From assembly GCA_023128895.1 (NCBI GenBank), contig JAGMDC010000003.1, forward strand, positions 219,651-283,650: DNA of 64,000 nucleotides, read 5' to 3'. This DNA is from Candidatus Parcubacteria bacterium (lineage in GTDB: Bacteria; Patescibacteriota; Minisyncoccia; Minisyncoccales; JAGMDC01). The position numbers and the translations under genes were made by a program. The notes under the pieces were generated by a model. The model worked only from the letters and a program-made list of their open reading frames with translations, ran no database searches and was not told the origin of the DNA. Each line of letters starts with the position of its first letter. Within the stretch, counting starts at the first letter, position 1. This document shows, piece after piece, positions 1 to 64,000 of the stretch.

Positions 1-164
1 ACCAAAGCAAACACTGGAATAATTTTCTGAAAAAGATAAATCAACTGAAAAAAGGCTTGGCTGGCTAAATTAAAATTCACGAAAAACAAAATCAGATACA
101 GAGCTATGACAGCTATTAAAAAAATCCATTTTTCGCTGATTTTTTCTAAAATTCTGTTTATCAT
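1..164 (-). CDS. membrane protein, 3'-truncated by window edge (second gene of a small permease-like pair)
   Basis: The ATG at 164-162 overlaps the TGA of the upstream ORF (ATGA). Translation MINRILEKISEKWIFLIAVIALYLILFFVNF... is hydrophobic and open to position 1. It is absent from the ORF track because it is truncated. Confidence 0.5.
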   Translation of the reverse strand, partial: MINRILEKISEKWIFLIAVIALYLILFFVNFNLASQAFFQLIYLFQKIIPVFAL

Positions 165-607
165 AAACAAGATAATGTAGCAATCAAGAGAACCGCGATT
201 ATTATTGCTGTTATAAAACTCACAATATTTCTTGTAATCGCAAATCTCTTGCCAAGCATTAAGGATTCTGCCGGCAATTGAATTAAGCCAACACTTACCC
301 AAGCCAAAAGAAAAGCCGCGACAGCAATTAAACTTACGCCTTGTTTTAAGAGTTCGCCTCCTATAATATAGCTTGTTATCGGATTGCCCGCTGCTACGCT
401 CCCAAAAATCGCTCCGAACAACGGATCTATAATTTTATTGCCGGTAAAAACACTCTGGTAAAATCCTTTTGGTATTGCAACAATAGACAAACTCACAAGC
501 ATAAGAACGCCAACAATAATCGGCGCGACCTGCTTAAAACTATTCAAAGTTTTAACAAAAGATTCTTTTAAAATTGATGTCTCCATATTATTTCTATTAT
601 GTTTCAT
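161..607 (-). CDS. small multi-pass membrane protein, permease-like
   Basis: 148-aa ORF with several hydrophobic helices and a GNPITSYIIGGELL motif. It is translationally coupled to the next gene. Confidence 0.6.
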   Translation of the reverse strand: MKHNRNNMETSILKESFVKTLNSFKQVAPIIVGVLMLVSLSIVAIPKGFYQSVFTGNKIIDPLFGAIFGSVAAGNPITSYIIGGELLKQGVSLIAVAAFLLAWVSVGLIQLPAESLMLGKRFAITRNIVSFITAIIIAVLLIATLSCL

Positions 608-663
608 TGTAGCAAAAAACCGCTTCTGCTAAAAGGCGGATAAGCGGTTTTTTGTTTGATGGT

Positions 664-939
664 CTATCTCACAATTTTTATGGCTTTTCCTTGTATTATG
701 GCTTCAGTGATTTTTTTGTAAGCCGAAGACAAAATTCTCTGGAAAGTGCTTTGCGAAGTATTCATTTTTTTCGCGCATTCCAATTGGTCTAAATCCTTTA
801 TATTCTTTAACCTCATTGCTTCCGCTTCTTCCGCTGTAAGTTCAATCACTTCTAAAAACCTCATAGGCACTCCCTGCGGTTTAAAATAAGTTACATTCGG
901 ATTAAACCCGATTCTGCGATAAAGTCTCGGTCTTGGCAT
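664..939 (-). CDS. DUF134/UPF0251-like DNA-binding protein
   Basis: 91 aa. The MPRPR...YFKPQG N-terminus and HTH-like C-terminal half (family recalled from motif). Confidence 0.7.
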   Translation of the reverse strand: MPRPRLYRRIGFNPNVTYFKPQGVPMRFLEVIELTAEEAEAMRLKNIKDLDQLECAKKMNTSQSTFQRILSSAYKKITEAIIQGKAIKIVR

Positions 940-960
940 AATTAAAGTAAAGTTTTGATT

Positions 961-1566
961 TCATATCTCAATTATTCTGCCGGCCCCTCCTTCAATATAT
1001 TTTTGAGGATATAATCTTTTAAGTTCGGCTTTGTGCTGAGTACAGTGAGTAGGACAAATTAATTCTAAATCTTTAAATAATTCAAATTCATTGAATCCAT
1101 GCATTCCGCCAACCACTCCATAAATTTTCCCGAATTTCCTTATGGCATCTAAGATATGTTTCATTTCTGGATGAGAACAACCAACGATTAAAACAATTCC
1201 TTTCTCTGTCTCAACTCCCATACTCTGCTCTATTCCATCCAATTGACCGGTAGAAAACACATTTTCGTGAATTTTTGTTGGCTTGGAAAATGAATCAGGA
1301 TTATAAATTTTAACCTTGTTATTCACATTCAAAAATTCAGGCAGTCCTCCAATATGGTCAAAATGAGAATGAGAAATGAAAACTTCGTCAATGGAAGTTG
1401 GCTCTATGTTCAACTTTTCCATATTGCTAAGCAAAATTCTCCCATCTGCTCCAGTATCAAATAAAATCTTGGGGGTATTTTTTGCCTCAACTAATGCAGC
1501 AAACCCCCAATCAGATTGAAGGTCTGGCCTAAAAGCAGTATTGTCATAAACAATAGTAATCTTCAT
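961..1566 (-). CDS. MBL-fold metallo-hydrolase
   Basis: HSHFDHIGG (HxHxDH) motif in a 201-aa ORF. Confidence 0.8.
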
Positions 1567-1775
1567 GAGCCTCTGGCCATTAAGTTACCGCATTTGGAGC
1601 ATTTCATCTCATAGCAAGGAATTCCTCTTTGATGAGGAACTTTGGCGCCGCAATTCGGACAAATACAAAAATCTCCTGACCCTAAACCAAAACCGCCGGG
1701 TTGACGACCACGGCCGCCTTCGCCGGGCGCTCTAAATCTGCCTCCGGGAGAAATAGAAGGAATATTTTTTGGCAT
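1563..1775 (-). CDS. small zinc-ribbon protein with Gly/Arg-rich N-terminus
   Basis: CPNCG...CSKCG cysteine pairs. 4-nt overlap with the MBL gene. Confidence 0.5.
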
Positions 1776-1776
1776 A

Positions 1777-2016
1777 TTACTTTTGTTCTTTGAGCTCTGC
1801 TAAGCGCTCTTTTATGGCTTTCAATTCTGCTTCTAAATCTTCTGTTTCTTCTTCTAATGATTCTCTTTCTTCTTTCTTAGTAAAAAATCTTCTCCATCCA
1901 AATCCGCGCCCATATCCAAATCCTCCGCCATATCCAAATCCATCGCCGCAAGGGCCCATTCCTCTTCCAGTTCTTGGTCCAAGCCCCCTAGGGCCTGTTT
2001 GATCAAATCTTGGCAT
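1777..2016 (-). CDS. DUF5320-like protein
   Basis: 79 aa: MPRFDQTGP start, GYG/GFG-rich centre and a C-terminal coiled coil. The overlapping ORFs 1769-2002(+) and 1854-2096(-) are shadows. Confidence 0.6.
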
Positions 2017-2101
2017 AATAATTTTATGGTTATAATTATATTACTCCGACCTTTCATTATGAATATACACCCATAACAATCCCTTGTCAACCCCACAAAA
2101 C

Positions 2102-2127
2102 AAAAAGAACCCGAATGGGTTCTTTTT
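2102..2127 (-). terminator. rho-independent terminator after the RRM gene
   Basis: AGAACCC-ATTC-GGGTTCT followed by T5. Confidence 0.7.
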
Positions 2128-2149
2128 GTTTTAGGTCTTAATCTTTCTT

Positions 2150-2461
2150 TTAGTACCTCTTGTCGTCGTATCCACCTCCTCCTCCGCGATTTTCGTTTCT
2201 AAAAGGCTTCTTTTCCATTGGCTTGGCCTCGTCCACCACGATTTTCCTTCCGTCTAATTCCTTATCGTTAAGGGTTTCTATGGCTTTTTTCGCTTCTTCT
2301 TCAGTAGACATTTCCACAAATCCAAATCCTTTAGATCTGCCGGAAAATTTGTCTATTATAATAGAAGCTGAACTCACGGTGCCTGCCTGGGAAAACAAAT
2401 CTTTTAAGCTGTCTTCGGTAGTGTCGTAAGAAAGACTTCCTACATAAAGTTTAGTTGTCAT
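2150..2461 (-). CDS. RRM-type RNA-binding protein (glycine-rich tail)
   Basis: RNP2 KLYVGSLSY and RNP1 KGFGFVEM. Start moved to the ATG at 2461 (MTTKLYV) from the track start at 2533. Confidence 0.85.
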   Translation of the reverse strand: MTTKLYVGSLSYDTTEDSLKDLFSQAGTVSSASIIIDKFSGRSKGFGFVEMSTEEEAKKAIETLNDKELDGRKIVVDEAKPMEKKPFRNENRGGGGGYDDKRY

Positions 2462-2754
2462 TTTTTCTATTTTGAGAGTGCAAAACACTCTCGTTAAATT
2501 TTTACCCCACCTTTCAGTGAGATTTAATACCATACTATAAAGTAAGGTATTTACCCGACCTACTTCTAACCTACTCCTAAATTTTCACGAATGAAAGATT
2601 CAACGCAAGATATAGAAAGCACGACTTTCTCTCTTCTTCAAAAAGAAAAAGAAAAGTTATTATAAGTATACACAAAACAAATATTTTGTCAAATTTTTTA
2701 CATAAAAAAATGCCTACGGGTATAAATACCTTTCAGCTATCTTTGATTATATAT

Positions 2755-3051
2755 TTATTCGTCGCCCGCATCCGCCGGGATATAAAGCGTTATAGGCGTC
2801 ACTTTTATATCTCGTTTTACTCTAAGATACTGTCTCAACTTTTTGGCTATCTCTGCGCCTTTTGTCCCTTTGATGTGCGCAACTTCAATGTAGGGTTCTC
2901 TCTGCCCATATAAATTTTTTGCGCTGACGCCTGGCACAATCGTAACGACCATTCCTTCCCCGTCTTCAGAATCTTTGAATAAAACAGCTATCTCCCGTTC
3001 TATTTCTTCCGCGATTTCCTGCGGATACCCCAAAAGTTTTATCTCCGTCAT
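2755..3051 (-). CDS. hypothetical protein
   Basis: 98-aa ORF behind conserved promoter-leader cassette U1, with an SD-like GGGGGTGAG. No recognisable motif. Confidence 0.5.
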   Translation of the reverse strand: MTEIKLLGYPQEIAEEIEREIAVLFKDSEDGEGMVVTIVPGVSAKNLYGQREPYIEVAHIKGTKGAEIAKKLRQYLRVKRDIKVTPITLYIPADAGDE

Positions 3052-3128
3052 CTTTTTTTTCTCACCCCCTAACCTCTTTATTATGTGCTGTATATCCCAA
3101 TACTACTTTTTAATATAAAAAAGTCAAG
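3052..3128 (-). promoter_or_regulatory. conserved promoter-leader cassette U1
   Basis: TTGACT-N16-TAGTAT followed by the leader ATACAGCACATAATAAAGAGG. Homologous to 23302-23371 and 49648-49716. Confidence 0.6.
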
Positions 3129-3150
3129 CCGGCTTTGGCAAATCAAAATG

Positions 3151-3183
3151 AAAAAAATCGGAAGTTGAACTTCCGATTTTTTT
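3151..3183. terminator. bidirectional terminator hairpin after the SPFH gene
   Basis: ATCGGAAGTT-N-AACTTCCGAT flanked by A and T runs. Confidence 0.7.
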
Positions 3184-3216
3184 ACATCTCTTTTCATATT
3201 TTCCAATGATTCTCAT

Positions 3217-4017
3217 CTATTTGTTTTCGTTATTCTCTCGCGGCTCTTGCGCTTCTCGCGCGATTTGCGGCAATTTCATGCCAAAACTTTCAAACGCCCT
3301 TAACACCTCCAAAGGCATTGCGAAAACAACTGTGTTTGATCGGTCAGAACTAATATCGTTAATTGATTGAAGAGTTCTTAAATGCAAAGCCCCTGTTGAA
3401 CCTGCTAAAATATTCGCCGCCTTTGCCATATCATCAGCGGCAATCACTTCCCCTTCCGCCTTAATAATTATCGCTCTTTTCTCTCTTTCCGCTTCCGCCT
3501 GCTTCCCAATAACCCGCTTCATTTCTTCAGGCAAAGTTATGTCTTTCAATTCCACATTATCAACTTTGATTCCCCAAGGGTCAGTGGCTTTGTCTATAAT
3601 CCCTCTTATATTCTCCGAAACCTTGTCTCTTTGGGAAAGAAGTCCGTCTAAATCCACCTGGCCCACAGCGTTTCGCATCGTTGTCTGCGCCAATTGGGAT
3701 ATAGCGTAATAAAAATTTTCAACTTCCAGTACCGCTCTATCCGCCTCCCTTACTTTATAATAGATAACCGCGTTAACGCTCACTGAAATATTATCTTTAG
3801 TGATTGCTTCCTGGTTTGGCACATCCACTGCTTTTACGCGCAAATCAATTTTTCTGTAAAATTGGAATATGGGAATAAGAATGCGCCACCCCGGATTCAT
3901 CAAACCGCTGTATTTTCCCAGAGTGAATTTAACGCCTTTTTCATACTGGTTAACCTGCTTGATGGAAATTAAAATAATAAACCCGACAATCGCTAAAATT
4001 ACAAATAATGTGCTCAT
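3217..4017 (-). CDS. SPFH/band-7 (stomatin/HflK-like) membrane protein
   Basis: N-terminal TM helix followed by a typical SPFH core (EAITKDN..VSVNAVIYYKV.., AEAEREKRA coiled coil). Confidence 0.85.
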   Translation of the reverse strand: MSTLFVILAIVGFIILISIKQVNQYEKGVKFTLGKYSGLMNPGWRILIPIFQFYRKIDLRVKAVDVPNQEAITKDNISVSVNAVIYYKVREADRAVLEVENFYYAISQLAQTTMRNAVGQVDLDGLLSQRDKVSENIRGIIDKATDPWGIKVDNVELKDITLPEEMKRVIGKQAEAEREKRAIIIKAEGEVIAADDMAKAANILAGSTGALHLRTLQSINDISSDRSNTVVFAMPLEVLRAFESFGMKLPQIAREAQEPRENNENK

Positions 4018-4180
4018 AATTATGAGCGAGGAAAAAATACAAAAACTTGTTTTTGTATTTTGACCAAGCGATTAAATATGCGGCTTTGCCCCCACACCTA
4101 ATTTAGGTGTGGGGGCTTTGCCGCAATAATTATTAAAATAATTGATTTCTAATTTCTCGACCTTTATATTATTTTACCAT
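4018..4180 (-). repeat. shared upstream module R3 (copy 1, upstream of SPFH gene)
   Basis: Near-identical to 6560-6720. Contains the GCGGC...GCCGC palindrome with a nested CCCCCACACC hairpin (4089-4115) and an AT hairpin AAAATACAAAAAC/GTTTTTGTATTTT. Confidence 0.8.
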
Positions 4181-4183
4181 AAC

Positions 4184-4213
4184 AAAAACCCGAAGCAAGC
4201 GCTTCGGGCTTTT
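4184..4213 (-). terminator. terminator after the secreted coiled-coil gene
   Basis: CCCGAAGC-GCTT-GCTTCGGG followed by T5. Confidence 0.7.
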
Positions 4214-4258
4214 CAATTAATCTTTCTGGAATAGGGATTGGCTTATCAAGAATTGTCT

Positions 4259-4732
4259 TTAGAGATTGCCTTGGGGACAATTCATAAATCTTCCTGCGCC
4301 GGCATTGCGATAAAACATTTTCCCTCTGGCCTTAAAATTCTCAAATCGTTCTTGTATTTTTTGAATCTTGTAATCTGCTTGTTCCTGCGTGATCTCTTCA
4401 TTCGCGACTAATTCCTCAATATGGGCTTTCATTCCTTCCATCTTTTGCGCTCTTAGTTCCTGTTTCTTTTCCTGCACTTGCGCGCGAAGTTCTTCTATAC
4501 TTAACCCCTGGTTTTCAGCAATTTCTTGAAATGTTTGACCCTCTTCTTTCGCAGCTTTCAAATCATCAACGCTTAAACCAAGAATCTCAGCTTTGTTCTC
4601 AAGTATTCTTTCGTATCCGCCTGCGCTATCCATCGCGCGATTATAAAAGAACCCTTGCGCTGAAACCGCGCTCGCGCCAACAAGACCAATAATCCCTACT
4701 ACCAATAACGAATAAAGTAAAATTTTTTTCAT
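4259..4732 (-). CDS. secreted coiled-coil protein, hypothetical
   Basis: Signal peptide MKKILLYSLLVVGIIGLVGASAVSAQG followed by a Glu/Lys-rich helical sequence. Preceded by an ECF-type promoter. Confidence 0.6.
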   Translation of the reverse strand: MKKILLYSLLVVGIIGLVGASAVSAQGFFYNRAMDSAGGYERILENKAEILGLSVDDLKAAKEEGQTFQEIAENQGLSIEELRAQVQEKKQELRAQKMEGMKAHIEELVANEEITQEQADYKIQKIQERFENFKARGKMFYRNAGAGRFMNCPQGNL

Positions 4733-4786
4733 GGTTGTATAGTTGTATTAAATGATAAATGATAATTTCCGACCTTTCATTATATT

Positions 4787-4815
4787 ACTACAACCAAAAC
4801 ATTGGATTTGTTTCA
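4787..4815 (-). promoter_or_regulatory. ECF-type promoter candidate TGAAAC-N17-TGTAGTAATAT upstream of the secreted coiled-coil gene
   Basis: The -35 overlaps the anti-sigma stop codon. The GTTGTAGTAATAT block is shared with the sigma promoter. Confidence 0.5.
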
Positions 4816-5562
4816 TTTCTTGAACCTGCGGCCATTGCCATTGCGCAAAGGCATAAAATCATCATCAACTTTGCGGACGCCGAGAGCTCGCACCGAGCCA
4901 TTATCTTGCTTTCCAAAAACTATAATCGTATCGTTTTCTTCAATATCCGCGTCAAATGAAAAACGTGTTTCAGGGGTAACAATTATTTCAAGCGTATCGT
5001 TATTGCGCGTCTTAATAAGAAAACCATAATCTGTTATTTCAGAAACAATGCCTCGCCTCATATCTCTATTTTTTCCTTTGCCCAAATCGCTGTAAATCTT
5101 TCCTGCCACAGGCAAACGCCCTTGTTCCGCTCTCTTGAAAAGCCCTGATTGCAAACCAATTCTATCAACCGCGAAACTGCCCAAAATCGCGAACATAACA
5201 ACAAACAATATTGAATAAAGAACCGGTTTGCGATACGCGAAAGCAAAATGTTTCACAAATATTTCCAATATTATAATCAAAATTACGGCAACTGATATCA
5301 ACAGCCACGGCAACATCATAAATGAAGCCCCGATGCCGCGCAAGCCAAAGCACGGCAAATACCAGACCCCATTCGCGCGCAAAGCAAAAATAATAAAACT
5401 AATTAGATATAAAATAAATAACGCCACAAAGAAAATCCCAAGCGCGATTGTCGCGCTTTTTAAGACAAAATATATTCTAGGACGCATCTTAATTTTATCA
5501 TCCTTAATCTGATGAATAACTTTATTAGCGATTGATGGTTTTTGTGAATTATTGTTAATCAT
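4813..5562 (-). CDS. membrane protein, putative anti-sigma factor
   Basis: 8-nt overlap with the upstream ECF sigma gene. Four TM helices and an extracytoplasmic C-terminal domain. The role is assigned by position only. Confidence 0.45.
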   Translation of the reverse strand: MINNNSQKPSIANKVIHQIKDDKIKMRPRIYFVLKSATIALGIFFVALFILYLISFIIFALRANGVWYLPCFGLRGIGASFMMLPWLLISVAVILIIILEIFVKHFAFAYRKPVLYSILFVVMFAILGSFAVDRIGLQSGLFKRAEQGRLPVAGKIYSDLGKGKNRDMRRGIVSEITDYGFLIKTRNNDTLEIIVTPETRFSFDADIEENDTIIVFGKQDNGSVRALGVRKVDDDFMPLRNGNGRRFKK

Positions 5563-6118
5563 AATTTAATTTTTCATAAAGCGTCTTCATATTTTTCTTG
5601 CCTCTTTGCAATCTTATTCCAACAGTAGCGATTGGAACGCGCAGGACATCCGCGATTTCTTTATAACTCAATTCTTCAAAATAATAAAGCACTAATGGTT
5701 CGCGATATTTAGCGTCTAATTTATTAAGGCATTTATCAAGCAGATGGCTAAGTTCTTGTTCGTTCGCTTTTGTGTCAGTGTTTTCTTTGGAAACAGGTCG
5801 GGGTAACAGAGTATCGGGGTCAAAAAACAACAAAGGCCGTCTTTTTTTTTTCTTGATAGCATTAATAAATTCATTGTGAGCGATGCGATAAAGCCAAGAA
5901 GAAAATTTTCTTCCAGTGTTAAAACTTTGTATATTAATATACGCTTTTAGAAATATTTCCTGAACAATGTCTTCCGCGTCTTCATAATCAAACAAAAATT
6001 TTTTAGCGTAACGCATCATCTTTGCTTCATAGCGCTTAATTAATACACCGAATATCTCAACATCGCCCGACTGAACAGCGCGCGCGATTTCCTCATCTGT
6101 TAATTTGTTTACCTGCAT
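5555..6118 (-). CDS. ECF-type RNA polymerase sigma-70 family factor
   Basis: Region 2 (DAEDIVQEIFLKAY...WLYRIAHN) and region 4 (LSYKEIADVLRVPIATVGIRLQRGK) motifs. Confidence 0.85.
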   Translation of the reverse strand: MQVNKLTDEEIARAVQSGDVEIFGVLIKRYEAKMMRYAKKFLFDYEDAEDIVQEIFLKAYINIQSFNTGRKFSSWLYRIAHNEFINAIKKKKRRPLLFFDPDTLLPRPVSKENTDTKANEQELSHLLDKCLNKLDAKYREPLVLYYFEELSYKEIADVLRVPIATVGIRLQRGKKNMKTLYEKLNYD

Positions 6119-6138
6119 AGATATGTCCTATTAATATT

Positions 6139-6166
6139 ACTACAACAAAATTCATCTTTTCTTTCA
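6139..6166 (-). promoter_or_regulatory. ECF-type promoter candidate TGAAAG-N16-TGTAGTAATAT upstream of the ECF sigma gene
   Basis: The same architecture recurs at 4787-4815. TGAAAG is part of a 2.7x tandem 14-nt repeat (6160-6200). Confidence 0.5.
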
Positions 6167-6259
6167 TTCTGTTTCTTTCATTCTGTTTCTTTCATTTTAC
6201 CACAAAACCCAAGCATTTGCTCGGGTTTTAATAATTTTCCAGTTATTTTCAACAGCAAT

Positions 6260-6481
6260 CTAAAGTTCTTCTTTTTGAAATTTTTCTCCCTGAATTTCGT
6301 CCATCTTTTTGATAATCTTTGTCAGTTCGGCAAAATGTTCTTTCTCGTCGTCTCTGATATGGCTTAATATCTTTTTAACTTCTTCGTTGTCAGTTTCGTC
6401 TATATGTTCCTGATACTGATTTATTGCTCCTAACTCCCCTATTAAATCCTCTCTCAAATTTCTTAAAGTTTTATTGTCCAT
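6260..6481 (-). CDS. small ferritin-like/rubrerythrin-like helical protein
   Basis: 73 aa with E..H-type pairs (GAINQYQEH, DDEKEHF) resembling half-ferritin (EncFtn-like) proteins. Confidence 0.5.
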   Translation of the reverse strand: MDNKTLRNLREDLIGELGAINQYQEHIDETDNEEVKKILSHIRDDEKEHFAELTKIIKKMDEIQGEKFQKEEL

Positions 6482-6720
6482 AATTATGAGCGAGGAAAAA
6501 ATACAAAAACTTGTTTTTGTATTTTGACCGAGCGATTAAATATGCGGTTATGCCGCAATAATTATGAGCGAGGAAAAAATACAAAAACTTGTTTTTGTAT
6601 TTTGACCAAGCGATTAAATATGCGACTTTGCCCCCACACCTAATTTAGGTGTGGGGGCTTTGCCGCAATAATTATTAAAATAATTGATTTCTAATTTCTC
6701 GACCTTTATATTATTTTATC
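6481..6720 (-). repeat. shared upstream module R3 (copy 2, with internal tandem duplication, upstream of ferritin-like gene)
   Basis: The 6481-6547 unit is repeated at 6560-6625. The nested hairpin lies at 6631-6657. Confidence 0.8.
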
Positions 6721-6818
6721 AAAAAACCGCCTCCTTGACGAGACGCCAATTTGAAATAAAAAAAATGCCTACGGGTATAAACACCTTTCAGCTATCTTTG
6801 ATTATATATTTATCATTT

Positions 6819-7253
6819 TTAAAGATCTTCTTTGTTCGTTGTTTTTTTGAGGATCATGCCTTCGTCTATTATGCTCCCCCCAAACGGATTCTTTCCCGCG
6901 CTGATGATTGTCAGCGTCTTGCCATCCCATTCCGCGACTACGCTCTCGCTTATATGCTGCCATGGGCCTCCAAAATGACTTATCGCGACAAACTCCATAT
7001 AAATTGTATCGTCTTCCTGTTCCCACCGGCCGACATACACCTTCGGTAAGACTAAATCTGCGCTTAATTGAATGCCCGTTCCTAAACCACATTTACCGTC
7101 TTCGGCAAGCACGATACCATATTGCACCACCCCACCTTCAATATCTATTTCGCATTCATAACCTCCAGGCACAACACTATAATCAATGCACCCACAACTA
7201 AACAATACTATTGCAATTATTCCTATTCCAAACAATATTTCTTTTATGTTCAT
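6819..7253 (-). CDS. lipoprotein, hypothetical
   Basis: Signal peptide with a lipobox-like LFSCGC. The overlapping ORFs 6684-7049, 6802-7092 and 6908-7201 are treated as shadows. Confidence 0.6.
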   Translation of the reverse strand: MNIKEILFGIGIIAIVLFSCGCIDYSVVPGGYECEIDIEGGVVQYGIVLAEDGKCGLGTGIQLSADLVLPKVYVGRWEQEDDTIYMEFVAISHFGGPWQHISESVVAEWDGKTLTIISAGKNPFGGSIIDEGMILKKTTNKEDL

Positions 7254-7354
7254 CTTTCCTCCCCTCTTTTTTTGTTTTCATTCAGTCCGTTCTTTTTCTA
7301 TATTTATTTCTAACAAACTAATAAAAACATATCATAATAATACAATTTTGTCAA
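7254..7354 (-). promoter_or_regulatory. conserved ~100-nt promoter plus 5' leader (copy 1, lipoprotein gene)
   Basis: Homologous to 30344-30449. The hairpin TTTGTT/AACGGA uses G:U pairs where copy 2 has C-G. Confidence 0.5.
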
Positions 7355-7465
7355 ATTTTTCACAAAAAAACCGGATACGGTTTCGCTATCCTGCTCTTGA
7401 TGTTAGACGTAACCTTTTCTTATGCCATTTGTTCTGTTAAAATACATTAAAAGAACAAGCTTTAT

Positions 7466-8488
7466 ATGACGAACAATAAACAAACAACTTATGCCGAGAG
7501 CGGAGTAAACATAGATGCCGGAAACAAGGCAGTTAATCTTATAAAAAACGAGGCTCAAAAAACCTTTCGGCACTATAACGGAAAAATCCTTTCAGGGATA
7601 GGCGGATTTAGCGGTGTAATTGAACTTGCCGACAAAAGAGTTATGGGAACAAGCACAGATGGAGTCGGCACAAAGCTCATGCTGTCCATCATCATGGAAA
7701 AACACGATACGGTAGGCATTGATTTGGTCGCAATGTGCGTCAATGACCTTATTGTGGCAGGTATAACGCCTGCTATTTTTTTAGATTATATTGCCATGGG
7801 CAAACAAATTCCAAAAAGAACATCATTGATAGTAAAAGGAATTATAGAGGGTTGTGAAAGGGCTGAAACAGCTCTCTTGGGAGGCGAGATGGCTGAAATG
7901 CCGGGAATGTATAAAGACAATGATTACGATCTTGCTGGATTTGCAATTGGGTTTGCAGATTCAAAAGAGAACCTTATTTTAGGAAAAGATATCAAACCGG
8001 GCATGAAAGTATTTGGACTCCCCTCTTCCGGAGTTCATTCCAACGGCTATAGTCTTGCTAGAAAAGTATTTGGCATAGATATTAACAAACCTAAAAAAGC
8101 AAAAAAAATACTTGATAAACAGCATTCTTTCATAGGAAAAACTTTAGGAGAAGAACTGCTTGAACCAACGACTATATATGTTAAACAAATCAAATCCTTG
8201 CTTTCAAAGTATAAAATTGCCGGTATGGTGCACATAACCGGCGGCGGTATTATTGAGAACCCTCCCCGCGTATTGCCAAAAGGGTGCGCCATAAATATCA
8301 AAATGGGTTCGTGGCCAGTCAATCCGATATTTAAATATATCCAAAAAAAAGGAAACATTTCTATCAAAGAAATGTTAAAAACATTTAATTACGGCATTGG
8401 ATTAATGGTTATTTCAGATGATGACATAAAACAAGGAATTCCTATAGGAAAAGTGGTTAAAGGAAATAAAGAAGTCCGCCTTATATAA
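7466..8488 (+). CDS. purM: phosphoribosylformylglycinamidine cyclo-ligase (AIR synthetase)
   Basis: 340 aa: YAESGVNIDAGN, GGFSG, DGVGTK and GGGIIENPPR motifs, with purL adjacent. Confidence 0.95.
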   Translation: MTNNKQTTYAESGVNIDAGNKAVNLIKNEAQKTFRHYNGKILSGIGGFSGVIELADKRVMGTSTDGVGTKLMLSIIMEKHDTVGIDLVAMCVNDLIVAGITPAIFLDYIAMGKQIPKRTSLIVKGIIEGCERAETALLGGEMAEMPGMYKDNDYDLAGFAIGFADSKENLILGKDIKPGMKVFGLPSSGVHSNGYSLARKVFGIDINKPKKAKKILDKQHSFIGKTLGEELLEPTTIYVKQIKSLLSKYKIAGMVHITGGGIIENPPRVLPKGCAINIKMGSWPVNPIFKYIQKKGNISIKEMLKTFNYGIGLMVISDDDIKQGIPIGKVVKGNKEVRLI

Positions 8489-8489
8489 T

Positions 8490-11400
8490 ATGTATCATTT
8501 TTACCATAAAATTTCAGATGAATTAGAATATTGTTTTAATGTTGAAGTTTCAAAAAAGCTTACGCAAAGCCAGAAATTTGTTTTAAAACAAATTTTATCA
8601 GATGGATTTTTATCAGACAGCGTAAAAACCAAATCATCTCTTGATTTTAAAAACAAAAAGATAATTGAAATAGGTCCGCGTCTAAATTTCGCGACGGCTT
8701 TTTCAACTAATGCTGTTTCTATTTGTCATGTCGCAGGATTAAAAAACGTTTTAAGGATTGAAAAATCTAAAAGATACGCAATCTCTCTTCAATCAGACAG
8801 TTCAGAATTTATCAAAAAAAATTATGACAGAATGACTGAATCTCATTACTTAAAACCTCTTGAAAAATTTAGGACGAATATTAAGCCAAAAAAAGTTTAT
8901 ACAATCCCTTTGTTAAAAGACGGTATTTCTGCGATTAAAAAAATTAACAAAGAAATGGGCTTGGGCATGGATGAATGGGATGAAAAATTTTATTACGATT
9001 TATTTGCAAAAGATTTAAAAAGAGACCCGACTAACGTTGAATGTTTTCAGCTTGGCCAGGCAAACAGCGAGCATTCTCGTCATTGGTTTTTTAACGGCAA
9101 GTTGATTATAGACAAAAAGGAAATCCCTGAAACGCTGTTTGACATAGTGCGCGCTCCAATTGGGGCTAATAAGGAAAATAGCATTATTGCCTTTAAAGAC
9201 AACTCAAGCGCTATCAAAGGAAATGAAATTATAACTATTATCCCTGAAGCACCGGGGAAAGCATCTGCTCTTAAAAAAGAGAAACTAAATTACGACATTA
9301 CTTTTACAGCGGAAACTCATAATTTTCCTTCAGGAGTAGCGCCTTTCCCCGGGGCGGAAACCGGCACCGGCGGAAGGATAAGGGATGGGCAGGCAACGGG
9401 CAAGGGCTCTTTGATTGTAGCCGGAACAGCCGGTTATTGCGTGGGCAACTTAAATATCCCAAAATATAAGTTGCCATGGGAAGATAAAAATTTTACTTAT
9501 CCAAATAATTTGGCAAGCCCTTTGAAAATAGAAATACAGGCAAGCAACGGCGCTTCTGATTATGGAAACAAATTCGGCGAACCGCTTATTCAAGGATTTA
9601 CCCGTTCTTTTGGCATAAGATTGCCAAATAAAGAAAGAAGAGAATGGCTAAAACCAATAATGTTTACCGGCGGAGTTGGTCAAATTAATAGACGCCACAC
9701 AGAAAAAGAAGCGCCTCAAAAAGGTATGATTATTATTCAGATTGGCGGTCCGGCTTACAGGATAGGTACTGGAGGAGGGGCCGCGTCCAGCATGATTCAA
9801 GGAGAAAATTTGGCAGAGCTTGATTTTAACGCGGTACAGCGAGGCGATGCAGAAATGGAGCAAAAAATGAACAGAGTAATACGAGCGTGTGTTGAGATGG
9901 GTAAAAATAATCCGATCATAAGCATCCACGACCAGGGAGCAGGCGGCCCGTGCAACGTGTTAACAGAATTAGTTGAACCGGCCGGCGGAAAAGTGGAGAT
10001 AAGAAATATCAATGTTGGAGACAAAACATTATCTGTTTTAGAAATTTGGGGAGCTGAATACCAAGAACGGAACGCTTTGCTTATTAAATCCTCCAAAATA
10101 GAAAAATTTGATAAAATGTGCAAAAGAGAAAAAGTAAAGTATGAGCGTTTGGGTGAAATTACAGAAGACGGCCGCATAACTGTTTATGATAGAAAAGACA
10201 ACTCTTTTCCGGTAAATCTTGAATTATCTAAAATTTTGGGCAAAATGCCGCAAAAAACATTTAAAGACGAAACACAAACTTCAAATTTGGATAACCTAAA
10301 ATTACCGGAAAAATTAAATTTCAAAAAAGCGCTGGAAAATGTCCTGCGTCTCGTCTCTGTCGGATCAAAACGGTTTCTTACAACTAAAGTTGACAGAAGC
10401 GTAACAGGACTTATCGCAAGACAACAATGCTGCGGCCCTCTGCAGCTGACTGTTTCTGATGTTGCGGTTATAGCGCAAAGCCATTTCGGCAATACCGGCG
10501 CGGCAATAGCCATTGGAGAACAGCCGATAAAAACACTCGTGAATTGTGAAGCAGGCGCTCGTATGTCTGTGGGAGAGGCGTTAACTAATCTCGTCTGGGC
10601 AAAAATAGAAAAATTAGGCAATATAAAATGTTCGGCTAATTGGATGCTGGCGGCAAAACTGCCCGGCGAGGGAATAAATTTGTATTATGCAGCTGCTGCT
10701 ATGAGAAAAATAATGATTGATTTGGGTATTGCTGTTGACGGCGGCAAAGACAGCCTGTCTATGGCTGCTAAAGTAGGTGATGAAATAGTAAAATCGCCTA
10801 ATGAATTAACTATATCAGCTTATGCTGATATGGCTGACATTAATAAAGTTATAACCCCTGATATTAAAAAACCCGGTAAAAGCGAACTATGGCTAATTGA
10901 TATCGGAAACAATAAAAACAGGCTTGGCGGCTCAGCTCTTGCTCATAGTTTAGGGCAAATAGGAAACGAATCTCCTGATGTTGATGACTCAGATGTTCTT
11001 AAAAGATCATTTTGCGCTATTCAGCAAATGATAGATGAAAAAATTATTCTTTCAGGGCATGACAGATCCGATGGCGGCTTGATTACAACTATTCTTGAGA
11101 TGGCTTTTGCGGGCAACTGCGGAGTAGATATTTCTTTCAAATTATCTCCTGACGATATTCTCCCCTATTATTTCAATGAGGAATTAGGCCTTGTTGTGGA
11201 AGTTGATTTGAATAACCGGAAAAAATTTACGGGAATTATTAAAAAACATAATTTGGAGAACATAACTTCTTTAATCGCACAGACATTTGCGAACCAGAAA
11301 ATTAAAATTGTCTCTGGAGATAATATAATTTTAAATGAAAATATGTTGGATCTCCGCCAGCTGTGGGAGGAAACCAGCCATCAGTTAAACAAATTGCAAA

Positions 11401-12314
11401 CAGAAAAAAAGCAGGCTATAGAAGAGAAAAGAAATATATATGAAAGGAAAAATCCTCAATATAAAATTGCTTTTGTTCCTAAACAAATGCCTCAAAAAAT
11501 TTTGGAGAAAAAAGAAAAAATTAAGATTGCTATTATCAGAGAAGAAGGCAGCAACGGTGACAGAGAAATGAGCAGCGCTTTTTATATGGCTGGTTTTGAA
11601 CCCTGGGACGTTACAATGTCAGACCTGTTAAATAATAAGATTAATCTTGATGATTTCCGCGGCATCGCGTTTGTCGGCGGATTCTCTTATGCTGATGTGC
11701 TTGGTTCAGCCAAGGGATGGGCCAGCACGATTCGCTTTAATGACAAACTCAAAAATATTTTTGATGCCTTCTATAATCGTAAAAATACTTTCTCTTTAGG
11801 AGTATGCAATGGCTGCCAGCTAATGAGCCTTTTGGGCTGGGTGCCTGCAAAAGATGTTGAAGATAAAAAACAGCCCAGATTTATAAAAAATAATTCTGCA
11901 CGTTTTGAATCACGATGGGTAACTGTAAAAATTTCTCAAAGCCCTGCTATTATGTTAAAAAATATGGAAAATTCTGTATTGGGTATTTGGGTCGCTCACG
12001 GCGAAGGCAGATTGTCGTTTCCAAATAATCAATTGTTAAAAAATGCTATTGATAAAAAACTAACTCCTCTTTCCTATGTAGACGATAATGGAAATTCTAC
12101 CGAGAAATATCCGTTTAATCCAAACGGATCGCCGCAAGGAATCACAGCGCTTTGTTCTGAAGACGGAAGACATTTAGCCATGATGCCGCACCCGGAACGA
12201 ACTTTTCTCAAATGGCAGTGGCCCTGGATGCCGGAAAAAATGAAAAAAGAATTACAGGCATCGCCTTGGCTTAAGATGTTTCAAAACGCCAGAAAATGGT
12301 GCGAGAAAAATTAA
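8490..12314 (+). CDS. purL: phosphoribosylformylglycinamide amidine synthase, single-chain large form with C-terminal glutaminase
   Basis: 1274 aa: ETHNFPS, GGRIRDG, C-terminal GVCNGCQ and HGEG triad motifs. Confidence 0.95.
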   Translation: MYHFYHKISDELEYCFNVEVSKKLTQSQKFVLKQILSDGFLSDSVKTKSSLDFKNKKIIEIGPRLNFATAFSTNAVSICHVAGLKNVLRIEKSKRYAISLQSDSSEFIKKNYDRMTESHYLKPLEKFRTNIKPKKVYTIPLLKDGISAIKKINKEMGLGMDEWDEKFYYDLFAKDLKRDPTNVECFQLGQANSEHSRHWFFNGKLIIDKKEIPETLFDIVRAPIGANKENSIIAFKDNSSAIKGNEIITIIPEAPGKASALKKEKLNYDITFTAETHNFPSGVAPFPGAETGTGGRIRDGQATGKGSLIVAGTAGYCVGNLNIPKYKLPWEDKNFTYPNNLASPLKIEIQASNGASDYGNKFGEPLIQGFTRSFGIRLPNKERREWLKPIMFTGGVGQINRRHTEKEAPQKGMIIIQIGGPAYRIGTGGGAASSMIQGENLAELDFNAVQRGDAEMEQKMNRVIRACVEMGKNNPIISIHDQGAGGPCNVLTELVEPAGGKVEIRNINVGDKTLSVLEIWGAEYQERNALLIKSSKIEKFDKMCKREKVKYERLGEITEDGRITVYDRKDNSFPVNLELSKILGKMPQKTFKDETQTSNLDNLKLPEKLNFKKALENVLRLVSVGSKRFLTTKVDRSVTGLIARQQCCGPLQLTVSDVAVIAQSHFGNTGAAIAIGEQPIKTLVNCEAGARMSVGEALTNLVWAKIEKLGNIKCSANWMLAAKLPGEGINLYYAAAAMRKIMIDLGIAVDGGKDSLSMAAKVGDEIVKSPNELTISAYADMADINKVITPDIKKPGKSELWLIDIGNNKNRLGGSALAHSLGQIGNESPDVDDSDVLKRSFCAIQQMIDEKIILSGHDRSDGGLITTILEMAFAGNCGVDISFKLSPDDILPYYFNEELGLVVEVDLNNRKKFTGIIKKHNLENITSLIAQTFANQKIKIVSGDNIILNENMLDLRQLWEETSHQLNKLQTEKKQAIEEKRNIYERKNPQYKIAFVPKQMPQKILEKKEKIKIAIIREEGSNGDREMSSAFYMAGFEPWDVTMSDLLNNKINLDDFRGIAFVGGFSYADVLGSAKGWASTIRFNDKLKNIFDAFYNRKNTFSLGVCNGCQLMSLLGWVPAKDVEDKKQPRFIKNNSARFESRWVTVKISQSPAIMLKNMENSVLGIWVAHGEGRLSFPNNQLLKNAIDKKLTPLSYVDDNGNSTEKYPFNPNGSPQGITALCSEDGRHLAMMPHPERTFLKWQWPWMPEKMKKELQASPWLKMFQNARKWCEKN

Positions 12315-12397
12315 ACAAAAAAAAAGCGGGAAGCGACTCCCATTATTTTTTATTTTTTGTATTTTTGATATTGCTTTAGACAGCGGCTGTCGTTCGT

Positions 12398-14953
12398 TTA
12401 TATACTGGTGTTTTTTGTCATATTTGTGCAATTGTCTTCTTTGGCAGTATCTGTGGTTTTGTTGATTTCTTTCACTGAAGAGGTTTTGCAAAATACGTTA
12501 AGTTTTGCCCAGCTTTCATCGTAAACTATTTTATTGTCGGTTATTGCGGTTGCGTTTAACTTATTTTTGAATTTGCCGCATTTAGTCACGTTTGCGTTTA
12601 TTAAAAAGACAATAGTTTTCTTTGGCTCAAGTGGTCTCTCAATTAGCCATCTAAGGATTGTAGTTCCGTCTGGACCAGGGATTATTTCGTTGGGTTCCGG
12701 CGTTTCAGATTCAACTCTGATGTATTCTAAACCGTTCGGCAGTACATCTATGAGCGTAATGTTTGTTAGATTAGAGCACAAGCCTGGATTGCGGACCGTT
12801 AGGTTGAATTTTACTTCTTCTGTGACATTTGCAGTAATTTCCTTTATCCATTCCTCTGTATTTAAGTTAAACACTGTTTTGTCAATGTTTATCTCTGATG
12901 AAGTTATTTGAGCCCAGACTTTCCCCGAACCCCAATATTGGTTGTCAGTTTTCGGCCAGGTAGTTTCTGTCCACATATCTTCTCTTGCAGTATTCATAAA
13001 ATAGTTCTTTAGTTCGTACGGTGTAGTTTTTGGGTTACATTCCAAGTAAAGGGCATATACTCCTGCAACAATTGGCGCAGACATGCTTGTTCCTGCTGCA
13101 ATTTTATGAGCATTGTCAGGATCTATCCATCCTTCCCATGTATACGGCAAAGCATCTATTGAAAAGGCTGACATTACTCCAAATCCAGGTGCTGCTATTT
13201 CCGGCTTCATTCTTCCATCTCTGGTTGGGCCACGGCTACTGAAATAAGCGATATCATTCATTTTTGCATTTGTAAACCTATACTTTTTTCCATTAACACT
13301 TGTCCAATTAGTTTTTGTGGAATATGCTCCTACAGTTGTAGCGTTTGGAGAATCAGCTGGCGAGCCGATACTTTTGAAGTAATCTCTGTCGTTTATATCT
13401 GCAAAACTGCCCCATTGATAGTACTCGGATAACATCCAGGCGTCCCATCTGTTATTTCCGCGGTTTCTTTTTGTATCTACCTTTATCTCAATGACCTGAT
13501 TGCACAACTCATGAGTGTCTTTTGCATAAATGAAATAATTCTTGTAACTTGGCCCCTCTGTGTGATAGACAGCAATTGCCCAATTATCCCCTGAACCTAA
13601 AACATTTGTTTCGTTAGCATAGACAGAACCATTAGCAGTAGAGACGTTGATAGATAGATTATCGTCGAGGTCGTAGTAAAGGTCTACCAGAGATTCTTTG
13701 TAAAGCGAGTCTAGTTCGATTTCTAAACTATATATATCGTTGCTATTATAAGTGCCTCCGTAAGGATCTGGCCCGTCTATTGTTGCATGCAACTCTTCGT
13801 CTCCGTCATTTCCAGCAGAGCATACTACTGGTACTCCCTGCTCAATACACCACTCTACTGCTTGAGCCAGAGGACTTGAGCCGTCATGCGGGCTGTTGAA
13901 AAATGTTCCGAAACTGCAGCTTATTACTACCGGAAGTCCTGTGCTTTTTGATTTTTCAACAATATAGTGCAGTCCGTCTACAATCTCGTCATCCCAAAGT
14001 GTAGTTTTGACAAACACAATATTTGCGTCTTTTGCCGCACCGCTGTACTTTCCTGTTTCTTTACCGCTGCTTGCTGCGGCTCCAGCAACATGAGTTCCAT
14101 GCCCAATAGGGTCTGTCTCTCTGCATATCCCAGCTTCTATTTCTGCGTTTGTGTATTCTGTTCCATAACTATATCCCAATGGGCGGGGTCCAAACGGATC
14201 TGTTTGGTCCCAGAGATAAAGTATTTTACTTTTTGTTTTGTTGCTGTCAAACCAGAAATCTCCGTGAGTTGTATCTATCCCGCTGTCAACTATTCCTATA
14301 ATTACATCTTTTCCGGTATATGTCTTGTTTGATGTGTTTGGTTGGCTTGGTATAATTCCAGCCCCTATCTCCGGCACCGCAGAGTCTAACAGCAAACGAA
14401 CAGGTTGAGCAGGTTCAATAAATCTCACAAATTCCAATTCTGCTACATCGTCAATGGCGTCTCTTGGTATATTAGCTGTGTTTAAGGTATCCATTTCTGA
14501 CCTTATCTCCACGCCCAAAGCTTCTAATTGTTCCCGTTGATATTCTTTCAAAGGGGCATCAGTGATAATAGTTCCGGTTATTAGAGACGGCAATCTTTGT
14601 AAATTTCTTTCTGACCTGCTTATTTCTTGCTGTTTTATCGCCAGACTGTTGCTCAATGGTTTTATTTCTGTTCCATCGGTTTTTATTTTATATTCCGCAG
14701 GAATCGGCTCTAGTTCAATTTCCCCGTATTCAAGCGCATATTTTAAGTGAGCGGAGATTTTGTCAGATTCTATAATAGAGCGCGTTTCATTTATATTGCT
14801 GTTATCTATTGAATTGTTTATTTTGCCATTGTCCACATCGATTATCAGGTTTGTTTCATTTGTTTCATTGATTTCCGCTGCTGTCAAAACTGCAAACACA
14901 GACAAAACTAACACTGCCGCTGTAAGCCATACTTTCATTCCATTTTTTTCCAT
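12398..14953 (-). CDS. secreted subtilisin-like serine protease (peptidase S8) with C-terminal Ig-like/DUF11-like domain
   Basis: Catalytic triad motifs VDSGID, HGTHVAG and GTSMSAP. N-terminal signal anchor. An alternative start at 14938 is possible. Confidence 0.9.
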   Translation of the reverse strand: MEKNGMKVWLTAAVLVLSVFAVLTAAEINETNETNLIIDVDNGKINNSIDNSNINETRSIIESDKISAHLKYALEYGEIELEPIPAEYKIKTDGTEIKPLSNSLAIKQQEISRSERNLQRLPSLITGTIITDAPLKEYQREQLEALGVEIRSEMDTLNTANIPRDAIDDVAELEFVRFIEPAQPVRLLLDSAVPEIGAGIIPSQPNTSNKTYTGKDVIIGIVDSGIDTTHGDFWFDSNKTKSKILYLWDQTDPFGPRPLGYSYGTEYTNAEIEAGICRETDPIGHGTHVAGAAASSGKETGKYSGAAKDANIVFVKTTLWDDEIVDGLHYIVEKSKSTGLPVVISCSFGTFFNSPHDGSSPLAQAVEWCIEQGVPVVCSAGNDGDEELHATIDGPDPYGGTYNSNDIYSLEIELDSLYKESLVDLYYDLDDNLSINVSTANGSVYANETNVLGSGDNWAIAVYHTEGPSYKNYFIYAKDTHELCNQVIEIKVDTKRNRGNNRWDAWMLSEYYQWGSFADINDRDYFKSIGSPADSPNATTVGAYSTKTNWTSVNGKKYRFTNAKMNDIAYFSSRGPTRDGRMKPEIAAPGFGVMSAFSIDALPYTWEGWIDPDNAHKIAAGTSMSAPIVAGVYALYLECNPKTTPYELKNYFMNTAREDMWTETTWPKTDNQYWGSGKVWAQITSSEINIDKTVFNLNTEEWIKEITANVTEEVKFNLTVRNPGLCSNLTNITLIDVLPNGLEYIRVESETPEPNEIIPGPDGTTILRWLIERPLEPKKTIVFLINANVTKCGKFKNKLNATAITDNKIVYDESWAKLNVFCKTSSVKEINKTTDTAKEDNCTNMTKNTSI

Positions 14954-14979
14954 TTTTTTCTTTTTTCACTCCTATCCGC

Positions 14980-15039
14980 CTTCAAGTGACGGAGGGTAGC
15001 TACTAACTTTTTGTACTGGCCACCCTTTGTCACTTGAAG
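14980..15039 (-). promoter_or_regulatory. long imperfect hairpin in the S8 protease 5' leader
   Basis: CTTCAAGTGAC..AGGGT...ACCCT..GTCACTTGAAG (11 + ~6 bp), downstream of TTGACA-N17-TATAAT. Confidence 0.45.
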
Positions 15040-15155
15040 TCTTCTTTCCATCTTTTTAAAAGTGCTATCAAAATTATAGAATATTAAATTTTAACTGTCA
15101 ACACTCTGTATAAGTCCACCAGTCAAATTTTGTTAAAAATTCAAAAAAGATTATA

Positions 15156-16181
15156 ATGAAAATGATGAAAGAGGCATATCTTTACAAAAAATTATCAAAC
15201 AAAAGAACACAATGCCAAAATTGCGCTCATTATTGTGTTATTTTGCCAGGCAAGCGGGGCATTTGCGGGGTAAGAGAAAATATTGACGGAAAACTTTATG
15301 CCCTAAATTATGGAAAAGCCATTGCCTGCGATATTGACCCAATTGAAAAAAAGCCCTTGTTTCATTTTTTGCCCGGAAGCCAATCATTATCTATTGCCAC
15401 TGTGGGATGCAATTTTTCCTGCGCTAATTGCCAAAACTGGAATATATCCCAAGGTCCAAAACCAAATAAACCAATTTTAGGAGAAGATTTGACCCCGGGA
15501 GAAATTGTCAGAATTGCCAAAGAGAATAATTTGCCTTCTATTGCTTATACCTATACCTCTCCTACTATTTTTTCCGACTATGCCTTAGATACAATGAAAT
15601 TGGCGAAAAAACAAGGAATAAAAAATATCTGGGTTAGCAATGGTTTCTGGTCAAAAGAATTATTTGACTTAATCTCTCCATATTTGGATGCCGCAAATAT
15701 TGACCTAAAAGGTTTCTCTGATGAGTTTTATAGAAAATACTGCGGCGGACGGCTTCAGCCGGTTTTAGATACTCTAAAACGAATAAAAAAGAAAAAAATT
15801 TGGTTAGAAGTAACCACTTTAGTAATTCCTACATTAAGCGATTCTAAAGAAATGTTTGAGAATATTGCCAATTTTATTAAAAACGAGTTAGGCGCGGAAA
15901 CACCTTGGCATATTTCTCAATTTTCTGGCTTAATTTCCTGGAAACTTCAACATCTGCCGGATACACCGGTTGAAACATTAGAAATGGCCTTTGAAATTGG
16001 TAAAAAGGCCGGGTTGAAATATGTCTATACCGGCAATGTTCCAGGGCTTTCCCAGGAAAACACTTATTGTCCAAAATGCGGAATTTTGGCAATTGAAAGA
16101 ATCGGCTACGCTATCAAGCGTTTTGACAAAAACGGCAAATGTTCAAAATGCAAACAAGACCTAAATATTATTAATTTATGA
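15156..16181 (+). CDS. amrS: AmmeMemoRadiSam system radical SAM enzyme
   Basis: CNFSCANCQNW cluster plus an N-terminal CQNCAHYC...RGICGVR motif. AMMECR1 gene in the same operon. Confidence 0.85.
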   Translation: MKMMKEAYLYKKLSNKRTQCQNCAHYCVILPGKRGICGVRENIDGKLYALNYGKAIACDIDPIEKKPLFHFLPGSQSLSIATVGCNFSCANCQNWNISQGPKPNKPILGEDLTPGEIVRIAKENNLPSIAYTYTSPTIFSDYALDTMKLAKKQGIKNIWVSNGFWSKELFDLISPYLDAANIDLKGFSDEFYRKYCGGRLQPVLDTLKRIKKKKIWLEVTTLVIPTLSDSKEMFENIANFIKNELGAETPWHISQFSGLISWKLQHLPDTPVETLEMAFEIGKKAGLKYVYTGNVPGLSQENTYCPKCGILAIERIGYAIKRFDKNGKCSKCKQDLNIINL

Positions 16182-16789
16182 TTAAATTCGCTTGCTTTTC
16201 TCCTCATCCTCCTCTGCTTTTGCCTGAAGTTGGCTTACACGAGGATAGGGAGAAAGTTAAAAAAACCATTGAAAGCTTGGAATTTTTAGGAAAAAAATTA
16301 AAGGAATCTAATCCTGACAATATTATTATTTCTTCTCCTCATCCGGACTGGGGATTTAATGTTCCGCTGTTTTTTTTGGCTTCAGATTTCCAGGAAGAAA
16401 TTAAAACCTATCTGACTGGTTTAGAATCCCCTATTTTCTGGTTTGAGAAAGGCAAAAAAACCTGTTTAGAATTAGATAAAAAGAAGAGTTATGCCCTAAT
16501 TGCCTCTGGCGATATGTCTCACTGCTTAAAAAAAGACGGCCCTTATGGTCTTCACCCCGATGGTCCAAAATTTGACAAGGCATTAATTGAATACTTAAAG
16601 AAAAAAGATATTAAAAACTTTTTGAAATTAGACGAATATTTTCCTGAAGCAGGTGAATGCGGTTTGCGCTCTTTTTCTTTTCTTTTAGGAATTTTAGAGG
16701 CCTCAGGCTTAAATTGGCAGCCGGAAATTTTATCATACCAATGCCCCTTCGGCGTCGGCTACCTCGTCGTAAATTTCAAATTAGAATAA
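16178..16789 (+). CDS. short LigB/Memo-superfamily protein (occupies the AmrB position)
   Basis: 203 aa: FSPHPPLLLPEVG N-terminus and SGDMSHC. 4-nt overlap with amrS. Confidence 0.5.
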   Translation: MIKFACFSPHPPLLLPEVGLHEDREKVKKTIESLEFLGKKLKESNPDNIIISSPHPDWGFNVPLFFLASDFQEEIKTYLTGLESPIFWFEKGKKTCLELDKKKSYALIASGDMSHCLKKDGPYGLHPDGPKFDKALIEYLKKKDIKNFLKLDEYFPEAGECGLRSFSFLLGILEASGLNWQPEILSYQCPFGVGYLVVNFKLE

Positions 16790-16796
16790 TTTTTAT

Positions 16797-17360
16797 ATGA
16801 ACCAATATATTTTACTCGCTAAAAAGGCGGTGGAAAATTACATAAAAGAAAGAAAGATTGTTTCTCTGCCTGAAAATTTGCCGCAGGAGTTTTTGGCGCG
16901 AAAAGCCGGCACATTTGTAACTATTGAGAAAAAAGGCGAATTGCGAGGATGTATCGGCACCTATCTGCCAACAAAAAAAAACATCGCGCAGGAAATTATT
17001 CATAACGCCATTGCCGCTGCGTCTAAAGATTATCGCTTCTCCCCTATCCAGGAAAAAGAACTTCCCGAGCTTTCTTATACTGTCTATGTTTTAAATAAAC
17101 CAGAACAAATAAAGAGCATAAATGAATTAAATCCGAGAAAATACGGCATCCTTGTAAAATCGCAATCCTTTTCTCCTGGCTCTGATGTTATTTTTGAGCC
17201 TGCGCCAAGGGCTTATTATAAATCAGGATTGCTTTTGCCTGATTTACAAGGAATAAATACTGCTGAAAAGCAAATTGCCGCTGCCTGTGAAAAAGGAAAC
17301 ATAAATCCAAACTTTGAAAAAATAATTATTTATCGATTTACAGTAGATAAATACCAATGA
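16797..17360 (+). CDS. amrA: AMMECR1 domain protein (AmmeMemoRadiSam system protein A)
   Basis: LRGCIGT motif, 187 aa. Confidence 0.85.
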   Translation: MNQYILLAKKAVENYIKERKIVSLPENLPQEFLARKAGTFVTIEKKGELRGCIGTYLPTKKNIAQEIIHNAIAAASKDYRFSPIQEKELPELSYTVYVLNKPEQIKSINELNPRKYGILVKSQSFSPGSDVIFEPAPRAYYKSGLLLPDLQGINTAEKQIAAACEKGNINPNFEKIIIYRFTVDKYQ

Positions 17361-17385
17361 AGCGGCTCATGCTTAACGCCGCCAT

Positions 17386-18468
17386 CTAAGCTATTTCACA
17401 ACAGTATTTATTTAAATCTTCTTTGGAATAAAATTTAGGAAGAATCCTGTTATACCATAAATCAAACACTGTCCTTTGGTCTGTTTTTGGCAAAGGTCTG
17501 CCTAACTTTTCTGCTCTTTCAAAATTTAATTTTGCTCCCGGATAATCTATAATTTCTAAAACCTCTACTCTTAAAGGTAAATTTTTGTCTAATTCTTTCA
17601 ATTTTTCAACGAATATGCTTAATTTTTCTTCAATATTATTTTTATAAACTAAAGCAGGCAAATAGACATAAAAATCAGTTCCACGTTGTAAAAACCATTT
17701 TGCTGTTTCAAATTGTCTTTGATAATATTCCGGTTCAGCGCCTGTGAGCAAGGAAAAATCTTCTTTGCAAGTTCCCTTGAAACATCCAACGACACCAACG
17801 TTTTTCTGATTGAATATGTCTTTCAAATTATCTTTTAACGACTCTAAATATTTTACAGTTGAAAGATTTGAATCAATCCAGAGATAAACATCTAAATTTT
17901 GATTTTTTATTTCATTATAAACATCTACAATTATTTCCGGGACGATGGTCGGGTTCCCACCGCTTATTCTTATAACATTCATAGGTTCTTTTGATTTCTG
18001 TTTGGCTGATAAAAAAAATGAAATCATCTCTTTCGCTGAAAAATATCTTCCAAGTTCTGGATTAGCAACATTTATCTGTTTAGGAACATAACAATAATTG
18101 CAATCAAAATCGCAGCCGGAAACTTGGATTGTAAATACTTTACTGTATTCTCTTGGGTCGCCGCCCAATCTATAAGCAGCGGAATAAGAGGGATTTTGAA
18201 GTTCTAATTTTTTAACCTGTCTTATGGGAACCGACCATATATTTTCAACAAGACCTAAAAATTTTGGCGACCAAACTTCTTTCAGGGATGCTGAAAACCA
18301 TTCCTTGTTATCCATATAATCTTTATATCTAAAATAGTCGCTAAGAATTTTATGGGGAACATTGGTCTCTTGGACGCTTGAAGTTATCTTAGTAATTAAA
18401 TATTTCCCATTTTTTATCATCCTACTTCTAACAATCTCAGCTCTTTTTGATGGATTAAAAAAATTCAT
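17386..18468 (-). CDS. radical SAM protein, subfamily unknown
   Basis: GCDFDCNYCYVP (CxxxCxxC) and ISGGNPT motifs. The ~110-aa N-terminal extension has no motif I recognise. Confidence 0.8.
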   Translation of the reverse strand: MNFFNPSKRAEIVRSRMIKNGKYLITKITSSVQETNVPHKILSDYFRYKDYMDNKEWFSASLKEVWSPKFLGLVENIWSVPIRQVKKLELQNPSYSAAYRLGGDPREYSKVFTIQVSGCDFDCNYCYVPKQINVANPELGRYFSAKEMISFFLSAKQKSKEPMNVIRISGGNPTIVPEIIVDVYNEIKNQNLDVYLWIDSNLSTVKYLESLKDNLKDIFNQKNVGVVGCFKGTCKEDFSLLTGAEPEYYQRQFETAKWFLQRGTDFYVYLPALVYKNNIEEKLSIFVEKLKELDKNLPLRVEVLEIIDYPGAKLNFERAEKLGRPLPKTDQRTVFDLWYNRILPKFYSKEDLNKYCCEIA

Positions 18469-18499
18469 ATACCTTATTCTACCAAAAAACCTCCTTTAA

Positions 18500-19195
18500 T
18501 TACTCAAGGTAATTAACTATATAATTAAATTCTTTTTTAGCTTGATTCAAGTCCTTACAAACACTTTCAATGATAATTGGCCTATCTTTGTTTTTCATAA
18601 AATCAATAAACGAGGTTTGCTTGGTCACTATCAATGGATCATGAGATTTTTCATATCCGCTCAAGTGAAAATGACTGATTCTACCCTTAAATTCATCCCA
18701 TAAATCTTCCGCTAATTTTAAAGTAGGATCATTAACATAACAGTGATTGATGTCTAAGGTTACATTATAATCATTTTGAGACATTATTTTTTTCATGCTT
18801 TCTAATGTCCTGCCTATTTTCTTTTTCTCATCCATATTTTCTATTGAAAAAGGCAAATTAAACAACTTTAGAACATTCCAATCTTCAATTACATCTGGAT
18901 GAACAACCACTTCATCAAATTTAAGCTTATTATGAAAACTCTGAACCTTTTTTAAAAATTCAAAATTCTTTGAACTTACTCCGCAAGGCAGATGAAAAGA
19001 AACAAATTTAAAATCCCTTAAATCACTCTGTTTTAACTTATCCATTAAATCAAATCTTTCGACAGGACAATTCAACTCAATGATATCACAACCCATATTT
19101 TTACATATTTGAATCATTTCTTTTGAAGCGGACGGATAAGTATGATACAGAATACCGGTAGAAAAACCAATTAATCTTTTATTATTTAAAATCAT
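18500..19195 (-). CDS. xylose-isomerase-like TIM-barrel protein (sugar-phosphate isomerase/epimerase or AP-endonuclease-2 fold)
   Basis: Metal-ligand pattern FHLP, VVHPD, SIEN, LDINH, HFHLSG. Confidence 0.6.
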   Translation of the reverse strand: MILNNKRLIGFSTGILYHTYPSASKEMIQICKNMGCDIIELNCPVERFDLMDKLKQSDLRDFKFVSFHLPCGVSSKNFEFLKKVQSFHNKLKFDEVVVHPDVIEDWNVLKLFNLPFSIENMDEKKKIGRTLESMKKIMSQNDYNVTLDINHCYVNDPTLKLAEDLWDEFKGRISHFHLSGYEKSHDPLIVTKQTSFIDFMKNKDRPIIIESVCKDLNQAKKEFNYIVNYLE

Positions 19196-19218
19196 ATTTC
19201 TACTTTATACTAATCTGC

Positions 19219-19650
19219 TTAAATTTTGCTTAAATCACTATCAAGAACAACAGGGCTCATAGCCTCTATTTCTTCCTTGTAATTTATATCAGGAATGGGG
19301 TTTAATAAAAATATCTTTTTACCTAAAACATAAGCAAATCCTATTTCTAAAAAGGTATTGCCTCCAATATAATTTTTGATGCCATTTTTATCAAAATTTA
19401 ATACCAAAACTGCATCACTATTTTTTATTCTTTCTATATGTTCATCAATCAATGATTTCTTGAGTTTCAACAAATCTTCTGTGAGATTATTTTTCCTCAT
19501 TGCGTGAAAGTCCTCCATAGATACAGTATTACCGTTTACCCCAATTTCTGGCGACCAGATAAAAACAAGATGGTTTTTTCTTTCTAATTTTTTCTTAATC
19601 TCATAACATTCTTTAGTAAAAACTGCTGATGAACAAATTGTTATTTTCAT
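19219..19650 (-). CDS. nucleoside 2-deoxyribosyltransferase-like protein
   Basis: MKITICSS..., GGNTFLEIGFAYVLGKKIFLL (catalytic Glu context). Start moved to the ATG at 19650. Confidence 0.55.
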   Translation of the reverse strand: MKITICSSAVFTKECYEIKKKLERKNHLVFIWSPEIGVNGNTVSMEDFHAMRKNNLTEDLLKLKKSLIDEHIERIKNSDAVLVLNFDKNGIKNYIGGNTFLEIGFAYVLGKKIFLLNPIPDINYKEEIEAMSPVVLDSDLSKI

Positions 19651-19660
19651 AATTAAAGAT

Positions 19661-20248
19661 TTAAACTTCCTTTTTATAACCGACTTCAAAAAGCATTTCA
19701 ACTATTATTTCTAAAGGAATACCTCTTAAAAGATTGTTATAACTTCCCTCTATTCTTTGAACAAACGTTGAACTGGAATGCCTTAAAGGGTCATACCCTA
19801 AAGCATAAGTATTAAAATAAGGGTCTTCATTAAGATATTTATCAATCTCTTTATCTGAAAGTTTTCTTATAAACACCTCTGTTTTGACAACCCTTGAAAT
19901 TGCTTTATCTAAAGCTGTGTTAATCATATAAATTCCTGTATAAAATTGATGGTTATTTCCAGACAGAGATTGCAGCCGTTGAAATTCCTCTTCTTTTGAT
20001 TTTGGTTTTTCAAGAATTTTATCATTAAAATATCCAACTGAATCCATTCCAATTACAATAGCATCGGAATGATTTTTAGCCACTGCTTCCGCTTTTAATC
20101 TGGAAAGATTTTTTACCAATTCTTCAGGATTATTTCTCTCTGCTTTAGATTCATCTACATTACTTCCTTCCGCTTCAAAATCAATTCCTAAATATACAAA
20201 TGCTTCCTTGCGATATGGAGAAGTTGTAGCTAAAATTAGTTTGGCCAT
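19661..20248 (-). CDS. maf: Maf-like nucleoside triphosphate pyrophosphatase
   Basis: LILATTSPYRKEAF..LGIDF N-terminus and GAYNIQG-like C-terminal region, 195 aa. Confidence 0.8.
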   Translation of the reverse strand: MAKLILATTSPYRKEAFVYLGIDFEAEGSNVDESKAERNNPEELVKNLSRLKAEAVAKNHSDAIVIGMDSVGYFNDKILEKPKSKEEEFQRLQSLSGNNHQFYTGIYMINTALDKAISRVVKTEVFIRKLSDKEIDKYLNEDPYFNTYALGYDPLRHSSSTFVQRIEGSYNNLLRGIPLEIIVEMLFEVGYKKEV

Positions 20249-20351
20249 AATGTTTTATCTTACAAAAAAATTGCCCTCTTGGCAATTTTTGAACGGCCTT
20301 CCCTGCCCGCCAATCGCCGCGCTCAATGGCGGAAAGTCATTTCCCAATTTT

Positions 20352-21029
20352 TTATTTTTTTATAGCTAATACAACACCGTAATACACAGGAATTTTGGCT
20401 GGTCCTTTTAAAAAGGCTCTAATTTTGAAATGTCTGATAATTTGATAGCCAGTATTTTTAAAAATTTCATTTATCTCTTTTTTACTCCTCCGATAAAGTT
20501 TAAATTTTGCGATATTCGGCTGATTCTCAATATAACCGTCCGCGTTGTATTGAACTTTTAATCTTTGAAGTTTATGTTCGGGTAATAATATTTCATAGGT
20601 AAAAATAAAATAACCATTATTTTTTAACAATTTATCTACTTCTTTGATAATTTTTCTTATATTCTTTACAAATTCTAACACACCTACTGCAATTACTACA
20701 TCAAAGAAATTATCTTTTAACCGAAGTCCTGATAATCCTTTACTAATATCATATTTAAAAGTTTTTGCTTCTGGATATTTTTTCCTTACTATTCGCAACA
20801 TTTTATTAGAAATGTCCACGGCATAAATCTTACAATTTTTATTTGTAAAAGATTTTATGCTTTGGCCTGTTCCAACGCCTAAATCTAAAACTGCTGAATT
20901 ATTTTTAACAAATCCAAACTGCGATAGCAATCTATTTGTTTTATTCGGAGCAAACCATTTACCCTTTAGAGTAGCCTCATCGTATTGCTCAGCAAGTTTA
21001 TCGTTATAAAGCTCAATATTTTTCGCCAT
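20352..21029 (-). CDS. class I SAM-dependent methyltransferase
   Basis: VLDLGVGTGQ motif I and DVVIAVGVLEF motif. Confidence 0.8.
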   Translation of the reverse strand: MAKNIELYNDKLAEQYDEATLKGKWFAPNKTNRLLSQFGFVKNNSAVLDLGVGTGQSIKSFTNKNCKIYAVDISNKMLRIVRKKYPEAKTFKYDISKGLSGLRLKDNFFDVVIAVGVLEFVKNIRKIIKEVDKLLKNNGYFIFTYEILLPEHKLQRLKVQYNADGYIENQPNIAKFKLYRRSKKEINEIFKNTGYQIIRHFKIRAFLKGPAKIPVYYGVVLAIKK

Positions 21030-21046
21030 ATTATTTATTATAATGT

Positions 21047-21805
21047 TTATTGCTTAATCTCTATGCCTATTGGACAATGATCTGACATATGAATCTTATT
21101 CAAAATAAAAGCGTCTTTTACCTTGGAAACCATTTTCTCTGACGCAAAAACATAATCTATTCGCCAGCCCAAATTTCTTTCTCTCGCGTTATAAGCATAC
21201 GGCCACCAAGTATAATGTCCGGTTTCTTTATTGAATTTTCTAAAAGTATCCATAAAACCTAAATTAATCAATTTATCTATTTGCTGCCTTTCTTCAGGAG
21301 TAAACATAATATTTTTTTGATTCTGTTTCGGTCTGGCTAAATCAATTTCTTGATGAGCTATATTGAAATCACCGACAAAAATAACATTTTGATTTTTGAT
21401 TTTTTTCAAATAGTTCAAAATTTGTTTATAAGATTCTAATTTATAATCTAAATTTTCTTTTTGGCGGCCGCCATGCGGCAAATAAACATTGATTAAAGTA
21501 AAATTAGAATATTCAAGCTTTATAATTCTGCCCTCTTGGTCAAATCTTTTTAGGCCCAATTTATATTCTGCTTCTTCTGGTTTTTTCTTAGTATATACAG
21601 CCGTGCCAGAATAACCTTTTTTAATCGCTGAATTCAAATGAAAATTATATCCGGGGATTTTAAGCAAATCATCTGAAAATTGTTCTCGCTGAGCTTTTAC
21701 TTCTTGCAAGCAAATAATATCTGCCTCGCTGTCTTTGAGCCATTTCAAAAAACCTCTTCTGTAAGCCGCCCTTATTCCATTAACATTGCAAGATATAATT
21801 TTCAT
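21047..21805 (-). CDS. xth: exodeoxyribonuclease III
   Basis: MKIISCNVNGIRA, LQEVK, GDFNIAH and SDHCPI motifs. Confidence 0.9.
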   Translation of the reverse strand: MKIISCNVNGIRAAYRRGFLKWLKDSEADIICLQEVKAQREQFSDDLLKIPGYNFHLNSAIKKGYSGTAVYTKKKPEEAEYKLGLKRFDQEGRIIKLEYSNFTLINVYLPHGGRQKENLDYKLESYKQILNYLKKIKNQNVIFVGDFNIAHQEIDLARPKQNQKNIMFTPEERQQIDKLINLGFMDTFRKFNKETGHYTWWPYAYNARERNLGWRIDYVFASEKMVSKVKDAFILNKIHMSDHCPIGIEIKQ

Positions 21806-21831
21806 ACAATAAATACCGCGTTCATAAAAAA

Positions 21832-22851
21832 TTATCTGAAGTAATGAAAATATAACCAGATTACCAGAAACACTAAAATGGTTCGCAAAATAAATAATGC
21901 TTTTAAAATCAGACGGTGCCTATCTGCTTTCCAAACAGCATACAAGTTCATAGCGTTTACAAAGAAAAGCGAGCGCCAACAAAATTTCAATGTTTTCCAT
22001 CTGTTAAAATCCTTAGATTCTTCCGGCCAATTATGTTTTAACTTAATGGCTTCGCTGGCAAAATTAAAATTTAATAATTTTTGATAATCAAAATTCAGGG
22101 CTAAATCAATCTCCATAGCCCCAAAGATGTTCCGCTTGTATTTAATCCTTTCCTTCATTCCTTTCTCTATTTCTTTAGCGGCTTTTTTAATGCCTCCGCC
22201 AATTGGCTTATCCAAAAAAAACAGAGTGGATTCCAATGAATAAAGAGCGGCCTTGTCAGCCATTTTTAAGGAAATTTTTGGCGCCAATAAGGCCCCAAAA
22301 AGAGATGCCATGGACAAATGATATGGAATTAAAATGGCCTTGATTTTTTCCCACCAGCTTGCTTCTGCCTGAATTACTTTTCTTATATCCCGCCCCCATA
22401 AAATTTTGCCTTCGCTTTTCATTTTTTTGAAAAGCATAGCTTGGGAAGCCACTAATTTTGCGCCCAGCAACAGATCTTTTCTTTTTATTTCACCGCTGAC
22501 CCAGTCAATATCTTGCGGCCCAAAAACTTCATAAGGCACATAGAGTTTGGTTTTTTTTAAGATCCCCTTAATTATATCTTTTTCATCGCCAACAGAGCAC
22601 GCTTCTCTGAATTTTGTTTCATATTTTTCGTCCAATTCCCAAAATATCTGGTCCGCGTATTTTTTTACATTCTTAATCACATCTGCTCTCTTAACCTGAA
22701 TTATTAAATCCACATCGCTAATCCCTCTTTTCCACTCTCCTCTGCTGGCACTGCCAAAAAGCAGGATAAAATCCAGCTCCTCTTCAAATTTTTCTGCTAA
22801 TTTTCGAGAAAATTCGTCTAAAAATTTTTTAACTCTTTGCTGGTCATCCAT
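21832..22851 (-). CDS. nucleotidyltransferase (MNT/Pol-beta fold) domain protein with helical C-terminal region and terminal TM helix
   Basis: LFGSASRGEWKRGISDVDL motif. Confidence 0.65.
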   Translation of the reverse strand: MDDQQRVKKFLDEFSRKLAEKFEEELDFILLFGSASRGEWKRGISDVDLIIQVKRADVIKNVKKYADQIFWELDEKYETKFREACSVGDEKDIIKGILKKTKLYVPYEVFGPQDIDWVSGEIKRKDLLLGAKLVASQAMLFKKMKSEGKILWGRDIRKVIQAEASWWEKIKAILIPYHLSMASLFGALLAPKISLKMADKAALYSLESTLFFLDKPIGGGIKKAAKEIEKGMKERIKYKRNIFGAMEIDLALNFDYQKLLNFNFASEAIKLKHNWPEESKDFNRWKTLKFCWRSLFFVNAMNLYAVWKADRHRLILKALFILRTILVFLVIWLYFHYFR

Positions 22852-23037
22852 AACTCTTATAATTCTACCAAAAAACCGCCTCTGCGAACAGGGCGATTTT
22901 TGTTTTCCAACTTCCTAACTGGCTCTGTCAGCTGGACGCTGTTAGAACCTATCTGATAAAAATTTTAAAAAAAGTTGCCTACAGCTATATAGCTTTCGGC
23001 TTTGTCTTCCCATATTTTAGTTATGATTTTCTTTATG

Positions 23038-23301
23038 TTAGAAAATCATTCGAATCAGAGCCTGGGCATAAGCTGGAATCAATCCAAGAATAAATAGAAT
23101 TAAGAAAATTGTTCCAGCTCCTGCAGCGAATATCATTCCCAAAAATCCTTCAAAGAAGTTGTCAAAGCTCTCATTGAAATCAAGCTCTTCTTCTTTCTCC
23201 TTTAGTTTCCTTATGAACATTCCTATAACATAGCCATAGCATACTATGGCCAAGACTAACCAAACCCACCAAGTCGATGCAAGAAATTCTATAAATCCCA
23301 T
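23038..23301 (-). CDS. small membrane protein, hypothetical
   Basis: Start set at the ATG at 23301 behind SD GGGAGGTGA. Two TM helices. Behind leader cassette U2. Confidence 0.5.
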   Translation of the reverse strand: MGFIEFLASTWWVWLVLAIVCYGYVIGMFIRKLKEKEEELDFNESFDNFFEGFLGMIFAAGAGTIFLILFILGLIPAYAQALIRMIF

Positions 23302-23371
23302 TTTATCACCTCCCATTTTTTTTATTATGTGCCGTATATTCAAATCTTACTTTTCTAAACAAAAATGTCAA
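23302..23371 (-). promoter_or_regulatory. conserved promoter-leader cassette U2
   Basis: TTGACA-N16-TAAGAT followed by the leader ATACGGCACATAATAAAA. Confidence 0.6.
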
Positions 23372-23469
23372 GCCCGCGCCTCGGGCAAAAAAGTGTGCTC
23401 TACACGCTGAACGCTGTTAGAACCTGTTTGATAGGAAAATTTAGATAAAAAAATATTTGATTATTTATA

Positions 23470-25263
23470 TTATTTATTTTTTCGTTTTACTTTTGTGCGG
23501 TCTGTTTCTTTGAGATATTTTTTTCGCAGCCTTACGCTTTCAGGCGTTACTTCTAGATATTCGTCTTTGTCCATTATCTCTAATCCGGTTTCAATTGTTA
23601 TAATTTGAGGCGGCGTAAGATTAATCGCGTCGTCAGAGCCAGAAGCCCGCATATTAGTAAGATGTTTTCCTTTAATTGGATTTACCGTCATTTGCTCTCC
23701 TTTCGCTGTGTTGCCGATTACCATGCCCTCATACACTTCAGTGTTTTCTTTGATATATAAGGTACCTCTGGTTTGTAAATTATCAAGCGCGTACGCCAAT
23801 GCTTTGCCGGTTGCTCCAGAAATCATAGACCCTACTTTTCTATGCGCGATTTCTCCAGCGTATGGACGGTATCCGACAACCCGGCTTGCCAAAATTCCGT
23901 TTCCTTTCGTGTCTATAACAAATTGGTTTCTATATCCAAATAAACCGCGGCTTGGACCTTCAAACTGCATAAAACAACGGTCTCCTTGCGGCTCTATATG
24001 TACTAATTGCGCTCCGCGAGAACTTAATTTTTCAATAACTGTTCCTTGAAACTCTTTTGGCGCGTCTGCTATAATTTCTTCAAATGGTTCATAATTCTTA
24101 CCGCCAATCTTCTTTATAATCACCTGTGGTTGAGAAACCTGAATCTCATATCCTTCTCTGCGCATGTTTTCAATAAGAATAGCTATATGCAATTCTCCTC
24201 TTCCATACACGACAAATCGTTCAGCGGATTCCGTGTCAAAATCTATTTTTAATCCTACATTTACTTCAAGCTCTTTTTCTAAGCGCTCTCTAAGCTGTCG
24301 GCTTGTCACAAATTTTCCCTCGCGCCCGGCGAACGGAGAGTCGTTCACTAAAAATGTAAGTTCAATGGTAGGTTCGTCCACTGAAATACTTTCGAGCAAT
24401 TCTTCATCCGCGGATTTTGCCAATGTATCTCCAATATATACACCTGGAAGTCCGGCAATTATGGCAATATCGCCAGCTTCAACGGTTTGCGCCTCTTTTC
24501 TGACAATTCCATCAAATGTAAATAGTTTTGTTACCTTATGGCTTGTAGTTTGGTTAGAATGCTTTTTTACATACACAGTATCTCCGACATTAACACTGCC
24601 GCTATACACGCGAACAATCGCGAGCCGCCCCAAAAAATTGTCATATGCCAAATTAAAAGGCTGAGCGCGAAACACATTATCGCTATCTTTTGAAGCAACT
24701 GGCACATGTTTTAGGACTATATCTAACACCGGCGTGATATCTTTTGCCTTATCAGCAAGATTGCGTTTCGCAATACCATTTTTAGCGATAGCGTATACCA
24801 CTGGAAAATCTAACTGCTCATCCGTTGCTCCAAGTTCCGCAAACAATTCAAATACCTGGTTATGCGTACGCTCTGGATTTGCTGCTGGCTTATCAATTTT
24901 GTTAATTACTAGTATCGGACGCAATCCAAGCTCCAATGACTTTTTTAATACAAAACGAGTTTGCGGCATTGGGCCTTCTTGAGCATCCACCACCAACAGC
25001 ACTGAATCAATAGAGCGTAATATTCTTTCTACTTCAGAACCAAAATCCGCGTGCCCTGGCGTATCTATAATGTTAATTTTCGTATTTTTATATAATATGG
25101 CAGCATTCTTTGAGTAAATCGTAATTCCGCGCTCTTTTTCAAGCGTGTTTGAGTCCATACTTACTTCACTATCCGCAGCTCCTGTCTGCTGTAAAATAGC
25201 ATCGGTAAGCGTAGTTTTCCCATGGTCTACATGGGCAATAATAGCTATATTTCGAATTTCCAT
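23470..25263 (-). CDS. typA: translational GTPase TypA/BipA
   Basis: AHVDHGKTT, DTPGHADF and NKID G-motifs. 597 aa with an EF-G-like domain order. Confidence 0.95.
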   Translation of the reverse strand: MEIRNIAIIAHVDHGKTTLTDAILQQTGAADSEVSMDSNTLEKERGITIYSKNAAILYKNTKINIIDTPGHADFGSEVERILRSIDSVLLVVDAQEGPMPQTRFVLKKSLELGLRPILVINKIDKPAANPERTHNQVFELFAELGATDEQLDFPVVYAIAKNGIAKRNLADKAKDITPVLDIVLKHVPVASKDSDNVFRAQPFNLAYDNFLGRLAIVRVYSGSVNVGDTVYVKKHSNQTTSHKVTKLFTFDGIVRKEAQTVEAGDIAIIAGLPGVYIGDTLAKSADEELLESISVDEPTIELTFLVNDSPFAGREGKFVTSRQLRERLEKELEVNVGLKIDFDTESAERFVVYGRGELHIAILIENMRREGYEIQVSQPQVIIKKIGGKNYEPFEEIIADAPKEFQGTVIEKLSSRGAQLVHIEPQGDRCFMQFEGPSRGLFGYRNQFVIDTKGNGILASRVVGYRPYAGEIAHRKVGSMISGATGKALAYALDNLQTRGTLYIKENTEVYEGMVIGNTAKGEQMTVNPIKGKHLTNMRASGSDDAINLTPPQIITIETGLEIMDKDEYLEVTPESVRLRKKYLKETDRTKVKRKNK

Positions 25264-25284
25264 AATAAATTAAATTTAGCAAAA

Positions 25285-25315
25285 TTAAAAAATCTCCTAG
25301 ACAATATAAGGAGAT
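25285..25315 (-). terminator. terminator-like hairpin inside the typA leader (possible attenuator)
   Basis: ATCTCCT-N10-AGGAGAT followed by a T-run, about 25 nt upstream of the typA ATG. Confidence 0.35.
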
Positions 25316-25513
25316 TACTTATTGCGGTTTTGTCTCCCTGCCGAATGACATTGACGGCTTCTCAAATCAAACATTCTTATAATATCATACTTACTCCTAC
25401 TAGTCAAGAATTGCGTTCCATTTGATTGCTCTACCAAAAAACTATCTAACTGATTATAAAAAAAAGTCCAAGAATGGGCTTAATTTTATTTATTTGATTT
25501 ACTGAATTAATTC

Positions 25514-25711
25514 TTAAAGGCGGGTTACGTTTATCGCGTTAGGGCCCTTCGGAGAATTAACTTTTTCGAAAGACACTTTATCACCTACTTTTAACTCTTC
25601 GTAGGTTACGCCTTTAAGTTCGTTGCTGTGAAAAAATAAATCTTTCTCTTCACCATCAACGGTAATAAATCCAAATCCTTTGTCTGTAAGGTTTTTAATT
25701 GTTCCTTCCAT
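25514..25711 (-). CDS. cold-shock protein (CspA family)
   Basis: KGFGFI (RNP1) and LFFH (RNP2-like) motifs, 65 aa. Confidence 0.95.
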   Translation of the reverse strand: MEGTIKNLTDKGFGFITVDGEEKDLFFHSNELKGVTYEELKVGDKVSFEKVNSPKGPNAINVTRL

Positions 25712-26038
25712 AATTGTGATATAAATTAATTAATGTTTTAAGGTTTTATCCCAAAGTTTAGTCCCCTGAATAAACTCGACTAAATTTTAATTAGGCGACT
25801 ATCTTATGTGAATAATATTAACATCTAAGAAATAATTAGTCAACAAAAAAAACCGCCTCTTTGACGAGACGGTTCCGCTTCTCTGCTCCAACACTAGGAC
25901 CCGAACTCTTCTCGGTCTCTATAAGGATAGTCCCCTCTATCTTCTGAACGCCTCACTAACCTGCTCCATATGATAGAGTTTGTTCAAACCCGTCTAACAA
26001 AAATCTAATATCCTTTAATCGAAATTGAAATTACCAGT

Positions 26039-26218
26039 TCATTTTTTAATTATAGCGTTAAAAGGACAAGCTTCTTTGCATTTGCCGCAATTTTGACATT
26101 TTTTTTCATCTATGACCGCTTTGCCATCTTTACCAATTTTAATTGCCCCATAAGGGCAAACTTTAACGCAGGCTCCACAACCAGCGCATTTTGATTTATT
26201 AATCTTAAATTTGCTCAT
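26039..26218 (-). CDS. 2x[4Fe-4S] ferredoxin (59 aa, below ORF-track length cutoff)
   Basis: My translation is MSKFKINKSKCAGCGACVKVCPYGAIKIGKDGKAVIDEKKCQNCGKCKEACPFNAIIKK. It has two CxxCxxCxxxCP motifs. Confidence 0.8.
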   Translation of the reverse strand: MSKFKINKSKCAGCGACVKVCPYGAIKIGKDGKAVIDEKKCQNCGKCKEACPFNAIIKK

Positions 26219-26409
26219 ACTTTTATTAAGTTCATTTTACGAATAAAAAGCAGTGACAATGTCCATCTTCTTTAATTTCTCTTTTATGATAAATACAAGG
26301 ACAGACAATTTTATTATTTTCTTTTTTGGCATATTAAAAAACACATTATTGGTTGTAACCGCCATTTCTACCAATATTTTGATTTATCCAAGGCATAGAT
26401 TTATTTTTT

Positions 26410-27291
26410 TTAACTATTTTTATTTGCGACTTTTTGTTTGATAAATGGACATTGTTCTTTTTTTGCTTTTCCGTCTAAAACCGCTCTAATAAACTCATTA
26501 CAAGATTTAAAACCACATTTTCCGCAGTTTAAGTTAGGAACTAAATTTTTCAATTCCTTGCCGGCTAAGTATCTTTTTTGCGTTTCTTTTTCATCAATTA
26601 TTCTATTTCCGTAACAATAACCGCAGACCGCCGAAGGCATAGAATGTTTTAGTGTTAATTTTTTATCTTTTTCAATATGAGATGATGCTTTTATATATTC
26701 CACGATATCAATGGCTCCTTCTCCTGTAAGTCCGTTTATTTCTGCTATTTTTGCTTTGTGATTAACTTTTAAAACCTTTGCTCTAAAAATTTCTCTTTCT
26801 GCCTGAGAAATTAAATCGCCTTTGCTGACAGCCACAACATCCGCGTCTGTTAAAATTGGACCATAACGAGAAGGGTCTCCAGAGGTGATGTCTAAAACAT
26901 TAATACCCAGACCTTCTTTGATATAAGGAGAGCAACGAAGACATAAGCCGGCGGTTTCCAAAATAATAATATCCTTGTCCTGATTTTCTTTGATTATTTT
27001 AGGAATTTCTAAAGCCGTATAGTGATCAGGGCAAAGTTCTCCTGCCAGTTTTTTAACGGTTGGAATTTTATATTCTTTGGCAATGCGTTCATCATCTAAT
27101 GTCTGTAAACAATCAAACTTAACAAAAAATAATTTAAAATCGTTTTTTAATTCCTGAATTATATACTTAATGATGCTTGTTTTGCCCGAGCCGGGCGTTC
27201 CGGCAAAAATTATAAGTCTCTGCCTCGCCTTCGGCTCGGCAGAGCCTTGATTCGCTAAGGTAGAAATATTTAGTCTTGAATTAAACTTCAT
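26410..27291 (-). CDS. G3E/HypB-UreG-like P-loop NTPase fused to a C-terminal Fe-S-binding (RnfB-N-like) domain
   Basis: GTPGSGKTS, ETAGLCLRCSP and SKGD motifs. The C-terminus has CGKCGFKSCNEF...CPF. Confidence 0.55.
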   Translation of the reverse strand: MKFNSRLNISTLANQGSAEPKARQRLIIFAGTPGSGKTSIIKYIIQELKNDFKLFFVKFDCLQTLDDERIAKEYKIPTVKKLAGELCPDHYTALEIPKIIKENQDKDIIILETAGLCLRCSPYIKEGLGINVLDITSGDPSRYGPILTDADVVAVSKGDLISQAEREIFRAKVLKVNHKAKIAEINGLTGEGAIDIVEYIKASSHIEKDKKLTLKHSMPSAVCGYCYGNRIIDEKETQKRYLAGKELKNLVPNLNCGKCGFKSCNEFIRAVLDGKAKKEQCPFIKQKVANKNS

Positions 27292-27293
27292 AA

Positions 27294-28097
27294 TTATTTT
27301 TTAAATTTAACTGGTTCGCAATATATTTCTATATTCTTAATTTCTTGCCCTTTCCTTATTTTTTCTCTTATCTCTAAGCTATAACTTTCTATCCAGTTCA
27401 AATAATGGGCAATTCCCTTTTCTTTTAAGGCGGTATTCAAAACTTTAACAATGCCTCCGTCTTTAATAACAATTCTTTTGTCAGTATTTAACGCCAAAGA
27501 CGGATCGTGGGTAACAATTAAGATGATTTTTCCTTCTTCTACTAAAATTTTAATTGCTTGCTCTTTTTTAATGCCGGCATTTTCTATTTCATCAATTAAA
27601 ATAATGGGTGAAATACTGATATTGGCTACATCAGAAACCATAAGTGCTCTGCTTTGCCCGCCAGATAAATTAAGCAAATTCATTTCAGGCAAAATCGCCT
27701 CACCGGTAATTTTATTAGCTTCTTCTATTACTTCTTCAATTAATCCCTGTCTTGACTTTTTCCCGCGAGATTCCAAATGCAATTGCAAAAAATCCTTAAC
27801 AGATATGTCTGTCAAAAAGTTCATGCTTTGCGCTAGTGAAGCAATTAATTTTCTTTTAGGGTTAAACCTTAATTCTCTGTCGGGAATTTCATCATTGATT
27901 AAAATTTTCCTTTTACTTTTAGTGTCTTTTTGGGCCAATCTTTCAATATCATAAAGAAGTTGGCTTTTGCCCGCTCCGGTATGACCAACAATGGCTATTA
28001 CTTCCCCTTTTTTTATATCAATTTTTTTAAAATTTTCTTTTTTACCGAATTTATTTATCCCGGGTAAAATTGTGATTTTTTCAATTTTTTTAGTCAT
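27294..28097 (-). CDS. ABC-type ATPase, no adjacent permease
   Basis: Walker A GHTGAGKS, signature LSGGQ, Walker B ILIDE, and H-loop THD. Confidence 0.8.
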   Translation of the reverse strand: MTKKIEKITILPGINKFGKKENFKKIDIKKGEVIAIVGHTGAGKSQLLYDIERLAQKDTKSKRKILINDEIPDRELRFNPKRKLIASLAQSMNFLTDISVKDFLQLHLESRGKKSRQGLIEEVIEEANKITGEAILPEMNLLNLSGGQSRALMVSDVANISISPIILIDEIENAGIKKEQAIKILVEEGKIILIVTHDPSLALNTDKRIVIKDGGIVKVLNTALKEKGIAHYLNWIESYSLEIREKIRKGQEIKNIEIYCEPVKFKK

Positions 28098-28114
28098 AAA
28101 ACTTACTTTTATTT

Positions 28115-28447
28115 TTACTTTTCATTCTCAATAATAGAATTGATAGTTTCCGTAATAATTTCTTTGGGTTGAACTCCGATAAATCTTTGGACTATTTTTC
28201 CATTCTTGAATAAAATTAATGCTGGTATTGCATCTATTGAGAAAGTAGCAGAAATTAAAGGGTTTTTATCAACATCAATCTTTCCTATTTTTATTTTTTC
28301 TCCAAATTCATCAGCAATCTCTTGAAGAATTGGAGATATCATCTGGCAGGGCACACACCACTCGGCCCAAAAATCAACCAAAACTGGCTTTTGGCTTTTA
28401 AAAACTTTTTCTGAGAAATTTTCATCAGTTAAAATTAAATTTGACAT
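28115..28447 (-). CDS. trxA: thioredoxin
   Basis: WAEWCVPCQ active site, 110 aa. Confidence 0.9.
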   Translation of the reverse strand: MSNLILTDENFSEKVFKSQKPVLVDFWAEWCVPCQMISPILQEIADEFGEKIKIGKIDVDKNPLISATFSIDAIPALILFKNGKIVQRFIGVQPKEIITETINSIIENEK

Positions 28448-28452
28448 AAAAA

Positions 28453-28701
28453 TTATTTATTTTTAATTATTTCTTTTAATAAAAACTCAATAGTTTTTCT
28501 TTTTTTAAGATTGATAGATTTTAGGCAGGAAGATAGATTGTCCTTGAAATACATTTCAATTACTTTCTTCAGGCCAACATTGATTGCATAGAATTGCTCT
28601 GTTGTTTTGTGGCAATCCTCCTTTCTCTCTATAAGATTAGTCAATCCGTCAATTTGACCCTTAATAATGTTTAAACGTTGAATTATTGTGTTTTTTCTCA
28701 T
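28453..28701 (-). CDS. CsoR/RcnR/FrmR-family metal-sensing repressor (DUF156)
   Basis: RLNIIKGQIDGL helix and C-H-C type residue spacing. An operator-like palindrome lies in its promoter. Confidence 0.8.
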   Translation of the reverse strand: MRKNTIIQRLNIIKGQIDGLTNLIERKEDCHKTTEQFYAINVGLKKVIEMYFKDNLSSCLKSINLKKRKTIEFLLKEIIKNK

Positions 28702-28733
28702 ATATTCATTTTTAAATTGTATAATTTATATAT

Positions 28734-28750
28734 ACACCCCCTCAGGGTGT
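28734..28750 (-). promoter_or_regulatory. CsoR-type operator candidate (ACACCCCCTCAGGGTGT)
   Basis: C-tract/G-tract pseudo-palindrome located between TTGACA and TATATA of the csoR-like gene promoter. Confidence 0.6.
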
Positions 28751-28862
28751 TCGTCAAGTGTCAAAAAACAAAGAACAAATTTTTTAATTTAAAAATCAAA
28801 AACCGCCTCTTTGACACCGACGGTTCCGCTTCTCTGTTATACACGCTGGACGCTATTAGAAC

Positions 28863-29324
28863 CTAAGCGTTCTTCTCCCATTGTTTAATCAACTCTAAAG
28901 ATTCTTTTTCAAAATCAGTAATATAAACTAAATCAATTTGTCTGCTGTTTTTCTTATTTATTTCGTATAAATCTGCCTTGCCCTCGTAGTAATCTTTCTG
29001 AACCATTTCGTCTGTTTTCTTGCAGCCAAAAACAATTCTTTTAATTCCAGCCCAATAAGCAACTGAAAAACACATAAGGCATGGTTGTAGTGAAGCATAT
29101 AGGGTCGCTCCGGTTAAATCTGTAGTCCTCAATTCTTTACAGGCATTTCTCATCGCCGAAATTTCTGCGTGACCGGTTGGGTCATTAAATTTATTGCCCA
29201 AACTAACACCGCTTGAAATAACTTTCCTTTCTTTAACAACTATTGCTCCAGCTGGAAAACCGCCTTGCTTTGCAGATTTCTTCGCTTGTTTGACTGCCAT
29301 TTGTAAATAATTTTTATCATTCAT
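28863..29324 (-). CDS. CMP/dCMP-type zinc deaminase (TadA/guanine-deaminase-like)
   Basis: HAE and PCxxC motifs (GHAEISAM, PCLMC). Confidence 0.85.
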   Translation of the reverse strand: MNDKNYLQMAVKQAKKSAKQGGFPAGAIVVKERKVISSGVSLGNKFNDPTGHAEISAMRNACKELRTTDLTGATLYASLQPCLMCFSVAYWAGIKRIVFGCKKTDEMVQKDYYEGKADLYEINKKNSRQIDLVYITDFEKESLELIKQWEKNA

Positions 29325-29572
29325 TCTCTCATTTTACCAAAAAACCGCCTTCTTGGCGATTTTTTTACGTGTTCCCCATTGCAGAACGCATTTAGAACTT
29401 TGGATTGGAAAAACATCAAGGAAAAATTGGAAACTTTTAGATTTGCAATGGAACAGACAATAAGTCCATTTGTAAAAATTTAAATAAAAAAAAACGGGAG
29501 CGGAATCTATCATTTAAGACCGATGATTTCCAACCCCCTTGCGAAAATTATTTTTTGTCTCGTTTTGACTTT

Positions 29573-30343
29573 TTATGCCAAGACCTTGAGCAGGCAAACA
29601 ATAGTTGACCACTCCTTCTCTTTTAGAAATATCCCATTCGGCGTGTTGAAGCTATCAGGGTCTGCCAGCACAGGTTCTACGCAGAAATACTTATTGCTGT
29701 CACTCCATAAGACAAGGCAAGATCCTCTTGCAAAGCCGCCTCCAAGCGACATCTCCACTTTTTTCAGGCCCAAGTTAATGAGTATGCCATCTGGAGCACG
29801 CAATATCCGTGCTTCTCCGTTAGGATAAACTTCTATCCCTGCGCTAAACAAAGGATTATATACGTTTATGTCGACAATTCTGGTTCTACCTCCAGAACTA
29901 TTGGCAAAGTACGGATGAAAGGCCGGATTTATTGGTGCCTTGCTATCAACGCCGTCTTTCATTCTAGTTACCCGGAGCTTTGTCTCCAACAAACCTTCTT
30001 CAATCATCGAAACAGTAACTCGATATTTTATGCGCCATGGATAAGTCTTCCTGTATCGATTATCGCCTTCAAAAATTACCGAGTTTCTCGATGTTGCAAC
30101 CACAGCAAGCTCTTGGTTCCTCAACCAACCATGTCGCCTGAGTCTCTTGAATCCTGGCCCCGGCGTACCAAAGAAAGGAACACAGATTGGAATACCGCCT
30201 CTCTTTTTCATCTCTCCTCCTCTTTCTATGATTGTTTGAGGATATATGATATCCGTGCCTTGACACACAAACTCGACTACAGTTCCGCCAACAGAAGAGA
30301 CTGTTGCTCGGCTATCATTCTTCTTTATCTCTATTTGTTTCAA
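29573..30343 (-). CDS. aldose 1-epimerase family protein (hexose-6-phosphate mutarotase-like)
   Basis: GGIPICVPFFG, RRHGWLRN and FHPYF motifs. TTG start behind AAGGAGGT. Confidence 0.7.
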   Translation of the reverse strand: MKQIEIKKNDSRATVSSVGGTVVEFVCQGTDIIYPQTIIERGGEMKKRGGIPICVPFFGTPGPGFKRLRRHGWLRNQELAVVATSRNSVIFEGDNRYRKTYPWRIKYRVTVSMIEEGLLETKLRVTRMKDGVDSKAPINPAFHPYFANSSGGRTRIVDINVYNPLFSAGIEVYPNGEARILRAPDGILINLGLKKVEMSLGGGFARGSCLVLWSDSNKYFCVEPVLADPDSFNTPNGIFLKEKEWSTIVCLLKVLA

Positions 30344-30449
30344 TTTTCTAACCTCCTTTTATTTTGTTTTCGCACAATTCATTCGTTCTATTTCTATATT
30401 TATTTCCAACGAACTAATAAAAATATACCACACTGACTAATTTTGTCAA
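30344..30449 (-). promoter_or_regulatory. conserved ~100-nt promoter plus 5' leader (copy 2, aldose epimerase gene)
   Basis: TTGACAAAAT..., TTTTTATTAGTTCGTTGGAAATAAATATAGAAATAGAACGAATGAATG. Confidence 0.5.
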
Positions 30450-30570
30450 ATTTTTTATCAAAAAACCGCCCCTTTGGCGAGACGGCTTCGCTTCTCTGCT
30501 CTGCTGACTAAACGCTATAGAATCCGCTTAAATCGATGGCGAAAGATAATTATTTCGCAACTAAAATATT

Positions 30571-30978
30571 CTATTTTTTGCTTTTATTGATTTTTAGTAA
30601 TTTCCTGCTCTTGCCAAAATTTTTTACCGAAACAAGACTACTATTTCCATTTTCTATCATTACATTTCTTACTAATTTTGCTAAATCCTTGCTAGATACA
30701 TTTGTTCCAACAGGCTTGTAACTACCTGGCTGATCTGCGTAAAGCCAATGATTAGCAGGAATAGTAACAGTGATTGTTTTTGTAGAATGCGGCGGAATAG
30801 ACCCTACAAATATTGGTTCGCCTGTTTTAGACTTCGTATATAGATTCATTGTTTCGCCACCAGGATTATGAATTGTAAGGCTCACTGTTATTGATTTATC
30901 AGAATAATTAATCCAAATAGATTCATTTGCAACAAAACTTATGGAGCTTGAATCTGTTTTTTTTAAATTTTTAATCAT
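30571..30978 (-). CDS. hypothetical protein
   Basis: Start moved to the ATG at 30978 (MIKNLKK). Beta-rich sequence with no motif recognised. Confidence 0.45.
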   Translation of the reverse strand: MIKNLKKTDSSSISFVANESIWINYSDKSITVSLTIHNPGGETMNLYTKSKTGEPIFVGSIPPHSTKTITVTIPANHWLYADQPGSYKPVGTNVSSKDLAKLVRNVMIENGNSSLVSVKNFGKSRKLLKINKSKK

Positions 30979-31278
30979 AGATTCTAAAATGATTATAAAC
31001 TTATTCCGACCTTTATTTAATGCTGACACTTTATAGTAGTATCAGATAAATCTCGCTTGTTAACTAAATAACACTCCATATTATTCTATAACTATCACTC
31101 TATTTATAAAAATTATTACCGTCAATATAAATAGTAACTCTTTTTTTTATTAAATTGATTTATATAATTTTATTATATATCATTCTATGATAAAAAACTA
31201 TCCTTTGTACTACAATCATTCGAAAAAATACAATATATATTTTTCCCATATTATTTCATTATACAAAAAACTTCAATC

Positions 31279-31303
31279 AAAAAACCCCTCTTTTAAAGGG
31301 GTT
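31279..31303 (-). terminator. terminator after the Asp-box propeller gene
   Basis: AACCCC-TTTAAAAGA-GGGGTT followed by T6. Confidence 0.65.
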
Positions 31304-31340
31304 CTATTTTCCAGAAACGACTTTAAAATGATCCTGGATC

Positions 31341-32654
31341 TCAATTAGGACCATTAGGACCATCAGGATCAGGATCAGGCTGCAGACTTGCAATAAAATC
31401 TTCCATTACACTTATACTGCATCCAAATTTCCAATGTCCTCTCATTTTTCCACCCATTATATTCAATATTTGAGCACAACTACATCCCTGTGTATCTTCC
31501 ATTGTAAATGTTTTTTGTGGACCTTCGCCTTTTGGTGATTTTGTTTCCCATCCATCCCCATTCCAAATCCATCTATTTATTCCTAATCTTTCTGGTGAAT
31601 CTGGAATTGTTCCTGGACACAAATCTTCGCTATACGGAATTCCATCGTTGTCGGAATCTAATCTAGCTAATCCAACTGCATAAACTCCTGTATCACTCTT
31701 GGCAGAATAATACATTTTTAACTCTCCACTGCCATCATCTATGACTCTTGGCGTATAAGTTCTTTCTACTCTGTAGCCCCCAGGATCAGTTATATCGCTT
31801 TTGTGAAACATTGGATTCTCCGTATCTTTTGTCCAAGAGATTCCGTCCGGCGAAGTTGTAAACCCTATTCCTGTATTGGTGCCTGAACCACCACCATACC
31901 ACATTACATAACTACCATCTTCTATCTGCATGACAGTTGGGTAACCTACTCCACCATTATCCCATTCACCAACAGAACCGCCTTTCAAGACAGGACTTCT
32001 TGTATATCTATTCCAATTTATTCCATTTATAGAATAAGCTAAAAAAAGAGCCTCTGTATTGTCCCAATCTAAATCATCTGTAATACCATTATAACCGTCA
32101 TAGTACATTACGTAACTATAATCTAAAGGATTATCATCTGTATTAATCGCATCTGGGTTATATATAACAGTTCCGGGTCCCCACGTCCTTGCAGGAGCAT
32201 TTACGTTATCATCACCATAAACAGTCATATTTCCTCCAAAAACAGCTTGGTCATTCACCCAATTTATCCCGTCATTACTTTCCGCATACCTTATAGAACC
32301 AGTACCACTTGGAACAGCTGCTGCACTATCAAAATACCATATTTTATAATCATAATTCCATCCAAAGCCATTTGCGTCATATAACATCACCATATGTTTA
32401 GGATTAGTAAGCCCTGTTACCGGAGCGCTATTTACCCACGTTAAACCGTCAGTGGAAATAGCAGACTGAGCTGAGTCACTTAACATCAGATATTGACTTC
32501 CAGTATATACTACTGTTGGATAATATGCCTTTCCAGGGCTATAAATAATGCCTTGGTCAACAAATGCAGTATAAATACTACTGCTAGCACTAATAACCCC
32601 AACTAAACCCAACATCAAAACCAAACCTAATAAACTTAAAATTATTTTTTTCAT
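31341..32654 (-). CDS. secreted Asp-box (BNR) beta-propeller protein, glycosidase/sialidase-like, with thrombospondin-3-like Ca-binding repeat
   Basis: Signal peptide from the ATG at 32654. Repeated SxDGxxW boxes (STDGLTW, SNDGINW, SPDGISW) and DSDNDGIPYSED. Confidence 0.65.
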   Translation of the reverse strand: MKKIILSLLGLVLMLGLVGVISASSSIYTAFVDQGIIYSPGKAYYPTVVYTGSQYLMLSDSAQSAISTDGLTWVNSAPVTGLTNPKHMVMLYDANGFGWNYDYKIWYFDSAAAVPSGTGSIRYAESNDGINWVNDQAVFGGNMTVYGDDNVNAPARTWGPGTVIYNPDAINTDDNPLDYSYVMYYDGYNGITDDLDWDNTEALFLAYSINGINWNRYTRSPVLKGGSVGEWDNGGVGYPTVMQIEDGSYVMWYGGGSGTNTGIGFTTSPDGISWTKDTENPMFHKSDITDPGGYRVERTYTPRVIDDGSGELKMYYSAKSDTGVYAVGLARLDSDNDGIPYSEDLCPGTIPDSPERLGINRWIWNGDGWETKSPKGEGPQKTFTMEDTQGCSCAQILNIMGGKMRGHWKFGCSISVMEDFIASLQPDPDPDGPNGPN

Positions 32655-32949
32655 ATTATTTTTTCTTTTTGAATTTATAATTTTTCGACCTTTGTTCCTC
32701 CTTTTCATTTTAACACTAAAATTTTTAAAATAAATAGTCAAGCTTAAAAACAACTATCGGACGAAAAATTATAGGTAACTCGGTCGCAAGAACCGAACAC
32801 TAGTCTGCTCCCCTAGTCAGTATCTAGAACCTGGGTTTTAAGAGGAAATGAAGGGCTTTTTGAGGCTATCCCACAATGCCTCCTCGGTCGGGGCTCTTTA
32901 AGCTAAAATGAAACAAATGAGACACTACTTAAGGGTATATTTTGGTGTC

Positions 32950-33918
32950 TCATTCTTTTGTTCTCTCCTTATTAAATTCGTTAATTATATAGTCAATCCA
33001 ATTTTGGTACCAACACCATGTTTTAACTACAGTTGCTCCAAAACCTTTATGTGGATTTTTGCCATCGTGTGCTTTCCAAAAAAGAGTATGTTGATACATG
33101 CCAAAATTTTTAAATCCAGCTTTTTGTACTTTTTGAATTACTTGGGTAGCAGAAAATTTTGGTTTTTCTCTTTCTTCTTTAACCCAATATTCTTTAGAAA
33201 CATTTTTAGCTATCGTCGAACTAGGATCAATGAATTCAATAACTCTATCTGCCTGTCCTTTTCTCTTCGCAACCACTTTAGTAAAAAGCAGTCTATATGC
33301 AAATCTGTCGCTTTCTATCTCGGCATTGGATAATTTGTTATCAAAATTAGCAATATAAGAAATTACATTTTTAGGTATTAAACTTTCTTTATCTTTAATA
33401 ACTCTTGACTGAGAGTAATCGAGTTCGGAAAACTGTAAGCTTAGGGCTAAACTTTGATCTAATCCAAACTTTTCTCCATGAATACTTTTAAGATAACGAT
33501 TAAAGTTTAATGCACAAGCCTGATAACGGGCTGAGAGATAGGAATCCAGTCCAGTAGCTTTCTTATGTTCAATCTGATTTCGCAATCCTATTAAAAACTT
33601 CAAATTATTTTTTGTATGCTTATCAAGCAGACAAATTTTTTTAGAAATACATTCCGTTAAATCCCAATAGCGAATGCTACCATCTGGATTACGGATAAAT
33701 TTTTTACGTTTCCCTGGTTTAGTAAAGTAACGATAGTCGATTCCCCTAGAACGATAATAAGCATGAAGCATATATGTCCATGCTATTAATGATAAAACTA
33801 TAAAAGACTCTGTTTTAAATGTAATGAGCGGGTTATTGTAAATCTGAACAGCCGAAAGCATAGCTTCGCGGGCCTTGTGAACAAGATCGAGTTTCTCTGA
33901 AAATATTTTACGCTTCAT
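32950..33918 (-). CDS. DUF3644-like protein
   Basis: The N-terminus AREAMLSAVQIYNNP...ESFIVLSLIAWTYMLHAY matches my recollection of DUF3644. Located in the defence-island context. Confidence 0.5.
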   Translation of the reverse strand: MKRKIFSEKLDLVHKAREAMLSAVQIYNNPLITFKTESFIVLSLIAWTYMLHAYYRSRGIDYRYFTKPGKRKKFIRNPDGSIRYWDLTECISKKICLLDKHTKNNLKFLIGLRNQIEHKKATGLDSYLSARYQACALNFNRYLKSIHGEKFGLDQSLALSLQFSELDYSQSRVIKDKESLIPKNVISYIANFDNKLSNAEIESDRFAYRLLFTKVVAKRKGQADRVIEFIDPSSTIAKNVSKEYWVKEEREKPKFSATQVIQKVQKAGFKNFGMYQHTLFWKAHDGKNPHKGFGATVVKTWCWYQNWIDYIINEFNKERTKE

Positions 33919-34014
33919 TTTTTCTTTTTTTCTATCAATTTAATTAAATTCTTTGACTTTTTGTTCAGCTTTATTTTTCATAAATTATTTAAAATAATTT
34001 TTGCCGAATTTGGA

Positions 34015-34863
34015 CTACCAAGTTACTTCGTCAATTTTTTTATATTTTTCCTCAATTTTATCTTTATCTGGACATATCTCTTTATACTCACACCAGGGAC
34101 ATAATTTATTAATATGGGGCAACAAATCATTGTCGTCTCTAGCTTTTTTTATAGCCGTAATTATCTTATTCTCTATTTCTTTTAATTCATCTTTAGTCCA
34201 CACTATATCATAAACTCTTGAATACTTAATATAAATCAATCCGGCTCTAATTTTTTCCGCAAATGGATTAAGATTAGATGCTATAACTGCATAAATAGGG
34301 ATCTGAAGATCCTCCTGCATCATCTTTTCTACGTTGTTATGGTAAGGCAATTTTCCAGTTTTATAATCCCACACTGCAATTGAAGAATTTGAATTTTGAT
34401 CAATCCTGTCTATCCGACCAGCTAAAATAAATTCACCCATATCGTACTCCATCCAATCTTCCAAAGATAGCGGAACTACTGATAAATCCGTACTTGAAAT
34501 ATAATTGCTTAGTATCGCAATAGCTTTTAGTCCAAAAGCTTTTTCTTGCTCTGCAGATCCAAATAACTTTATTCTTTCTTCATCGCTCCAGTAATCATTG
34601 CTCCAACCATTTTTGGGCATCCTGGCCCATGAATATTTTAGCATTTTACTTAAATCTTGATGTTTTCTCTTATCTACTGGAACTTTCGCAATATCAAAAA
34701 AATCGTTAAGAACTGAATGTATTACTTTGCCCACAAAACTCTCAGGTCTTTCAATGAACTCTGCTTTTATTTCTTTATCGCAATGACACTTAAATTTAAA
34801 CGGACATTGAAGATAAACATTTAACGCGTTTGGAAATATTTTTTTTGGAAATATATATGCCAT
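34015..34863 (-). CDS. PD-(D/E)XK nuclease, Cas4/RecB-like with Cys cluster
   Basis: GRIDRID...VWDYKTGK nuclease motifs. N-terminal CPFKFKC and C-terminal CPWCEYKEIC cysteines. Confidence 0.75.
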   Translation of the reverse strand: MAYIFPKKIFPNALNVYLQCPFKFKCHCDKEIKAEFIERPESFVGKVIHSVLNDFFDIAKVPVDKRKHQDLSKMLKYSWARMPKNGWSNDYWSDEERIKLFGSAEQEKAFGLKAIAILSNYISSTDLSVVPLSLEDWMEYDMGEFILAGRIDRIDQNSNSSIAVWDYKTGKLPYHNNVEKMMQEDLQIPIYAVIASNLNPFAEKIRAGLIYIKYSRVYDIVWTKDELKEIENKIITAIKKARDDNDLLPHINKLCPWCEYKEICPDKDKIEEKYKKIDEVTW

Positions 34864-34899
34864 AATTTTATTTTAAATTAATTATTTTTAAAAATTTTC

Positions 34900-35118
34900 T
34901 TAATTTTTTCTTTCATATTTTCTTAATAAATAAAGAATTAAGACAGCAGAAAGAAAATAAGCTAAAACAGGAGTAATGTGATATTCTATACTTAACCAAT
35001 ACCCACTACTATATTCTTTTAATATTCCATTAACAGCCCAAATTACTGTTCCGATTTCAGCAACTTTCGTCCAGTTATTTAATAGCCATCTAAAAATTGT
35101 CTTAATTTTTTCTTTCAT
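34900..35118 (-). CDS. small membrane protein, hypothetical
   Basis: Start at 35118 behind AAAGGAG. Two TM helices. The gene is bracketed by a 28-nt direct repeat. Confidence 0.4.
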   Translation of the reverse strand: MKEKIKTIFRWLLNNWTKVAEIGTVIWAVNGILKEYSSGYWLSIEYHITPVLAYFLSAVLILYLLRKYERKN

Positions 35119-35254
35119 AGATTTACTCCTTTCAGAATTTTTAATCAAATTAAATAACTAAATTTACATGGGCCGTATCGCTGTAAACCCGGTAATTTTT
35201 CTATGATCCGTTGCCCTGACATCTAAAAGATTTTTTATTAACGGACTCACATTT

Positions 35255-38200
35255 TTATTTAAGCTGTTTTTTAAATTCATAATATCTAACCGGGTTCCTT
35301 TGGAACAATCGCACAACAATTTTTTTAACTTGCTTGTTTGTCTTTGGAAAATCTCTCAACAAAGAAATAATTTTATCAGAGTCGTGGATTTCTAATTCTT
35401 TAGGAAATTGAGTAATTAAATCAAAAGCATCTAAAAACTTTTGTTTGTCACCTTGCTGGTCAAAAAGTATTAAAATATCCTCATTATAAAGCGATGGCCA
35501 CCAAGACATCTCCATGGTTTTCTCTTTTCTAAAGTTTTCATCGTAAAAAGTTTTTTCTGTTTTTAAGCATTGAATATATAAATTATACCATTCGTCAAAA
35601 TAGCATTTTTTCTCCATGCCCTCCTTTATGGTCATATAAATAACATTAAACACTTCGTGATTGTATTCTTTAGAAAGATGATTAAGATATTTGTAAGCAA
35701 GATTAAATAATTTCTCTGCGTCTTCTGATTTATAATTTAAATCTCTTATTAAATGTTCAAATTGTACCACAAATGAAAATCTCTGTTTTGGTTCTATCTT
35801 ATCTATCGCCTCAAAAAGTATCTTCTTAAACTTTTTGTCATTATACTTATCAGGGCCTAAATCATTGTAATATTTAGTTGTCTTCCATTTCCAATTTTTA
35901 AAAGCATCCTTTCTAAATTCAGCAAAAAAAATAAATAATGGCGCCGCTTCGGCAATTGCCTCGTCTGGAAACTCTTTGAACCTATTCACAAAAATCAAAG
36001 CATCTTTCTCATTTAAAATTCTGATATGATTAAAAACGGTTAAGATACTTTTTGCTAGAGCCTTTTTAACATTGTCGGAGGCTTTGGCTATATCCATTAA
36101 CAACCTAAATGCTGTCTTCTCAATTTTTTTAGCCCGCTCCAATGCCTCTTTTTTGTCTTTACCAAAAAACAAAACATTTCTATCGTCTGGCAAGACTGTT
36201 AATCTATTCTGTGCTAATTGAGACAATGTAAAACAAGCCATATGCTTCACATACCAATTTTCATCTTTTGTAAGTTTTTCTGTTAAATCAATAAGTTCTT
36301 TAAGATAGTCCCGACCACTTAAAACAGAACATTTCATTAAAACCCAAGCACACCAACCACGAGTAGAAGTAATTGAACCCGGCTCTTTGCCATTCTCAAT
36401 CCTTTGGTGCTCGTTATATTTATTTTCCGGATCTTCAGAATCCTTACCCGGCAAATATGGATCTGGATCATTAATAAATACTTCAATAATTCTTAAAGCT
36501 TCTTTGATTTTCTTATTTCGAGCCAATCTTTCAGAAAACTGAACTAATGCCTCCCGAGCTTGGCTAAAGGTTAATTTTTTAACGATTTTATTTATATCAT
36601 TATCTAAATTATCCAAGAACGGATTTATAAATTCTTTATAAACCTTCTCTAACAACTCAATATCATCTGATTGGTCATTGCCTCTATAATTAAACAAACT
36701 AAAGCATAATATAATTTGCTGATTTTTACTCAAAGTTTTTTGGGTTGCCAACTTTTTTAGAATTTCTAGTCCTTTGGCAAAATCTTTTTTCTCAAAATAC
36801 TTCTTTAAAATATCATGTAATAATATCGCAACCTCATAGGTCTCAAAATTATCGTACTTTTTAATGAACTGTTTCCTGCCAATAAAGTCATTGAACATTT
36901 CAATAGCACTATCAAAATCACTTTCCATTATCGTACGAATATTTTGTATAACATTTATTTCAGCCCTAAATCGTTCATAATATTTAGGATTTTTAAGCCA
37001 TTTCTTTAATTCTTCTTTGGCTTTCTCATGTCCTCGTTTAGCCAATTGCGAAACGATTTCTTCTACAAAAACGCTCACTGGAATACCGTATTTTTCTGTG
37101 CTAACCTCAACCAATTTCCATTTTCTATAGTCAGAAAGATTAGGGCGGTTTCTTAACTCTTGATAAATCAAATCTGTTTTATGGGGAATTCCTCTACGAG
37201 ACAATATAAATTCCTTTAAAATCTCAAAAGCTTCCTCGGATATTTTCCTATTGCTACTTTGATACCTTTCTAAGACAATCGGCAGGGTTGCCCGATTTAA
37301 AAAATCTGGCCTGTTTTTGCTAACTGCTTTTTTTATAACTTTACTTTTGGTTTTAGAATCTGTCTTGCTTATACAATTTTGAAAAATAAATTTCCAAGCC
37401 AAATTTTTATTTTTGCTATCGTTGTAATATTTCTTTATGGCTGGTTCTAAAACGAAACCAATAAAATGTCTATCTCCGACTGTGTAATGATGACCAACCG
37501 ATGAAGTCATCCCGCCGCTCAACTCCCAGCCGTTAAAGATTTCTTTCCCTTTGTGTTTTCCATACAATTCTTGGTATTGAGAAACAAATTTTTTTGTCAG
37601 TTCTTTAAAACGATTTTTGAAATCATCATCCAGCCACTGCTTTAAAATCGTAAAGATATCAGACGGGGTATAGTGGCTGAATTTACCGTCATCTTTTACA
37701 AGGTTGAAAGTATCAACTATCAATTTATATATTTTTTCTCGTAGGATAGAATCCGCTTTTTGATGTACCTCTTTGAGCAACTTTGCTACTTCTCCTCTTT
37801 CCCAAGAACTATCCCGTTGCGCTTTTAAATAGAAAATATCTTCCCGTCTATCGGTAATTAACTTTTTAACAATTTCAAAGACATCATCAATAAATTTATT
37901 ATCTTTATCATTATCTAAAATCTTTTTTGTAATTTTGACGACATCAACATCAAAAAACTCTTGCTGATAAAATCTTCTTATTCTACCAAGATTACTCTTG
38001 AAAAACTCAAGAATATACTTTTTATTGTTTTCTGTATGAAGATTACTTTCAAAAATTCTAAATAAGCTGAAGGAAAAACGATAAATTCTATAAAGTTCCC
38101 ACAGATTATTCCAATCTTTCAAATTATCAATTTTCTTATCCTTTATGCGATCAAGCACAAAGAACATCAGAGCTGGTTTAGACGAGAGAGCAGAAAGAGA

Positions 38201-38929
38201 ACTTTGCGCCCATTCAGGAGCTTTATTGTCCTCTATAGCTGTTATGAGATTTTGCAACTGCACTTCTGTCTTTACGCGCTCATCATCAAAGTATCCACTA
38301 TATTTACTTACCTTTTTTCTGATAGATTCAATCTCATTGAGAATACCTTCCTTACGATAAATCGCGCCTTTTGCCGACCCTTCGTAAATCCTTTTTATAA
38401 GGATGCTATTCGCTTTAGATTCTAACTCATCTTCTGGTAGCCAAAAATCTAACAACTCACTAAACAAAGAGTAAACGATAAGATGGTTATCTTTTTCTTG
38501 GACTTGCCAGAATCTTACTTTATTCAGTGTAGCAATCTGTTGGTTGGAGAATTTTTTCTTCTTGAATTCAGGAGTTACAAATTCGCTCCAATATTTCATG
38601 TTTTCAACTTTGCTTTTTAGAGTTTTATTTAATTTGGTGCAGACAATTAGTATTTCGTCTTTTTCACTAATAGTAGTTTTTTTCAGAATGGAATTCAAAA
38701 TATTCTTTAGGTGTGAGAAGTTTAACTCTCCTTCCCAATTTTTTGATTCGCATATTATTTTACGTTCATCATTAAACACTAAATTAAAGTCCTCAAACTT
38801 AGGAGCTTCAAGTTGGATATAAGAAAAATTAAAATCACGAAGATACTGTAAAAACAACGACATTGCCGCCCACGCTTGCGCATTTATTCCTTTATAATTG
38901 TATTGTCCTTGTTTACTCATAATCTCCAT
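35255..38929 (-). CDS. giant (1224 aa) protein: N-terminal Cap4/DUF4297-like PD-(D/E)xK module plus long helical/HEAT-like region
   Basis: N-terminus YKGINAQAWAAM..., FEDF...CESK. The rest is alpha-helical with no named motif. An alternative start at 38920 gives an ATGAGTAA overlap. Confidence 0.6.
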   Translation of the reverse strand: MEIMSKQGQYNYKGINAQAWAAMSLFLQYLRDFNFSYIQLEAPKFEDFNLVFNDERKIICESKNWEGELNFSHLKNILNSILKKTTISEKDEILIVCTKLNKTLKSKVENMKYWSEFVTPEFKKKKFSNQQIATLNKVRFWQVQEKDNHLIVYSLFSELLDFWLPEDELESKANSILIKRIYEGSAKGAIYRKEGILNEIESIRKKVSKYSGYFDDERVKTEVQLQNLITAIEDNKAPEWAQSSLSALSSKPALMFFVLDRIKDKKIDNLKDWNNLWELYRIYRFSFSLFRIFESNLHTENNKKYILEFFKSNLGRIRRFYQQEFFDVDVVKITKKILDNDKDNKFIDDVFEIVKKLITDRREDIFYLKAQRDSSWERGEVAKLLKEVHQKADSILREKIYKLIVDTFNLVKDDGKFSHYTPSDIFTILKQWLDDDFKNRFKELTKKFVSQYQELYGKHKGKEIFNGWELSGGMTSSVGHHYTVGDRHFIGFVLEPAIKKYYNDSKNKNLAWKFIFQNCISKTDSKTKSKVIKKAVSKNRPDFLNRATLPIVLERYQSSNRKISEEAFEILKEFILSRRGIPHKTDLIYQELRNRPNLSDYRKWKLVEVSTEKYGIPVSVFVEEIVSQLAKRGHEKAKEELKKWLKNPKYYERFRAEINVIQNIRTIMESDFDSAIEMFNDFIGRKQFIKKYDNFETYEVAILLHDILKKYFEKKDFAKGLEILKKLATQKTLSKNQQIILCFSLFNYRGNDQSDDIELLEKVYKEFINPFLDNLDNDINKIVKKLTFSQAREALVQFSERLARNKKIKEALRIIEVFINDPDPYLPGKDSEDPENKYNEHQRIENGKEPGSITSTRGWCAWVLMKCSVLSGRDYLKELIDLTEKLTKDENWYVKHMACFTLSQLAQNRLTVLPDDRNVLFFGKDKKEALERAKKIEKTAFRLLMDIAKASDNVKKALAKSILTVFNHIRILNEKDALIFVNRFKEFPDEAIAEAAPLFIFFAEFRKDAFKNWKWKTTKYYNDLGPDKYNDKKFKKILFEAIDKIEPKQRFSFVVQFEHLIRDLNYKSEDAEKLFNLAYKYLNHLSKEYNHEVFNVIYMTIKEGMEKKCYFDEWYNLYIQCLKTEKTFYDENFRKEKTMEMSWWPSLYNEDILILFDQQGDKQKFLDAFDLITQFPKELEIHDSDKIISLLRDFPKTNKQVKKIVVRLFQRNPVRYYEFKKQLK

Positions 38930-39704
38930 CTGGTGGTAATATGCTTGGCTTTTTAAAAGATGGTTTTTTGATACTAACCTCTAATGATTCATCAATTGGC
39001 AACTCAATTTTTACAAATTTCCGATCTCCGAACCTATCTTGCTTGCTAAATCCTTGGGACGAGATAATTTTATGTATTATATTTTTTAAAGCCACCTTCT
39101 CAATTCGTCTTTCTTCTATTCTAGTCTTGGAGGATAATTCTTCAATTTTATCTTTTAATCGGAAAATAAAATTATCAATGAGGGAGGGTAGTAAATCTTG
39201 GTCTTTGGGATAATATTTTTCTAAAACTTCCTTAGCGAGGCCATAAACCAAACGCTGAATATCTTTTTCTGAAAAGATTCTATAATCCAATTTTATCGTG
39301 CTTAAATCAACGTCTTTCAAAGCCGTTGAAAAGTATTTTTCATCTATAGAGCTTACGCTCTTTATAGTTCTGTCGCCGGATAGTTTAACCACTAAAAAAC
39401 TAAACGACTTAACCGGCTCATCTTGAAAAATAAAATAAATAAAACAATTTTTCGGTATAGTTCTGATATATGTTAAGAAAAACTTAAAGATACTGTTTAG
39501 TTCTCGAGCGGATAAATCCTTTTGTGTTTTGACTTGATACCCTTCAAAATCAGAGGCCAGCCAAATTTCAAAATCCAATTTATCATTTTCGCAAATTAAG
39601 TATTCTAAAGAGCTGTTATTCTCTAAATAATGGTTCAGTAAAAAGTATATAGCGCACCAATCTTGATATCGGAAAGCATTTTGTGCTGAGACGCCGTTAC
39701 TCAT
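38913..39704 (-). CDS. Cap4/DUF4297-like nuclease-domain protein
   Basis: N-terminus AFRYQDWCAIYFLL, ENDKLDFE...GYQVKTQ (D...QxK variant). Confidence 0.5.
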   Translation of the reverse strand: MSNGVSAQNAFRYQDWCAIYFLLNHYLENNSSLEYLICENDKLDFEIWLASDFEGYQVKTQKDLSARELNSIFKFFLTYIRTIPKNCFIYFIFQDEPVKSFSFLVVKLSGDRTIKSVSSIDEKYFSTALKDVDLSTIKLDYRIFSEKDIQRLVYGLAKEVLEKYYPKDQDLLPSLIDNFIFRLKDKIEELSSKTRIEERRIEKVALKNIIHKIISSQGFSKQDRFGDRKFVKIELPIDESLEVSIKKPSFKKPSILPPDGDYE

Positions 39705-39710
39705 AGTTGA

Positions 39711-39785
39711 TTATATTTTTTCTACAATTTTAATCTCCTCCAATGTAAGGCCATAGAGTTTATAAACTTCTTCGTTTATTTTTTG
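39711..39785 (-). pseudogene. relic of a methyltransferase/type IIG enzyme C-terminus (QKINEEVYKLYGLTLEEIKIVEKI*)
   Basis: An in-frame 24-codon remnant bounded by TGA upstream, with no start codon. Lies 6 nt before the 38913-39704 gene. Confidence 0.5.
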
Positions 39786-39789
39786 TCAA

Positions 39790-41253
39790 TTAATATATTT
39801 CGATTGGTTTCTCGTAAATTTTTTCTGACACATATTCAATCAATAAATCAAAAAACAAATCTGATATATTTGCTTCTACCCTATTCGCTGCTCCTATTTT
39901 TTTAGCAATACTCTTTATTTTTCGATTTTCGATTTCTATTGAATATCCATTCCACCCATGTTTTAGATTACTTTCAGTCTCTTCGAACGGAGAAATTGTT
40001 TTTAAGAGATAGTAAGAAAATACATCATAGCCCCTTGTAGTATTTTCTTTATTCTTAATATCGTTTTTTATTTTCTTTAAAACAGAAACAAAATCAATTT
40101 TCATACCGCCGAAAATTGAAATAAAAAATTTAATGCCAATATTTATAATTTGTGAGATAACCGTATATCTACCGCCAAATGAATCCTTTCTATAATTTGA
40201 ATTTTTTAAAATTGGTATTTGATATTTCACGCCTTTTAATAATTGCCTCAAATCCAATTTTTCTTTTCCATCTAATTCCAGAGATTTTAATAAAATATCT
40301 TTTAAGAATATCGTTAAGAAGAATGCTGAATTATTTAATTCTTTACTTAAATTCTCATTCTCTGTTTGAAAACGCGAAATAATTTCATTCATTGCCTCTT
40401 CAATAATTTCTTCATTCTTAAACTGGAAAATTTCTACAGTGAAAAATTTATTAAAATATCCACTAAAATCAGTTTGCTCTCCATATTTATGATGAAAAAT
40501 ACTTTTTAGGTTTTGAATATCGGCAACAAGAATGATTTTATCAAAACCAAATTTATTTGGCAGTTCCTTATTTTGTAAATCAAAATGAGCGGAAAAAACA
40601 TTCAAAATTCTAAAAATATGTTCCGGGTCAATTCTTTCTAAATCATCTAAAATTAAAATACTTTGTTTCTCATTTTTTTGTTTTTGAATCTTTTCTCTCA
40701 ATAATTCGCTTAAATAATCTGTTTCTGCAATATTTTCTTCTTTGATTTTTTTCAAAAAATTTTCAATAATACCTTTTTCTCCCGCTTCAATCTTTTGTTT
40801 AAATGTCCAAAAATTTTCTACTAATTTTGCGGTTTCTTTTAGGGGCCGCCCTAGTTTTGGAATATACGAAAGCCCATTCTTAAATATTTCTGTAAAGTTA
40901 TTTTTGCCCCAAACAAAAAATAGCCGTTGCAGATCAATCAAATTATTATAATCATTCTCTTGAAAAATATCTTTGTTCTTTCTATTAAGTTCAACCAAAA
41001 TATCATATTTTAAAAATTCGGAAATGTCTTCATTTGAATTTATTTGATAATTAATAGGAGAAAAATGAAAAACTTCATACTCTTCTTGATTGGCTCTAAA
41101 AAACTCTTTCAAAAAATATGTTTTCCCGATTCCAAATTTTCCAGAAAACAAAATTCGGCTATTATCTTTTATTTCTAAATGTTCTTTAAATTTAGGGAAT
41201 AATTCTTCAATTGGAATTTTAAATTCTTCTTCTATTATTTTTTTATTTTCCAT
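39790..41253 (-). CDS. KAP-family P-loop NTPase
   Basis: Walker A GKFGIGKT and Walker B ILILDDLERIDPEHIFRILN, which is typical of KAP NTPases. Confidence 0.8.
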   Translation of the reverse strand: MENKKIIEEEFKIPIEELFPKFKEHLEIKDNSRILFSGKFGIGKTYFLKEFFRANQEEYEVFHFSPINYQINSNEDISEFLKYDILVELNRKNKDIFQENDYNNLIDLQRLFFVWGKNNFTEIFKNGLSYIPKLGRPLKETAKLVENFWTFKQKIEAGEKGIIENFLKKIKEENIAETDYLSELLREKIQKQKNEKQSILILDDLERIDPEHIFRILNVFSAHFDLQNKELPNKFGFDKIILVADIQNLKSIFHHKYGEQTDFSGYFNKFFTVEIFQFKNEEIIEEAMNEIISRFQTENENLSKELNNSAFFLTIFLKDILLKSLELDGKEKLDLRQLLKGVKYQIPILKNSNYRKDSFGGRYTVISQIINIGIKFFISIFGGMKIDFVSVLKKIKNDIKNKENTTRGYDVFSYYLLKTISPFEETESNLKHGWNGYSIEIENRKIKSIAKKIGAANRVEANISDLFFDLLIEYVSEKIYEKPIEIY

Positions 41254-41258
41254 ATTCT

Positions 41259-41336
41259 TTATTTGTTATTAAAATTTTCTACAACTTTGATTTCTTCACC
41301 AGTTAGATTGTATAACTCATATACCATTTTATCAAT
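41259..41336 (-). pseudogene. second relic of the same C-terminal motif (IDKMVYELYNLTGEEIKVVENFNNK*)
   Basis: 25-codon remnant bounded by TGA upstream, 5 nt before the KAP gene. Nucleotide-similar to the relic at 39711-39785. Confidence 0.5.
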
Positions 41337-41386
41337 TCATAGCTTAATCCATAGTACACTCTCTATGACCAAAAATTTAATAGGTT

Positions 41387-41797
41387 TTAATTGTTTCTTG
41401 ATAAAAAATTGACAATCTTTTCAATTGTTTCGTCTGGCTTTTTAAATACTTCTTTCTCCCAAACTCTCAAGACCTTCCAGCCTTCTCTTCTCAGGGCCAA
41501 CCCATTTTTTCTGTCTTTCTTTATATTATTTTCAATCTTTGCTAGCCAATATTTTTTAGGCAATCTTTTCTTTTGCTTCGAGAAATTTCGTCCGTGCCAA
41601 AAATCTCCGTCTATAAATACAGCCTTCTTTTTTCTCGGTAAAGCTACATCCGGCTTTCCACTCGCTTTCTTGTAATGTTTTTGGAAATAAATTCCCCGCT
41701 TCCGAAGTTCGCGAAAAATCAGCCTTTCAACTTTTGTATTTTCGGAGCGGATTTTCGACATTATTTCGCTTCTTTTCTTTTTTGTAAAAACATCCAT
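41387..41797 (-). CDS. vsr: very short patch repair endonuclease
   Basis: RSEIMSKIRS, FIDGDFWHG motifs. Confidence 0.9.
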   Translation of the reverse strand: MDVFTKKKRSEIMSKIRSENTKVERLIFRELRKRGIYFQKHYKKASGKPDVALPRKKKAVFIDGDFWHGRNFSKQKKRLPKKYWLAKIENNIKKDRKNGLALRREGWKVLRVWEKEVFKKPDETIEKIVNFLSRNN

Positions 41798-41889
41798 AAT
41801 TTTTTATACCCTGTGGATAACTACCGCTTTGAGTTTCGGTTTTCATTCGGGTATAATTAAATTATAACGCAAATAATTTTTATAGCAAT

Positions 41890-43470
41890 ATGCAAACTCT
41901 AACAAAAAAGCAAAAACAAGTTTTTGATTTCATTAATGCCTATAGGGAGGAAAACGGAATTTCCCCTACCATCGAAGAAATGAGGAAAAAATTGAAGCTT
42001 AAAGCCGTATCGACAGTGCATGAACATGTAAATACGCTAAAAGAAAAAGGCTATCTCTCAAAAAATGAAAATTCTGCTCGAGGAATTGTTCTAAAAAAAG
42101 AGATAAGGATAATTATTGACATTCCTATTGTAGGCAGAATAGCTGCTGGACAGCCTATAGAAGCTATCGAGGATTTTCAGGAAACTGTCCCCGTGCTGAA
42201 TCCAACAATTAAAAATTCAAAAGACTATTATGCTCTTCGCGTTATCGGAGATAGCATGATTGGCGAAGGCATTTTTGACGGCGATATTGTGATAATTAAG
42301 AAACAGACTGTTGCGGAGAATGGGCAAACGGTTGTAGCGATTATCGACGACAATGAAGCAACGCTTAAAAAACTTTATAGAGAGAAAAATAGGTTCCGGC
42401 TTGAACCAAGAAATACCAGCATGCTTCCGCTTTTTAGAAAGGAGGTCGAAGTAAGAGGCGTAGTCATCCAAGTAATAAGCAATATTTCCAGCAAGCCTGA
42501 AGGAAAAATTTTGAAAAAGGCTAATCACAGATTTAGAACTATAGATCTTTTTGCAGGCATCGGAGGAATACGCATTGGTTTTGAGAAAGCCGGATTTAAT
42601 ACTGTTTTTGCGAATGATTTTGACAAACAATGCAAGCTTACTTATGATTTGAACTTTTCAAAATCAAAACTCGTAGTTGAAGACATAAGAAAGATTGGCA
42701 TAGATGATCTGCCGAGGTTTGACTTTTTGCTCGGCGGCTTTCCCTGCCAAGCATTTTCTATTGCCGGATATAGGCAGGGATTTGACGATAAAAAGGGGCG
42801 CGGAAATTTATTTTTTGATATTGCGCACATTATTGACGCTCGCAAGCCGGAGGGTTTTCTTCTCGAAAATGTAAAAAATCTAAAAAGCCATGACGGAGGA
42901 AAAACTTTTAGAATAATCGAAGAAACCTTGAAAAATCTTGGCTATCATATAAAGCCTAGGGTCTTAAACAGTATGAATTACGGGGATATTCCGCAGAATC
43001 GAGAACGAATCTATATCGTAGGTTTCAAAAATAAAGATTATGCCGATAAGTTTTCTTTTCCCGATCCAGTAAGGCTGACGAAAAAAATCACTGATTTATT
43101 AGAGAAAAACGTCCAGGAAAAATATTACTATAATGGAAAACCTTTATATAAAAAGTTGGAAAAATTTGTGAAAGAAGAGGGAAAGGTATATCAATGGCGC
43201 AGGCAATATGTTCGCGAGAATAAAAGCGGTGTCTGCCCGACGCTCACGGCAAATATGGGCATGGGAGGGCACAATGTGCCTATTATCAAAGACAAGAAAG
43301 GCATTAGAAAGTTAACCCCATTAGAATGCGCTCGGGTCCAAGGCTTCCCAGAAAATTATAAACTGCCTCAAATTTCAGATTCTGCTCTATATAAACAATT
43401 TGGAAACTCGGTAAGCGTTCCAGTTATTGAAGCTGTGGCAAGACAAATGATAAAAGCGATGAAAAATTAA
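41890..43470 (+). CDS. fusion protein: complete LexA repressor (wHTH + S24 peptidase) joined to DNA (cytosine-5) methyltransferase
   Basis: The N-terminal ~200 aa are LexA-like (Ala-Gly site RIAAGQP, GDSM Ser, ATLKKL Lys). The C-terminal part carries C5-MTase motifs DLFAGIGG, GFPCQAFS, ENV and QFGNSV. It is a single uninterrupted 526-aa ORF. Confidence 0.9.
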   Translation: MQTLTKKQKQVFDFINAYREENGISPTIEEMRKKLKLKAVSTVHEHVNTLKEKGYLSKNENSARGIVLKKEIRIIIDIPIVGRIAAGQPIEAIEDFQETVPVLNPTIKNSKDYYALRVIGDSMIGEGIFDGDIVIIKKQTVAENGQTVVAIIDDNEATLKKLYREKNRFRLEPRNTSMLPLFRKEVEVRGVVIQVISNISSKPEGKILKKANHRFRTIDLFAGIGGIRIGFEKAGFNTVFANDFDKQCKLTYDLNFSKSKLVVEDIRKIGIDDLPRFDFLLGGFPCQAFSIAGYRQGFDDKKGRGNLFFDIAHIIDARKPEGFLLENVKNLKSHDGGKTFRIIEETLKNLGYHIKPRVLNSMNYGDIPQNRERIYIVGFKNKDYADKFSFPDPVRLTKKITDLLEKNVQEKYYYNGKPLYKKLEKFVKEEGKVYQWRRQYVRENKSGVCPTLTANMGMGGHNVPIIKDKKGIRKLTPLECARVQGFPENYKLPQISDSALYKQFGNSVSVPVIEAVARQMIKAMKN

Positions 43471-43473
43471 AAG

Positions 43474-44037
43474 CTACCAGACTTTTACATCGATTGCTGT
43501 CGGTTTAAGCTTCTTGGGCTTGATAATTTTTTTTGTAATGCTAAAACGAGGCCTTCTTCCCTGGGCTTGTTGCTGTCTAAACGTCTGTTTTTTATTAACC
43601 TTGATATTGTAGACTAACCTCGACGGTATCTTATAAATATTGAAAGTTCCGTCTAGCTTTCCGTTGTTGTAAAAATCTAAAAAATACAAATCATTCCAGC
43701 ATGATTTCGGCCCGAAAGAAGTAAGGTCCGATTCAACGCTAGAAGCCTTTACTTGCTCTGCCTTGTTCATACCTAAGTTAAAAGTGTCAAACGAAGCAGG
43801 AGAACTTCCCTGTAAAGAGATAAATCTCTTTGATCCCGAATATATGCAAAAAGCAACCTCTGAAAGACCTTCCGGAAAATTGGGTTCTCTGGATTTGTAA
43901 TCCCGCATGCCCAATTTTAGCTTTTTCCACATATTAAAAAGCCTTTTCCATTTTTTGCCATCCGCCTTTGTAAAGCTCATTAGCTCTATTATGCAGTTTT
44001 TTCCGAAAACTCTCGCTTTGTATTTTTTAATTTTCAT
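43474..44037 (-). CDS. putative type II restriction endonuclease
   Basis: Assigned by position: downstream of the controller HTH gene and convergent with the C5-MTase. 187 aa with no family assignable by eye. Confidence 0.4.
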   Translation of the reverse strand: MKIKKYKARVFGKNCIIELMSFTKADGKKWKRLFNMWKKLKLGMRDYKSREPNFPEGLSEVAFCIYSGSKRFISLQGSSPASFDTFNLGMNKAEQVKASSVESDLTSFGPKSCWNDLYFLDFYNNGKLDGTFNIYKIPSRLVYNIKVNKKQTFRQQQAQGRRPRFSITKKIIKPKKLKPTAIDVKVW

Positions 44038-44043
44038 AAGTCT

Positions 44044-44265
44044 TTACTTAATGAAAAAATCTAAAGATTTTTTATAAATCCTAGCAAATTCTTTCAGCGC
44101 AACAACGTCAATCCGCCTCTGCCCGGCTTCAACCTTTGAAACATGAGATTGTGTCTTGCCAAGCAATTTGGCAACTTCCGCTTGCTCTAAACCGGCCTCT
44201 TGGCGGGCTTTTTTTAATTGCTCTACAATATATTTATGGTCCTTTGAGTAAATTGCTTTAGACAT
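44044..44265 (-). CDS. XRE-family HTH protein, R-M controller (C protein)-like
   Basis: LEQAEVAKLLGKTQSHVSKVEAGQR HTH motif. 73 aa, directly upstream of the putative REase. Confidence 0.7.
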   Translation of the reverse strand: MSKAIYSKDHKYIVEQLKKARQEAGLEQAEVAKLLGKTQSHVSKVEAGQRRIDVVALKEFARIYKKSLDFFIK

Positions 44266-44340
44266 ATCTATATTTATATTCTATATTCCATTATGTTATA
44301 TTCCAAATTGTCATATAATAATAAAAAAGTTTTCATGTTT

Positions 44341-44429
44341 CCCCGCTAAAAAAATTCGCTGGCGCAAGCGAGGACGCAACGGAAGAAGGAACACGGGGAG
44401 GAATCCGCCGCGCCCGAGCGTCAAAATTC
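44341..44429 (-). ncRNA. GC-rich hairpin-plus-terminator element, copy A (sRNA-like)
   Basis: Homologous to 62867-62944. The 12-bp stem has three G:U pairs on the minus strand only, and a TCGC...GCGA hairpin is followed by T7. Confidence 0.4.
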
Positions 44430-44486
44430 ACAAATTAATTTAATCCATCAATTCAAAAAAGCGTTCTATAATTCTAGAACGCTTTT

Positions 44487-44741
44487 TCATTTCCTCACAA
44501 ATACTTTTCCTTGTATTATCTTGTTTGCTGGACGGTTACGGTAAAAAGCGTGCCTTGCAAAAATCTGTTGGCAATTAGGGCATCTTAAATCGCGCTTTGT
44601 GCAATCTTCTATTATCCTGTCTTTATAACATTTTACCAATAATCCTTGGCCTTCTTTTTGGTATCTATAAAGCAGGGTTTTACATTTTGCGCAATAAACT
44701 TTTATCGTATAAATCTTGCTTTCTGGTTTTTTTTTCTTCAT
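44487..44741 (-). CDS. zinc-ribbon protein, hypothetical
   Basis: CAKCKT...CPNCQQ pairs, 84 aa. Confidence 0.45.
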   Translation of the reverse strand: MKKKKPESKIYTIKVYCAKCKTLLYRYQKEGQGLLVKCYKDRIIEDCTKRDLRCPNCQQIFARHAFYRNRPANKIIQGKVFVRK

Positions 44742-44790
44742 AATGCTATACCGATATAATTTTTAAAATATTATTTAGGCCAGATTAGTT

Positions 44791-45414
44791 TTATTCCGTA
44801 GAAAAATTTTGGGAAAGTTTTTCTAAAATTTTGAAATCTTCTTTCAGAATTTTTTTCATATCTGGGTTATAGGTTGCTACTGCCGGATGATAAAAAGGGA
44901 TAATTTTTACGCTCTGAAAAATGGCTTGCGTGTCAAAAATCTTTCCGTGGATTTTGCTTATCCCCTGGATTTTTTCAGCCAAACCGAATTTCTCTAAAAT
45001 AAAAGCAGTAGAATAATTGCCTAAGGTACAAATTATTTTCGGCTTAATGATTTTATATTGCCTCAAAAGATAAGGAGAATACGCGTCTATTTCTTCCGGC
45101 TTTGGATTGCGATTTTCTGGTGGTCGGTCTTTTAAGATATTGGTAATATAAACCTCTTCTCTTTTAATTCCTACTGTGTCTAAAAGTTCATCTAAAATTT
45201 TACCGGCTGCCCCGCAAAAAGGACGGCCGGTTTTCGCCTCGTTCAGTCCCGGCGCCTCGCCAATAAACATAATTCGCGCCTGATGATTTCCTTCCCCAAT
45301 AACCGGCAAAAACTTGTTTTTTGTCCTGTATTCATAAAGCGGACATTTTTTACAATTCAAAACCTCGTCTCTAATTTTTTTCAGCTCTTGGTCTATTTTT
45401 TCTAAATTTTTCAT
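44791..45414 (-). CDS. family 4 uracil-DNA glycosylase
   Basis: CKKCPL, GEAPG...GRPFCGAAG and HPA motifs. Confidence 0.85.
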   Translation of the reverse strand: MKNLEKIDQELKKIRDEVLNCKKCPLYEYRTKNKFLPVIGEGNHQARIMFIGEAPGLNEAKTGRPFCGAAGKILDELLDTVGIKREEVYITNILKDRPPENRNPKPEEIDAYSPYLLRQYKIIKPKIICTLGNYSTAFILEKFGLAEKIQGISKIHGKIFDTQAIFQSVKIIPFYHPAVATYNPDMKKILKEDFKILEKLSQNFSTE

Positions 45415-45421
45415 AGATGAT

Positions 45422-46066
45422 TTATGTGTTTAAGTTCATATCCTTGCCTTCTAAAACAATCATAGCGTGAAAATCTCTATAAACTTTAATGTCTTGGGGT
45501 AAATTTTTCTGAAATAACTCCTGAAGGCGGGCATAAAAAAGGTCCTGGGTTAGATTATGCTTTTTAACAAAACGACGGGTATATTCATCAATCACAAACA
45601 CAGGTTTATCTAAGGCATAAAGCAGGATATCATCAGCTGTTTCCGGACCTATTCCTTTTTGCGCCAGCAATTCTTTTCTCAATTTGTCTGTCGGCGCCGC
45701 AATAGCCTCCTTAACGCCCTTATAATTTTGAATAAAGAATTTTGAAATTTCAAAAAGATAATTTGCTTTCTGCTGATAGAAGCCGGAAGGCCTGACTAAT
45801 TGAGCTAATTCATTTTTGTTTGTTTTACTAAAATCATAAATGTTGCGTAGCGAACATATTTTACTCTGTTTCAGTCTGTCTATTGCCAAATCAACATTTT
45901 TCCAATTCGCGCGTTGGGCCAAAATTGCTCCAATAATTACTTCCTCTCTTTCTAAAAGCGTTTTCTGTCTTTTGCACCACAATTTCCACTGGCCTTCTGG
46001 ATTGCCGTATTTTGAATAAAGCTGTTTATACAATTCTTGAATTTTATTTGTTTCTTGTTTTTTCAC
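45422..46066 (-). CDS. HhH-GPD superfamily DNA glycosylase (endonuclease III-related)
   Basis: KGIGPETADDILLYAL...VIDEYTRR motif. Confidence 0.7.
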   Translation of the reverse strand: MKKQETNKIQELYKQLYSKYGNPEGQWKLWCKRQKTLLEREEVIIGAILAQRANWKNVDLAIDRLKQSKICSLRNIYDFSKTNKNELAQLVRPSGFYQQKANYLFEISKFFIQNYKGVKEAIAAPTDKLRKELLAQKGIGPETADDILLYALDKPVFVIDEYTRRFVKKHNLTQDLFYARLQELFQKNLPQDIKVYRDFHAMIVLEGKDMNLNT

Positions 46067-46090
46067 TTTGAATTGATTTTACTGCGAATT

Positions 46091-47245
46091 TTAATTTGCT
46101 GGTTTGATTCGCTGGATAATTTTTTGCTTTTCAGAAAAAGGGATTTTCATTTTTCGGACAACATTTTGAAAAAAATCAATCGTAGAATCATAAGTTGGGC
46201 GGTCTACAAAATAAGGAGTGCCGTCCTTGCCGCCATGCGCAAAAGAATAGCGGGCAGGATCTTCATATGATGGATTAGCTCCATAAATCACTTCCGAAAC
46301 CAAACTCAAAGCCCTGATTGTTTTTGGTCCTACTCCTTTCAATGATAATAGTTTTTCATAGTTTTCTGGTTTTTGGTCGCAAACTTGGAACAAAATTTTG
46401 TCTAAATATCTACTTTTAGAAAAATTCTCCAATAAAACAGGGTGCCAAGAAAATTCTTTATTTTCTAAATGGAGCAGTGTGGTTTTTTCTTTTTTAAATT
46501 TCAAAGCGAGCATATAAGACAAATCCGAAGAATGTTTTCTTAAAATTTGGATATCTTTCATTAAACTAAAATAATTTCCTTGGACTAATTCTGTGCTTAT
46601 TTCCCGCGCCTTCCCACTCTCCTCGGCTGTAAGATTTAAGGCGGCTGCTTTTCTCTGACTGGCAATTCCGGAATGCGGCTCGCAAACCAAGTCGGTAATC
46701 TTTTTAGAATACCAGTGATAACGTCGGGCTGTCTGATTATTAACATTCATCCCCTGCTGAACTACTGCCCAAGCGCCATTTTGAGAGAAAAAGAAGCTAT
46801 GGTGATAGATCTGATAACTATCCTGAATCAATGCGCTGTCAACTTTGGCCGTCATTTTTGAGTTATAAACGAGGTTATTAATATCCGGAGCCGGCAAACT
46901 TAAAGCCGCTCCCCATCTTTCAATTTCCTCCGGGGTTTTTCTGGAAATTTTTCCTTTGCCTCCGCAGATAAAAACGCCTAAATTCCTTTCGTCGCCCCTG
47001 ATTGCTTCTTTTAGGGCTGCAGTTAAAATCGTAGTCAAACCGCTGGCGTTCCAATCAAAAGCCAAAACAGTGCCCAAAGATTGAAACCAAACTGGATCAG
47101 ATATTCGTTTGATAAACTCATCTGGACCATATTCTTCAACGACTATTTCTGTAATTTCTCGACCTAATTTTACCATCCTGTCAAACAGCCATTTTGGGCA
47201 CTTTCCATAATCTAAAGTAAAAGTGGCAATACCTTTTTCAATCAT
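46091..47245 (-). CDS. DUF763 domain protein with C-terminal HhH
   Basis: The N-terminus GKCPKWLFDRM...DPVWFQS...DWNASGLTT matches my recollection of DUF763. C-terminal LKGVGPKTIRAL. Confidence 0.65.
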   Translation of the reverse strand: MIEKGIATFTLDYGKCPKWLFDRMVKLGREITEIVVEEYGPDEFIKRISDPVWFQSLGTVLAFDWNASGLTTILTAALKEAIRGDERNLGVFICGGKGKISRKTPEEIERWGAALSLPAPDINNLVYNSKMTAKVDSALIQDSYQIYHHSFFFSQNGAWAVVQQGMNVNNQTARRYHWYSKKITDLVCEPHSGIASQRKAAALNLTAEESGKAREISTELVQGNYFSLMKDIQILRKHSSDLSYMLALKFKKEKTTLLHLENKEFSWHPVLLENFSKSRYLDKILFQVCDQKPENYEKLLSLKGVGPKTIRALSLVSEVIYGANPSYEDPARYSFAHGGKDGTPYFVDRPTYDSTIDFFQNVVRKMKIPFSEKQKIIQRIKPAN

Positions 47246-47321
47246 ATTCTTTCTTTTATCTTATCAAAAAATCGCCTCTGCGGACAGGGCGATTAACGAT
47301 TAGTTTAGTGCGGTAATTAAT

Positions 47322-47723
47322 TTAACACTCAACAATCTTTACTATTATTTTTCTTTGTTCTCTGGGTCCGTCTAACTCAACTAAAAATATCTGCTGCCAG
47401 GTCCCCCGAATTAATCTGTTATTTTCAATCATTAAAGTTTTCCCCTGCCCCAACAAGCCGGAAAGAATATGGGAATCAGCGTTATTGTCAATTTTATTAT
47501 GAAGAAAATCAAAACCCGAAACTAATTTTTCCAACACCGCGAGCCAGTCCTGTTTTAAACCGGATTCATTCTCCGTTAAAATAATACCTGCCGTAGAATG
47601 AGGGACAAAAATCAAAACCAATCCATTTTTTACTTTGCTTTCTCTAACCACTCCCTCTACCCTGTCTGTAATATCAATCAATTGATATCTATCTTCAGTT
47701 GAAACATAAAACTCTTTAATCAT
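47322..47723 (-). CDS. YjbQ/UPF0047 family protein (secondary thiamine-phosphate synthase-like)
   Basis: VPHSTAGIILTENE...NADSHI motifs. Confidence 0.8.
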   Translation of the reverse strand: MIKEFYVSTEDRYQLIDITDRVEGVVRESKVKNGLVLIFVPHSTAGIILTENESGLKQDWLAVLEKLVSGFDFLHNKIDNNADSHILSGLLGQGKTLMIENNRLIRGTWQQIFLVELDGPREQRKIIVKIVEC

Positions 47724-47828
47724 ATTTTTATCACTCTTTATCCAATTATAACAAAAAACCGCCTCCTTGACGATTTTTTTTGGTGCGGTTCGGTCGCCCG
47801 AACCAAGCTCAATGTTTCATAAATAATT

Positions 47829-48641
47829 TTATTTTTGGCATATCGGACAATATATCGCCGCTCTGCCGGCAATAATTTCTCTTTTTAATTTATGGTTTTT
47901 ATTTCGAGGACATTCCATATCTTTATGTCGATGAGATAAAAGCCAATCGGTCTCAAATCGTATTCCATACATTCCATAAGAGGGCCTAATCTCAATCGCC
48001 TCTCTTAGAGCATTTATCGTACCTTGATATAAGTTCTGTTTTTCAATTTTAGATAAAGTTTCAATAATTCGGTGGGGATTGATTTTAGCTCGGAAAAGTA
48101 TCTCGTCAGAGTATATATTGCCAATTCCGGCAATATTTCTTTGGTCCAGCAAAAATGCTTTTATATTTTTGTTTTGGCATTTTCTCAAAAGTTCAAAAAA
48201 CTGTCTTTCAGAAATCTGCAACGGCTCCGGGCCTAACTCTTTAATTAGCTCTACGGATTCCGGATCTTTTTTTAAATAAATTTTTCCCAGCTTTCTTACA
48301 TTAAGCCACCGCAGTTCTTCATTATTATCAAATTTAAAAATTAAACGGCTAAATCTGTCTCTCCCCTTTCTCTCTGTATCTTGCTCGGCATAGCTTAAGC
48401 CGCCGGTCATGCCAAAATGAATAATCAGTTTTTCCGGAATCCTTGCAATGTCTATTATTAGAAATTTTCCCCTGCGCCGGACGTCTTTAAATTTTTTCTC
48501 CATCAACTTTTTCTTAAAATCAGAAAATCTCACCTCTTTAATCAAACTGGGGGTGCTGCACTCTATCGCAGTGATTTTCTTATTAAGGCCATTTCTTCTA
48601 AAATATACTTTGAAATTTTCTACATCAGGCAACTCCGGCAT
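47829..48641 (-). CDS. mutM: formamidopyrimidine-DNA glycosylase (Fpg/Nei family)
   Basis: MPELPDVE N-terminus, H2TH region and a C-terminal zinc finger ending CPICQ. Confidence 0.85.
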   Translation of the reverse strand: MPELPDVENFKVYFRRNGLNKKITAIECSTPSLIKEVRFSDFKKKLMEKKFKDVRRRGKFLIIDIARIPEKLIIHFGMTGGLSYAEQDTERKGRDRFSRLIFKFDNNEELRWLNVRKLGKIYLKKDPESVELIKELGPEPLQISERQFFELLRKCQNKNIKAFLLDQRNIAGIGNIYSDEILFRAKINPHRIIETLSKIEKQNLYQGTINALREAIEIRPSYGMYGIRFETDWLLSHRHKDMECPRNKNHKLKREIIAGRAAIYCPICQK

Positions 48642-49032
48642 ATTTTTCTATTCTACCAAAAAACCGCCTCTTTGTCGCCTACGCTCCATAGCTATGGCGG
48701 ACGAACCAACGAGACGGTTTCGCTTCTTTGTTTTGCCAGCTGGACGCTGCCTGCCCCGTAGTAAGTTTTGCTTTACTACTTGGGGTTCGAACATGTTTGA
48801 CGGAAATTTAAATGAACCCCAGACTTCGTGTAGGGTATTAAACCTTACACAAAGATTTGTATGTTTACCCCACCGCTTAATAGTGGGGTATTAAAAAGTC
48901 TGGGGTACATTTTCGCGTTCGCTCGGACCGAGCACTCAACGCGTTGAGTGCTCGGTCCCTCACTTTACTTGAAAATAAAAAAAGTGGGGGGCAGAAAGAA
49001 ATCTTATGATTTTTCCTTGCCTCCCTTGGACA

Positions 49033-49647
49033 TTATGGTTCTACCTTTACGTTCCAAGTAGTCTTTTCTTTACGAGTACCCGACTCGAGCTTTACTTTGC
49101 CTTTGTCAACCATACTTTTAAGTTTTCTTTCGTTGACATCTATATTTATCTCCTGGCTCATCACCTTTGGTAATTCTTCCTCAGAAATGCCAAGACCCAT
49201 TAGAGCTTTTCTTATGGTTTTTTGCAGAATCTCTTCGGAAATAGTAATTCCCTTTTTGGTGACAAAGCCGGCTGAAACGAAGACAGAAACAATCAGTGTT
49301 TCTCTGACTATGGCTGGATAACTAATTTGCAAAGATTGTCTCAGTAAATCTCTGTCATAACTCACTTTCTCACTAGGAAATGCAGTAAGAACAAAATTGT
49401 CCTTTTCCGAAATAAGACCTCGTAATCCCTTGGTTTTCTGGGCTATTTTAAGTATTTGTTCTCTGCCGAGACGCTTGGCTTCATCCAATCTGTCTATTTC
49501 ACATTTGATTGTATAGTATTTTCTAGCCAAGTCATAAAACTCCTCAGTGGTTTTTCGCAAAATATCCAGCTCAACATCTGGCTCTCTTCTTAATTGAACC
49601 CCCTTAATATGAGTCGGGGAAGTACCAAATCTCTCTTTTTTTGCCAT
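49033..49647 (-). CDS. hypothetical protein
   Basis: Start at the ATG at 49647 behind AAGAGGTGA. Behind leader cassette U3. Confidence 0.5.
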   Translation of the reverse strand: MAKKERFGTSPTHIKGVQLRREPDVELDILRKTTEEFYDLARKYYTIKCEIDRLDEAKRLGREQILKIAQKTKGLRGLISEKDNFVLTAFPSEKVSYDRDLLRQSLQISYPAIVRETLIVSVFVSAGFVTKKGITISEEILQKTIRKALMGLGISEEELPKVMSQEINIDVNERKLKSMVDKGKVKLESGTRKEKTTWNVKVEP

Positions 49648-49716
49648 TTTCTTCACCTCTTTTTATGTTACGTGCTATGTACTTCTAATCCTACTTTCTT
49701 AAACAAAAAAGTCAAA
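49648..49716 (-). promoter_or_regulatory. conserved promoter-leader cassette U3
   Basis: TTGACT-N16-TAGGAT followed by the leader TACATAGCACGTAACATAAAAAGAGG. Confidence 0.6.
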
Positions 49717-49856
49717 TCCGAGGCGGTCACCTCGGACAAAAAACTGAGCTCTACACGCTAGGCGCTGTTAGAACCTGTTTAACGAAAATTTAAATAAAAA
49801 AAATATCACCGTTCGTTTCCTACTAAGTGACCTTCAATGTGCTTTTGCTGCCAGTT

Positions 49857-50237
49857 CTAGGCATAAAACAAGCGAGCGAGGCTTTGGGTTAAAGAGCTAA
49901 TAAGGTCTTTATTCTCCGTCCAATGATGAATTGCCCGACACACGGATTCAACACTTTCATCTTTCTGTCCATGAATTGTTTTAGGGTCATCGGTTAAGGT
50001 AAAAACCTTACCCTCTTTTTCGACAACAATTCCGTGTGCGACTTCACCCAGTCCCCAACCTTGCTTAAAAAAGCCTTTTGGCCGGGCACGCACGATCGTC
50101 TTGACGCTGTATCCGTCAATAGTCGTCTTGTAACCCTTTTTAATTCTGCCGTAACTCGTTTCGACTTCTTCGCCCGTAGGCTCCCATTGAATCAAACCTG
50201 CTTGGGTAGCATTTCTTAAAAACCCAAATAGATCCAT
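49857..50237 (-). CDS. hypothetical protein
   Basis: Start at the ATG at 50237 behind TAGGAGGTG. Confidence 0.45.
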   Translation of the reverse strand: MDLFGFLRNATQAGLIQWEPTGEEVETSYGRIKKGYKTTIDGYSVKTIVRARPKGFFKQGWGLGEVAHGIVVEKEGKVFTLTDDPKTIHGQKDESVESVCRAIHHWTENKDLISSLTQSLARLFYA

Positions 50238-50511
50238 TTTTTTCTTTACACCTCCTATTTTTTTTATTCCTTTATCCAATATCCAATTTTGATTCCGACA
50301 TAAGAGAAAATATTTTAAATCTCTTTTCCTCGGTAACTAAAATTAGCATAGCACGATTATAAAATATGTCAATAGCCTGCTCCGCGGGTAGGACGTGTCT
50401 AGAACTTTGGATTGGGGAAGAAACGGAAAAATTAACAAAAATTACTTTTATATAAAAAAATAGAGACACAAGAATAAACTCTTATGCCCTTATGCTAATT
50501 ATGGTCTATGG

Positions 50512-50694
50512 TCAGAAAGTTTTACCACATCCATAACAATACCAAAATTCTATAGGTATTGGTCCACCTTCGCCAATGTGGTTTCTGCCAACACGTCCGC
50601 GTTCTTTACATTCTGGGTTCGGGCACCGTGGGTATTCAGAATAGGGAACCCCTAATTCGTCTATGCCAGAGCCTAATTCTTTCTTTTCGGTCAT
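50512..50694 (-). CDS. small zinc-ribbon protein, hypothetical
   Basis: CPNPEC...CYGCG pairs. Start set at 50694. Confidence 0.4.
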   Translation of the reverse strand: MTEKKELGSGIDELGVPYSEYPRCPNPECKERGRVGRNHIGEGGPIPIEFWYCYGCGKTF

Positions 50695-50873
50695 TTTATC
50701 TGATATTATTATATAAATAAAATATGAATTTGTCAATAGGGCTCCCCATACAGAACGCGTTTAGAACCATTGATTGGAATAGAATCAAAGAAGGAATGGA
50801 AGTTTTAAAATTTGATTTGACTGAAATTTAAATAAAAAATTGGCAAGTTAAACCTGCCATTTATATTGTAGTT

Positions 50874-51677
50874 TTATTTTACAAAGCTTAAACCGCCCAG
50901 TATTCTATCCCATTTTTCTTTTGATTCGTCGTATTGAATAGAGCTTTGCAGGTCTAAATAAGGAGCTTTAGCCACACAAATACTGTTGTTGTGAAAACCG
51001 ATATATCCGTAAAGAAAACTTTCCAATGTTTTTCCGACTGACGGCTTGTAGTCAAAATTTGCTAATTTTGATTGTTCACTGATACAATTGATAATCGCTG
51101 ATTCACCGGCCCAATAATAGGCTGTTATAATAATCAAACTATTTTGTTTTCCCAAAGATTGTAAGTGAGAAAAAAATTGACTTGCAGGATGATAAGGGAC
51201 TCCCCAGTCTTTACAATGACTAGGCCCTGAAAGCATATGATTCACAAACACAATATCATATCTCTCTTTTTTAGAAAGGTTCATTATATCATCCCAATAA
51301 ATATTTAGCTCACAATCTTTTGCTTTCTGTTCTACTGACCTTCTATTTTTTTTACGATGAAATTCCACCCCTTCTAGATGAACAATTCTTGCTCTCTTCC
51401 AACAGACTAAAAAGTCTAATAAGAAAGAAGCGTAATCCCACTTACCTGTTCCTACATCTAGAACCGTTATTTCTGAAGAAAGTTTAAGGTCTGCCTTTTC
51501 AAAGGCTTGTTCTAGCATGTCAATAAAAAAATAGTTCGATAAATTTCTTAAGCCCAACTGTTTTCTTTGCAAGCCGTAGCTATTTTCAATCCTTTCAATA
51601 ATTGTCTGACATTGTGGGTCTAGCGACACTAAATTTCTAACATTTTTATTAATCCGTCTCGTTTCAAACCAACTCAT
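50874..51677 (-). CDS. putative SAM-dependent methyltransferase
   Basis: VLDVGTGKW motif-I-like sequence. Weak call. Confidence 0.4.
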   Translation of the reverse strand: MSWFETRRINKNVRNLVSLDPQCQTIIERIENSYGLQRKQLGLRNLSNYFFIDMLEQAFEKADLKLSSEITVLDVGTGKWDYASFLLDFLVCWKRARIVHLEGVEFHRKKNRRSVEQKAKDCELNIYWDDIMNLSKKERYDIVFVNHMLSGPSHCKDWGVPYHPASQFFSHLQSLGKQNSLIIITAYYWAGESAIINCISEQSKLANFDYKPSVGKTLESFLYGYIGFHNNSICVAKAPYLDLQSSIQYDESKEKWDRILGGLSFVK

Positions 51678-51919
51678 TTTTTTTATCTCCTTTTTTTGTT
51701 TTATTCGGTCTATCCTTTAGATAGTCCAATTTATCTACTATTTTTAAATAAACAAATTGGACTATCCAAATCTTTTTCAAAGAACTAATAGGATATCCTA
51801 CAATATCAATAATGTTTTGTCAAATTTTTTACAAAAAAAATCGCCTCCTTGGCGAAAAATAAAAATTGTTCAATAAACGCTCAAATTATCATTATTTTTT
51901 AAATTTCATAACGGCACCC

Positions 51920-52642
51920 TTAAAAAGCAATAATCAAATAATTGCCACTTATCATATCTTTTAAAACATCCGTTCCGTAGCCATCATTAGCTAATACTAT
52001 TGAATCAGCCAAAAAATCAATATTTACTTCTCCATCTTCTAACGGTTCAAAAACAATATCGGCTACATTAGATTTTTGGTTTATCCCCGGGAACGGCTGA
52101 CCACAAATTATAGTTATCAGTCCTTGTTCTGTATTTATCTCTTTCTTTAAAAATATTGAAAAAGAGGAATTAGTAATATCTATTTCCAATGCATTTAATT
52201 TGTCTTTAGGATAAATAATGACAGCCTGAACCATGTTAATGGATTGACCGCCAGGGAGAACCATAACACTTAAATTTATCTTATCTTTATTGGATAATAG
52301 ATATTGATTAGAATCAATTAACAAGACCGCTTCTCTAATTTCAGCTTTTTGGGGTATTCTATCTGTATTTTCGCCAAGGGCCGGTAAATTATTTTCTTTA
52401 ACCTCTATGTTGCCAAAAATCTTCAGAGCAGAAGAAGGAGCGCTTGGCTTAATAGTATAAACCTTTTTTGAAATCTGACTATCTTCTGAATTTATAGGTA
52501 GAAATGTAGAAGAAGATATATTTTGTGCAATTGCATTAGTAAAAACCGAGTCAAGAATAAAACCCCCTGCTCTGATGATGGTCGGAAAAGTTAGGGTCAA
52601 TATGGTGATAATTACGAAAAAAATAATAAATTTCTTCCACAT
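51920..52642 (-). CDS. secreted protein, cohesin-like beta domain (tentative)
   Basis: Signal peptide followed by a beta-rich C-terminal region. Confidence 0.4.
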   Translation of the reverse strand: MWKKFIIFFVIITILTLTFPTIIRAGGFILDSVFTNAIAQNISSSTFLPINSEDSQISKKVYTIKPSAPSSALKIFGNIEVKENNLPALGENTDRIPQKAEIREAVLLIDSNQYLLSNKDKINLSVMVLPGGQSINMVQAVIIYPKDKLNALEIDITNSSFSIFLKKEINTEQGLITIICGQPFPGINQKSNVADIVFEPLEDGEVNIDFLADSIVLANDGYGTDVLKDMISGNYLIIAF

Positions 52643-52888
52643 GATAGTTATTTATAAAAAAAAGAGAAGCTCTCCCTCTCCTTTTGTTCAAGTTATAGTA
52701 TATCTTATTAAATTTGTCAACCTTTTAGGGCTCCCCCGATTTTACACCGCCCAATCTTTGTCTCGCTTTGCGAGGCTTTTGGGATTTCTCTTCTTACTTT
52801 GGTGAATTAAATCAGGTAAAATTATGGTAAAAGTTTGAGGACGAGAGAAACAATGAGCAAACTTAAAAGCCCCATAAAGGGGCTTCTG

Positions 52889-52976
52889 CTTGCTCCGCGG
52901 GTAGCCTGCCTGCCGGCAGGCAGGCGAAGGCAGGCCCAAGGCCCGGGAGGGAGGTTCTCACCACACCCGCAGGAAC
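52889..52976 (-). other. GC-rich structured element carrying a 14-nt copy of the tRNA-Asn 3' end
   Basis: 8-bp closing helix CTGCGGGT/ACCCGCGG (U:G on the minus strand only), a 22-nt perfect palindrome GCCTGCCTGCCGGCAGGCAGGC, and a terminator downstream at 52865-52885. Confidence 0.4.
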
Positions 52977-53006
52977 TATTTGAAAGTAAAAACGCCCTTG
53001 AAGGGC

Positions 53007-53031
53007 GTTTTTAGTTTTAGTGCTCCGCGGG
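53007..53031. terminator. hairpin terminator just 3' of tRNA-Asn
   Basis: AAAAACGCCC-TTGA-AGGGCGTTTTT. Confidence 0.7.
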
Positions 53032-53041
53032 TAGGATTCGA

Positions 53042-53312
53042 ACCTACAACCTTGGCCTTACATCTAATCCTAATGTTTCCAAAAGGGACGGACTATCTCA
53101 TCTCCGCACCGCTTTTATACAAAAAGTTGGTGTGGAGCGAGGCGCTATAAGTCTCTGAACCTTCCGAGCATTCAATCTCGGCTTGGCTGCGGATTGCCAT
53201 TCCATTAAAATGGATTAGGTTTCCCGCAATTCACCTCGTTTTTCAATCAGCATTTCTACTGAAAGCTGCAATATGTTTACAGGGCCTCGCGCTACCATTA
53301 CGCCACCGCGGA
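53042..53312 (-). tRNA. tRNA-Asn(GUU) interrupted by a group I intron (exons 53312-53279 and 53079-53042)
   Basis: - Perfect 7-bp acceptor TCCGCGG/CCGCGGA.
- D arm GCGT/GCGC and T arm GTAGG-TTCGAAT-CCTAC.
- Discriminator G.
- The spliced anticodon loop is CTGTTAA. Confidence 0.8.
53080..53278 (-). ncRNA. group I self-splicing intron (IC3-like, tRNA-anticodon-loop type), 199 nt
   Basis: - Classical P/Q/R/S elements are present: AATTGCGGGAAACC, AATCCGCAGCC, GGTTCAGAGACT, GAGATAGTCC.
- P1 is CUGU|AA paired with UUGCAG, with a U:G at the 5' splice site.
- The terminal nucleotide is G. Confidence 0.8.
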
Positions 53313-53365
53313 ATATAAAAAAATGAAAAATGAAAAAATCAAAATGATAATATAAAATTTAAAAA

Positions 53366-54505
53366 TTATCGGTAGCCAGTGAGTTTTTTTAGTTTATTGT
53401 GCTCACGGATTTTTTCCAAAGATCGGGCTTCAATCTGGCGAATTCTCTCACGGGTAACGCCGAACTCCTGCCCCACTTCTTCTAATGTATGGGTTACAGC
53501 GTCGTCCAGCCCAAACCTCATAGAAAGTATTTTTTGTTCTCTTGGCGTTAAATCAATCAAAATTTCCTGCAAGCGATGGCGAAGCAAAGCTCTTGCCGCG
53601 TCTACGGAAGGAAGCGGTGTCTTTTCGTCTTCCACGAATTCCGCCAAAATACTATCCTCGTCGTCTTCGCCCACCGGCGTTTCCAAAGAAATTGTCTCCT
53701 GCGAAACCCTTCTAATATGATGCACTTTTTCCACATCAATTTCCATTTCCATAGCAATCTCTTCCGGTAAAGGTTCGCGCCCCAAATCCTGTAAAAGCCG
53801 CCTTCGCACTTTTGTATATTTCGCGAGAATTTCCGCCATATGCACCGGAATTCTGATTGTCCTCGCCTGGTCAGCCACGGCTCTTGTAATTGCCTGCCTT
53901 ATCCACCAAGTCGCGTAAGTGGAAAATTTATAACCCCTGCGCCAGTCAAATTTTTCTACAGCGCGAAACAATCCGATATTCCCCTCCTGAATCAAATCCA
54001 GAAGCGTTAAATTCGGGCTTCTTCCAACATATTTTTTGGCAATAGAAACTACAAGCCGCAAATTAGCGCTGGCTAATTCTTTCTTTGCTTCCTCATCGCC
54101 TTTTTCAATTCTGCGCGCCAATTCTTTTTCCTGCGCCGCGGTTAAACGCGAAATTTTCCCGATTTCTTTCAAATACATTTGGATAGAATCAATATGCCCC
54201 GGCAAAATTCTTTTTATTTTGGCTGGCGGTTCAGGGGAAACTTGTAAAAATTCTTTTGCTTCTTTGATTTCTATCCCCTGTTCTTCCAACTGGTTATAAA
54301 ACGCGTCCAATCCTTTTGCGTCCCGTTCCACATCAGGAAAAAAAGATAAAATTTCCGGATAAGTAATAAATCCCCTCATTCTTCCTTTTTTAATAAGCGT
54401 TTCTATTTTTTCAGGAGTAAAAACAGGATTTTTTTTTAATGTCTTTCTAATTGTTTTTTTTACTGTCGGTTTTTTAGCGGCTTTTTTCGCAATTATTTTT
54501 TTCAT
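53366..54505 (-). CDS. rpoD: primary RNA polymerase sigma factor
   Basis: Regions 2.4, 3 and 4.2 are conserved ([29 protein letters not shown]). Start moved to the ATG at 54505 (MKKIIAKK). Confidence 0.9.
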
Positions 54506-54704
54506 ATCGTTTTTATAATGAGAGTGTGGGACAATATTTTTCGTAGCGAGAGTTTCAAAATTTGTGGCAAATTTTTCAAACAATTTTTGAAACCTGTATA
54601 GAATACAAGTTGAGCAAATTTTTGGGAAATTTGACCAAATTTTGGAAATCGCAGCAGAAAGGATATTGTTCTACGCTCTCATAATACCTCTTTTAAGGGG
54701 GTTG

Positions 54705-56477
54705 TCAAACAAAAGAATTTAATTTTTGAGAAAGATTTTGAAATTCTTTTGTGAGCTCATGCACTTTTTCCTGGTTGTTTTCTTTTTCAGATTGTTTTAT
54801 CCGCAAGGAAATCCGGTCTAACTTTGCTTTTATATCCAAAACTTGAATTTCATTAAGACATATCTGAATTTCTTTACCGGGTTTTGCGTCGCTTGTTTCT
54901 TCTTCTGCTATAAAGCAAAGCTCGTTAAAAAACTCGTTCGCATCAGAAGATTCAAAACATTTTTTTTGAAAAAAATCCGGGTCTTTTTTCAAATTGTTCA
55001 AAATCTCCTGAATTTTTTGCGAAAAAAGGGAAAACAAATAGTCATCAATAATAGAAATGTTTTTCGGTTCTTTCATAAGCAAAGCCGCAACTCTTTCTTC
55101 CAACATTTGCCTTCTGGTTTTCTTTTCTCTCTGTATTGTTTCGCTGTTCGGCTTTTGTTGAACTGTTTGGAAAGAAGAATCCTGTTTTATTTGAATTTTC
55201 TTCATTTCTGCCTCTATATCTTCTTGTTTAACGCCTAATCTATCGGATAATTCCTGAAGCCAGTGCGATTGTTCTATCTTATTCGGAATCTTTTTTATAA
55301 CAGGCAATAAAATTTTGGAAATTTCTTTTTTGCCGTCTATGAATTTTGAATCAAATTCCGCGAACGCGGTGTCAAAATAGAAATCTAAAATTGATTTTGT
55401 TTTGCTAACCAATTCTTTCCACTGTTCTGGATTTTGCGAAACAATATCAGCCGGGTCTTGCCCTTCAGGCATCATTACTACCTTTATATTAAACCCTTGC
55501 GCCTGGGCTAAATCAATCCCGCGCTTGGTCGCGGACCCGCCCGCCAAATCCATATCAAAAGCAGTAATCAAATTCTCGGAATATCTCTTCAAAATCATTA
55601 ATTGATAAGAGGTCAAAGCAGTGCCTGATGTGGCAACAACATTTTCCTTCCCTTCTTGATGCGACATTATCACATCTGTCTGGCCTTCCACTAAAATACA
55701 AACATCGGCTTTTCTCACAGCCATTCTCGCTTTATCTAACCCATATAACACTTTACTTTTATCATAAAGCAGGGTATTAGGCGTGTTAACATATTTTGCC
55801 GTATCTTTATTATCGCCGAAAATTCTGCCGGTAAACCCTATTACCTGCCCTGTTAAATCGCAAATAGGAAACATTATTCTGCCCCTAAATCTATCAAAAG
55901 AATCTTCTGGATTTTTCTCTTTTAGAATAGCCAATCCTGCTTTAACAATCTCATTTCTTTGATAATTTTTACTTATTAAGAAGTCTGATAACCCTTGCCA
56001 TGTATCCGGAGCGTATCCGATACGCCATTTTTTGATTGATTCTTCGTTTATTCCCCTATTTAAGAGGTATTCTTTCGCTTCTTTCCCCATTTTACCGGCT
56101 TGCAATTGTTTTTCAAAAAAATATGACGCTAATTCGCAAATTTCATACAAGCGCTGCCTTTCTGTTTTTAATTCAGCGAATTTGGGATCTTGTTTCTTTA
56201 ATTCCACTCCTGCTTTTTGCGCCAGAATACGCAAAGCGTCGCCAAATTCTATCCCCTCCACTTTCATCACAAAACTAAATATGTCTCCCCCAGTCCCGCA
56301 GGATCCAAAACAATGCCAGGTCTGGCGCGCCGGAGAAACAAAAAACGATGGTTTTTTTTCTGAATGAAAAGGACAAAGGGCGCGATAATTCGCGCCTGCT
56401 TTTTCCAGTTTGACATAATTTCCGACAACATCAACTATGTCCAGGCGATTTTTAATTTCTTCAATAGGTGAAAACAT
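54705..56477 (-). CDS. dnaG: DNA primase
   Basis: Zinc finger CPFHSEKKPSF...CFGCG, then a TOPRIM region (EGQTDV). Start set at the ATG at 56477. Confidence 0.9.
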   Translation of the reverse strand: MFSPIEEIKNRLDIVDVVGNYVKLEKAGANYRALCPFHSEKKPSFFVSPARQTWHCFGSCGTGGDIFSFVMKVEGIEFGDALRILAQKAGVELKKQDPKFAELKTERQRLYEICELASYFFEKQLQAGKMGKEAKEYLLNRGINEESIKKWRIGYAPDTWQGLSDFLISKNYQRNEIVKAGLAILKEKNPEDSFDRFRGRIMFPICDLTGQVIGFTGRIFGDNKDTAKYVNTPNTLLYDKSKVLYGLDKARMAVRKADVCILVEGQTDVIMSHQEGKENVVATSGTALTSYQLMILKRYSENLITAFDMDLAGGSATKRGIDLAQAQGFNIKVVMMPEGQDPADIVSQNPEQWKELVSKTKSILDFYFDTAFAEFDSKFIDGKKEISKILLPVIKKIPNKIEQSHWLQELSDRLGVKQEDIEAEMKKIQIKQDSSFQTVQQKPNSETIQREKKTRRQMLEERVAALLMKEPKNISIIDDYLFSLFSQKIQEILNNLKKDPDFFQKKCFESSDANEFFNELCFIAEEETSDAKPGKEIQICLNEIQVLDIKAKLDRISLRIKQSEKENNQEKVHELTKEFQNLSQKLNSFV

Positions 56478-56545
56478 AAAAAGAATGAACGAAATCCTTG
56501 ACAAAATTTTGGCGGCATGCTATCTAAAAAAAAGAGGGGAAAAAA

Positions 56546-56836
56546 ATGTTTCAAAGAAAAAAGATATTGGAGGGTTATAAAAATCTGTGGCGAAAGTACT
56601 TTAGACAACAGGAAAAAGCAGAAAGACCATATAGTTCTGTTATGGAAGAGATTTACGAACGAAAGCTAAAAGAAACAGAAATAGTGTTGGAAGCAGCGCA
56701 AAAAATGCTCGGTTTTTCTAACAAGGAAGTGGAACAAATAAAGGAAGAAGCAATGGGGAGACTGACGCGGGAACAAAAATGGGATATGCTCGGTTTTTCT
56801 GACGAGACAAAAAAACGGCTAAGGAAAAAATCGTAA
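56546..56836 (+). CDS. hypothetical protein with internal MLGFS repeat
   Basis: AGAGGGG SD 8 nt upstream. Followed by a bidirectional terminator. Confidence 0.45.
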   Translation: MFQRKKILEGYKNLWRKYFRQQEKAERPYSSVMEEIYERKLKETEIVLEAAQKMLGFSNKEVEQIKEEAMGRLTREQKWDMLGFSDETKKRLRKKS

Positions 56837-56854
56837 AAAACTCTTTCTATAATA

Positions 56855-56889
56855 GGGTCCTGTCGCTTATTCAAAACAGGCCCTTTTTT
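56855..56889. terminator. bidirectional terminator between the 56546-56836 ORF and mscS
   Basis: GGGTCCTGT-N11-ACAGGCCC followed by T6. Confidence 0.65.
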
Positions 56890-57751
56890 ATTTTCGCTGC
56901 CAAACCGAAACTTGCGGAAAAGGGATTTCAATATTTTCTTTGTCAAAAGCGATCTTAATTCTTTTGCGAAGCTCGCGCGCCACTTCCCATTGTTTCAAAG
57001 GCAGGGTTTCACCTAACACTTTAATAACAACAGATGATTCAGCAAAATCATCTATACCAAGAACTTCCGGTGTTTTTGTGATGCTGTCTTTCCACTGCTC
57101 ATCTTCTGCCATTTCTTTACATACTTGGTTAAGAACAGAACTCACCCTGTCTATATCTTCTTTATAAGCAACGCCGATTTTTAGATGAACTCTGGAAAAC
57201 TCCTGCGCCTTGTTTGAAGCGACTTTTATTTCTCCATTGGGAACATGATGCACGGCTCCATCTATATCCCTTAAAACCGTCTTTCTTAAAGTAATATCTT
57301 CAACTTTGCCTCCGATACCTGCGATTTCTATGACATCGCCGACTCTGTACTGATTTTCCAGCATAATGAAAAGCCCTGCCAAGAAATCCCGTATCATATA
57401 TTGCGCGCCAAAACCTATCGCAATACCCATAACTCCGGCGCCAGCGATTAAAGGCCCGGCGTTAATTCCAAATTCAGAGAGAATCATCATAAACGCCACT
57501 GCCCAGATAAGCACGCTTACAGTGCTGTTAAAAATTCTGATTAAAGTGTCTTCTCTCTTCTTTTCCGCTTCAGGGTCCTTGGCAACCTGGTCTGGTTTGA
57601 TAAGTTTCCTTATGGCTTTTTCAATAAAAATTTTAATAATCCGAATAAAAATACCAGCGCCAATTAAAATAGCAATGATTTTTATTCCATGAACCATTGC
57701 CCAAGGGATTATGGCTTGGACAATATTTTGAATATCTATATTCATAAACAT
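56888..57751 (-). CDS. mscS: small-conductance mechanosensitive channel
   Basis: Three TM helices followed by the MscS beta-domain motif (YRVGDVIEI...G.VEDITLR.T). Confidence 0.85.
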   Translation of the reverse strand: MFMNIDIQNIVQAIIPWAMVHGIKIIAILIGAGIFIRIIKIFIEKAIRKLIKPDQVAKDPEAEKKREDTLIRIFNSTVSVLIWAVAFMMILSEFGINAGPLIAGAGVMGIAIGFGAQYMIRDFLAGLFIMLENQYRVGDVIEIAGIGGKVEDITLRKTVLRDIDGAVHHVPNGEIKVASNKAQEFSRVHLKIGVAYKEDIDRVSSVLNQVCKEMAEDEQWKDSITKTPEVLGIDDFAESSVVIKVLGETLPLKQWEVARELRKRIKIAFDKENIEIPFPQVSVWQRK

Positions 57752-57778
57752 AAAATTTTTTAGCGAAATTAAAATTGA

Positions 57779-58495
57779 TTATTTCCTGCCAATAGGCATT
57801 ATATATAAAGGATGTTCATTGTCCTGAATATTTAGAATTTTTTTAACTTTTTGGTCTTCAAAAGCGCCTATAACTGTTGTGCCGAGGTTCAAAGAAACTG
57901 CCTGCAAATAAACATTTTGAGCAGAATGGCCTGCTTCCATATAAACATACCTAATGCCTCTTTCTCCATATTTTTCGGTTGTTCGTTCATAAACCCCGGT
58001 AAATACTATAGCCATTGCTCCCTCTTTTACCGCGTTTTGAGACAAAGCGGCATCGCATAATTCAGTCCTTTTGTCCCCTGCCGCAATCTGCTTCAACTTA
58101 TGCTCTAAAGGATTGTATTTATAAACGCCGGGGGATAAATTACTCACATTACCAGCAATAATATAAACTTCAAGCGGATAAAGCGCGCCGGCTGAAGGAG
58201 CTATCCTAAAACCTTTTTGAGTGTCTGTAATTCCCTGCGCTGCCCAGACAAGTTGTGAAACTTCAGCAAGAGTTAATGGCTCATCTTTATAATCTCTTAT
58301 TGACCTCCTTAGAAACAGGGCTTGTTCAACCGAAATACTGCTGTCAGTACTTGGCTCAGGAAGATTTATTATTTCTTTATTTAAATCGGGTTCAAATTCC
58401 TGGTTCATATTTACTCGCAATAACATAAAACACACTCCTATACCCACAGCTATTATAATTGTTAGGATTACTATTATCGCACTGTGCTTTGTCAT
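57779..58495 (-). CDS. nitroreductase-fold protein (SagB/ThcOx-type dehydrogenase domain) with N-terminal TM anchor
   Basis: RRSIRDY and LYPLEVY motifs. Confidence 0.7.
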   Translation of the reverse strand: MTKHSAIIVILTIIIAVGIGVCFMLLRVNMNQEFEPDLNKEIINLPEPSTDSSISVEQALFLRRSIRDYKDEPLTLAEVSQLVWAAQGITDTQKGFRIAPSAGALYPLEVYIIAGNVSNLSPGVYKYNPLEHKLKQIAAGDKRTELCDAALSQNAVKEGAMAIVFTGVYERTTEKYGERGIRYVYMEAGHSAQNVYLQAVSLNLGTTVIGAFEDQKVKKILNIQDNEHPLYIMPIGRK

Positions 58496-58569
58496 AATGT
58501 ATTTTTAATTTATCATTTTTTTGATGAAAAAACAAGATGATAAAAATGAAAAAATAAAAAACGGGGTGG

Positions 58570-59709
58570 TTAAACCCGCAAATTTTTTCTTTTTTTTAGG
58601 AATATAGCTATTATTATGACCGTAAGCGCAAGGCCCACGATCACCCATGGTATTCTTGACATCGCTGTTTTCAATGCTGGCATCAATACTGGCGGCGGCG
58701 TTGCCATTGGCTGGCGTTTAGGTCGAGGTGTACTTACTACCGTATATTCCGGCTCTGTAAACGTTGGCGTTGTTACCTTCGTTGGCAATGGCTTCGGCGT
58801 CAATTTTTCCATCTCTTCTTTTGTCTTTATAAACATTCCTTGCGCGGCTTCCGGCAAAGGGCCTAAATCTATTGGATACTGTCTGTACCATCTTCCCACC
58901 CATATTTCCAAAAGACAATCCTCGTCAACGCCAGCTATTGGTGCATCAATATCAAAATCGATTTCTCCATCTCGTCTCGCTTTTGTTATCCCTGTTTCAT
59001 CAAAAATTTTCCACTCAATCTCCGTGTAACGCGGCAAATTGCTATCCCCCGTTACCTCCAAATCTCCGTCGTCTTCCCATTCTACGGTAATGTTTGTTAT
59101 ATTCGGCTGAACAACTTTTGTTTTTACCACTACTATTGCGGCGGAATCATGGCTCCCTGCTTTCTCAACTGATGCGTCAAGAATAACGCTTATTATTTGA
59201 TTTTTCGTTGTCGTTTGACTTCTCTCTTTGCGCTTTTGTAAAAATTCCTGTCTTTCTTCACCATTCGCGTATTTTTCGTTCAGCCCCCCAGGCGATAGAA
59301 GAACAACAGTACGCACCTTGCTTCCTGCTTTGCCTCCTAAAAATTCAATGTCGCCACGGCCGCTGGAAAAGTCGTATGTTTCAACTATTTTTCCTTTCTC
59401 GTTAATTACTGCTACATCCACCGGTTCAATATCTGCGTCAAATCGTATCGTTGCGTTTTGGTTGCTCAATATTAATATATCTACTTTCTTAGCTCTAACC
59501 GTAAACAACCTCGTTTCTATTGTTGTGAACCCTTGTTCAACGTTCACAAATTTGTTGTCGTTCTTCACATCAACCTCAACCGACATTATTTTTCCAGTGC
59601 CGGCACACGCCAACGACGTAGCAAACAGCAATACTCCTATTCCTATAAGCGTCAAACCAATTACTATTAATAACGCTTTTTGGAAAGAACTTATTCTTCT
59701 CTTTTCCAT
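58570..59709 (-). CDS. membrane-anchored surface protein, hypothetical
   Basis: N- and C-terminal TM helices and a Pro/Thr-rich stalk. Start at the ATG at 59709 behind AGAGGTGA. Confidence 0.5.
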   Translation of the reverse strand: MEKRRISSFQKALLIVIGLTLIGIGVLLFATSLACAGTGKIMSVEVDVKNDNKFVNVEQGFTTIETRLFTVRAKKVDILILSNQNATIRFDADIEPVDVAVINEKGKIVETYDFSSGRGDIEFLGGKAGSKVRTVVLLSPGGLNEKYANGEERQEFLQKRKERSQTTTKNQIISVILDASVEKAGSHDSAAIVVVKTKVVQPNITNITVEWEDDGDLEVTGDSNLPRYTEIEWKIFDETGITKARRDGEIDFDIDAPIAGVDEDCLLEIWVGRWYRQYPIDLGPLPEAAQGMFIKTKEEMEKLTPKPLPTKVTTPTFTEPEYTVVSTPRPKRQPMATPPPVLMPALKTAMSRIPWVIVGLALTVIIIAIFLKKRKNLRV

Positions 59710-59771
59710 TTTTATCACCTCTTTCTTCTTATATTTAATATAAGAATAACATATATTTCACAAAAAGTCAA

Positions 59772-59799
59772 CCCCCACACCTAGATATAGGTGTGGGGG
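59772..59799. repeat. third copy of the CCCCCACACC-N-GGTGTGGGGG hairpin
   Basis: 28-nt palindrome abutting the TTGACT -35 of the 58570-59709 gene. Confidence 0.75.
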
Positions 59800-59820
59800 C
59801 TTCGCTGCGGTTGCTGTTAT

Positions 59821-60930
59821 TTACGCGGTTTCTAAAATCTCTTTAAAAGCGATTATAACCTGTTTTAGTTCCAGTTTGGATATCCCGAAAACAGAAAGTT
59901 TAAAATACTTTGTCAGACCCGGCTTTATACCTGTAACCCCCCTTTTTTTGAGCGCGTTGTAAAGAAAAAACCTTCCTCTGGGATGTTTCAAAGAAATCTC
60001 ATAAAATGCATCTGCCTTAAAAAACATTAAATCATGCTTATGCGGCTTTTCTCCCATTTGTTCCAAACCCAATTTCTCCAATTCTTTTGAAAACCATTGC
60101 GCTTTTTCAACTTCTTTTTCCCAATTTTTTACTCTTTCTAAAACAGTGGGAAATGAGGCAATTAAAGTAGCAATAGCTGTTCCTCTTAATTCAGAACCTA
60201 AAAACTCTATTTCCTGTTGAGGATATATTTTTGATTTTCTCAACAAGGTTTTTTCCCATTTTTTATCCATGCCTAAAATACCAATAGGTCCTGATGAAGC
60301 CATAGATTTTTGTCCTGAACCAATTATGAAGTCAGCTCCTAACTCCTTCATAGAAACTGGCATCCTTCCTACTGTATAAGCTCCATTGATTAAATACGGA
60401 ACTTTGTATTTCTTAGCAATTCTTCCCAATTTTTTAGCATCAGGCAAATTTCCGTAATTTCCGTCAGGATAAGTTAAAAGAACCAAGGCTGGTTTATGTT
60501 TTTTTATTAAATCTTCATAATCCTCTACATTTATCTTATATTCCGGCTCTCCTGAACTTGGAACTTCAACAACTTTTAAACCTGCTCTTTGTGCCGCTAT
60601 AATCGTGGTATAATGCCTGTTCCCGTCAACCAGTATTGTTTCGCCTGGTTTTATAATAGAATGCATTATATTAAATATGCCTTCCCTCACTCCAAGGACA
60701 ATTCTAACAATATCTGCTCCCAAAAATTTTGGTAAGGCCTCTTGAATAAATTCTTTAATAAGAGGCACTTCCATTATCTCTAATCCAGGACTAATATCAT
60801 AAATAGAATATCCATTGCCAAATTCAACCAAAGCTTTTTGAGCAGGCTTAGTTAATTTTCCTCCTGTTTGGATAGGATTTAAATTAATTAATTCCTTATT
60901 TTTTCTTTCTATATTTTCAAATTTTTCCAT
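59821..60930 (-). CDS. Sep-tRNA:Cys-tRNA synthase (SepCysS) homologue, cysteine-free
   Basis: - INLNPIQTGGKLT N-terminal motif.
- PLP-lysine context GSGQKSMA.
- C-terminal GIKPGLTKYFKLS.
- The 369-aa translation contains zero Cys.
- Linked to SepRS and tRNA-Cys. Confidence 0.7.
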   Translation of the reverse strand: MEKFENIERKNKELINLNPIQTGGKLTKPAQKALVEFGNGYSIYDISPGLEIMEVPLIKEFIQEALPKFLGADIVRIVLGVREGIFNIMHSIIKPGETILVDGNRHYTTIIAAQRAGLKVVEVPSSGEPEYKINVEDYEDLIKKHKPALVLLTYPDGNYGNLPDAKKLGRIAKKYKVPYLINGAYTVGRMPVSMKELGADFIIGSGQKSMASSGPIGILGMDKKWEKTLLRKSKIYPQQEIEFLGSELRGTAIATLIASFPTVLERVKNWEKEVEKAQWFSKELEKLGLEQMGEKPHKHDLMFFKADAFYEISLKHPRGRFFLYNALKKRGVTGIKPGLTKYFKLSVFGISKLELKQVIIAFKEILETA

Positions 60931-60938
60931 TGTGATTG

Positions 60939-61009
60939 AGCGGGGCAGGAGAATCGAACTCCCGTAAGTCGCTTTGCAGGCGACTGCATTACCATTGTGC
61001 TAACCCCGC
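60939..61009 (-). tRNA. tRNA-Cys(GCA)
   Basis: 71 nt: acceptor GCGGGGT/GCCCCGC, anticodon arm GTCGC-CTGCAAA-GCGAC, T arm GGGAG-TTCGATT-CTCCT, discriminator U. CCA is not encoded. Confidence 0.9.
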
Positions 61010-61014
61010 ATTTA

Positions 61015-62535
61015 TTATGAGATTTCAACCTTAACTGTCATAAATACAGACCCTTTAATTCCAATTTTTTTGTGGTTTGCTTTAATATAATTCTGAACAT
61101 CTTTGGGTATGTCTAAATTTATATCCCTCAACGATCTTACAGCCCTCACCCTGTATTCAAAACTTTTTTTTCTATTTTCAACATCGCTGGCTATTTTATT
61201 AGCCAAGCCATCTATATAATCAAAACCAGTGGCAACACCCTCTGTTCTTGCAGAGCCAATAATGGTTCCATCCTTAACAATTATTTTATTAAAGCCAGCC
61301 GGACCGATCAACCGCTTGCCTTCCTCTATCTCAATAATTTTCACTTTAACATCACGAGTGTTTATTTTACCCTTCCAGGCAATAAATTCAACAGGCGCAA
61401 TCTTGTCCTTGTGCTTTTCAGCTGTTTTTTTAACCATTTTCGCTATTTCCTTTCCTATTTTTGTGTTCGGCTTTTTTATAATATAAACTGAATCCGCTAT
61501 TGCCTTGTCTGAAAATTTTGCTTCTGAATAAAACTGGGGAAACATTAATTTCCGTATGTCATCATATCCCTCCAAAACCATTGCCAAACGCTCAATCCCG
61601 AACCCGGCGTTAAACACGGGATATTCTATTCCGAAATTAGCCAGCGATATTGGCGAATACATACCAATATCCCCTATCTCAAGCCATCCGCCTTTATGCT
61701 TTACAAAAATCTCTTTCTCTAATTCATCTGCGTAATACTTGGATGTTGCCTGTTTTTTTACAAATTTTACTTCTTTGAAGCCGATTTTTTCTATGAGCTG
61801 TTTTACAATCTTTGCGCCAGCGTCTAAACTCATTTCAGGATCCATTATAACAATAGAAGCAGAATGATGAACGCGCAAATGACTCGCGTCTTCTTTTTGC
61901 TCGTTCCTATATCTCAAACCCAATGAAAATAAAGCAATCGGGAAATCTTTTTTGTTCTGCAACGCGCCAAGAGTATGATACCAAACAGCGGTCATATGGC
62001 TTCTTAGGGTAAGGTCTGTAATCTGGGGTTTCAATTTCTTGAATTCTGAAAATAAAGTAATAATCCCTGTTGCCTGCTCTGTTTTTATATTTAATTTTTC
62101 AACCAATGTTTCTGTGAGGTCATCGCTCTCTATTTTGCCCTTTTTATAGTCCCTGAGAATTTCTTTTAATTTTGCCTCGCTGAATTTGCCTATTAGCTTT
62201 TTTATTTGCAAAATTTTTTCTTTGCCTAGTCCTATGTCCGGTCTTGGCAGTTTTGCTAAATAAAACACTCTGTCTAATATCACCGCTGCTTCAGGCCCGT
62301 ATTCCCTATAAACATCTTCTGCCGGCAAAATGCACAAATTTTCTGTTTCGTCAAATCCAGTGTGTAAAAAAATCCTTCTTAATTTGTCAGACATTTTTCT
62401 AAAAACATGTTCCTGCCCGTGCCTTTCTCTGAGATTTACCTGCGTTTTTTTTGGCAATAACCTGGCTGTTTCCACCCAAGTTTTTTCAAAATCCTTTTTC
62501 GCGTCCTCTTTAATTTTTTTGATATTGAGTTTCAT
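61015..62535 (-). CDS. sepS: O-phosphoserine--tRNA(Cys) ligase (SepRS)
   Basis: 506 aa, collinear with archaeal SepRS as I recall it (AVILDRVFYLAKLPRPDIG, LTLRSHMT, SKYY, GFGIERLAMV, YDDIRKLMFPQ). Confidence 0.85.
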   Translation of the reverse strand: MKLNIKKIKEDAKKDFEKTWVETARLLPKKTQVNLRERHGQEHVFRKMSDKLRRIFLHTGFDETENLCILPAEDVYREYGPEAAVILDRVFYLAKLPRPDIGLGKEKILQIKKLIGKFSEAKLKEILRDYKKGKIESDDLTETLVEKLNIKTEQATGIITLFSEFKKLKPQITDLTLRSHMTAVWYHTLGALQNKKDFPIALFSLGLRYRNEQKEDASHLRVHHSASIVIMDPEMSLDAGAKIVKQLIEKIGFKEVKFVKKQATSKYYADELEKEIFVKHKGGWLEIGDIGMYSPISLANFGIEYPVFNAGFGIERLAMVLEGYDDIRKLMFPQFYSEAKFSDKAIADSVYIIKKPNTKIGKEIAKMVKKTAEKHKDKIAPVEFIAWKGKINTRDVKVKIIEIEEGKRLIGPAGFNKIIVKDGTIIGSARTEGVATGFDYIDGLANKIASDVENRKKSFEYRVRAVRSLRDINLDIPKDVQNYIKANHKKIGIKGSVFMTVKVEIS

Positions 62536-62576
62536 AATTATGAATGAGGAATAAATGGAAAAATAAATTTTTACAT

Positions 62577-62670
62577 TTATTCCGAGCGAGTAATTATGCG
62601 GCTTTGCCGCAATAATTTAGGAGTGATTTATTCCGAGCGAGTAATTATGCGGCTTTGCCGCAATAATTTA
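62577..62670 (-). repeat. tandem pair (period 51 nt) of the GCGGC-AAA-GCCGC palindrome unit upstream of SepRS
   Basis: ttattccgagcgagtaattatgcggctttgccgcaataattta occurs twice (62577-62619 and 62628-62670). Related to the R3 core. Confidence 0.8.
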
Positions 62671-62866
62671 TTTATGCGGAGAGGCAGGGATTCGAAGAGT
62701 TGCCCGAAGGCGGTGTTTCGCTTCGCTTCGCTTAGCGAAACGCGGGAGCAGGGTTCTCGCCGCACCTCTGCCTAATAAAAATTATCAAACGCCTACGGCG
62801 TTTAGAATTTTTATGCGGTACCTTTTGGTTAAAATCCGAACTTTTTTTGACGAAAATCCGGACTGC

Positions 62867-62944
62867 GAACTTTGACGCTCGGGCGAGGCGGAATTCCCCC
62901 CTTCCGCCTCGCCCTCGCTTCCGACGGCGATTTTTTCGGCGGGC
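62867..62944 (+). ncRNA. GC-rich hairpin-plus-terminator element, copy B (sRNA-like)
   Basis: Perfect 13-bp stem GGGCGAGGCGGAA/TTCCGCCTCGCCC, followed by TCGC...GCGA and T6. Confidence 0.4.
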
Positions 62945-62945
62945 T

Positions 62946-63530
62946 TTATCCAACTTGTCTAATCCAATCCCGAATATACATTCCTACTCGTTCTATATCT
63001 GTTGGTGCAAGTTCGCCACTATGCATAATGATATTGCGCGACTTTTCTAGTGTACCAATAATTTGTTTCGCCCAGTCTATACTACCAATATGAACTTCAA
63101 AAAATTTCCAATTTTCTTGCTTTGCCATAATAGAAATAAGATCTCCAAATTCCGTATAATAAATCATTGAGTCGCCACGAGGCGTGAGCCAACGCACATC
63201 TTTTTCCGATTTTTTCCGATTTTCTGCTTTATCGCGAATTTCTTTTTTTACACAAATTTCCCACCATTTTTCTCCTTTTTCTTCAAGTAATTTTTTTGCA
63301 ACAAATTCTCTTACTGAATTTTCAAATGCGCAAATAGCGGTATATACAACAGCCATTTTCCTTGATTTTACAACAAACCCCTCGTCCATGAGGGGAATAC
63401 CAAGTCGTTTGGATATTTCTAGTTCCCATGCTTCAGAAAAATCTCCCTTTGGTTTTCTTCCAGCCTTATCAAGAGCTTCCTCTGTTAGAAGTCCCCTGAA
63501 AGCAAAAGAATATAATTCATCATGATTCAT
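62946..63530 (-). CDS. HEPN-domain protein (Swt1/Abi-like)
   Basis: C-terminal R-x4-H motif (SRNIIMHSGEL). 194 aa, with a 1-nt gap to the upstream gene. Confidence 0.55.
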   Translation of the reverse strand: MNHDELYSFAFRGLLTEEALDKAGRKPKGDFSEAWELEISKRLGIPLMDEGFVVKSRKMAVVYTAICAFENSVREFVAKKLLEEKGEKWWEICVKKEIRDKAENRKKSEKDVRWLTPRGDSMIYYTEFGDLISIMAKQENWKFFEVHIGSIDWAKQIIGTLEKSRNIIMHSGELAPTDIERVGMYIRDWIRQVG

Positions 63531-63531
63531 A

Positions 63532-64000
63532 TTAAAACAAATGCTTCTTTAAACTTTTAAACAAAGCGTCATATACAGCTGGGTCCCTTGATTCTGGTAA
63601 ATGAATTTGAATATTATAATGAAGCTCGGTTTTTTGTAGTTTTCCATTTTCCATTCCATTAATAGGTTCCTCTTCAATCTCTTCTTGGGTGGGAGCAACT
63701 ACTGATTCTGCTTTATGTTCATCTATTTTTTCCTTTTTAGTATCTTTTTTTACCGTTGTTGTACCCCATTCAGCGTAATCAACTAGGGCTTTAAATGTAT
63801 TCGCCATTAAATGAAGTACTTTTTCTGAAATTTTACCTTGTGTTAATGTTTTAAACTTATTTTTTACTTCCGACTGAGTAAGTTCATTTGCTTTCGTATT
63901 AACGGCGAATAAATCCCCATATGCTTCTTTAACGGCTTCTGCCAGCACTTGTTTTGATTGTGATTGATCTAAAAATTTAAAGTATCTTTCTGTCGGTACA
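63532..64000 (-). CDS. hypothetical protein, 5' end beyond window
   Basis: The reading frame stays open upstream of the track start (GTG 63948) to position 64000. C-terminus YNIQIHLPESRDPAVYDALFKSLKKHLF. Confidence 0.45.
   Translation of the reverse strand, partial: VPTERYFKFLDQSQSKQVLAEAVKEAYGDLFAVNTKANELTQSEVKNKFKTLTQGKISEKVLHLMANTFKALVDYAEWGTTTVKKDTKKEKIDEHKAESVVAPTQEEIEEEPINGMENGKLQKTELHYNIQIHLPESRDPAVYDALFKSLKKHLF

What the first reader, a model, noticed from the sequence alone, without database searches (positions are those of the whole stretch)
41387..44265. R-M module whose C5 methyltransferase is fused to a complete, apparently autocleavable LexA
ORF 41890-43470 is one uninterrupted 526-aa frame.
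- **N-terminal half (aa 1 to ~200):** a full LexA, with the winged HTH, the Ala-Gly cleavage site (RIAAGQP), the GDSM serine and the ATLKKL lysine.
- **C-terminal half:** all hallmark C5-MTase motifs (DLFAGIGG, GFPCQAFS, ENV, QFGNSV).

It is flanked by vsr (divergent), a convergent small putative REase, and an XRE-type controller gene.

N-terminal HTH extensions that autoregulate MTases are known, but a whole S24-peptidase LexA is not something I recognise. RecA-stimulated self-cleavage would detach the DNA-binding domain from the MTase, potentially wiring methylation or restriction balance to the SOS response.

Two possible operators lie in the promoter region:
- CTGT-N8-ACCG (41812-41827), a weak candidate.
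- An inverted repeat TATACCC/GGGTATA (41806-41812 and 41850-41856) overlapping the TATAAT -10 box.
Basis: partly seen in the sequence, partly recalled or inferred. Interest (0 to 1): 0.7.

Follow-up and report, generated by a model that had tools for sequence, protein, structure and literature searches.

The report
LexA-fused cytosine methyltransferase restriction module
A restriction-modification system of uncultivated CPR bacteria whose protective DNA methyltransferase is permanently fused to a complete, seemingly self-cleaving SOS repressor (LexA); this probably lets the cell raise methylation when its own DNA is damaged, and I found no published description of it.

Summary
ORF 41890-43470 encodes one 526-aa protein with a full-length LexA (wHTH plus S24 peptidase; NCBIfam lexA equivalog 182 bits, cut-off 111) joined to a complete C5 DNA methyltransferase. 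It is not an assembly error. The identical protein occurs on at least 10 independent contigs. More than 120 protein clusters and at least 80 species-representative CPR/Patescibacteria genomes carry the same ~525-aa architecture at 70-92% identity.

Across 79 orthologues the Ala-Gly cleavage site, Ser122, Lys160 and the MTase catalytic motifs are invariant or nearly so, although synonymous sites are saturated. That indicates strong purifying selection.

The conserved candidate is a direct repeat, TTCGG-N6-TTCGG (41835-41850), inside the -35/-10 spacer. It is present in 74 of 81 promoters and essentially nowhere else in 1.2 Mb, so the LexA module looks like a private autorepressor rather than a global SOS regulator.

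The fusion gene sits stop-to-stop with at least eight unrelated convergent partner genes (Bsp6I-like here), which swap frequently. The target is probably GCNGC.

RecA-triggered cleavage that derepresses the methyltransferase is inferred, not shown. No publication describing the fusion was found.

The parts
41387..41797 (-). vsr (very-short-patch T:G mismatch endonuclease), divergent from the fusion gene. It is an optional accessory, present in only about 8-13 of ~80 related loci.
   Evidence: Pfam Vsr 83.6 bits; TIGR00632 104 bits. Occurrence in relatives.
41812..41820 (+). TGTGGATAA, the exact reverse complement of the DnaA-box consensus TTATCCACA, just upstream of the -35 element. Its function here is unknown; it may be a DnaA input.
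   Evidence: An exact 9-mer at a fixed position (about -78 from the ATG) in 48 of 81 promoters. It is the only copy in the window. L076 has four exact copies next to a dnaA gene.
41829..41857 (+). Predicted sigma-70-type promoter of the fusion gene: TTGAGT (41829-41834), a 17-nt spacer, then TATAAT (41852-41857).
   Evidence: Promoter scan, 10 of 12 matches. TATAAT is present in 68 of 81 promoters and the region is conserved across loci, even though synonymous sites are saturated.
41835..41850 (+). Candidate operator of the LexA domain: the direct repeat TTCGG-N6-TTCGG (period 11 nt), which fills the -35/-10 spacer.
   Evidence: Present in 74 of 81 promoters at a fixed position, with only 2 other exact hits in 1.2 Mb on both strands. 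PWM information content is 30 bits, and non-own hits are at shuffle level. It is the only match in the window even with 1 mismatch allowed. Divergent loci keep the repeat in reversed orientation downstream of the -10 box.
41860..41889 (+). Conserved 5' leader block (consensus aAATTGTAGCgcAAA..., here AAATTATAACGCAAA). On the minus strand it overlaps a promoter-like site, TTGCTA-16-TATAAT (41888..41861), that points towards vsr.
   Evidence: Its function has not been established.
41890..43470 (+). LexA-C5 methyltransferase fusion gene (526 aa).
41890..42084 (+). LexA winged-HTH DNA-binding domain (aa 1-65). The recognition-helix residues A39, S41, T42, H44 and H46 are invariant among 41 close homologues.
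   Evidence: Pfam LexA_DNA_bind 60.5 bits; invariant columns; aligns to E. coli LexA residues 1-65.
42145..42150 (+). Ala86-Gly87, the predicted self-cleavage bond (equivalent to E. coli A84-G85).
   Evidence: Ala in 79 of 79 and Gly in 78 of 79 orthologues; alignment to LexA structures in the PDB.
42124..42468 (+). S24 peptidase / LexA C-terminal domain (aa 79-193), with Ser122 (42253-42255) and Lys160 (42367-42369).
   Evidence: Pfam Peptidase_S24 103 bits. Ser122, Met123 and Lys160 are each conserved in 79 of 79 orthologues.
42481..42531 (+). Poorly conserved interdomain linker (aa 198-214).
   Evidence: Mean pairwise identity 0.36, against 0.68-0.84 for the domains.
42532..43455 (+). C5 cytosine DNA methyltransferase domain (aa 215-522). 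It contains motif I DLFAGIGG, motif IV GFPCQ (Cys286 at 42745-42747), motif VI ENV, the target-recognition domain (TRD, about aa 386-470) and motif X QFGNSV.
   Evidence: Pfam DNA_methylase 314 bits, covering model positions 1-324 of 324. Best PDB match is M.HhaI at 206 bits. Catalytic motifs are invariant in 79 of 79 orthologues. TRD mean identity is 0.84.
43474..44037 (-). Bsp6I-family Type II restriction endonuclease (187 aa), convergent with the fusion gene, with 3 nt between the two stop codons.
   Evidence: Pfam RE_Bsp6I 39 bits; PADLOC REase_II 106 bits. It is the partner family in 27 of ~80 loci.
44044..44265 (-). XRE/HTH_3 protein (73 aa) immediately upstream of the REase and on the same strand. 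It is probably a C (controller) protein.
   Evidence: Pfam HTH_3 53 bits. Weak matches to C.BclI (E = 1.9e-4) and to PADLOC Control_protein (22 bits). It follows the partner gene in about 25 loci.

Best explanation
This is a Type II restriction-modification module, with GCNGC as the probable target. Its methyltransferase carries its own damage-sensitive repressor.

**Shown by sequence analysis**
- One polypeptide combines a complete LexA (wHTH plus S24 self-cleaving domain) with a complete C5 MTase.
- The Ala-Gly bond, the Ser/Lys dyad and the MTase catalytic residues are under strong purifying selection across hundreds of CPR genomes.
- A 16-bp direct repeat, TTCGG-N6-TTCGG, fills the -35/-10 spacer of the gene's own promoter. 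It travels with the gene and is found essentially nowhere else.
- The gene always abuts a convergent nuclease-type partner gene, stop codon to stop codon.

**Inferred**
1. The protein dimerises through its S24 domain and binds the direct repeat through the wHTH. This represses its own promoter and keeps MTase levels low and steady.
2. When DNA is damaged, RecA-ssDNA filaments stimulate self-cleavage at A86-G87. Damage here includes breaks made by the cognate REase at unmethylated sites, and repair or recombination that produces unmethylated DNA.
3. Cleavage removes the wHTH, which ends in ...IAA, like the ClpX-recognised VAA end of the E. coli LexA N-terminal fragment. An S24-MTase fragment remains. 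The promoter is derepressed and MTase activity rises. This would be a built-in 'restriction alleviation' loop for a Type II system.
4. There is no room for a terminator between the convergent genes, so stronger M transcription may also interfere with R transcription.
5. The C protein (where present) times REase expression, and Vsr (where present) repairs T:G mismatches arising from 5mC deamination.
For: **Architecture and reality of the fusion**
-.
- More than 120 clusters at 90% identity, all ~525 aa with all three Pfam domains.
- 80 of the 80 best species-representative genome loci are full-length fusions across CPR lineages.

**Selection**
- A86 79/79, G87 78/79, S122 79/79, K160 79/79; PCQ and ENV invariant.
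- Four-fold-site identity is 0.35 against 0.30 expected by chance, while amino-acid identity is 0.76.
- The fusion is 72-84% identical where FtsI-like, MurF and ABC proteins from the same genome pairs are 34-49% identical.

**Operator**
- The direct repeat is in 74 of 81 promoters, inside the spacer of a predicted promoter.
- It is the only match in the window.
- The PWM search finds nothing above shuffle level in 1.2 Mb, apart from the gene's own promoters in three divergent loci. In those loci the repeat is retained in reversed orientation with TTCGA half-sites. In the two of them that are in the protein alignment (L074, L080), the recognition helix is also changed, from STIHEH to STAHHH.
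- Direct-repeat LexA operators with an 11-nt period are known: GTTC-N7-GTTC in Alphaproteobacteria (PMC8565304).

**R-M context**
- RE_Bsp6I / PADLOC REase_II partner here.
- NgoFVII-type and PD-(D/E)XK partners elsewhere.
- Stop-to-stop junctions in all partner classes.
- Other database proteins fuse RE_Bsp6I directly to a related MTase.
- GCWGC is among the most depleted 5-mers in the pooled host DNA under Markov orders 1-3.

**Background**
- MTases that repress their own promoters are established, and so is SOS induction by unbalanced Type II R-M activity (review PMC3874152).
Against: - No experiment or expression data exists. Binding of the LexA domain to the direct repeat, RecA dependence of cleavage, and the stability and activity of the S24-MTase fragment are all unverified.
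- No recA gene lies in the window or in the 1.2 Mb of flanks, so the presence of RecA in these genomes rests on general knowledge.
- The direct repeat could instead be bound by another factor, and the conserved TGTGGATAA could be the LexA-domain site. However, that box is absent from about 40% of promoters, while the repeat is nearly universal.
- The GCNGC assignment is indirect. In the window alone GCNGC is not depleted under a dinucleotide null (146 observed against 124 expected), and GCSGC depletion depends on the model.
- Five partner families have no recognisable nuclease domain.
- The AlphaFold model was too poor to use (pLDDT 59.6).
Confidence: 0.5

Rival explanations
1. The LexA module is only a built-in autorepressor and dimerisation domain, a larger version of the N-terminal HTH of SsoII-type MTases. 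Self-cleavage is either not used physiologically or is slow and RecA-independent, serving protein turnover rather than damage sensing.
For: The operator is private to the gene's own promoter and there is no sign of an SOS regulon. Autorepressing MTases are well established (PMC3874152). No recA was seen nearby.
Against: The scissile Ala-Gly bond, Ser122 and Lys160 are invariant or nearly so in 79 orthologues, although synonymous sites are saturated and the rest of the LexA half varies at 68-73% identity. That pattern is expected only if catalysis itself is under selection.
Confidence: 0.2
2. Damage-triggered suicide. Cleavage destabilises or inactivates the MTase, which acts as the 'antitoxin'. 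After RecA activation, for example during phage infection, methylation lapses and the stable REase kills the cell, as in post-segregational killing or abortive infection.
For: The architecture is the same as in the main explanation. The module lies in a defence island containing PDC-S19, a Cas4-like nuclease, an LmuA/Cap4-like nuclease and a KAP NTPase. From background knowledge, both LexA cleavage fragments are protease substrates in E. coli, and the analogy between R-M and toxin-antitoxin systems is established (PMC3874152).
Against: Cleavage also removes the repressor's DNA-binding domain. Synthesis of new MTase should therefore rise, which opposes loss of methylation. Existing methylation persists until replication. 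Nothing in the sequence points to an unstable MTase fragment.
Confidence: 0.12
3. The fusion is the host's master SOS repressor. CPR cells that carry it use it to control DNA-repair genes genome-wide, and the MTase comes along as cargo.
For: NCBIfam scores it as a lexA equivalog and NCBI names it 'transcriptional repressor LexA'. It is more conserved than housekeeping genes. In this window it lies next to base-excision-repair genes: UDG, EndoIII-like and Fpg.
Against: The operator occurs only in the gene's own promoter across 1.2 Mb of flanks and the 64-kb window. The genomic context differs in almost every genome and the gene always travels with a nuclease partner, which is R-M behaviour. The 345 matched stretches were not set against the number of CPR species in the collection, so how patchy the distribution is remains unmeasured. 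Whole genomes could not be inspected, so this explanation is not excluded.
Confidence: 0.08
4. Assembly or sequencing artefact: two adjacent genes, lexA and dcm, were joined by a frameshift or a lost stop codon.
For: None found.
Against: The identical 526-aa product is on 10 contigs from independent assemblies. Every one of the more than 120 protein clusters and 80 genome loci has the same ~525-aa fused frame, and synonymous divergence is saturated.
Confidence: 0.01

Closest known systems
SsoII-type autoregulatory C5 methyltransferases (M.SsoII, M.Ecl18kI, M.EcoRII, M.MspI, M.ScrFIA)
   Same: The MTase of a Type II R-M system carries an N-terminal DNA-binding extension that binds an operator in its own promoter and represses M transcription (review PMC3874152). 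Here a conserved private operator lies in the M promoter spacer.
   Different: Those extensions are short HTH regions with no protease domain and no known signal input, and they typically act on a divergent M/R intergenic region. Here the extension is a full 200-aa LexA with an intact S24 autoprotease, the R gene is convergent, and regulation could respond to DNA damage.
LexA (SOS repressor, TIGR00498), including direct-repeat-binding LexAs of Alphaproteobacteria
   Same: Full-length match above the equivalog cut-off. The wHTH, the Ala-Gly site and the Ser/Lys dyad are all present. The candidate operator is a 16-bp element with two half-sites at an 11-nt period, like GTTC-N7-GTTC (PMC8565304).
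   Different: It is fused to a 310-aa enzyme. The operator was found only at the gene's own promoter, with no repair regulon detected. The half-site sequence (TTCGG) and the recognition helix differ from those of characterised LexAs. It behaves as part of a mobile R-M module.
Bsp6I / Fnu4HI (GCNGC) and NgoFVII (GCSGC) Type II R-M systems
   Same: The REase here belongs to Pfam RE_Bsp6I, and another partner family carries the NgoFVII C-terminal domain. The MTase is a typical HhaI-like C5 enzyme. Pooled host DNA is depleted in GCWGC and, under higher-order models, in GCSGC.
   Different: As far as I know, the MTases of those characterised systems are not LexA fusions. The specificity here is inferred, not measured.
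C-protein-controlled convergent R-M systems (for example Esp1396I) and SOS-linked restriction alleviation of Type I systems
   Same: A C-R operon is convergent with M. Conceptually, restriction activity would be damped after DNA damage, which is when unmethylated DNA is produced.
   Different: In Esp1396I the C protein also regulates M, whereas here M appears to regulate itself. Type I restriction alleviation works by proteolysis of HsdR, not by derepressing a MTase. Both comparisons rest on background knowledge, not on tests made here.

Membership tests
LexA repressor (TIGR00498 / PF01726 + PF00717) | N-terminal winged-HTH LexA DNA-binding domain | tested here: met
   PF01726, 60.5 bits against a cut-off of 23.7, aa 1-65 covering model positions 1-65 of 65.
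LexA repressor (TIGR00498 / PF01726 + PF00717) | C-terminal S24 peptidase domain with a Ser/Lys dyad and an Ala-Gly scissile bond | tested here: met
   PF00717, 103 bits. Alignment to E. coli LexA maps A84-G85, S119 and K156 to A86-G87, S122 and K160. These residues are invariant or nearly so in 79 orthologues.
LexA repressor (TIGR00498 / PF01726 + PF00717) | Whole-protein score above the equivalog cut-off | tested here: met
   181.8 bits against 110.95, covering model positions 1-202 of 203.
LexA repressor (TIGR00498 / PF01726 + PF00717) | RecA-stimulated self-cleavage | not testable with these tools
   This needs biochemistry. No recA gene lies in the sequence available.
LexA repressor (TIGR00498 / PF01726 + PF00717) | Controls a regulon of DNA-repair genes through a shared operator | tested here: not met
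   The operator PWM and the exact pattern occur only at the gene's own promoter in the 64-kb window and 1.2 Mb of flanks. Whole genomes were not available, so a remote regulon cannot be fully excluded.
LexA repressor (TIGR00498 / PF01726 + PF00717) | Stand-alone protein of about 200 aa | tested here: not met
   The protein is 526 aa with a C-terminal MTase in every orthologue.
C5 cytosine DNA methyltransferase (PF00145 / TIGR00675) | Conserved motifs I, IV (PCQ catalytic Cys), VI (ENV), VIII, IX and X, with a variable TRD | tested here: met
   PF00145, 314 bits over the full model; TIGR00675, 337 bits. Best PDB match is M.HhaI at 206 bits. The motifs are invariant.
Type II restriction-modification system | Adjacent cognate restriction endonuclease | tested here: met
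   RE_Bsp6I, 39 bits against a cut-off of 25; PADLOC REase_II, 106 bits. The REase is tail-to-tail with M, 3 nt apart. Whether the two enzymes share a specificity is inferred.
Type II restriction-modification system | Defined recognition sequence methylated by M and cut by R | tested here: inconclusive
   GCNGC is inferred from REase family homology. Depletion of GCWGC is robust in the pooled flanks, but GCSGC depletion depends on the model, and the window alone is not depleted under a dinucleotide null.
SsoII-like autoregulatory MTases | N-terminal DNA-binding region of the MTase binds an operator in its own promoter | tested here: inconclusive
   A conserved private direct repeat lies in the promoter spacer. 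Binding was not tested.
SsoII-like autoregulatory MTases | Short HTH extension homologous to that of M.SsoII; divergent M/R promoters share the operator | tested here: not met
   The extension is LexA wHTH plus S24, and R is convergent rather than divergent.
C (controller) proteins of R-M systems | Small HTH_3 protein encoded just upstream of and co-oriented with the REase; homology to known C proteins; a C-box operator | tested here: inconclusive
   Position and HTH_3 match are met. Matches to C.BclI (E = 1.9e-4) and to PADLOC Control_protein (22 bits) are weak. The C-box was not analysed.
Vsr endonuclease | Match to the Vsr family models above their cut-offs | tested here: met
   PF03852, 83.6 bits against 27; TIGR00632, 104.1 bits against 97.85.

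The most novel reading that the evidence does not exclude
A Type II R-M system with a built-in SOS sensor. RecA-triggered self-cleavage of the MTase's own LexA domain boosts methylation after DNA damage or self-restriction and, through terminator-less convergent transcription, damps the REase. This would be the first 'restriction alleviation' mechanism for Type II systems. In addition, the strongly conserved LexA-MTase gene acts as a fixed docking platform next to which unrelated REase cassettes of matching specificity are repeatedly exchanged in CPR bacteria.
Probability: 0.35. Interest if true: 0.8.

Novelty: new variant of a known kind. Interest (0 to 1): 0.64.

Why it matters
Unbalanced Type II R-M activity is known to induce the SOS response. 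What has not been described is a Type II system that senses that signal and corrects itself. A MTase fused to an intact LexA would close that loop within a single polypeptide.

The family is abundant in CPR/Patescibacteria, more conserved than cell-wall and division genes in the same genomes, and yet is routinely annotated as plain 'LexA' or plain 'Dcm'. That mislabelling has two consequences:
- SOS-regulon reconstructions and defence-system censuses in these uncultivated bacteria may misread it.
- A tractable prediction is being overlooked, because the protein is small and should be expressible in E. coli.

The observation that one conserved MTase pairs with at least eight unrelated partner genes, with very frequent swapping, is also a clean natural example of how REases of shared specificity are recruited and replaced.

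Tried and rejected
Rejected.
- **Canonical SOS boxes** (GAAC-N4-GTTC, CTGT-N8-ACAG, GTTC-N7-GTTC, TGTTC-N4-GAACA) in 1.2 Mb of flanks: at shuffle level.
- **PWM search for further operator sites (a regulon):** nothing above shuffle level. The two extra exact hits (L045, L077) lie inside genes and look like chance.
- **Second LexA in the same genomes:** the only two extra S24 hits are not canonical LexA. One is a 698-aa protein with a C-terminal S24 domain (L035). The other is a LexA-like repressor next to a short gene I judged TIR-like by eye, in a recombinase-bearing element (L049). Whole genomes could not be fetched.
- **recA:** absent from the window and the loci.
- **Phage origin:** viral contigs hold only unfused MTase relatives.
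- **AlphaFold2 on a 41-sequence alignment:** mean pLDDT 59.6, so no fold search was run.
- **NCBIfam and PDB searches for the unannotated partner families:** no hits.
- **GCNGC avoidance in the window alone:** not supported under a dinucleotide null. Only the pooled, higher-order analysis supports it.
- **Literature:** eight full-text searches found no description of the fusion. The most relevant paper (Sanchez-Osuna, Barbe & Erill 2017, Environ Microbiol 19:3465, on the Patescibacteria LexA regulon) is not held and could not be checked.

Full report

Yes. Window 41890-43470 (+) is a single 526-aa ORF.

- Pfam finds LexA_DNA_bind (aa 1-65), Peptidase_S24 (aa 79-193) and DNA_methylase (aa 215-522, full model), all far above their gathering scores.
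- NCBIfam's lexA equivalog model matches end to end at 181.8 bits (cut-off 111). The dcm model scores 337 bits.
- Alignment to solved LexA structures maps E. coli A84-G85, S119 and K156 onto A86-G87, S122 and K160. The MTase half is most like M.HhaI.

A frameshift artefact is excluded. The identical protein is encoded on 10 contigs from independent assemblies, and every close homologue has the same fused frame.

**2. How widespread is it?**

- The 120 best protein clusters (at 90% identity) are all about 525 aa, 77-92% identical, and carry all three domains. Their sources name them either 'transcriptional repressor LexA' or 'DNA (cytosine-5)-methyltransferase 1'.
- In one-genome-per-species GTDB contigs, 345 stretches encode a relative. 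The best 80 are all full-length fusions at 70-86% identity. They come from many CPR/Patescibacteria lineages: Paceibacteria, and Nomura-, Moran-, Uhr-, Falkow-, Giovannoni-, Staskawicz-, Vogel-, Zambryski- and Shapirobacteria.
- An exhaustive HMMER search of 1.84 billion 50%-identity representatives collapses the family to essentially one representative (P0121). The exception is one divergent 777-aa variant that adds an Eco57I-like MTase (P0201). This points to a single origin.
- Viral contigs contain only unfused MTase relatives.

**3. Selection**

Among 79 aligned orthologues:

| Region | Mean pairwise identity |
|---|---|
| wHTH | 0.68 |
| S24 core | 0.73 |
| Interdomain linker | 0.36 |
| MTase core | 0.83 |
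| TRD | 0.84 |

- A86, S122, M123 and K160 are each conserved in 79 of 79, G87 in 78 of 79, and the PCQ, ENV and DLFAG motifs are invariant.
- Four-fold degenerate sites are saturated: identity 0.349 against 0.298 expected by chance. The conservation is therefore long-term purifying selection, not a recent sweep.
- In the same genome pairs, housekeeping neighbours are far more diverged. An FtsI-like protein is at 34%, MurF at 49% and an ABC ATPase at 38%, against 73-82% for the fusion.
- Invariance of exactly the autoproteolysis residues argues that self-cleavage itself is selected.

**4. Promoter and operator**

About 90 bp upstream of the ATG is conserved across loci despite the synonymous saturation. 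In the window the elements are:

- TGTGGATAA at 41812-41820.
- A -35 box, TTGAGT, at 41829-41834.
- The direct repeat TTCGG-N6-TTCGG at 41835-41850, which fills the 17-nt spacer.
- A -10 box, TATAAT, at 41852-41857.
- A conserved leader block, consensus AATTGTAGCgcAAA.

Evidence that the direct repeat is the operator:

- It is in 74 of 81 promoters at a fixed position. It occurs only twice more, inside genes, in 1.2 Mb scanned on both strands. In the window it is the only match even with one mismatch allowed.
- A 30-bit PWM finds nothing beyond shuffle expectation. The exception is three divergent loci (L074, L080, L088), where the same repeat lies in the gene's own promoter in reversed orientation, downstream of the -10 box, with TTCGA half-sites.
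- In the two of those loci that are in the protein alignment (L074, L080), the recognition helix reads STAHHH instead of STIHEH. The E45 position aligns with a base-contacting residue of E. coli LexA. This is anecdotal covariation.
- Direct-repeat LexA operators with the same 11-nt period are known in Alphaproteobacteria (PMC8565304).

I conclude that the repeat is the most likely operator of the LexA domain, and that the domain acts as a private autorepressor.

TGTGGATAA is the exact DnaA-box consensus. It is present in 48 of 81 promoters at a fixed position. One locus (L076) has four exact copies clustered beside a dnaA gene, so these organisms appear to use that box. Its role at this promoter is unexplained.

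**5. The partner genes**

In nearly every locus the fusion gene is followed by a convergent gene whose stop codon abuts or overlaps its own. The gap is 0 in 28 loci and -4 in 10, and it is rarely more than 10.

| Partner cluster | Approx. length | Loci | Annotation |
|---|---|---|---|
| c1 | 187 aa | 27 | Bsp6I-like |
| c4 | 389 aa | 11 | NgoFVII C-terminal domain |
| c5 | 280 aa | 9 | none |
| c6 | 350 aa | 9 | none; PD-ExK-like motif |
| c9 | 347 aa | 7 | none; PD-ExK-like motif |
| c13 | 149 aa | 6 | PDDEXK_5 |
| c41 | ~280 aa | 3 | none |
| c51 | ~313 aa | 3 | none |

- TRD identity is the same within partner classes as between them (0.848 against 0.834). This points to one methylation specificity served by many nucleases.
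- Swapping is frequent. Of 142 locus pairs whose MTases are at least 85% identical, 93 have different partner families. The nearest MTase neighbour shares the partner in only 24 of 74 cases.
- L029 retains about 30 bp of a c1-type 3' end in front of a c6 gene. L030 and L047 carry c6 remnants.
- The C protein follows the partner in about 25 loci, and vsr precedes the fusion in about 8-13. Both are therefore optional.

**6. Target**

From my own background knowledge, Bsp6I cuts GCNGC and NgoFVII cuts GCSGC. Other database proteins fuse RE_Bsp6I directly to a related MTase.

- In the pooled 1.2 Mb, GCAGC/GCTGC rank 13th, 5th and 1st lowest of 1,024 5-mers under Markov orders 1, 2 and 3.
- GCCGC/GCGGC rank 297th, 27th and 3rd under the same models.
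- In the window alone, a dinucleotide null shows no depletion: 146 sites observed against 124 ± 10 expected.

GCNGC, or at least GCWGC, is therefore a reasonable but unproven target.

**7. Mechanism**

*Shown:* the architecture, the selection on the catalytic residues of both halves, the private conserved repeat in the promoter spacer, and the obligatory tail-to-tail nuclease partner.

*Inferred:*
- S24-mediated dimers bind the repeat and repress the M promoter.
- RecA filaments stimulate cleavage at A86-G87. These filaments form after damage, after self-restriction, or after recombination that creates unmethylated DNA.
- The wHTH fragment, which ends in IAA, is released and M is derepressed.
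- Read-through into the convergent R gene may lower REase expression.

This would amount to restriction alleviation for a Type II system. Autorepressing MTases and SOS induction by unbalanced R-M activity are both documented (PMC3874152).

*Rivals:*
- A repressor and dimeriser only, without damage sensing. The invariant catalytic residues argue against this.
- Damage-triggered loss of methylation leading to suicide.
- A master SOS regulator. The private operator and the R-M-like behaviour argue against this, but whole genomes were not available.
- An assembly artefact, which is refuted.

**8. Comparison and novelty**

It works like an SsoII-type autoregulated MTase but fails that family's membership test. 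Its extension is a whole LexA rather than a short HTH, and the R gene is convergent. It passes the sequence-level tests for LexA but fails two others: it is neither a stand-alone protein nor, on current evidence, a controller of a repair regulon.

No paper describing the fusion was found in eight full-text searches. The 2017 Patescibacteria LexA-regulon paper could not be read and may mention it.

I rate it a new variant of a known kind. It is common in databases, apparently undescribed, and directly testable.

Noticed in passing
window 41812-41820: TGTGGATAA, the exact DnaA-box consensus, sits just upstream of the -35 of the fusion promoter. It is conserved at a fixed position in 48 of 81 related promoters despite saturated synonymous divergence. 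This suggests an unexplained DnaA (replication-cycle) input into MTase expression.
   Followed up: partly
L076 12936-16146 and 17316-17579: Four exact TGTGGATAA boxes cluster next to a dnaA gene about 1.4-4.6 kb downstream of the fusion gene. This is probably an oriC region, and it indicates that these CPR genomes use the canonical DnaA box.
   Followed up: partly
window 32950-41253: There is a defence island immediately upstream of the R-M module. It contains PDC-S19/DUF3644 (32950-33918, 428 bits), a Cas4-like PD-(D/E)XK nuclease (34015-34863), an unannotated 1221-aa protein (35255-38920), an LmuA/Cap4-like nuclease (38913-39704) and a KAP-family NTPase/PDC-S20 (39790-41253).
   Followed up: partly
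window 44791-48641: A run of base-excision-repair genes lies just downstream: UDG (44791-45414), HhH-GPD/EndoIII-like (45422-46066), DUF763 (46091-47245), YjbQ, and Fpg (about 47829-48641). An Fpg gene also lies a few kb downstream of the fusion in L007.
   Followed up: no
window 53069-53288 (-): A group I catalytic intron (Rfam RF00028, 80 bits, full-length model). Its host gene was not examined.
   Followed up: no
window 41860-41889: The leader between the -10 box and the ATG is conserved (consensus AATTGTAGCgcAAA) for no known reason. On the minus strand it overlaps a promoter-like site, TTGCTA-16-TATAAT (41888..41861), that would read through the operator towards vsr.
   Followed up: partly
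L029 around the fusion stop codon; also L030 and L047: These look like footprints of REase cassette replacement or decay. L029 keeps about 30 bp of a Bsp6I-type (c1) 3' end ahead of a c6 partner gene. L030 and L047 retain only c6-like remnants, which would leave an orphan fusion MTase.
   Followed up: partly
P0217, P0253 (database proteins): An RE_Bsp6I nuclease domain is fused N-terminally to a related C5 MTase (567 and 539 aa). These are single-chain R-M enzymes from the same MTase clade.
   Followed up: no
P0201 (777 aa): A divergent second version of the fusion: LexA wHTH plus S24, a C5 MTase, and an Eco57I-like N6-adenine MTase segment.
   Followed up: no
L035 3051-5147 (-); L049 3287-3994 (-): Other S24 fusions or neighbours occur in the same genomes. 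L035 has a 698-aa protein with a C-terminal S24 peptidase; its N-terminal part looked NTPase/helicase-like to me by eye but was not scanned. L049 has a stand-alone LexA-like repressor beside a short gene I judged TIR-like by eye, in an element that has a serine recombinase.
   Followed up: partly
9 loci, e.g. L036 (immediately upstream), L049, L072, L075: A large serine recombinase (cluster c7, about 450 aa; Resolvase + Recombinase + Zn_ribbon_recom) lies within one or two genes of the fusion in several genomes. This hints at how the module, or its neighbours, move.
   Followed up: no
window 44266-44330 (- strand, upstream of the C gene): A direct repeat, TGGAATATA ... TGGAATATA, lies just upstream of the controller-gene start. 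It may be a C-box and was not analysed.
   Followed up: no

Follow-up and report, generated by a model that had tools for sequence, protein, structure and literature searches.

A tRNA-Asn(GUU) gene split by a group I intron downstream of dnaG-rpoD in a Patescibacteria genome

The window analysed here, which is the whole 64-kb stretch of DNA (64,000 nucleotides), raises the question of whether a tRNA gene that default gene finders do not report is nevertheless present, where its boundaries lie if it is split by an intron, and whether it belongs to a kind of gene that is already known. The analysis supports, with high confidence, a chromosomal tRNA-Asn(GUU) gene of an uncultivated member of the Patescibacteria (CPR) that is split between U35 and U36 by a group I ribozyme, 218 nt long and without a homing endonuclease. 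The fold of this intron, its boundaries, the identity of the tRNA and the homology of the intron to known relatives are demonstrated by the observations that follow.

The gene runs from 53312 to 53023 on the minus strand and measures 290 nt to the discriminator base G73. With introns allowed (-i), ARAGORN reported it as tRNA-Asn(gtt) i(35,218) at 53312-53022, and the Rfam covariance model RF00028 matched 53288-53069 of the minus strand with 80.4 bits (gathering score 50, E 7.8e-19), the match covering the full model (positions 1-253 of 253). Its membership of the group I introns of RF00028 is reflected in the conserved core helices P3-P8, including the P3/P7 pseudoknot, which are present. A group I intron in tRNA-Asn(GUU), as a first-pass annotation of the sequence had proposed, is present. 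Neither default-mode ARAGORN nor the Rfam tRNA model detected the locus; the sole tRNA that they reported in the 64-kb window is a tRNA-Cys (60938-61009), and a second tRNA-Asn was not found by either within the 64 kb. It is plausible that the intron-bearing gene is the single tRNA-Asn copy of the organism.

The limits of the exons were taken from ARAGORN -i, from reading of the sequence and from the helix coordinates. The 5' exon (53312-53279, minus strand, tRNA positions 1-35; UCCGCGG UG GCGU AAUGGUA GCGC G AGGCC CUGU) contains the acceptor 5' strand, the D arm, the anticodon-stem 5' strand and C32 U33 G34 U35. The 218-nt intron (53278-53061, minus strand) starts with AAACAUAUUGCAG and ends with GGAUUAGAUG, its terminal G lying at 53061, and no ORF of at least 60 aa was found inside it. 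The 3' exon (53060-53023, minus strand, positions 36-73; UAA GGCCA AGGUU GUAGG UUCGAAU CCUAC CCGCGGA G) contributes U36 A37 A38, the anticodon-stem 3' strand, the variable loop, the T arm, the acceptor 3' strand and G73; CCA is absent from the gene, and CAC comes next. When the exons are joined at 53279/53060, the product is a canonical tRNA-Asn(gtt) of 73 nt that has U1-A72, G73 and a CUGUUAA loop, and ARAGORN gives Asn(gtt) whether the intron is removed from the sequence or not. The intron boundaries, which agree with the RF00028 match, are thus fixed by the U·G pair in P1, by the terminal G and by the canonical tRNA that is reconstituted. The junction reads CUGU/intron...G/UAA, and other junctions break either the U·G or the terminal-G rule.

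The first-pass annotation had correctly recognized the terminal G of the intron, the spliced loop CUGUUAA with its GUU anticodon and the insertion between 35 and 36, but its coordinates require revision. It had described a 271-nt gene at 53042-53312, strand unstated, with a 199-nt intron and a junction at 53279/53079; this interval is 19 nt short at its 3' side, and the intron and the junction are instead the 218 nt and the 53279/53060 given above. The acceptor stem, D arm and T arm that it described are present in the full gene, but an interval ending at 53042, which is the start of the T loop, omits the 3' half of the T arm and the acceptor 3' strand. When the sequence was spliced at 53279/53079, ARAGORN returned an undetermined tRNA with the four-base anticodon tgtg, and thus no usable tRNA.

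The P, Q, R and S elements that had been proposed were all found, on the minus strand: P is AATTGCGGGAAACC (53231-53218), Q is AATCCGCAGCC (53195-53185), R is GGTTCAGAGACT (53161-53150) and S is GAGATAGTCC (53099-53090). The helices, likewise given on the minus strand, begin with P1 (53266..53282), in which exon CUGU and intron AA (53282-53277) pair with the internal guide UUGCAG (53271-53266); as the first-pass annotation had stated, a U·G pair, here U35·G, marks the 5' splice site. P2 (53248..53261) is a hairpin, CAGUA-GAAA-UGCUG, closed by a GNRA tetraloop. P3 (53238-53232 with 53144-53138) bounds a region (53138..53238) that encloses P4 (53228-53223 with 53193-53188), P5/P5a (53219-53197), P6/P6a (53187-53159) and the P7 5' strand (53155-53150). 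The internal loop of P5/P5a, CCUAAU...AAUGG, recalls what we take to be the 11-nt tetraloop receptor motif CCUAAG...UAUGG. The region that follows (53090..53137) holds P8/P8a (53137-53102), the P7 3' strand AGUCC (53094-53090) and, between these two, J8/7 (AUGAGAU). P7 is formed as a pseudoknot by the pairing of G(A)GACU with AGUCC and, by homology with other group I introns, would hold the guanosine-binding site. The P9 hairpin CCUUUUG-GAAA-CAUUAGG (53086-53069) is followed by the 3' tail AUUAGAUG, which ends in the terminal G (P9 and tail together 53061..53086), and P10 amounts to 2 bp at best. The window copy contains several mismatches, namely two U·U in P9, an A·C in P8 and A27·A43 in the anticodon stem.

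Homologues of the intron were sought with the pattern CTGTRAA..GCAGCTT..ATAGTCC..GAAA, built from the parts that are invariant in the window and in two intron-bearing CPR relatives (L075 and L021). The search returned 45 loci from metagenomes, and an intron pattern scan of viral contigs gave no match. Under a uniform boundary rule, 41 of the 45 loci are tRNA-Asn(GUU) genes with an intron of 194-226 nt at 35/36; the others are two tRNA-Tyr(GUA), one locus that is possibly tRNA-Asp and one that runs off its contig. The window and 11 non-redundant relatives of the same and nearest core type were then aligned, and the alignment was used to test a hand-drawn structure consisting of the tRNA arms and P1, P2, P3, P4, P5, P5a, P6, P6a, P7, P8, P8a and P9. 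Across 86 pairs and 12 sequences, 95.2% of the base-pair cells pair, versus 38-44% in controls whose 3' partners were shifted by 1 to 3 columns, and the observed pairing values were reached by 0 of 500 shuffles. Compensatory changes occur in 49 of the 86 pairs; P1, P2 (in 5/5 pairs), P3, P4, P5a, P6a, P8 and P9 all have them. More specifically, U35·G is kept in all 12 sequences and the first intron pair of P1 covaries between A-U, G-C and G·U. P5, P6 and P7 are invariant yet fully paired; the invariance of P7, whose 3' strand AGUCC is the same in all 12 sequences, is partly due to the search pattern, which required the P7 sequence, and invariance at the CTGTRAA, GCAGCTT and ATAGTCC positions is uninformative because the pattern fixes them. 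RNAalifold, applied independently to the same alignment, recovered the tRNA arms together with P1, P2, P3, P4, P5, P6, P6a, P8 and P9. In a strain variant from another sample (L002), the intron has two SNPs relative to the window, located in loops (L6a and L8a).

Upstream of the gene on the same strand (53366..56504, minus) lie dnaG (56504-54705) and rpoD (54583 or 54505 to 53366), recognized from their ORFs and translations and from Pfam families in the ENA metagenome contig L001, and 53 nt separate the rpoD stop from the start of the tRNA. In a 5.9-kb comparison this contig is 99.97% identical to the window, and related samples have JGI and Logan assemblies that match as well; the source samples of the DNA assemblies are SAMN18200502/3, SRR13892596-8 and JGI 3300040951. 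Among the matches listed from species-representative genomes, RpoD relatives are 53-70% identical and belong almost exclusively to Patescibacteria/CPR MAGs, the best values being 62-63% for full-length and up to 70% for partial matches; among these matches the host appears to be without a close species representative. The contig's gene content is in line with a reduced genome, and the host organism is placed within the Patescibacteria.

An intron-less tRNA-Asn occurs at or near the site downstream of rpoD in three other CPR genomes (L008, L019 and L047), an intron-bearing one occupies this site in L075, and in L021 an intron-bearing tRNA-Asn lies about 2 kb downstream of rpoD on the opposite strand. 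Seven genomes from Firmicutes and Thermoleophilia (L025, L026, L027, L041, L062, L067 and L071) also carry an intron-less tRNA-Asn downstream of rpoD, in most of them some 50-200 nt from the rpoD stop (about 900 nt in L026); the dnaG-rpoD-tRNA-Asn order is thus conserved from CPR bacteria to Firmicutes and Thermoleophilia. Among the metagenome loci, rpoD is directly upstream of the intron-bearing gene in 28 of 45. Because of this linkage to rpoD in many lineages and in 28 of the 45 loci, the gene is regarded as a housekeeping tRNA-Asn locus rather than a mobile-element copy.

The region downstream of the tRNA has features of its own. A terminator-like hairpin, AAAAACGCCCUUCAAGGGCGUUUUU (52987..53013, minus strand), comes just after the gene. 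The 3' end of the tRNA (53021-53034, minus strand) is repeated twice further downstream, as CTACCCGCGGAGCA at 52891-52904 and as TCCTACCCGCGGAGCA at 50378-50393. The original 3' flank with its terminator (AGCAGAAGCCCCTTTATGGGGCTTTT) comes after the second repeat copy, and in the relative L117 it directly follows the tRNA; this displacement of the flank behind the second copy indicates an insertion of about 130 nt accompanied by a duplication of 14 nt. Only ORFs without a Pfam match lie in the 2.6 kb that separate the first copy from the third, and six ORFs downstream of the tRNA, when scanned against Pfam, gave no match and no integrase. The tRNA 3'-end repeats look like leftovers of elements integrated at the tRNA 3' end. 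About 590 nt are additionally present in the strain variant L002 (L002 6314-6908 versus window 50237-50435); at the edges of this segment about 200 nt around the third tRNA-end repeat are duplicated, so that the site of this repeat is a variable spot between strains.

Between two terminator hairpins lies a GC-rich segment of about 85 nt (52890-52975, minus strand) that folds into a cloverleaf-like structure of three hairpins (-69.7 kcal/mol, z = -5.3) closed by UCCUGCGGG/CCCGCGGA, a stem that mimics the acceptor stem of tRNA-Asn. Strain L002 and L117 share its conserved box, GGTGTG(T)TGAGAACCT.C..CCC, and the segment may simply be part of the insertion scar. A permissive Rfam search of 52700-53400 returned the intron and noise (miRNA and leader matches on the terminator hairpin) and left the GC-rich segment unmatched. 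A perfect 22-nt palindrome, GCCTGCCTGCCGGCAGGCAGGC, is located at 52904-52925, and near-identical palindromes are found in unrelated CPR loci (L015, L021, L095 and L120).

Introns of this kind in tRNA-Asn are already known. According to the accessible text of a 2020 preprint by Williams (bioRxiv 10.1101/2020.01.27.920355), the number of known intron-split bacterial tRNA types rose from 4 to 21; Asn is not named in that accessible text, but Nakagawa et al. (mSystems 2026, PMC13011429; preprint 2025) attribute the type Asn.4Ug to Williams 2020. In 95 complete Patescibacteria genomes the latter authors reported group I introns in 15 tRNA-Asn(GUU) and 3 tRNA-Asp(GUC) genes, all at 35/36, Asn at 35/36 being the commonest intron-bearing tRNA in the phylum; the view in the first-pass annotation that Asn would be an unusual host, and its list of known host tRNAs, are therefore outdated. 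Standard tools overlook such genes or name them Thr(UGU) (PMC13011429). Two introns self-splice precisely in vitro, among them the tRNA-Asn intron of GCA_016700035.1 at 35/36, and mutation of the terminal G to C blocks exon ligation (PMC13011429). The window locus thus adds one member to a kind of intron that was catalogued in 2020 and spliced in vitro in 2026.

The resemblance between the window intron and this class is extensive. They share the host tRNA, the insertion site and the phylum, the U-1·G pair in P1 and the terminal G, their being missed by default tRNA finders and, as in most members, the lack of a homing endonuclease. The four P/Q/R/S core segments are identical to those of the validated intron of GCA_016700035.1 at 69 of 72 positions, the wider core being 80% and the whole pre-tRNA about 63% identical; compared with six published members (sequences of Table S3, PMC13011429), the wider core is 68-80% identical. 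The window's exact intron sequence is not in the accessible tables of PMC13011429. On the basis of this homology, the locus is considered a further member of a published, experimentally validated class. The validated Saccharimonadia introns differ in having a P7.1/P7.2-like insert of about 30 nt separating P7 from P3', a junction that in the window consists of UAUA only, and the P8 of the window is longer and in two parts.

By homology to the validated relatives, we infer that the window copy would be catalytically active in guanosine-dependent self-splicing, an extrapolation made across a structural difference because the insert of about 30 nt between P7 and P3' in the validated Saccharimonadia introns is absent from it. 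The tRNA-Asn would be transcribed, probably together with or just after dnaG-rpoD; a simple sigma-70 scan of the minus strand from rpoD to the tRNA found no promoter, a scan that is uninformative for a CPR organism. The intron would fold into its P1-P9 core, in which P1 would present the 5' splice site with its U35·G pair; the exons would be held together by the anticodon stem. An exogenous guanosine bound in P7 would cleave after U35, whereupon the terminal G (53061) would take the guanosine site and the 3'-OH of U35 would attack the bond before U36. Ligation of the exons would produce the loop CUGUUAA, and RNase P cleavage, 3' trimming and CCA addition would finish the tRNA. The mismatches in P8, in P9 and at A27·A43 could lower the splicing efficiency of the window copy.

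The 35/36 site of the rpoD-linked tRNA-Asn holds two very different intron cores (L087-L131 versus the window): type A (AATTGCGGGAA / AATCCGCAGCC / GGTTCAGAGACT), which includes the window, and type B (GGGATAACGGTGAA / TAATACCGTGGGAAC / CCGTAGAGACTAGATACC). The core type differs between hosts whose RpoD is 81-84% identical and, in some cases, whose exons are 94% identical (e.g., L087 versus L103), which hints at intron replacement rather than purely vertical descent at 35/36. Near-type-A introns also occur at 35/36 in tRNA-Tyr(GUA) genes with a long variable arm (L120 4026-4228 and L131 1018-1220), and L113 may be the tRNA-Asp(GUC) equivalent. The relative L115 (contig Ga0315294_10006497, 5589-4869 on the minus strand) has an intron-bearing tRNA-Asn whose T loop is disrupted, and a 45-nt direct repeat (5338-5294 and 4913-4869) flanks a cassette of about 425 nt that contains a complete intron-less tRNA-Asn(GUU) (5254-5183) and a putative frameshifted GIY-YIG-like ORF, read by eye. 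In L115, an intron-less copy carried by a small mobile cassette may have taken the place of the intron-bearing gene.

Three other explanations of the window locus have to be weighed against an intron-split tRNA-Asn. A match produced by chance or by faulty assembly has a negligible probability; the metagenomic origin of the sequence is the one circumstance in favor of this explanation, which is opposed by the E value of the Rfam match, by the covariation that backs the fold and by the presence of the locus in independent ENA, JGI and Logan assemblies of several samples, identical or 99% identical where covered, of which only L001 and L002 include the intron. It is extremely improbable, too, that the host gene is a tRNA-Thr(UGU) with its intron at 33/34, even though ARAGORN and tFind give this reading for many members of the class. 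ARAGORN named roughly half of the homologues from metagenomes Thr(tgt) i(33,...), and the same two-base ambiguity is reported in PMC13011429. In the window the Thr(UGU) reading fails because the intron would end in A (...GAUUAGA/UGUAAGG) and P1 would pair U33 with A and not with G. Further arguing against it, ARAGORN itself names the window copy Asn, U1-A72 and G73 are present in the exons, and 35/36 is the site at which the validated relatives are spliced. The spliced exons are identical to intron-less tRNA-Asn at 50-58 of 72 positions, the highest among the isotypes in the loci compared, and to the best tRNA-Thr(UGU) at 44 of 72.

The remaining explanation concerns function rather than identity, and holds that the intron is a decaying, inactive relic, the gene a pseudogene and translation served by an intron-less tRNA-Asn elsewhere. 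The mismatches in P8 and P9 and at 27·43, the insertion leftovers downstream of the tRNA and the example of L115, with an intron-less tRNA-Asn beside a disrupted intron-bearing copy, would be in keeping with such decay. Nevertheless, the catalytic core (P3, P4, P6, P7 and J8/7) is intact and near-identical to that of an active intron, the strain polymorphisms are confined to loops, and the gene occupies a conserved site downstream of rpoD, where other bacteria keep tRNA-Asn. Moreover, the 64 kb contain no second tRNA-Asn, and intron-bearing and intron-less copies of the same anticodon rarely share a genome (PMC13011429). A relic is thus very improbable, and an intron-bearing tRNA-Asn(GUU) gene is the preferred reading. 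Its subgroup is a separate matter.

The Azoarcus tRNA-Ile(CAU) intron (IC3) is compact, at about 200 nt, and has GAAA tetraloops on both P2 and P9, while its P5 contains an 11-nt-type receptor; it differs from the window intron in its tRNA and its site. Of the likenesses to the Azoarcus and Anabaena tRNA introns noted in the first-pass annotation, that to Anabaena is borne out by comparison with the Nostoc/Anabaena PCC 7120 tRNA-Leu(UAA) intron (reference sequence from Table S4 of PMC13011429), to which the P/Q/R/S elements are identical at 60 of 72 positions (83%). Both introns are small and ORF-less and lie in the anticodon loop, both have P2 and P9 hairpins and a short P7-P3' junction without P7.1/P7.2, and in both the anticodon stem keeps the exons together. 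The Nostoc intron differs, however, in its position (34/35 of tRNA-Leu versus 35/36 of tRNA-Asn in the window), its P1 guide sequence, its host phylum and its longer P6 and P9 extensions (249 nt). It is IC3 by the database cited in Williams 2020 (bioRxiv 10.1101/2020.01.27.920355). On the other side, 25 of 28 introns at 35/36 are labelled IA, and no Patescibacteria tRNA intron is labelled IC (PMC13011429). The window and four relatives (L103, L106, L112 and L101) have only UAUA between P7 and P3', whereas two others (L089 and L102) and the published Saccharimonadia introns have a P7.1/P7.2-like insert of 30-45 nt there.

Judging from these sequence features, there is a basis for both an IA and an IC3 view of the window intron. 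One reading, conceivable but doubtful, is that the window represents a stripped-down lineage of Patescibacteria tRNA-Asn introns in which the IA-like P7.1/P7.2 insert has been lost, leaving an architecture indistinguishable from that of cyanobacterial and proteobacterial IC3 tRNA introns. Taken with the two core types found in hosts of 81-84% identical RpoD, this would suggest that the IA/IC split of bacterial tRNA introns is no deep divide, and that CPR lineages exchange or replace introns at 35/36 although no homing endonuclease resides in them.

For the published view of the class, the locus provides one more example and comparative detail, and no new principle. Its main importance lies in annotation: because default finders miss the gene, the genome would seem to lack a tRNA-Asn and would score as less complete, a point about annotation also made in the published work on the class. 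If this is the sole tRNA-Asn gene, every Asn codon in a reduced genome would depend on an RNA-catalysed, guanosine-dependent reaction, and such dependence of Asn decoding on intron splicing is already the published view of these introns.

Follow-up and report, generated by a model that had tools for sequence, protein, structure and literature searches.

Operons that combine SepRS and SepCysS, in some cases together with a tRNA-Cys gene, have already been published for bacteria and DPANN archaea. In canonical SepCysS, three cysteines (C39, C42 and C247 in A. fulgidus numbering) have been implicated in a persulfide relay and a [3Fe-4S] cluster, as recounted by Mukai et al. (2017, mBio, PMC5424206), who also reported "two exceptional SepCysSs" without the conserved cysteines. 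One of these, from Parcubacteria DG_74_2 (KPJ56533.1), is without two of the three residues and is colourless, with no Fe-S colour; it converted 95-99% of Sep-tRNA to Cys-tRNA in the presence of 40 mM Na2S and works in E. coli (PMC5424206). The second is evidently the SepCysS of 'GB archaeon No. 4' from the Guaymas Basin (Data Set S1 of that study), which is mentioned there as an exception only. The published exceptions show that the three cysteines are not required for activity. Bacterial SepRSs, in turn, are missing the m1G37 motif and accept in vitro the bacterial-type tRNA-Cys, which carries A37 (Mukai 2017, PMC5424206).

Here, we analysed a stretch of 64,000 nucleotides (the window) from an uncultured Parcubacteria (CPR) bacterium, sampled at a South China Sea methane cold seep. 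On the minus strand it carries, in this order, genes for SepRS, tRNA-Cys and a SepCysS homologue, followed by a terminator-like hairpin (Table 1). Open reading frames, ARAGORN and Rfam confirmed the layout given in the initial annotation: the tRNA starts 5 nt past the SepRS stop codon, and the SepCysS ATG lies 8 nt past the tRNA, behind a spacer (CAATCACA) without a Shine-Dalgarno sequence. The hairpin, which lies directly 3' of the SepCysS stop codon, likely marks the end of the operon. SepCysS is coupled to SepRS and tRNA-Cys in a similar manner in related loci, with the tRNA gene inside or adjoining the operon in the window as well as in L005/L010, L008, L012, L013 and L014. The L012 operon additionally holds a SerK/SbnI-type free serine kinase and is thereby a complete cassette leading from Ser via Sep and Sep-tRNA to Cys-tRNA; no SerK homologue was found in the window.

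Table 1. Features of the SepRS-tRNA-Cys-SepCysS operon and its flanks (positions within the window)
Feature	Position	Strand	Description
SepRS (O-phosphoseryl-tRNA synthetase)	61015-62535	minus	ORF, 506 aa, 1 Cys; TIGR00470
tRNA-Cys(GCA)	60938-61009 (ARAGORN); 60939-61009 (Rfam, 56.7 bits)	minus	between SepRS and SepCysS
SepCysS homologue	59821-60930	minus	ORF, 369 aa, zero Cys; TIGR02539
Intrinsic-terminator-like hairpin	59770-59801	minus	14-bp stem, 8 GC pairs, then T-run
Two perfect 45-nt direct repeats	62575-62670	not assigned	GCGGC-TTT-GCCGC hairpin in each

Both proteins passed the cut-offs of their families, in agreement with their original assignment. SepRS scored 470.8 bits against TIGR00470 (cut-off 380.65) and is collinear over its full length with A. 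fulgidus SepRS (2du3; residues 1-505 versus 1-533), including the anticodon-binding domain. Within this domain, Ile444 is replaced by Ser and eight residues corresponding to A. fulgidus K448-E455 are deleted, changes consistent with a tRNA carrying A37; the enzyme is of the bacterial type. The tRNA-Cys itself, which we aligned with the operon-linked tRNA-Cys genes of relatives, has the anticodon GCA, A37 and discriminator U73, and its CCA end is not encoded.

The SepCysS homologue scored 485.8 bits against the TIGR02539 equivalog model (cut-off 365.25), leaving 120 bits to spare, and 463.1 against PRK09331 (cut-off 301). Its best structural match was A. fulgidus SepCysS (2e7i; E = 4.6e-130 over residues 8-367, 53% identity), and the solved SepCysSs 3wkr and 5x6b matched at E = 7e-104. 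Membership in another PLP family was rejected, as the protein cleared the SepCysS equivalog cut-off and scored far lower with the models for desulfurases, aminotransferases and SepSecS. Specifically, a cysteine desulfurase of the SufS, NifS or CsdA type was dismissed on scores below the family cut-offs (SufS, 38 bits versus 475; NifS, 27 versus 531) and on the lack of any cysteine for the catalytic loop. The Pfam SepSecS model (PF05889) matched residues 108-367 only, that is, the C-terminal two-thirds, and the solved SepSecS 2z67 matched marginally (E = 0.0024); with SepCysS models and structures as the best matches, identity as a SepSecS was rejected as well.

As originally noted, the 369-residue protein contains no cysteine at all and reads GYSIYDISPG, SGQKS and FLGSELRG at its characteristic motifs. 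Alignment to 2e7i places Y44 at C39, S47 at C42, S246 at C247 and Q207 at H208, bearing out both the loss of the three cysteines and the His-to-Gln change beside the PLP lysine. The concern that these cysteine positions might not be conserved in genuine SepCysS was set aside, since all three are invariant in 95/95 canonical relatives. A sequencing error masking Cys codons was rejected, too: the exact protein occurs on nine independent contigs from several samples, and its motif is kept in 24 sequence clusters. Absence of cysteine by itself is not rare, applying to 6 of about 50 window ORFs of at least 150 aa; what matters is that the catalytic positions have been lost. In the other ORFs of the window, Cys makes up 1.1% of residues on average, and radical-SAM CxxxCxxC motifs occur among them, from which we conclude that the host uses cysteine normally and needs genuine cysteine.

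The remainder of the active site is retained. The window protein shares length, domain order, PLP lysine (K208, in the SGQKS context) and R82, H106 and Y107 with the canonical clade I enzyme SepCysS1 of A. fulgidus (2e7i/2e7j), from which it differs in the three cysteines; like other bacterial SepCysSs, it is without the four-residue stretch around A. fulgidus loop 144-147. The corresponding A. fulgidus residues, R79, H103 and Y104, which the 2007 crystal-structure literature assigns to the Sep phosphate pocket, and K209, the PLP lysine, are invariant in all 120 relatives, the Cys-less clade included. The SGQKS motif had been listed alongside the cysteine loss; it is not tied to that loss, as the otherwise canonical SepCysS of 'CG bacterium No. 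3' also reads GSGQKS.

The window protein belongs to a monophyletic clade of 24 clusters, with hosts among Parcubacteria, Altiarchaeota and Aenigmatarchaeota, that shares the conserved replacement motif GYS-x-YD-x-SPG ... F-x-G-S/C-E. The replacement residues are nearly strict (Y in 25/25, F in 25/25 and E in 24/25), with F243 and E247 of the window protein being clade-specific. The alignment columns that set the clade apart most clearly from canonical enzymes all lie at or beside the three Cys sites, indicating that the active site is otherwise unaltered; when the cut-off is relaxed, the further columns are mostly conservative changes in other places. Some members retain C247 or have gained a cysteine beside the PLP lysine (SCHKS). 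Among six Cys-depleted genes, dN/dS amounted to 0.07-0.15, which corresponds to strong purifying selection. Together with the motif conserved across the 24 clusters, this contradicts the suggestion that the enzyme is inactive, and a pseudogene was rejected on the same ratio. Module shuffling and spread of the clade between domains are evident; reduced CPR bacteria and DPANN archaea of sulfidic habitats have one module in common.

Loss of the cysteines is not without precedent, given the two exceptions of Mukai et al. The active DG_74_2 enzyme is likewise a bacterial (CPR) SepCysS encoded in a SepRS-SepCysS operon with a broken persulfide/[3Fe-4S] cysteine set. However, it retains C39, reads GYSVCDIWYSG and FLGHYQKG at the motifs, shares 61% identity with the window protein and occupies another place in the tree, whereas the window protein has lost all three cysteines, contains none elsewhere and carries the conserved Y...S...F-G-S-E motif. 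The DG_74_2 loss is independent of that in the window clade. 'GB archaeon No. 4', in turn, falls within the clade itself (DGYATYD-ISP-G ... EIEFIGSE-SRG) and matches the Aenigmatarchaeota subtype represented by P0031 and P0033; in contrast to the window protein, with its SGQKS motif and no cysteine, it is archaeal and has gained a cysteine directly before His-Lys (GSCHKS). The Cys-depleted exception was published in 2017 and the window member is new; the conclusion already in print, that there are such exceptions and that they can be functional, is unaffected.

Based on family membership, selection and the DG_74_2 precedent, we consider it probable that the window protein is a functional SepCysS which has no cluster and takes its sulfur from free sulfide, as part of a tRNA-dependent Cys pathway. 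In the proposed sequence of events, SepRS would charge the operon's tRNA-Cys(GCA, A37, U73) with O-phosphoserine. The Cys-free SepCysS would then bind Sep-tRNA(Cys) through the unchanged PLP lysine and Arg/His/Tyr phosphate pocket and eliminate the phosphate to yield a PLP-bound dehydroalanyl-tRNA, to which a diffusible donor, most probably HS- in free form, would add the sulfur directly, giving Cys-tRNA(Cys) without an enzyme-bound persulfide or [3Fe-4S] cluster. Tyr in place of C39, Ser in place of C42, Phe 244, Ser/Cys 247 and Glu 248 most likely fill, and hydrogen-bond within, the vacated cluster cavity, and the same residues may in addition orient the arriving sulfide or take a proton from it. 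Use of free sulfide would fit the cold-seep origin, where sulfide is plentiful, and sulfide or an external donor had rightly been among the candidate explanations initially offered. Several points count against this reading. The assayed enzyme, DG_74_2, is from outside the clade, keeps C39 and has different replacements, and its in vitro test employed a very high sulfide concentration (40 mM), which speaks to competence in the test tube rather than under physiological conditions. Moreover, a site that had merely been vacated would not require Tyr, Phe and Glu to be strictly conserved, which hints at a specific role or donor, and the C247 kept, or the SCHKS cysteine gained, in some members suggests that a thiol may still help in part of the clade.

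The same strict Tyr/Glu/Phe patch could instead serve docking or recognition, as would be expected if the enzyme were competent for beta-elimination but needed a separate sulfur-carrying partner encoded elsewhere, such as a persulfide carrier, a ThiS/MoaD-type thiocarboxylate or a canonical SepCysS paralogue; in the latter case, the paralogue would pair with it in a heterodimer and contribute its cysteines from the other side of the interface. Even for canonical SepCysS, the source of the sulfur in vivo is unsettled, and some archaea carry two SepCysS copies (Mukai 2017, PMC5424206); the same environments also harbour canonical enzymes with identities of up to 77% to the window protein (P0008). 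We nevertheless regard such a partner as unlikely. Across the window and 13 related loci, no sulfur carrier, rhodanese, TusA, ThiS or second SepCysS is conserved beside the operon, and neither the window nor the fetched loci held a second SepCysS. A scan of the genome collection, using peptide patterns that would miss divergent paralogues, returned one SepCysS locus per genome, and the DG_74_2 enzyme works alone with sulfide, and in E. coli without a native partner.

Two further readings deny that Cys-tRNA is made by this enzyme. Replacements that are strict rather than drifting are also what a new specificity would leave, with Sep-tRNA being taken but combined with another nucleophile or turned into another product, such as a selenium or thiosulfate adduct or dehydroalanyl- or seryl-tRNA. 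SepSecS offers a precedent: this fold-type-I PLP enzyme converts tRNA-bound phosphoserine via dehydroalanyl-tRNA using a small, diffusible selenium donor, with neither a catalytic cysteine nor an enzyme persulfide, and its Pfam model covers part of the window protein. SepSecS is, however, another member of the family, with tRNA-Sec as partner and selenophosphate as donor, and its structural match is marginal next to that of SepCysS. In most bacterial loci, the gene is tied to SepRS and a standard tRNA-Cys(GCA, U73), and essential Cys motifs occur at ordinary frequency in host proteins, so that the host would not survive another product at UGU/UGC. SelD was not seen in the window, where the AIRS-family gene at 7466-8488 adjoins PurL (a 1274-aa ORF matching the L008 FGAR-AT gene) and was read as PurM because of this neighbour. 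Taken together, we judge a changed product very improbable. Finally, the loss of all three persulfide/Fe-S residues and the Gln in place of His before the PLP lysine would also be compatible with a dead remnant whose retention, if any, would be due to binding of Sep-tRNA or a role as scaffold subunit, with CysRS supplying Cys-tRNA. This is scarcely credible given the purifying selection, the invariant PLP lysine and phosphate-pocket residues, the persistence of the clade across bacteria and archaea, and the demonstrated activity of a Cys-depleted SepCysS. In addition, an intact SepRS is transcribed together with it, and any Sep-tRNA(Cys) left uncorrected would harm the cell. Gln-Lys, for its part, is found in 'CG bacterium No. 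3' and is the normal motif in related class-V aminotransferases. CysRS was absent from the window ORFs of 200 aa or longer and from the L001 annotation.

Returning to a sulfide-using, cluster-free SepCysS, a more far-reaching version is conceivable, albeit less likely than not: the enzyme would capture a diffusible sulfur donor with a Tyr/Glu-based site of its own and, with a SepRS poor in Cys and, in L012, a serine kinase devoid of it, would constitute a Cys-coding cassette made of Cys-free proteins. If true, nature would thereby have solved the chicken-and-egg problem of Cys coding, and an oxygen-tolerant tool for synthetic biology might result. More generally, a clade of at least 24 sequence clusters in which the Cys triad has been swapped for another conserved motif under strong selection is a clean system to ask what the cysteines and the [3Fe-4S] cluster do and how little chemistry suffices. 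For Sep-to-Cys (or Sec) engineering, a SepCysS with neither cluster nor cysteine could also offer easier expression and greater tolerance of oxygen.

The operon's surroundings had also been read as consistent with horizontal acquisition. Evidence for a recent transfer is weak: its GC content (34-37%) equals that of the genome (35.8%), on which basis recent foreign DNA was rejected, and in relatives the operon is flanked by core genes such as DnaX, GtrA, DnaB and RecR. Concerning the elements described upstream, a tRNA-Ser-like fragment (...GGGCAACTCTTCGAATCCCTGCCTCTCCGC, about 62676-62705, minus strand) can be seen by eye, while ARAGORN made no call there and Rfam none at E <= 1. The tandem hairpin repeats, in turn, were confirmed; they lie 40-135 nt upstream of the SepRS start, have no further copies in the window, and possibly play a regulatory or terminator-like role.

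Three genes, for SepRS, tRNA-Cys and SepCysS, are tightly packed on the minus strand of the window, with 5 nt between the SepRS stop and the tRNA-Cys start and an 8-nt spacer, CAATCACA, lacking a Shine-Dalgarno sequence between the tRNA-Cys 3' end and the SepCysS ATG. At 34-37%, the GC content of the operon is the same as in the window (35.8%).

Features of the SepRS/tRNA-Cys/SepCysS operon and its flanks, in window coordinates
Feature	Coordinates	Strand	Basis or remark
SepRS ORF, 506 aa	61015-62535	minus	ORF call and TIGR00470
tRNA-Cys(GCA)	60938-61009	minus	
SepCysS ORF, 369 aa	59821-60930	minus	ORF call and TIGR02539
Strong terminator-like hairpin, 14-bp stem and T-run	59801-59770	minus	3' of SepCysS
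Two perfect 45-nt direct repeats, 51 nt apart	62575-62670		Just upstream of SepRS; each with a GCGGC-TTT-GCCGC hairpin

Profile searches placed both proteins well above the family cut-offs (SepCysS, 485.8 versus 365.25 bits; SepRS, 470.8 versus 380.65 bits), and the SepCysS matched the A. fulgidus SepCysS structure 2e7i with 53% identity (E = 4.6e-130). It contains no cysteine at all. Alignment with 2e7i pairs C39, C42 and C247, which are invariant in 95/95 canonical relatives, with Y44, S47 and S246, and the histidine preceding the PLP lysine is replaced by glutamine (SGQKS). All 120 relatives, the window protein included, retain the PLP lysine itself and the Arg79/His103/Tyr104 triad. The organism is not Cys-poor, since window ORFs average 1.1% Cys and two radical-SAM proteins carry a CxxxCxxC motif. 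A sequencing error was excluded because several sequencing runs yielded the exact protein, on 9 contigs in all. These results confirm the operon and its Cys-free SepCysS, as described in the initial annotation, in all respects of importance.

In the top 120 of 1264 homologues, 24 clusters with about 70 member sequences have the substitutions in common, and a neighbour-joining tree unites these 24 clusters in a single group. In 2e7i numbering, clade sequences carry Tyr at the C39 position (25/25), Ser or Ala at C42, Phe at 244 (25/25), Ser (19), Cys (5) or Gly (1) at 247 and Glu at 248 (24/25). At a stringent cut-off, clade-specific columns were found only at or beside the three Cys sites, which makes the change a focused remodelling of the sulfur/cluster site in an otherwise ordinary SepCysS. 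Subtype 1, comprising the window protein and clusters P0001-5 and P0010, is fully Cys-free with SGQKS or SSQKS, and its members carrying names are bacterial (Parcubacteria, Nealsonbacteria). Subtype 2, with Aenigmatarchaeota among its members, has a new Cys right before His-Lys (SCHKS), while subtype 3, including Altiarchaeota, retains C247 (FLGCELRG). Pairwise dN/dS among six Cys-depleted genes ranged from 0.07 to 0.15, indicating strong purifying selection.

SepRS-SepCysS was previously found in Parcubacteria and Chloroflexi, with the persulfide-forming Cys kept in all SepCysS "with only two exceptions" (Mukai et al. 2017, mBio, PMC5424206). One of these exceptions, the Parcubacteria DG_74_2 enzyme, lacks two of the three Cys, is colourless and therefore without an Fe-S cluster, and works with sulfide alone, assayed at 40 mM sodium sulfide (PMC5424206). 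This protein (KPJ56533.1) falls in cluster P0042; its motifs (GYSVCDIWYSG / FLGHYQKG) differ from those of the window's clade and the tree places it apart, so its Cys loss is independent. "GB archaeon No. 4" in the alignment file of the same study reads DGYATYD-ISP-G ... GSCHKS ... FIGSE-SRG and thus belongs to the window's clade, as its sole representative in that data set. The window protein adds a fully Cys-free bacterial member to the exception published in 2017; what is new here is that this exception is a sizeable, conserved clade with its own motif, spanning both domains. There is no link between Cys loss and the His-to-Gln change ahead of the PLP lysine, as "CG bacterium No. 3" in the same file has GSGQKS in an otherwise canonical SepCysS. 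A 2022 update from the same group reported SepRS-SepCysS(-tRNACys) operons in bacteria and DPANN archaea and did not discuss Cys loss in SepCysS; a limited paper search found no later literature on it.

The window protein is most likely a functional SepCysS, judging from its intact substrate and PLP residues, selection on the gene, linkage to SepRS and tRNA-Cys, the host's need for Cys and the DG_74_2 precedent. It would form a PLP-bound dehydroalanyl-tRNA intermediate and use neither an enzyme persulfide nor a [3Fe-4S] cluster; its sulfur would come from a diffusible donor, for which the seep habitat's free sulfide is the most plausible candidate. The former cluster cavity is probably filled by the bulky Tyr and Phe along with Glu, which would also form hydrogen bonds there and may orient HS-. 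The interpretation in the initial annotation is supported in part: the operon layout and the family assignments stand, but a dead enzyme, which it had also considered, is contradicted by purifying selection and the invariant catalytic core.

Sulfur supply by a trans-acting carrier or a canonical SepCysS paralogue would account for the otherwise unexplained strict conservation of the new Tyr/Phe/Glu motif, and such a gene could sit outside the 64 kb of visible genome. We nevertheless consider this rather unlikely, as the DG_74_2 enzyme needs no partner and nothing in cis supports it. Neither the window nor the operon surroundings in related loci hold a sulfur carrier, a second SepCysS, SepCysE/SepCysSn or CysRS. 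The standard tRNA-Cys and the essential Cys motifs of host proteins make it very unlikely that the product of the clade is anything other than Cys-tRNA.

The window SepRS, which has a single Cys, can be aligned from end to end with A. fulgidus SepRS 2du3. At the Ile444 position it carries a hydrophilic residue, a bacterial-type feature, and its anticodon-binding domain has lost 8 residues at the expected place of the m1G37-binding motif. Such bacterial-type features, including the missing motif, were described by Mukai et al. 2017 (PMC5424206) and fit the window tRNA-Cys with its A37 and U73.

The scaffold that holds the window is 375 kb long and comes from a South China Sea metagenome, that of the Site-F methane cold seep. 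Linkage of tRNA-Cys(GCA, U73) to SepCysS recurs in the related loci L005/L010, L008, L012, L013 and L014 and is absent from L011, a short contig. The order in L005/L010 and L008 is tRNA-Cys - SepRS - SepCysS, flanked by core genes such as DnaX, GtrA, DnaB and RecR. SepRS proteins of L005, L008, L010 and L011 are only 43-45% identical to that of the window, whereas their SepCysS reach 81-83%, and position 37 of the linked tRNA is A in the window and L012 but G in L005, L008, L010, L013 and L014. The three modules have thus undergone reassortment among CPR genomes.

Locus L012 (contig DAOVKD010000089.1, 333-3870, bin 'Woesearchaeota') reads SepRS - tRNA-Cys - 276-aa SerK/SbnI-type free serine kinase - SepCysS. 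The kinase matches PDB 6nr6 (E = 4e-17) and, below both NCBIfam cut-offs, SbnI (102 bits) and SerK (76 bits); the window has no homologue. These genes appear to form a complete and self-contained Ser -> Sep -> Sep-tRNA -> Cys-tRNA cassette. All three of its proteins are free of Cys. Biosynthetic enzymes generally tend to spare their own product amino acid, and Cys loss from Cys-tRNA-making enzymes is in line with this tendency. In both operons an ORF begins 7-8 nt past the embedded tRNA-Cys without a Shine-Dalgarno sequence (window 60930-60938; L012:1917-1925), and tRNA processing would leave the downstream gene's mRNA almost leaderless.

Upstream of SepRS, the 45-nt repeats have no other copy in the window and could be an operator, an attenuator or a terminator of the upstream gene. 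The adjoining intergenic region (62675-62945), with 54% GC against 36% for the genome, includes GCGAA repeats, a 20-nt GC-rich inverted repeat (62874-62921) and a degenerate tRNA-Ser-like piece (GGCAGAGGTG... at the 5' end, ...GGGCAACTCTTCGAATCCCTGCCTCTCCGC at the 3' end). ARAGORN and Rfam made no tRNA call for this piece, and the fold z-score is -2.3; one possibility is a decayed tRNA, another an old integration site. Beyond lies a defence-type island (window 62946-64000, continuing past the window end on the same scaffold, L001:3400-7985) with HEPN_Swt1, DUF5343, GIY-YIG-like, LexA/S24-N6_N4 methyltransferase fusion, TaqI-family restriction enzyme and HTH protein genes; relatives have core genes, not a defence island, on this side. 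A second cluster of defence-like genes (32950-44037) encodes DUF3644, a PD-(D/E)XK nuclease, a 1224-aa protein without Pfam match, a Cap4-nuclease-like protein, a 487-aa Cys-free KAP/NB-ARC-like NTPase, a Bsp6I-family restriction enzyme and a 526-aa ORF that in its first residues resembles the LexA/S24-methyltransferase fusion of L001. At 15156-18468, a radical-SAM gene (13 Cys) overlaps a LigB/Memo-like gene, followed by a 187-aa ORF and a second radical-SAM gene on the other strand, a layout resembling the AmmeMemoRadiSam trio. Directly downstream of the operon (57779-59718) are genes for a 382-aa membrane-anchored protein without family match and a SagB-type (nitroreductase-fold) dehydrogenase (TIGR03605, 147 bits).
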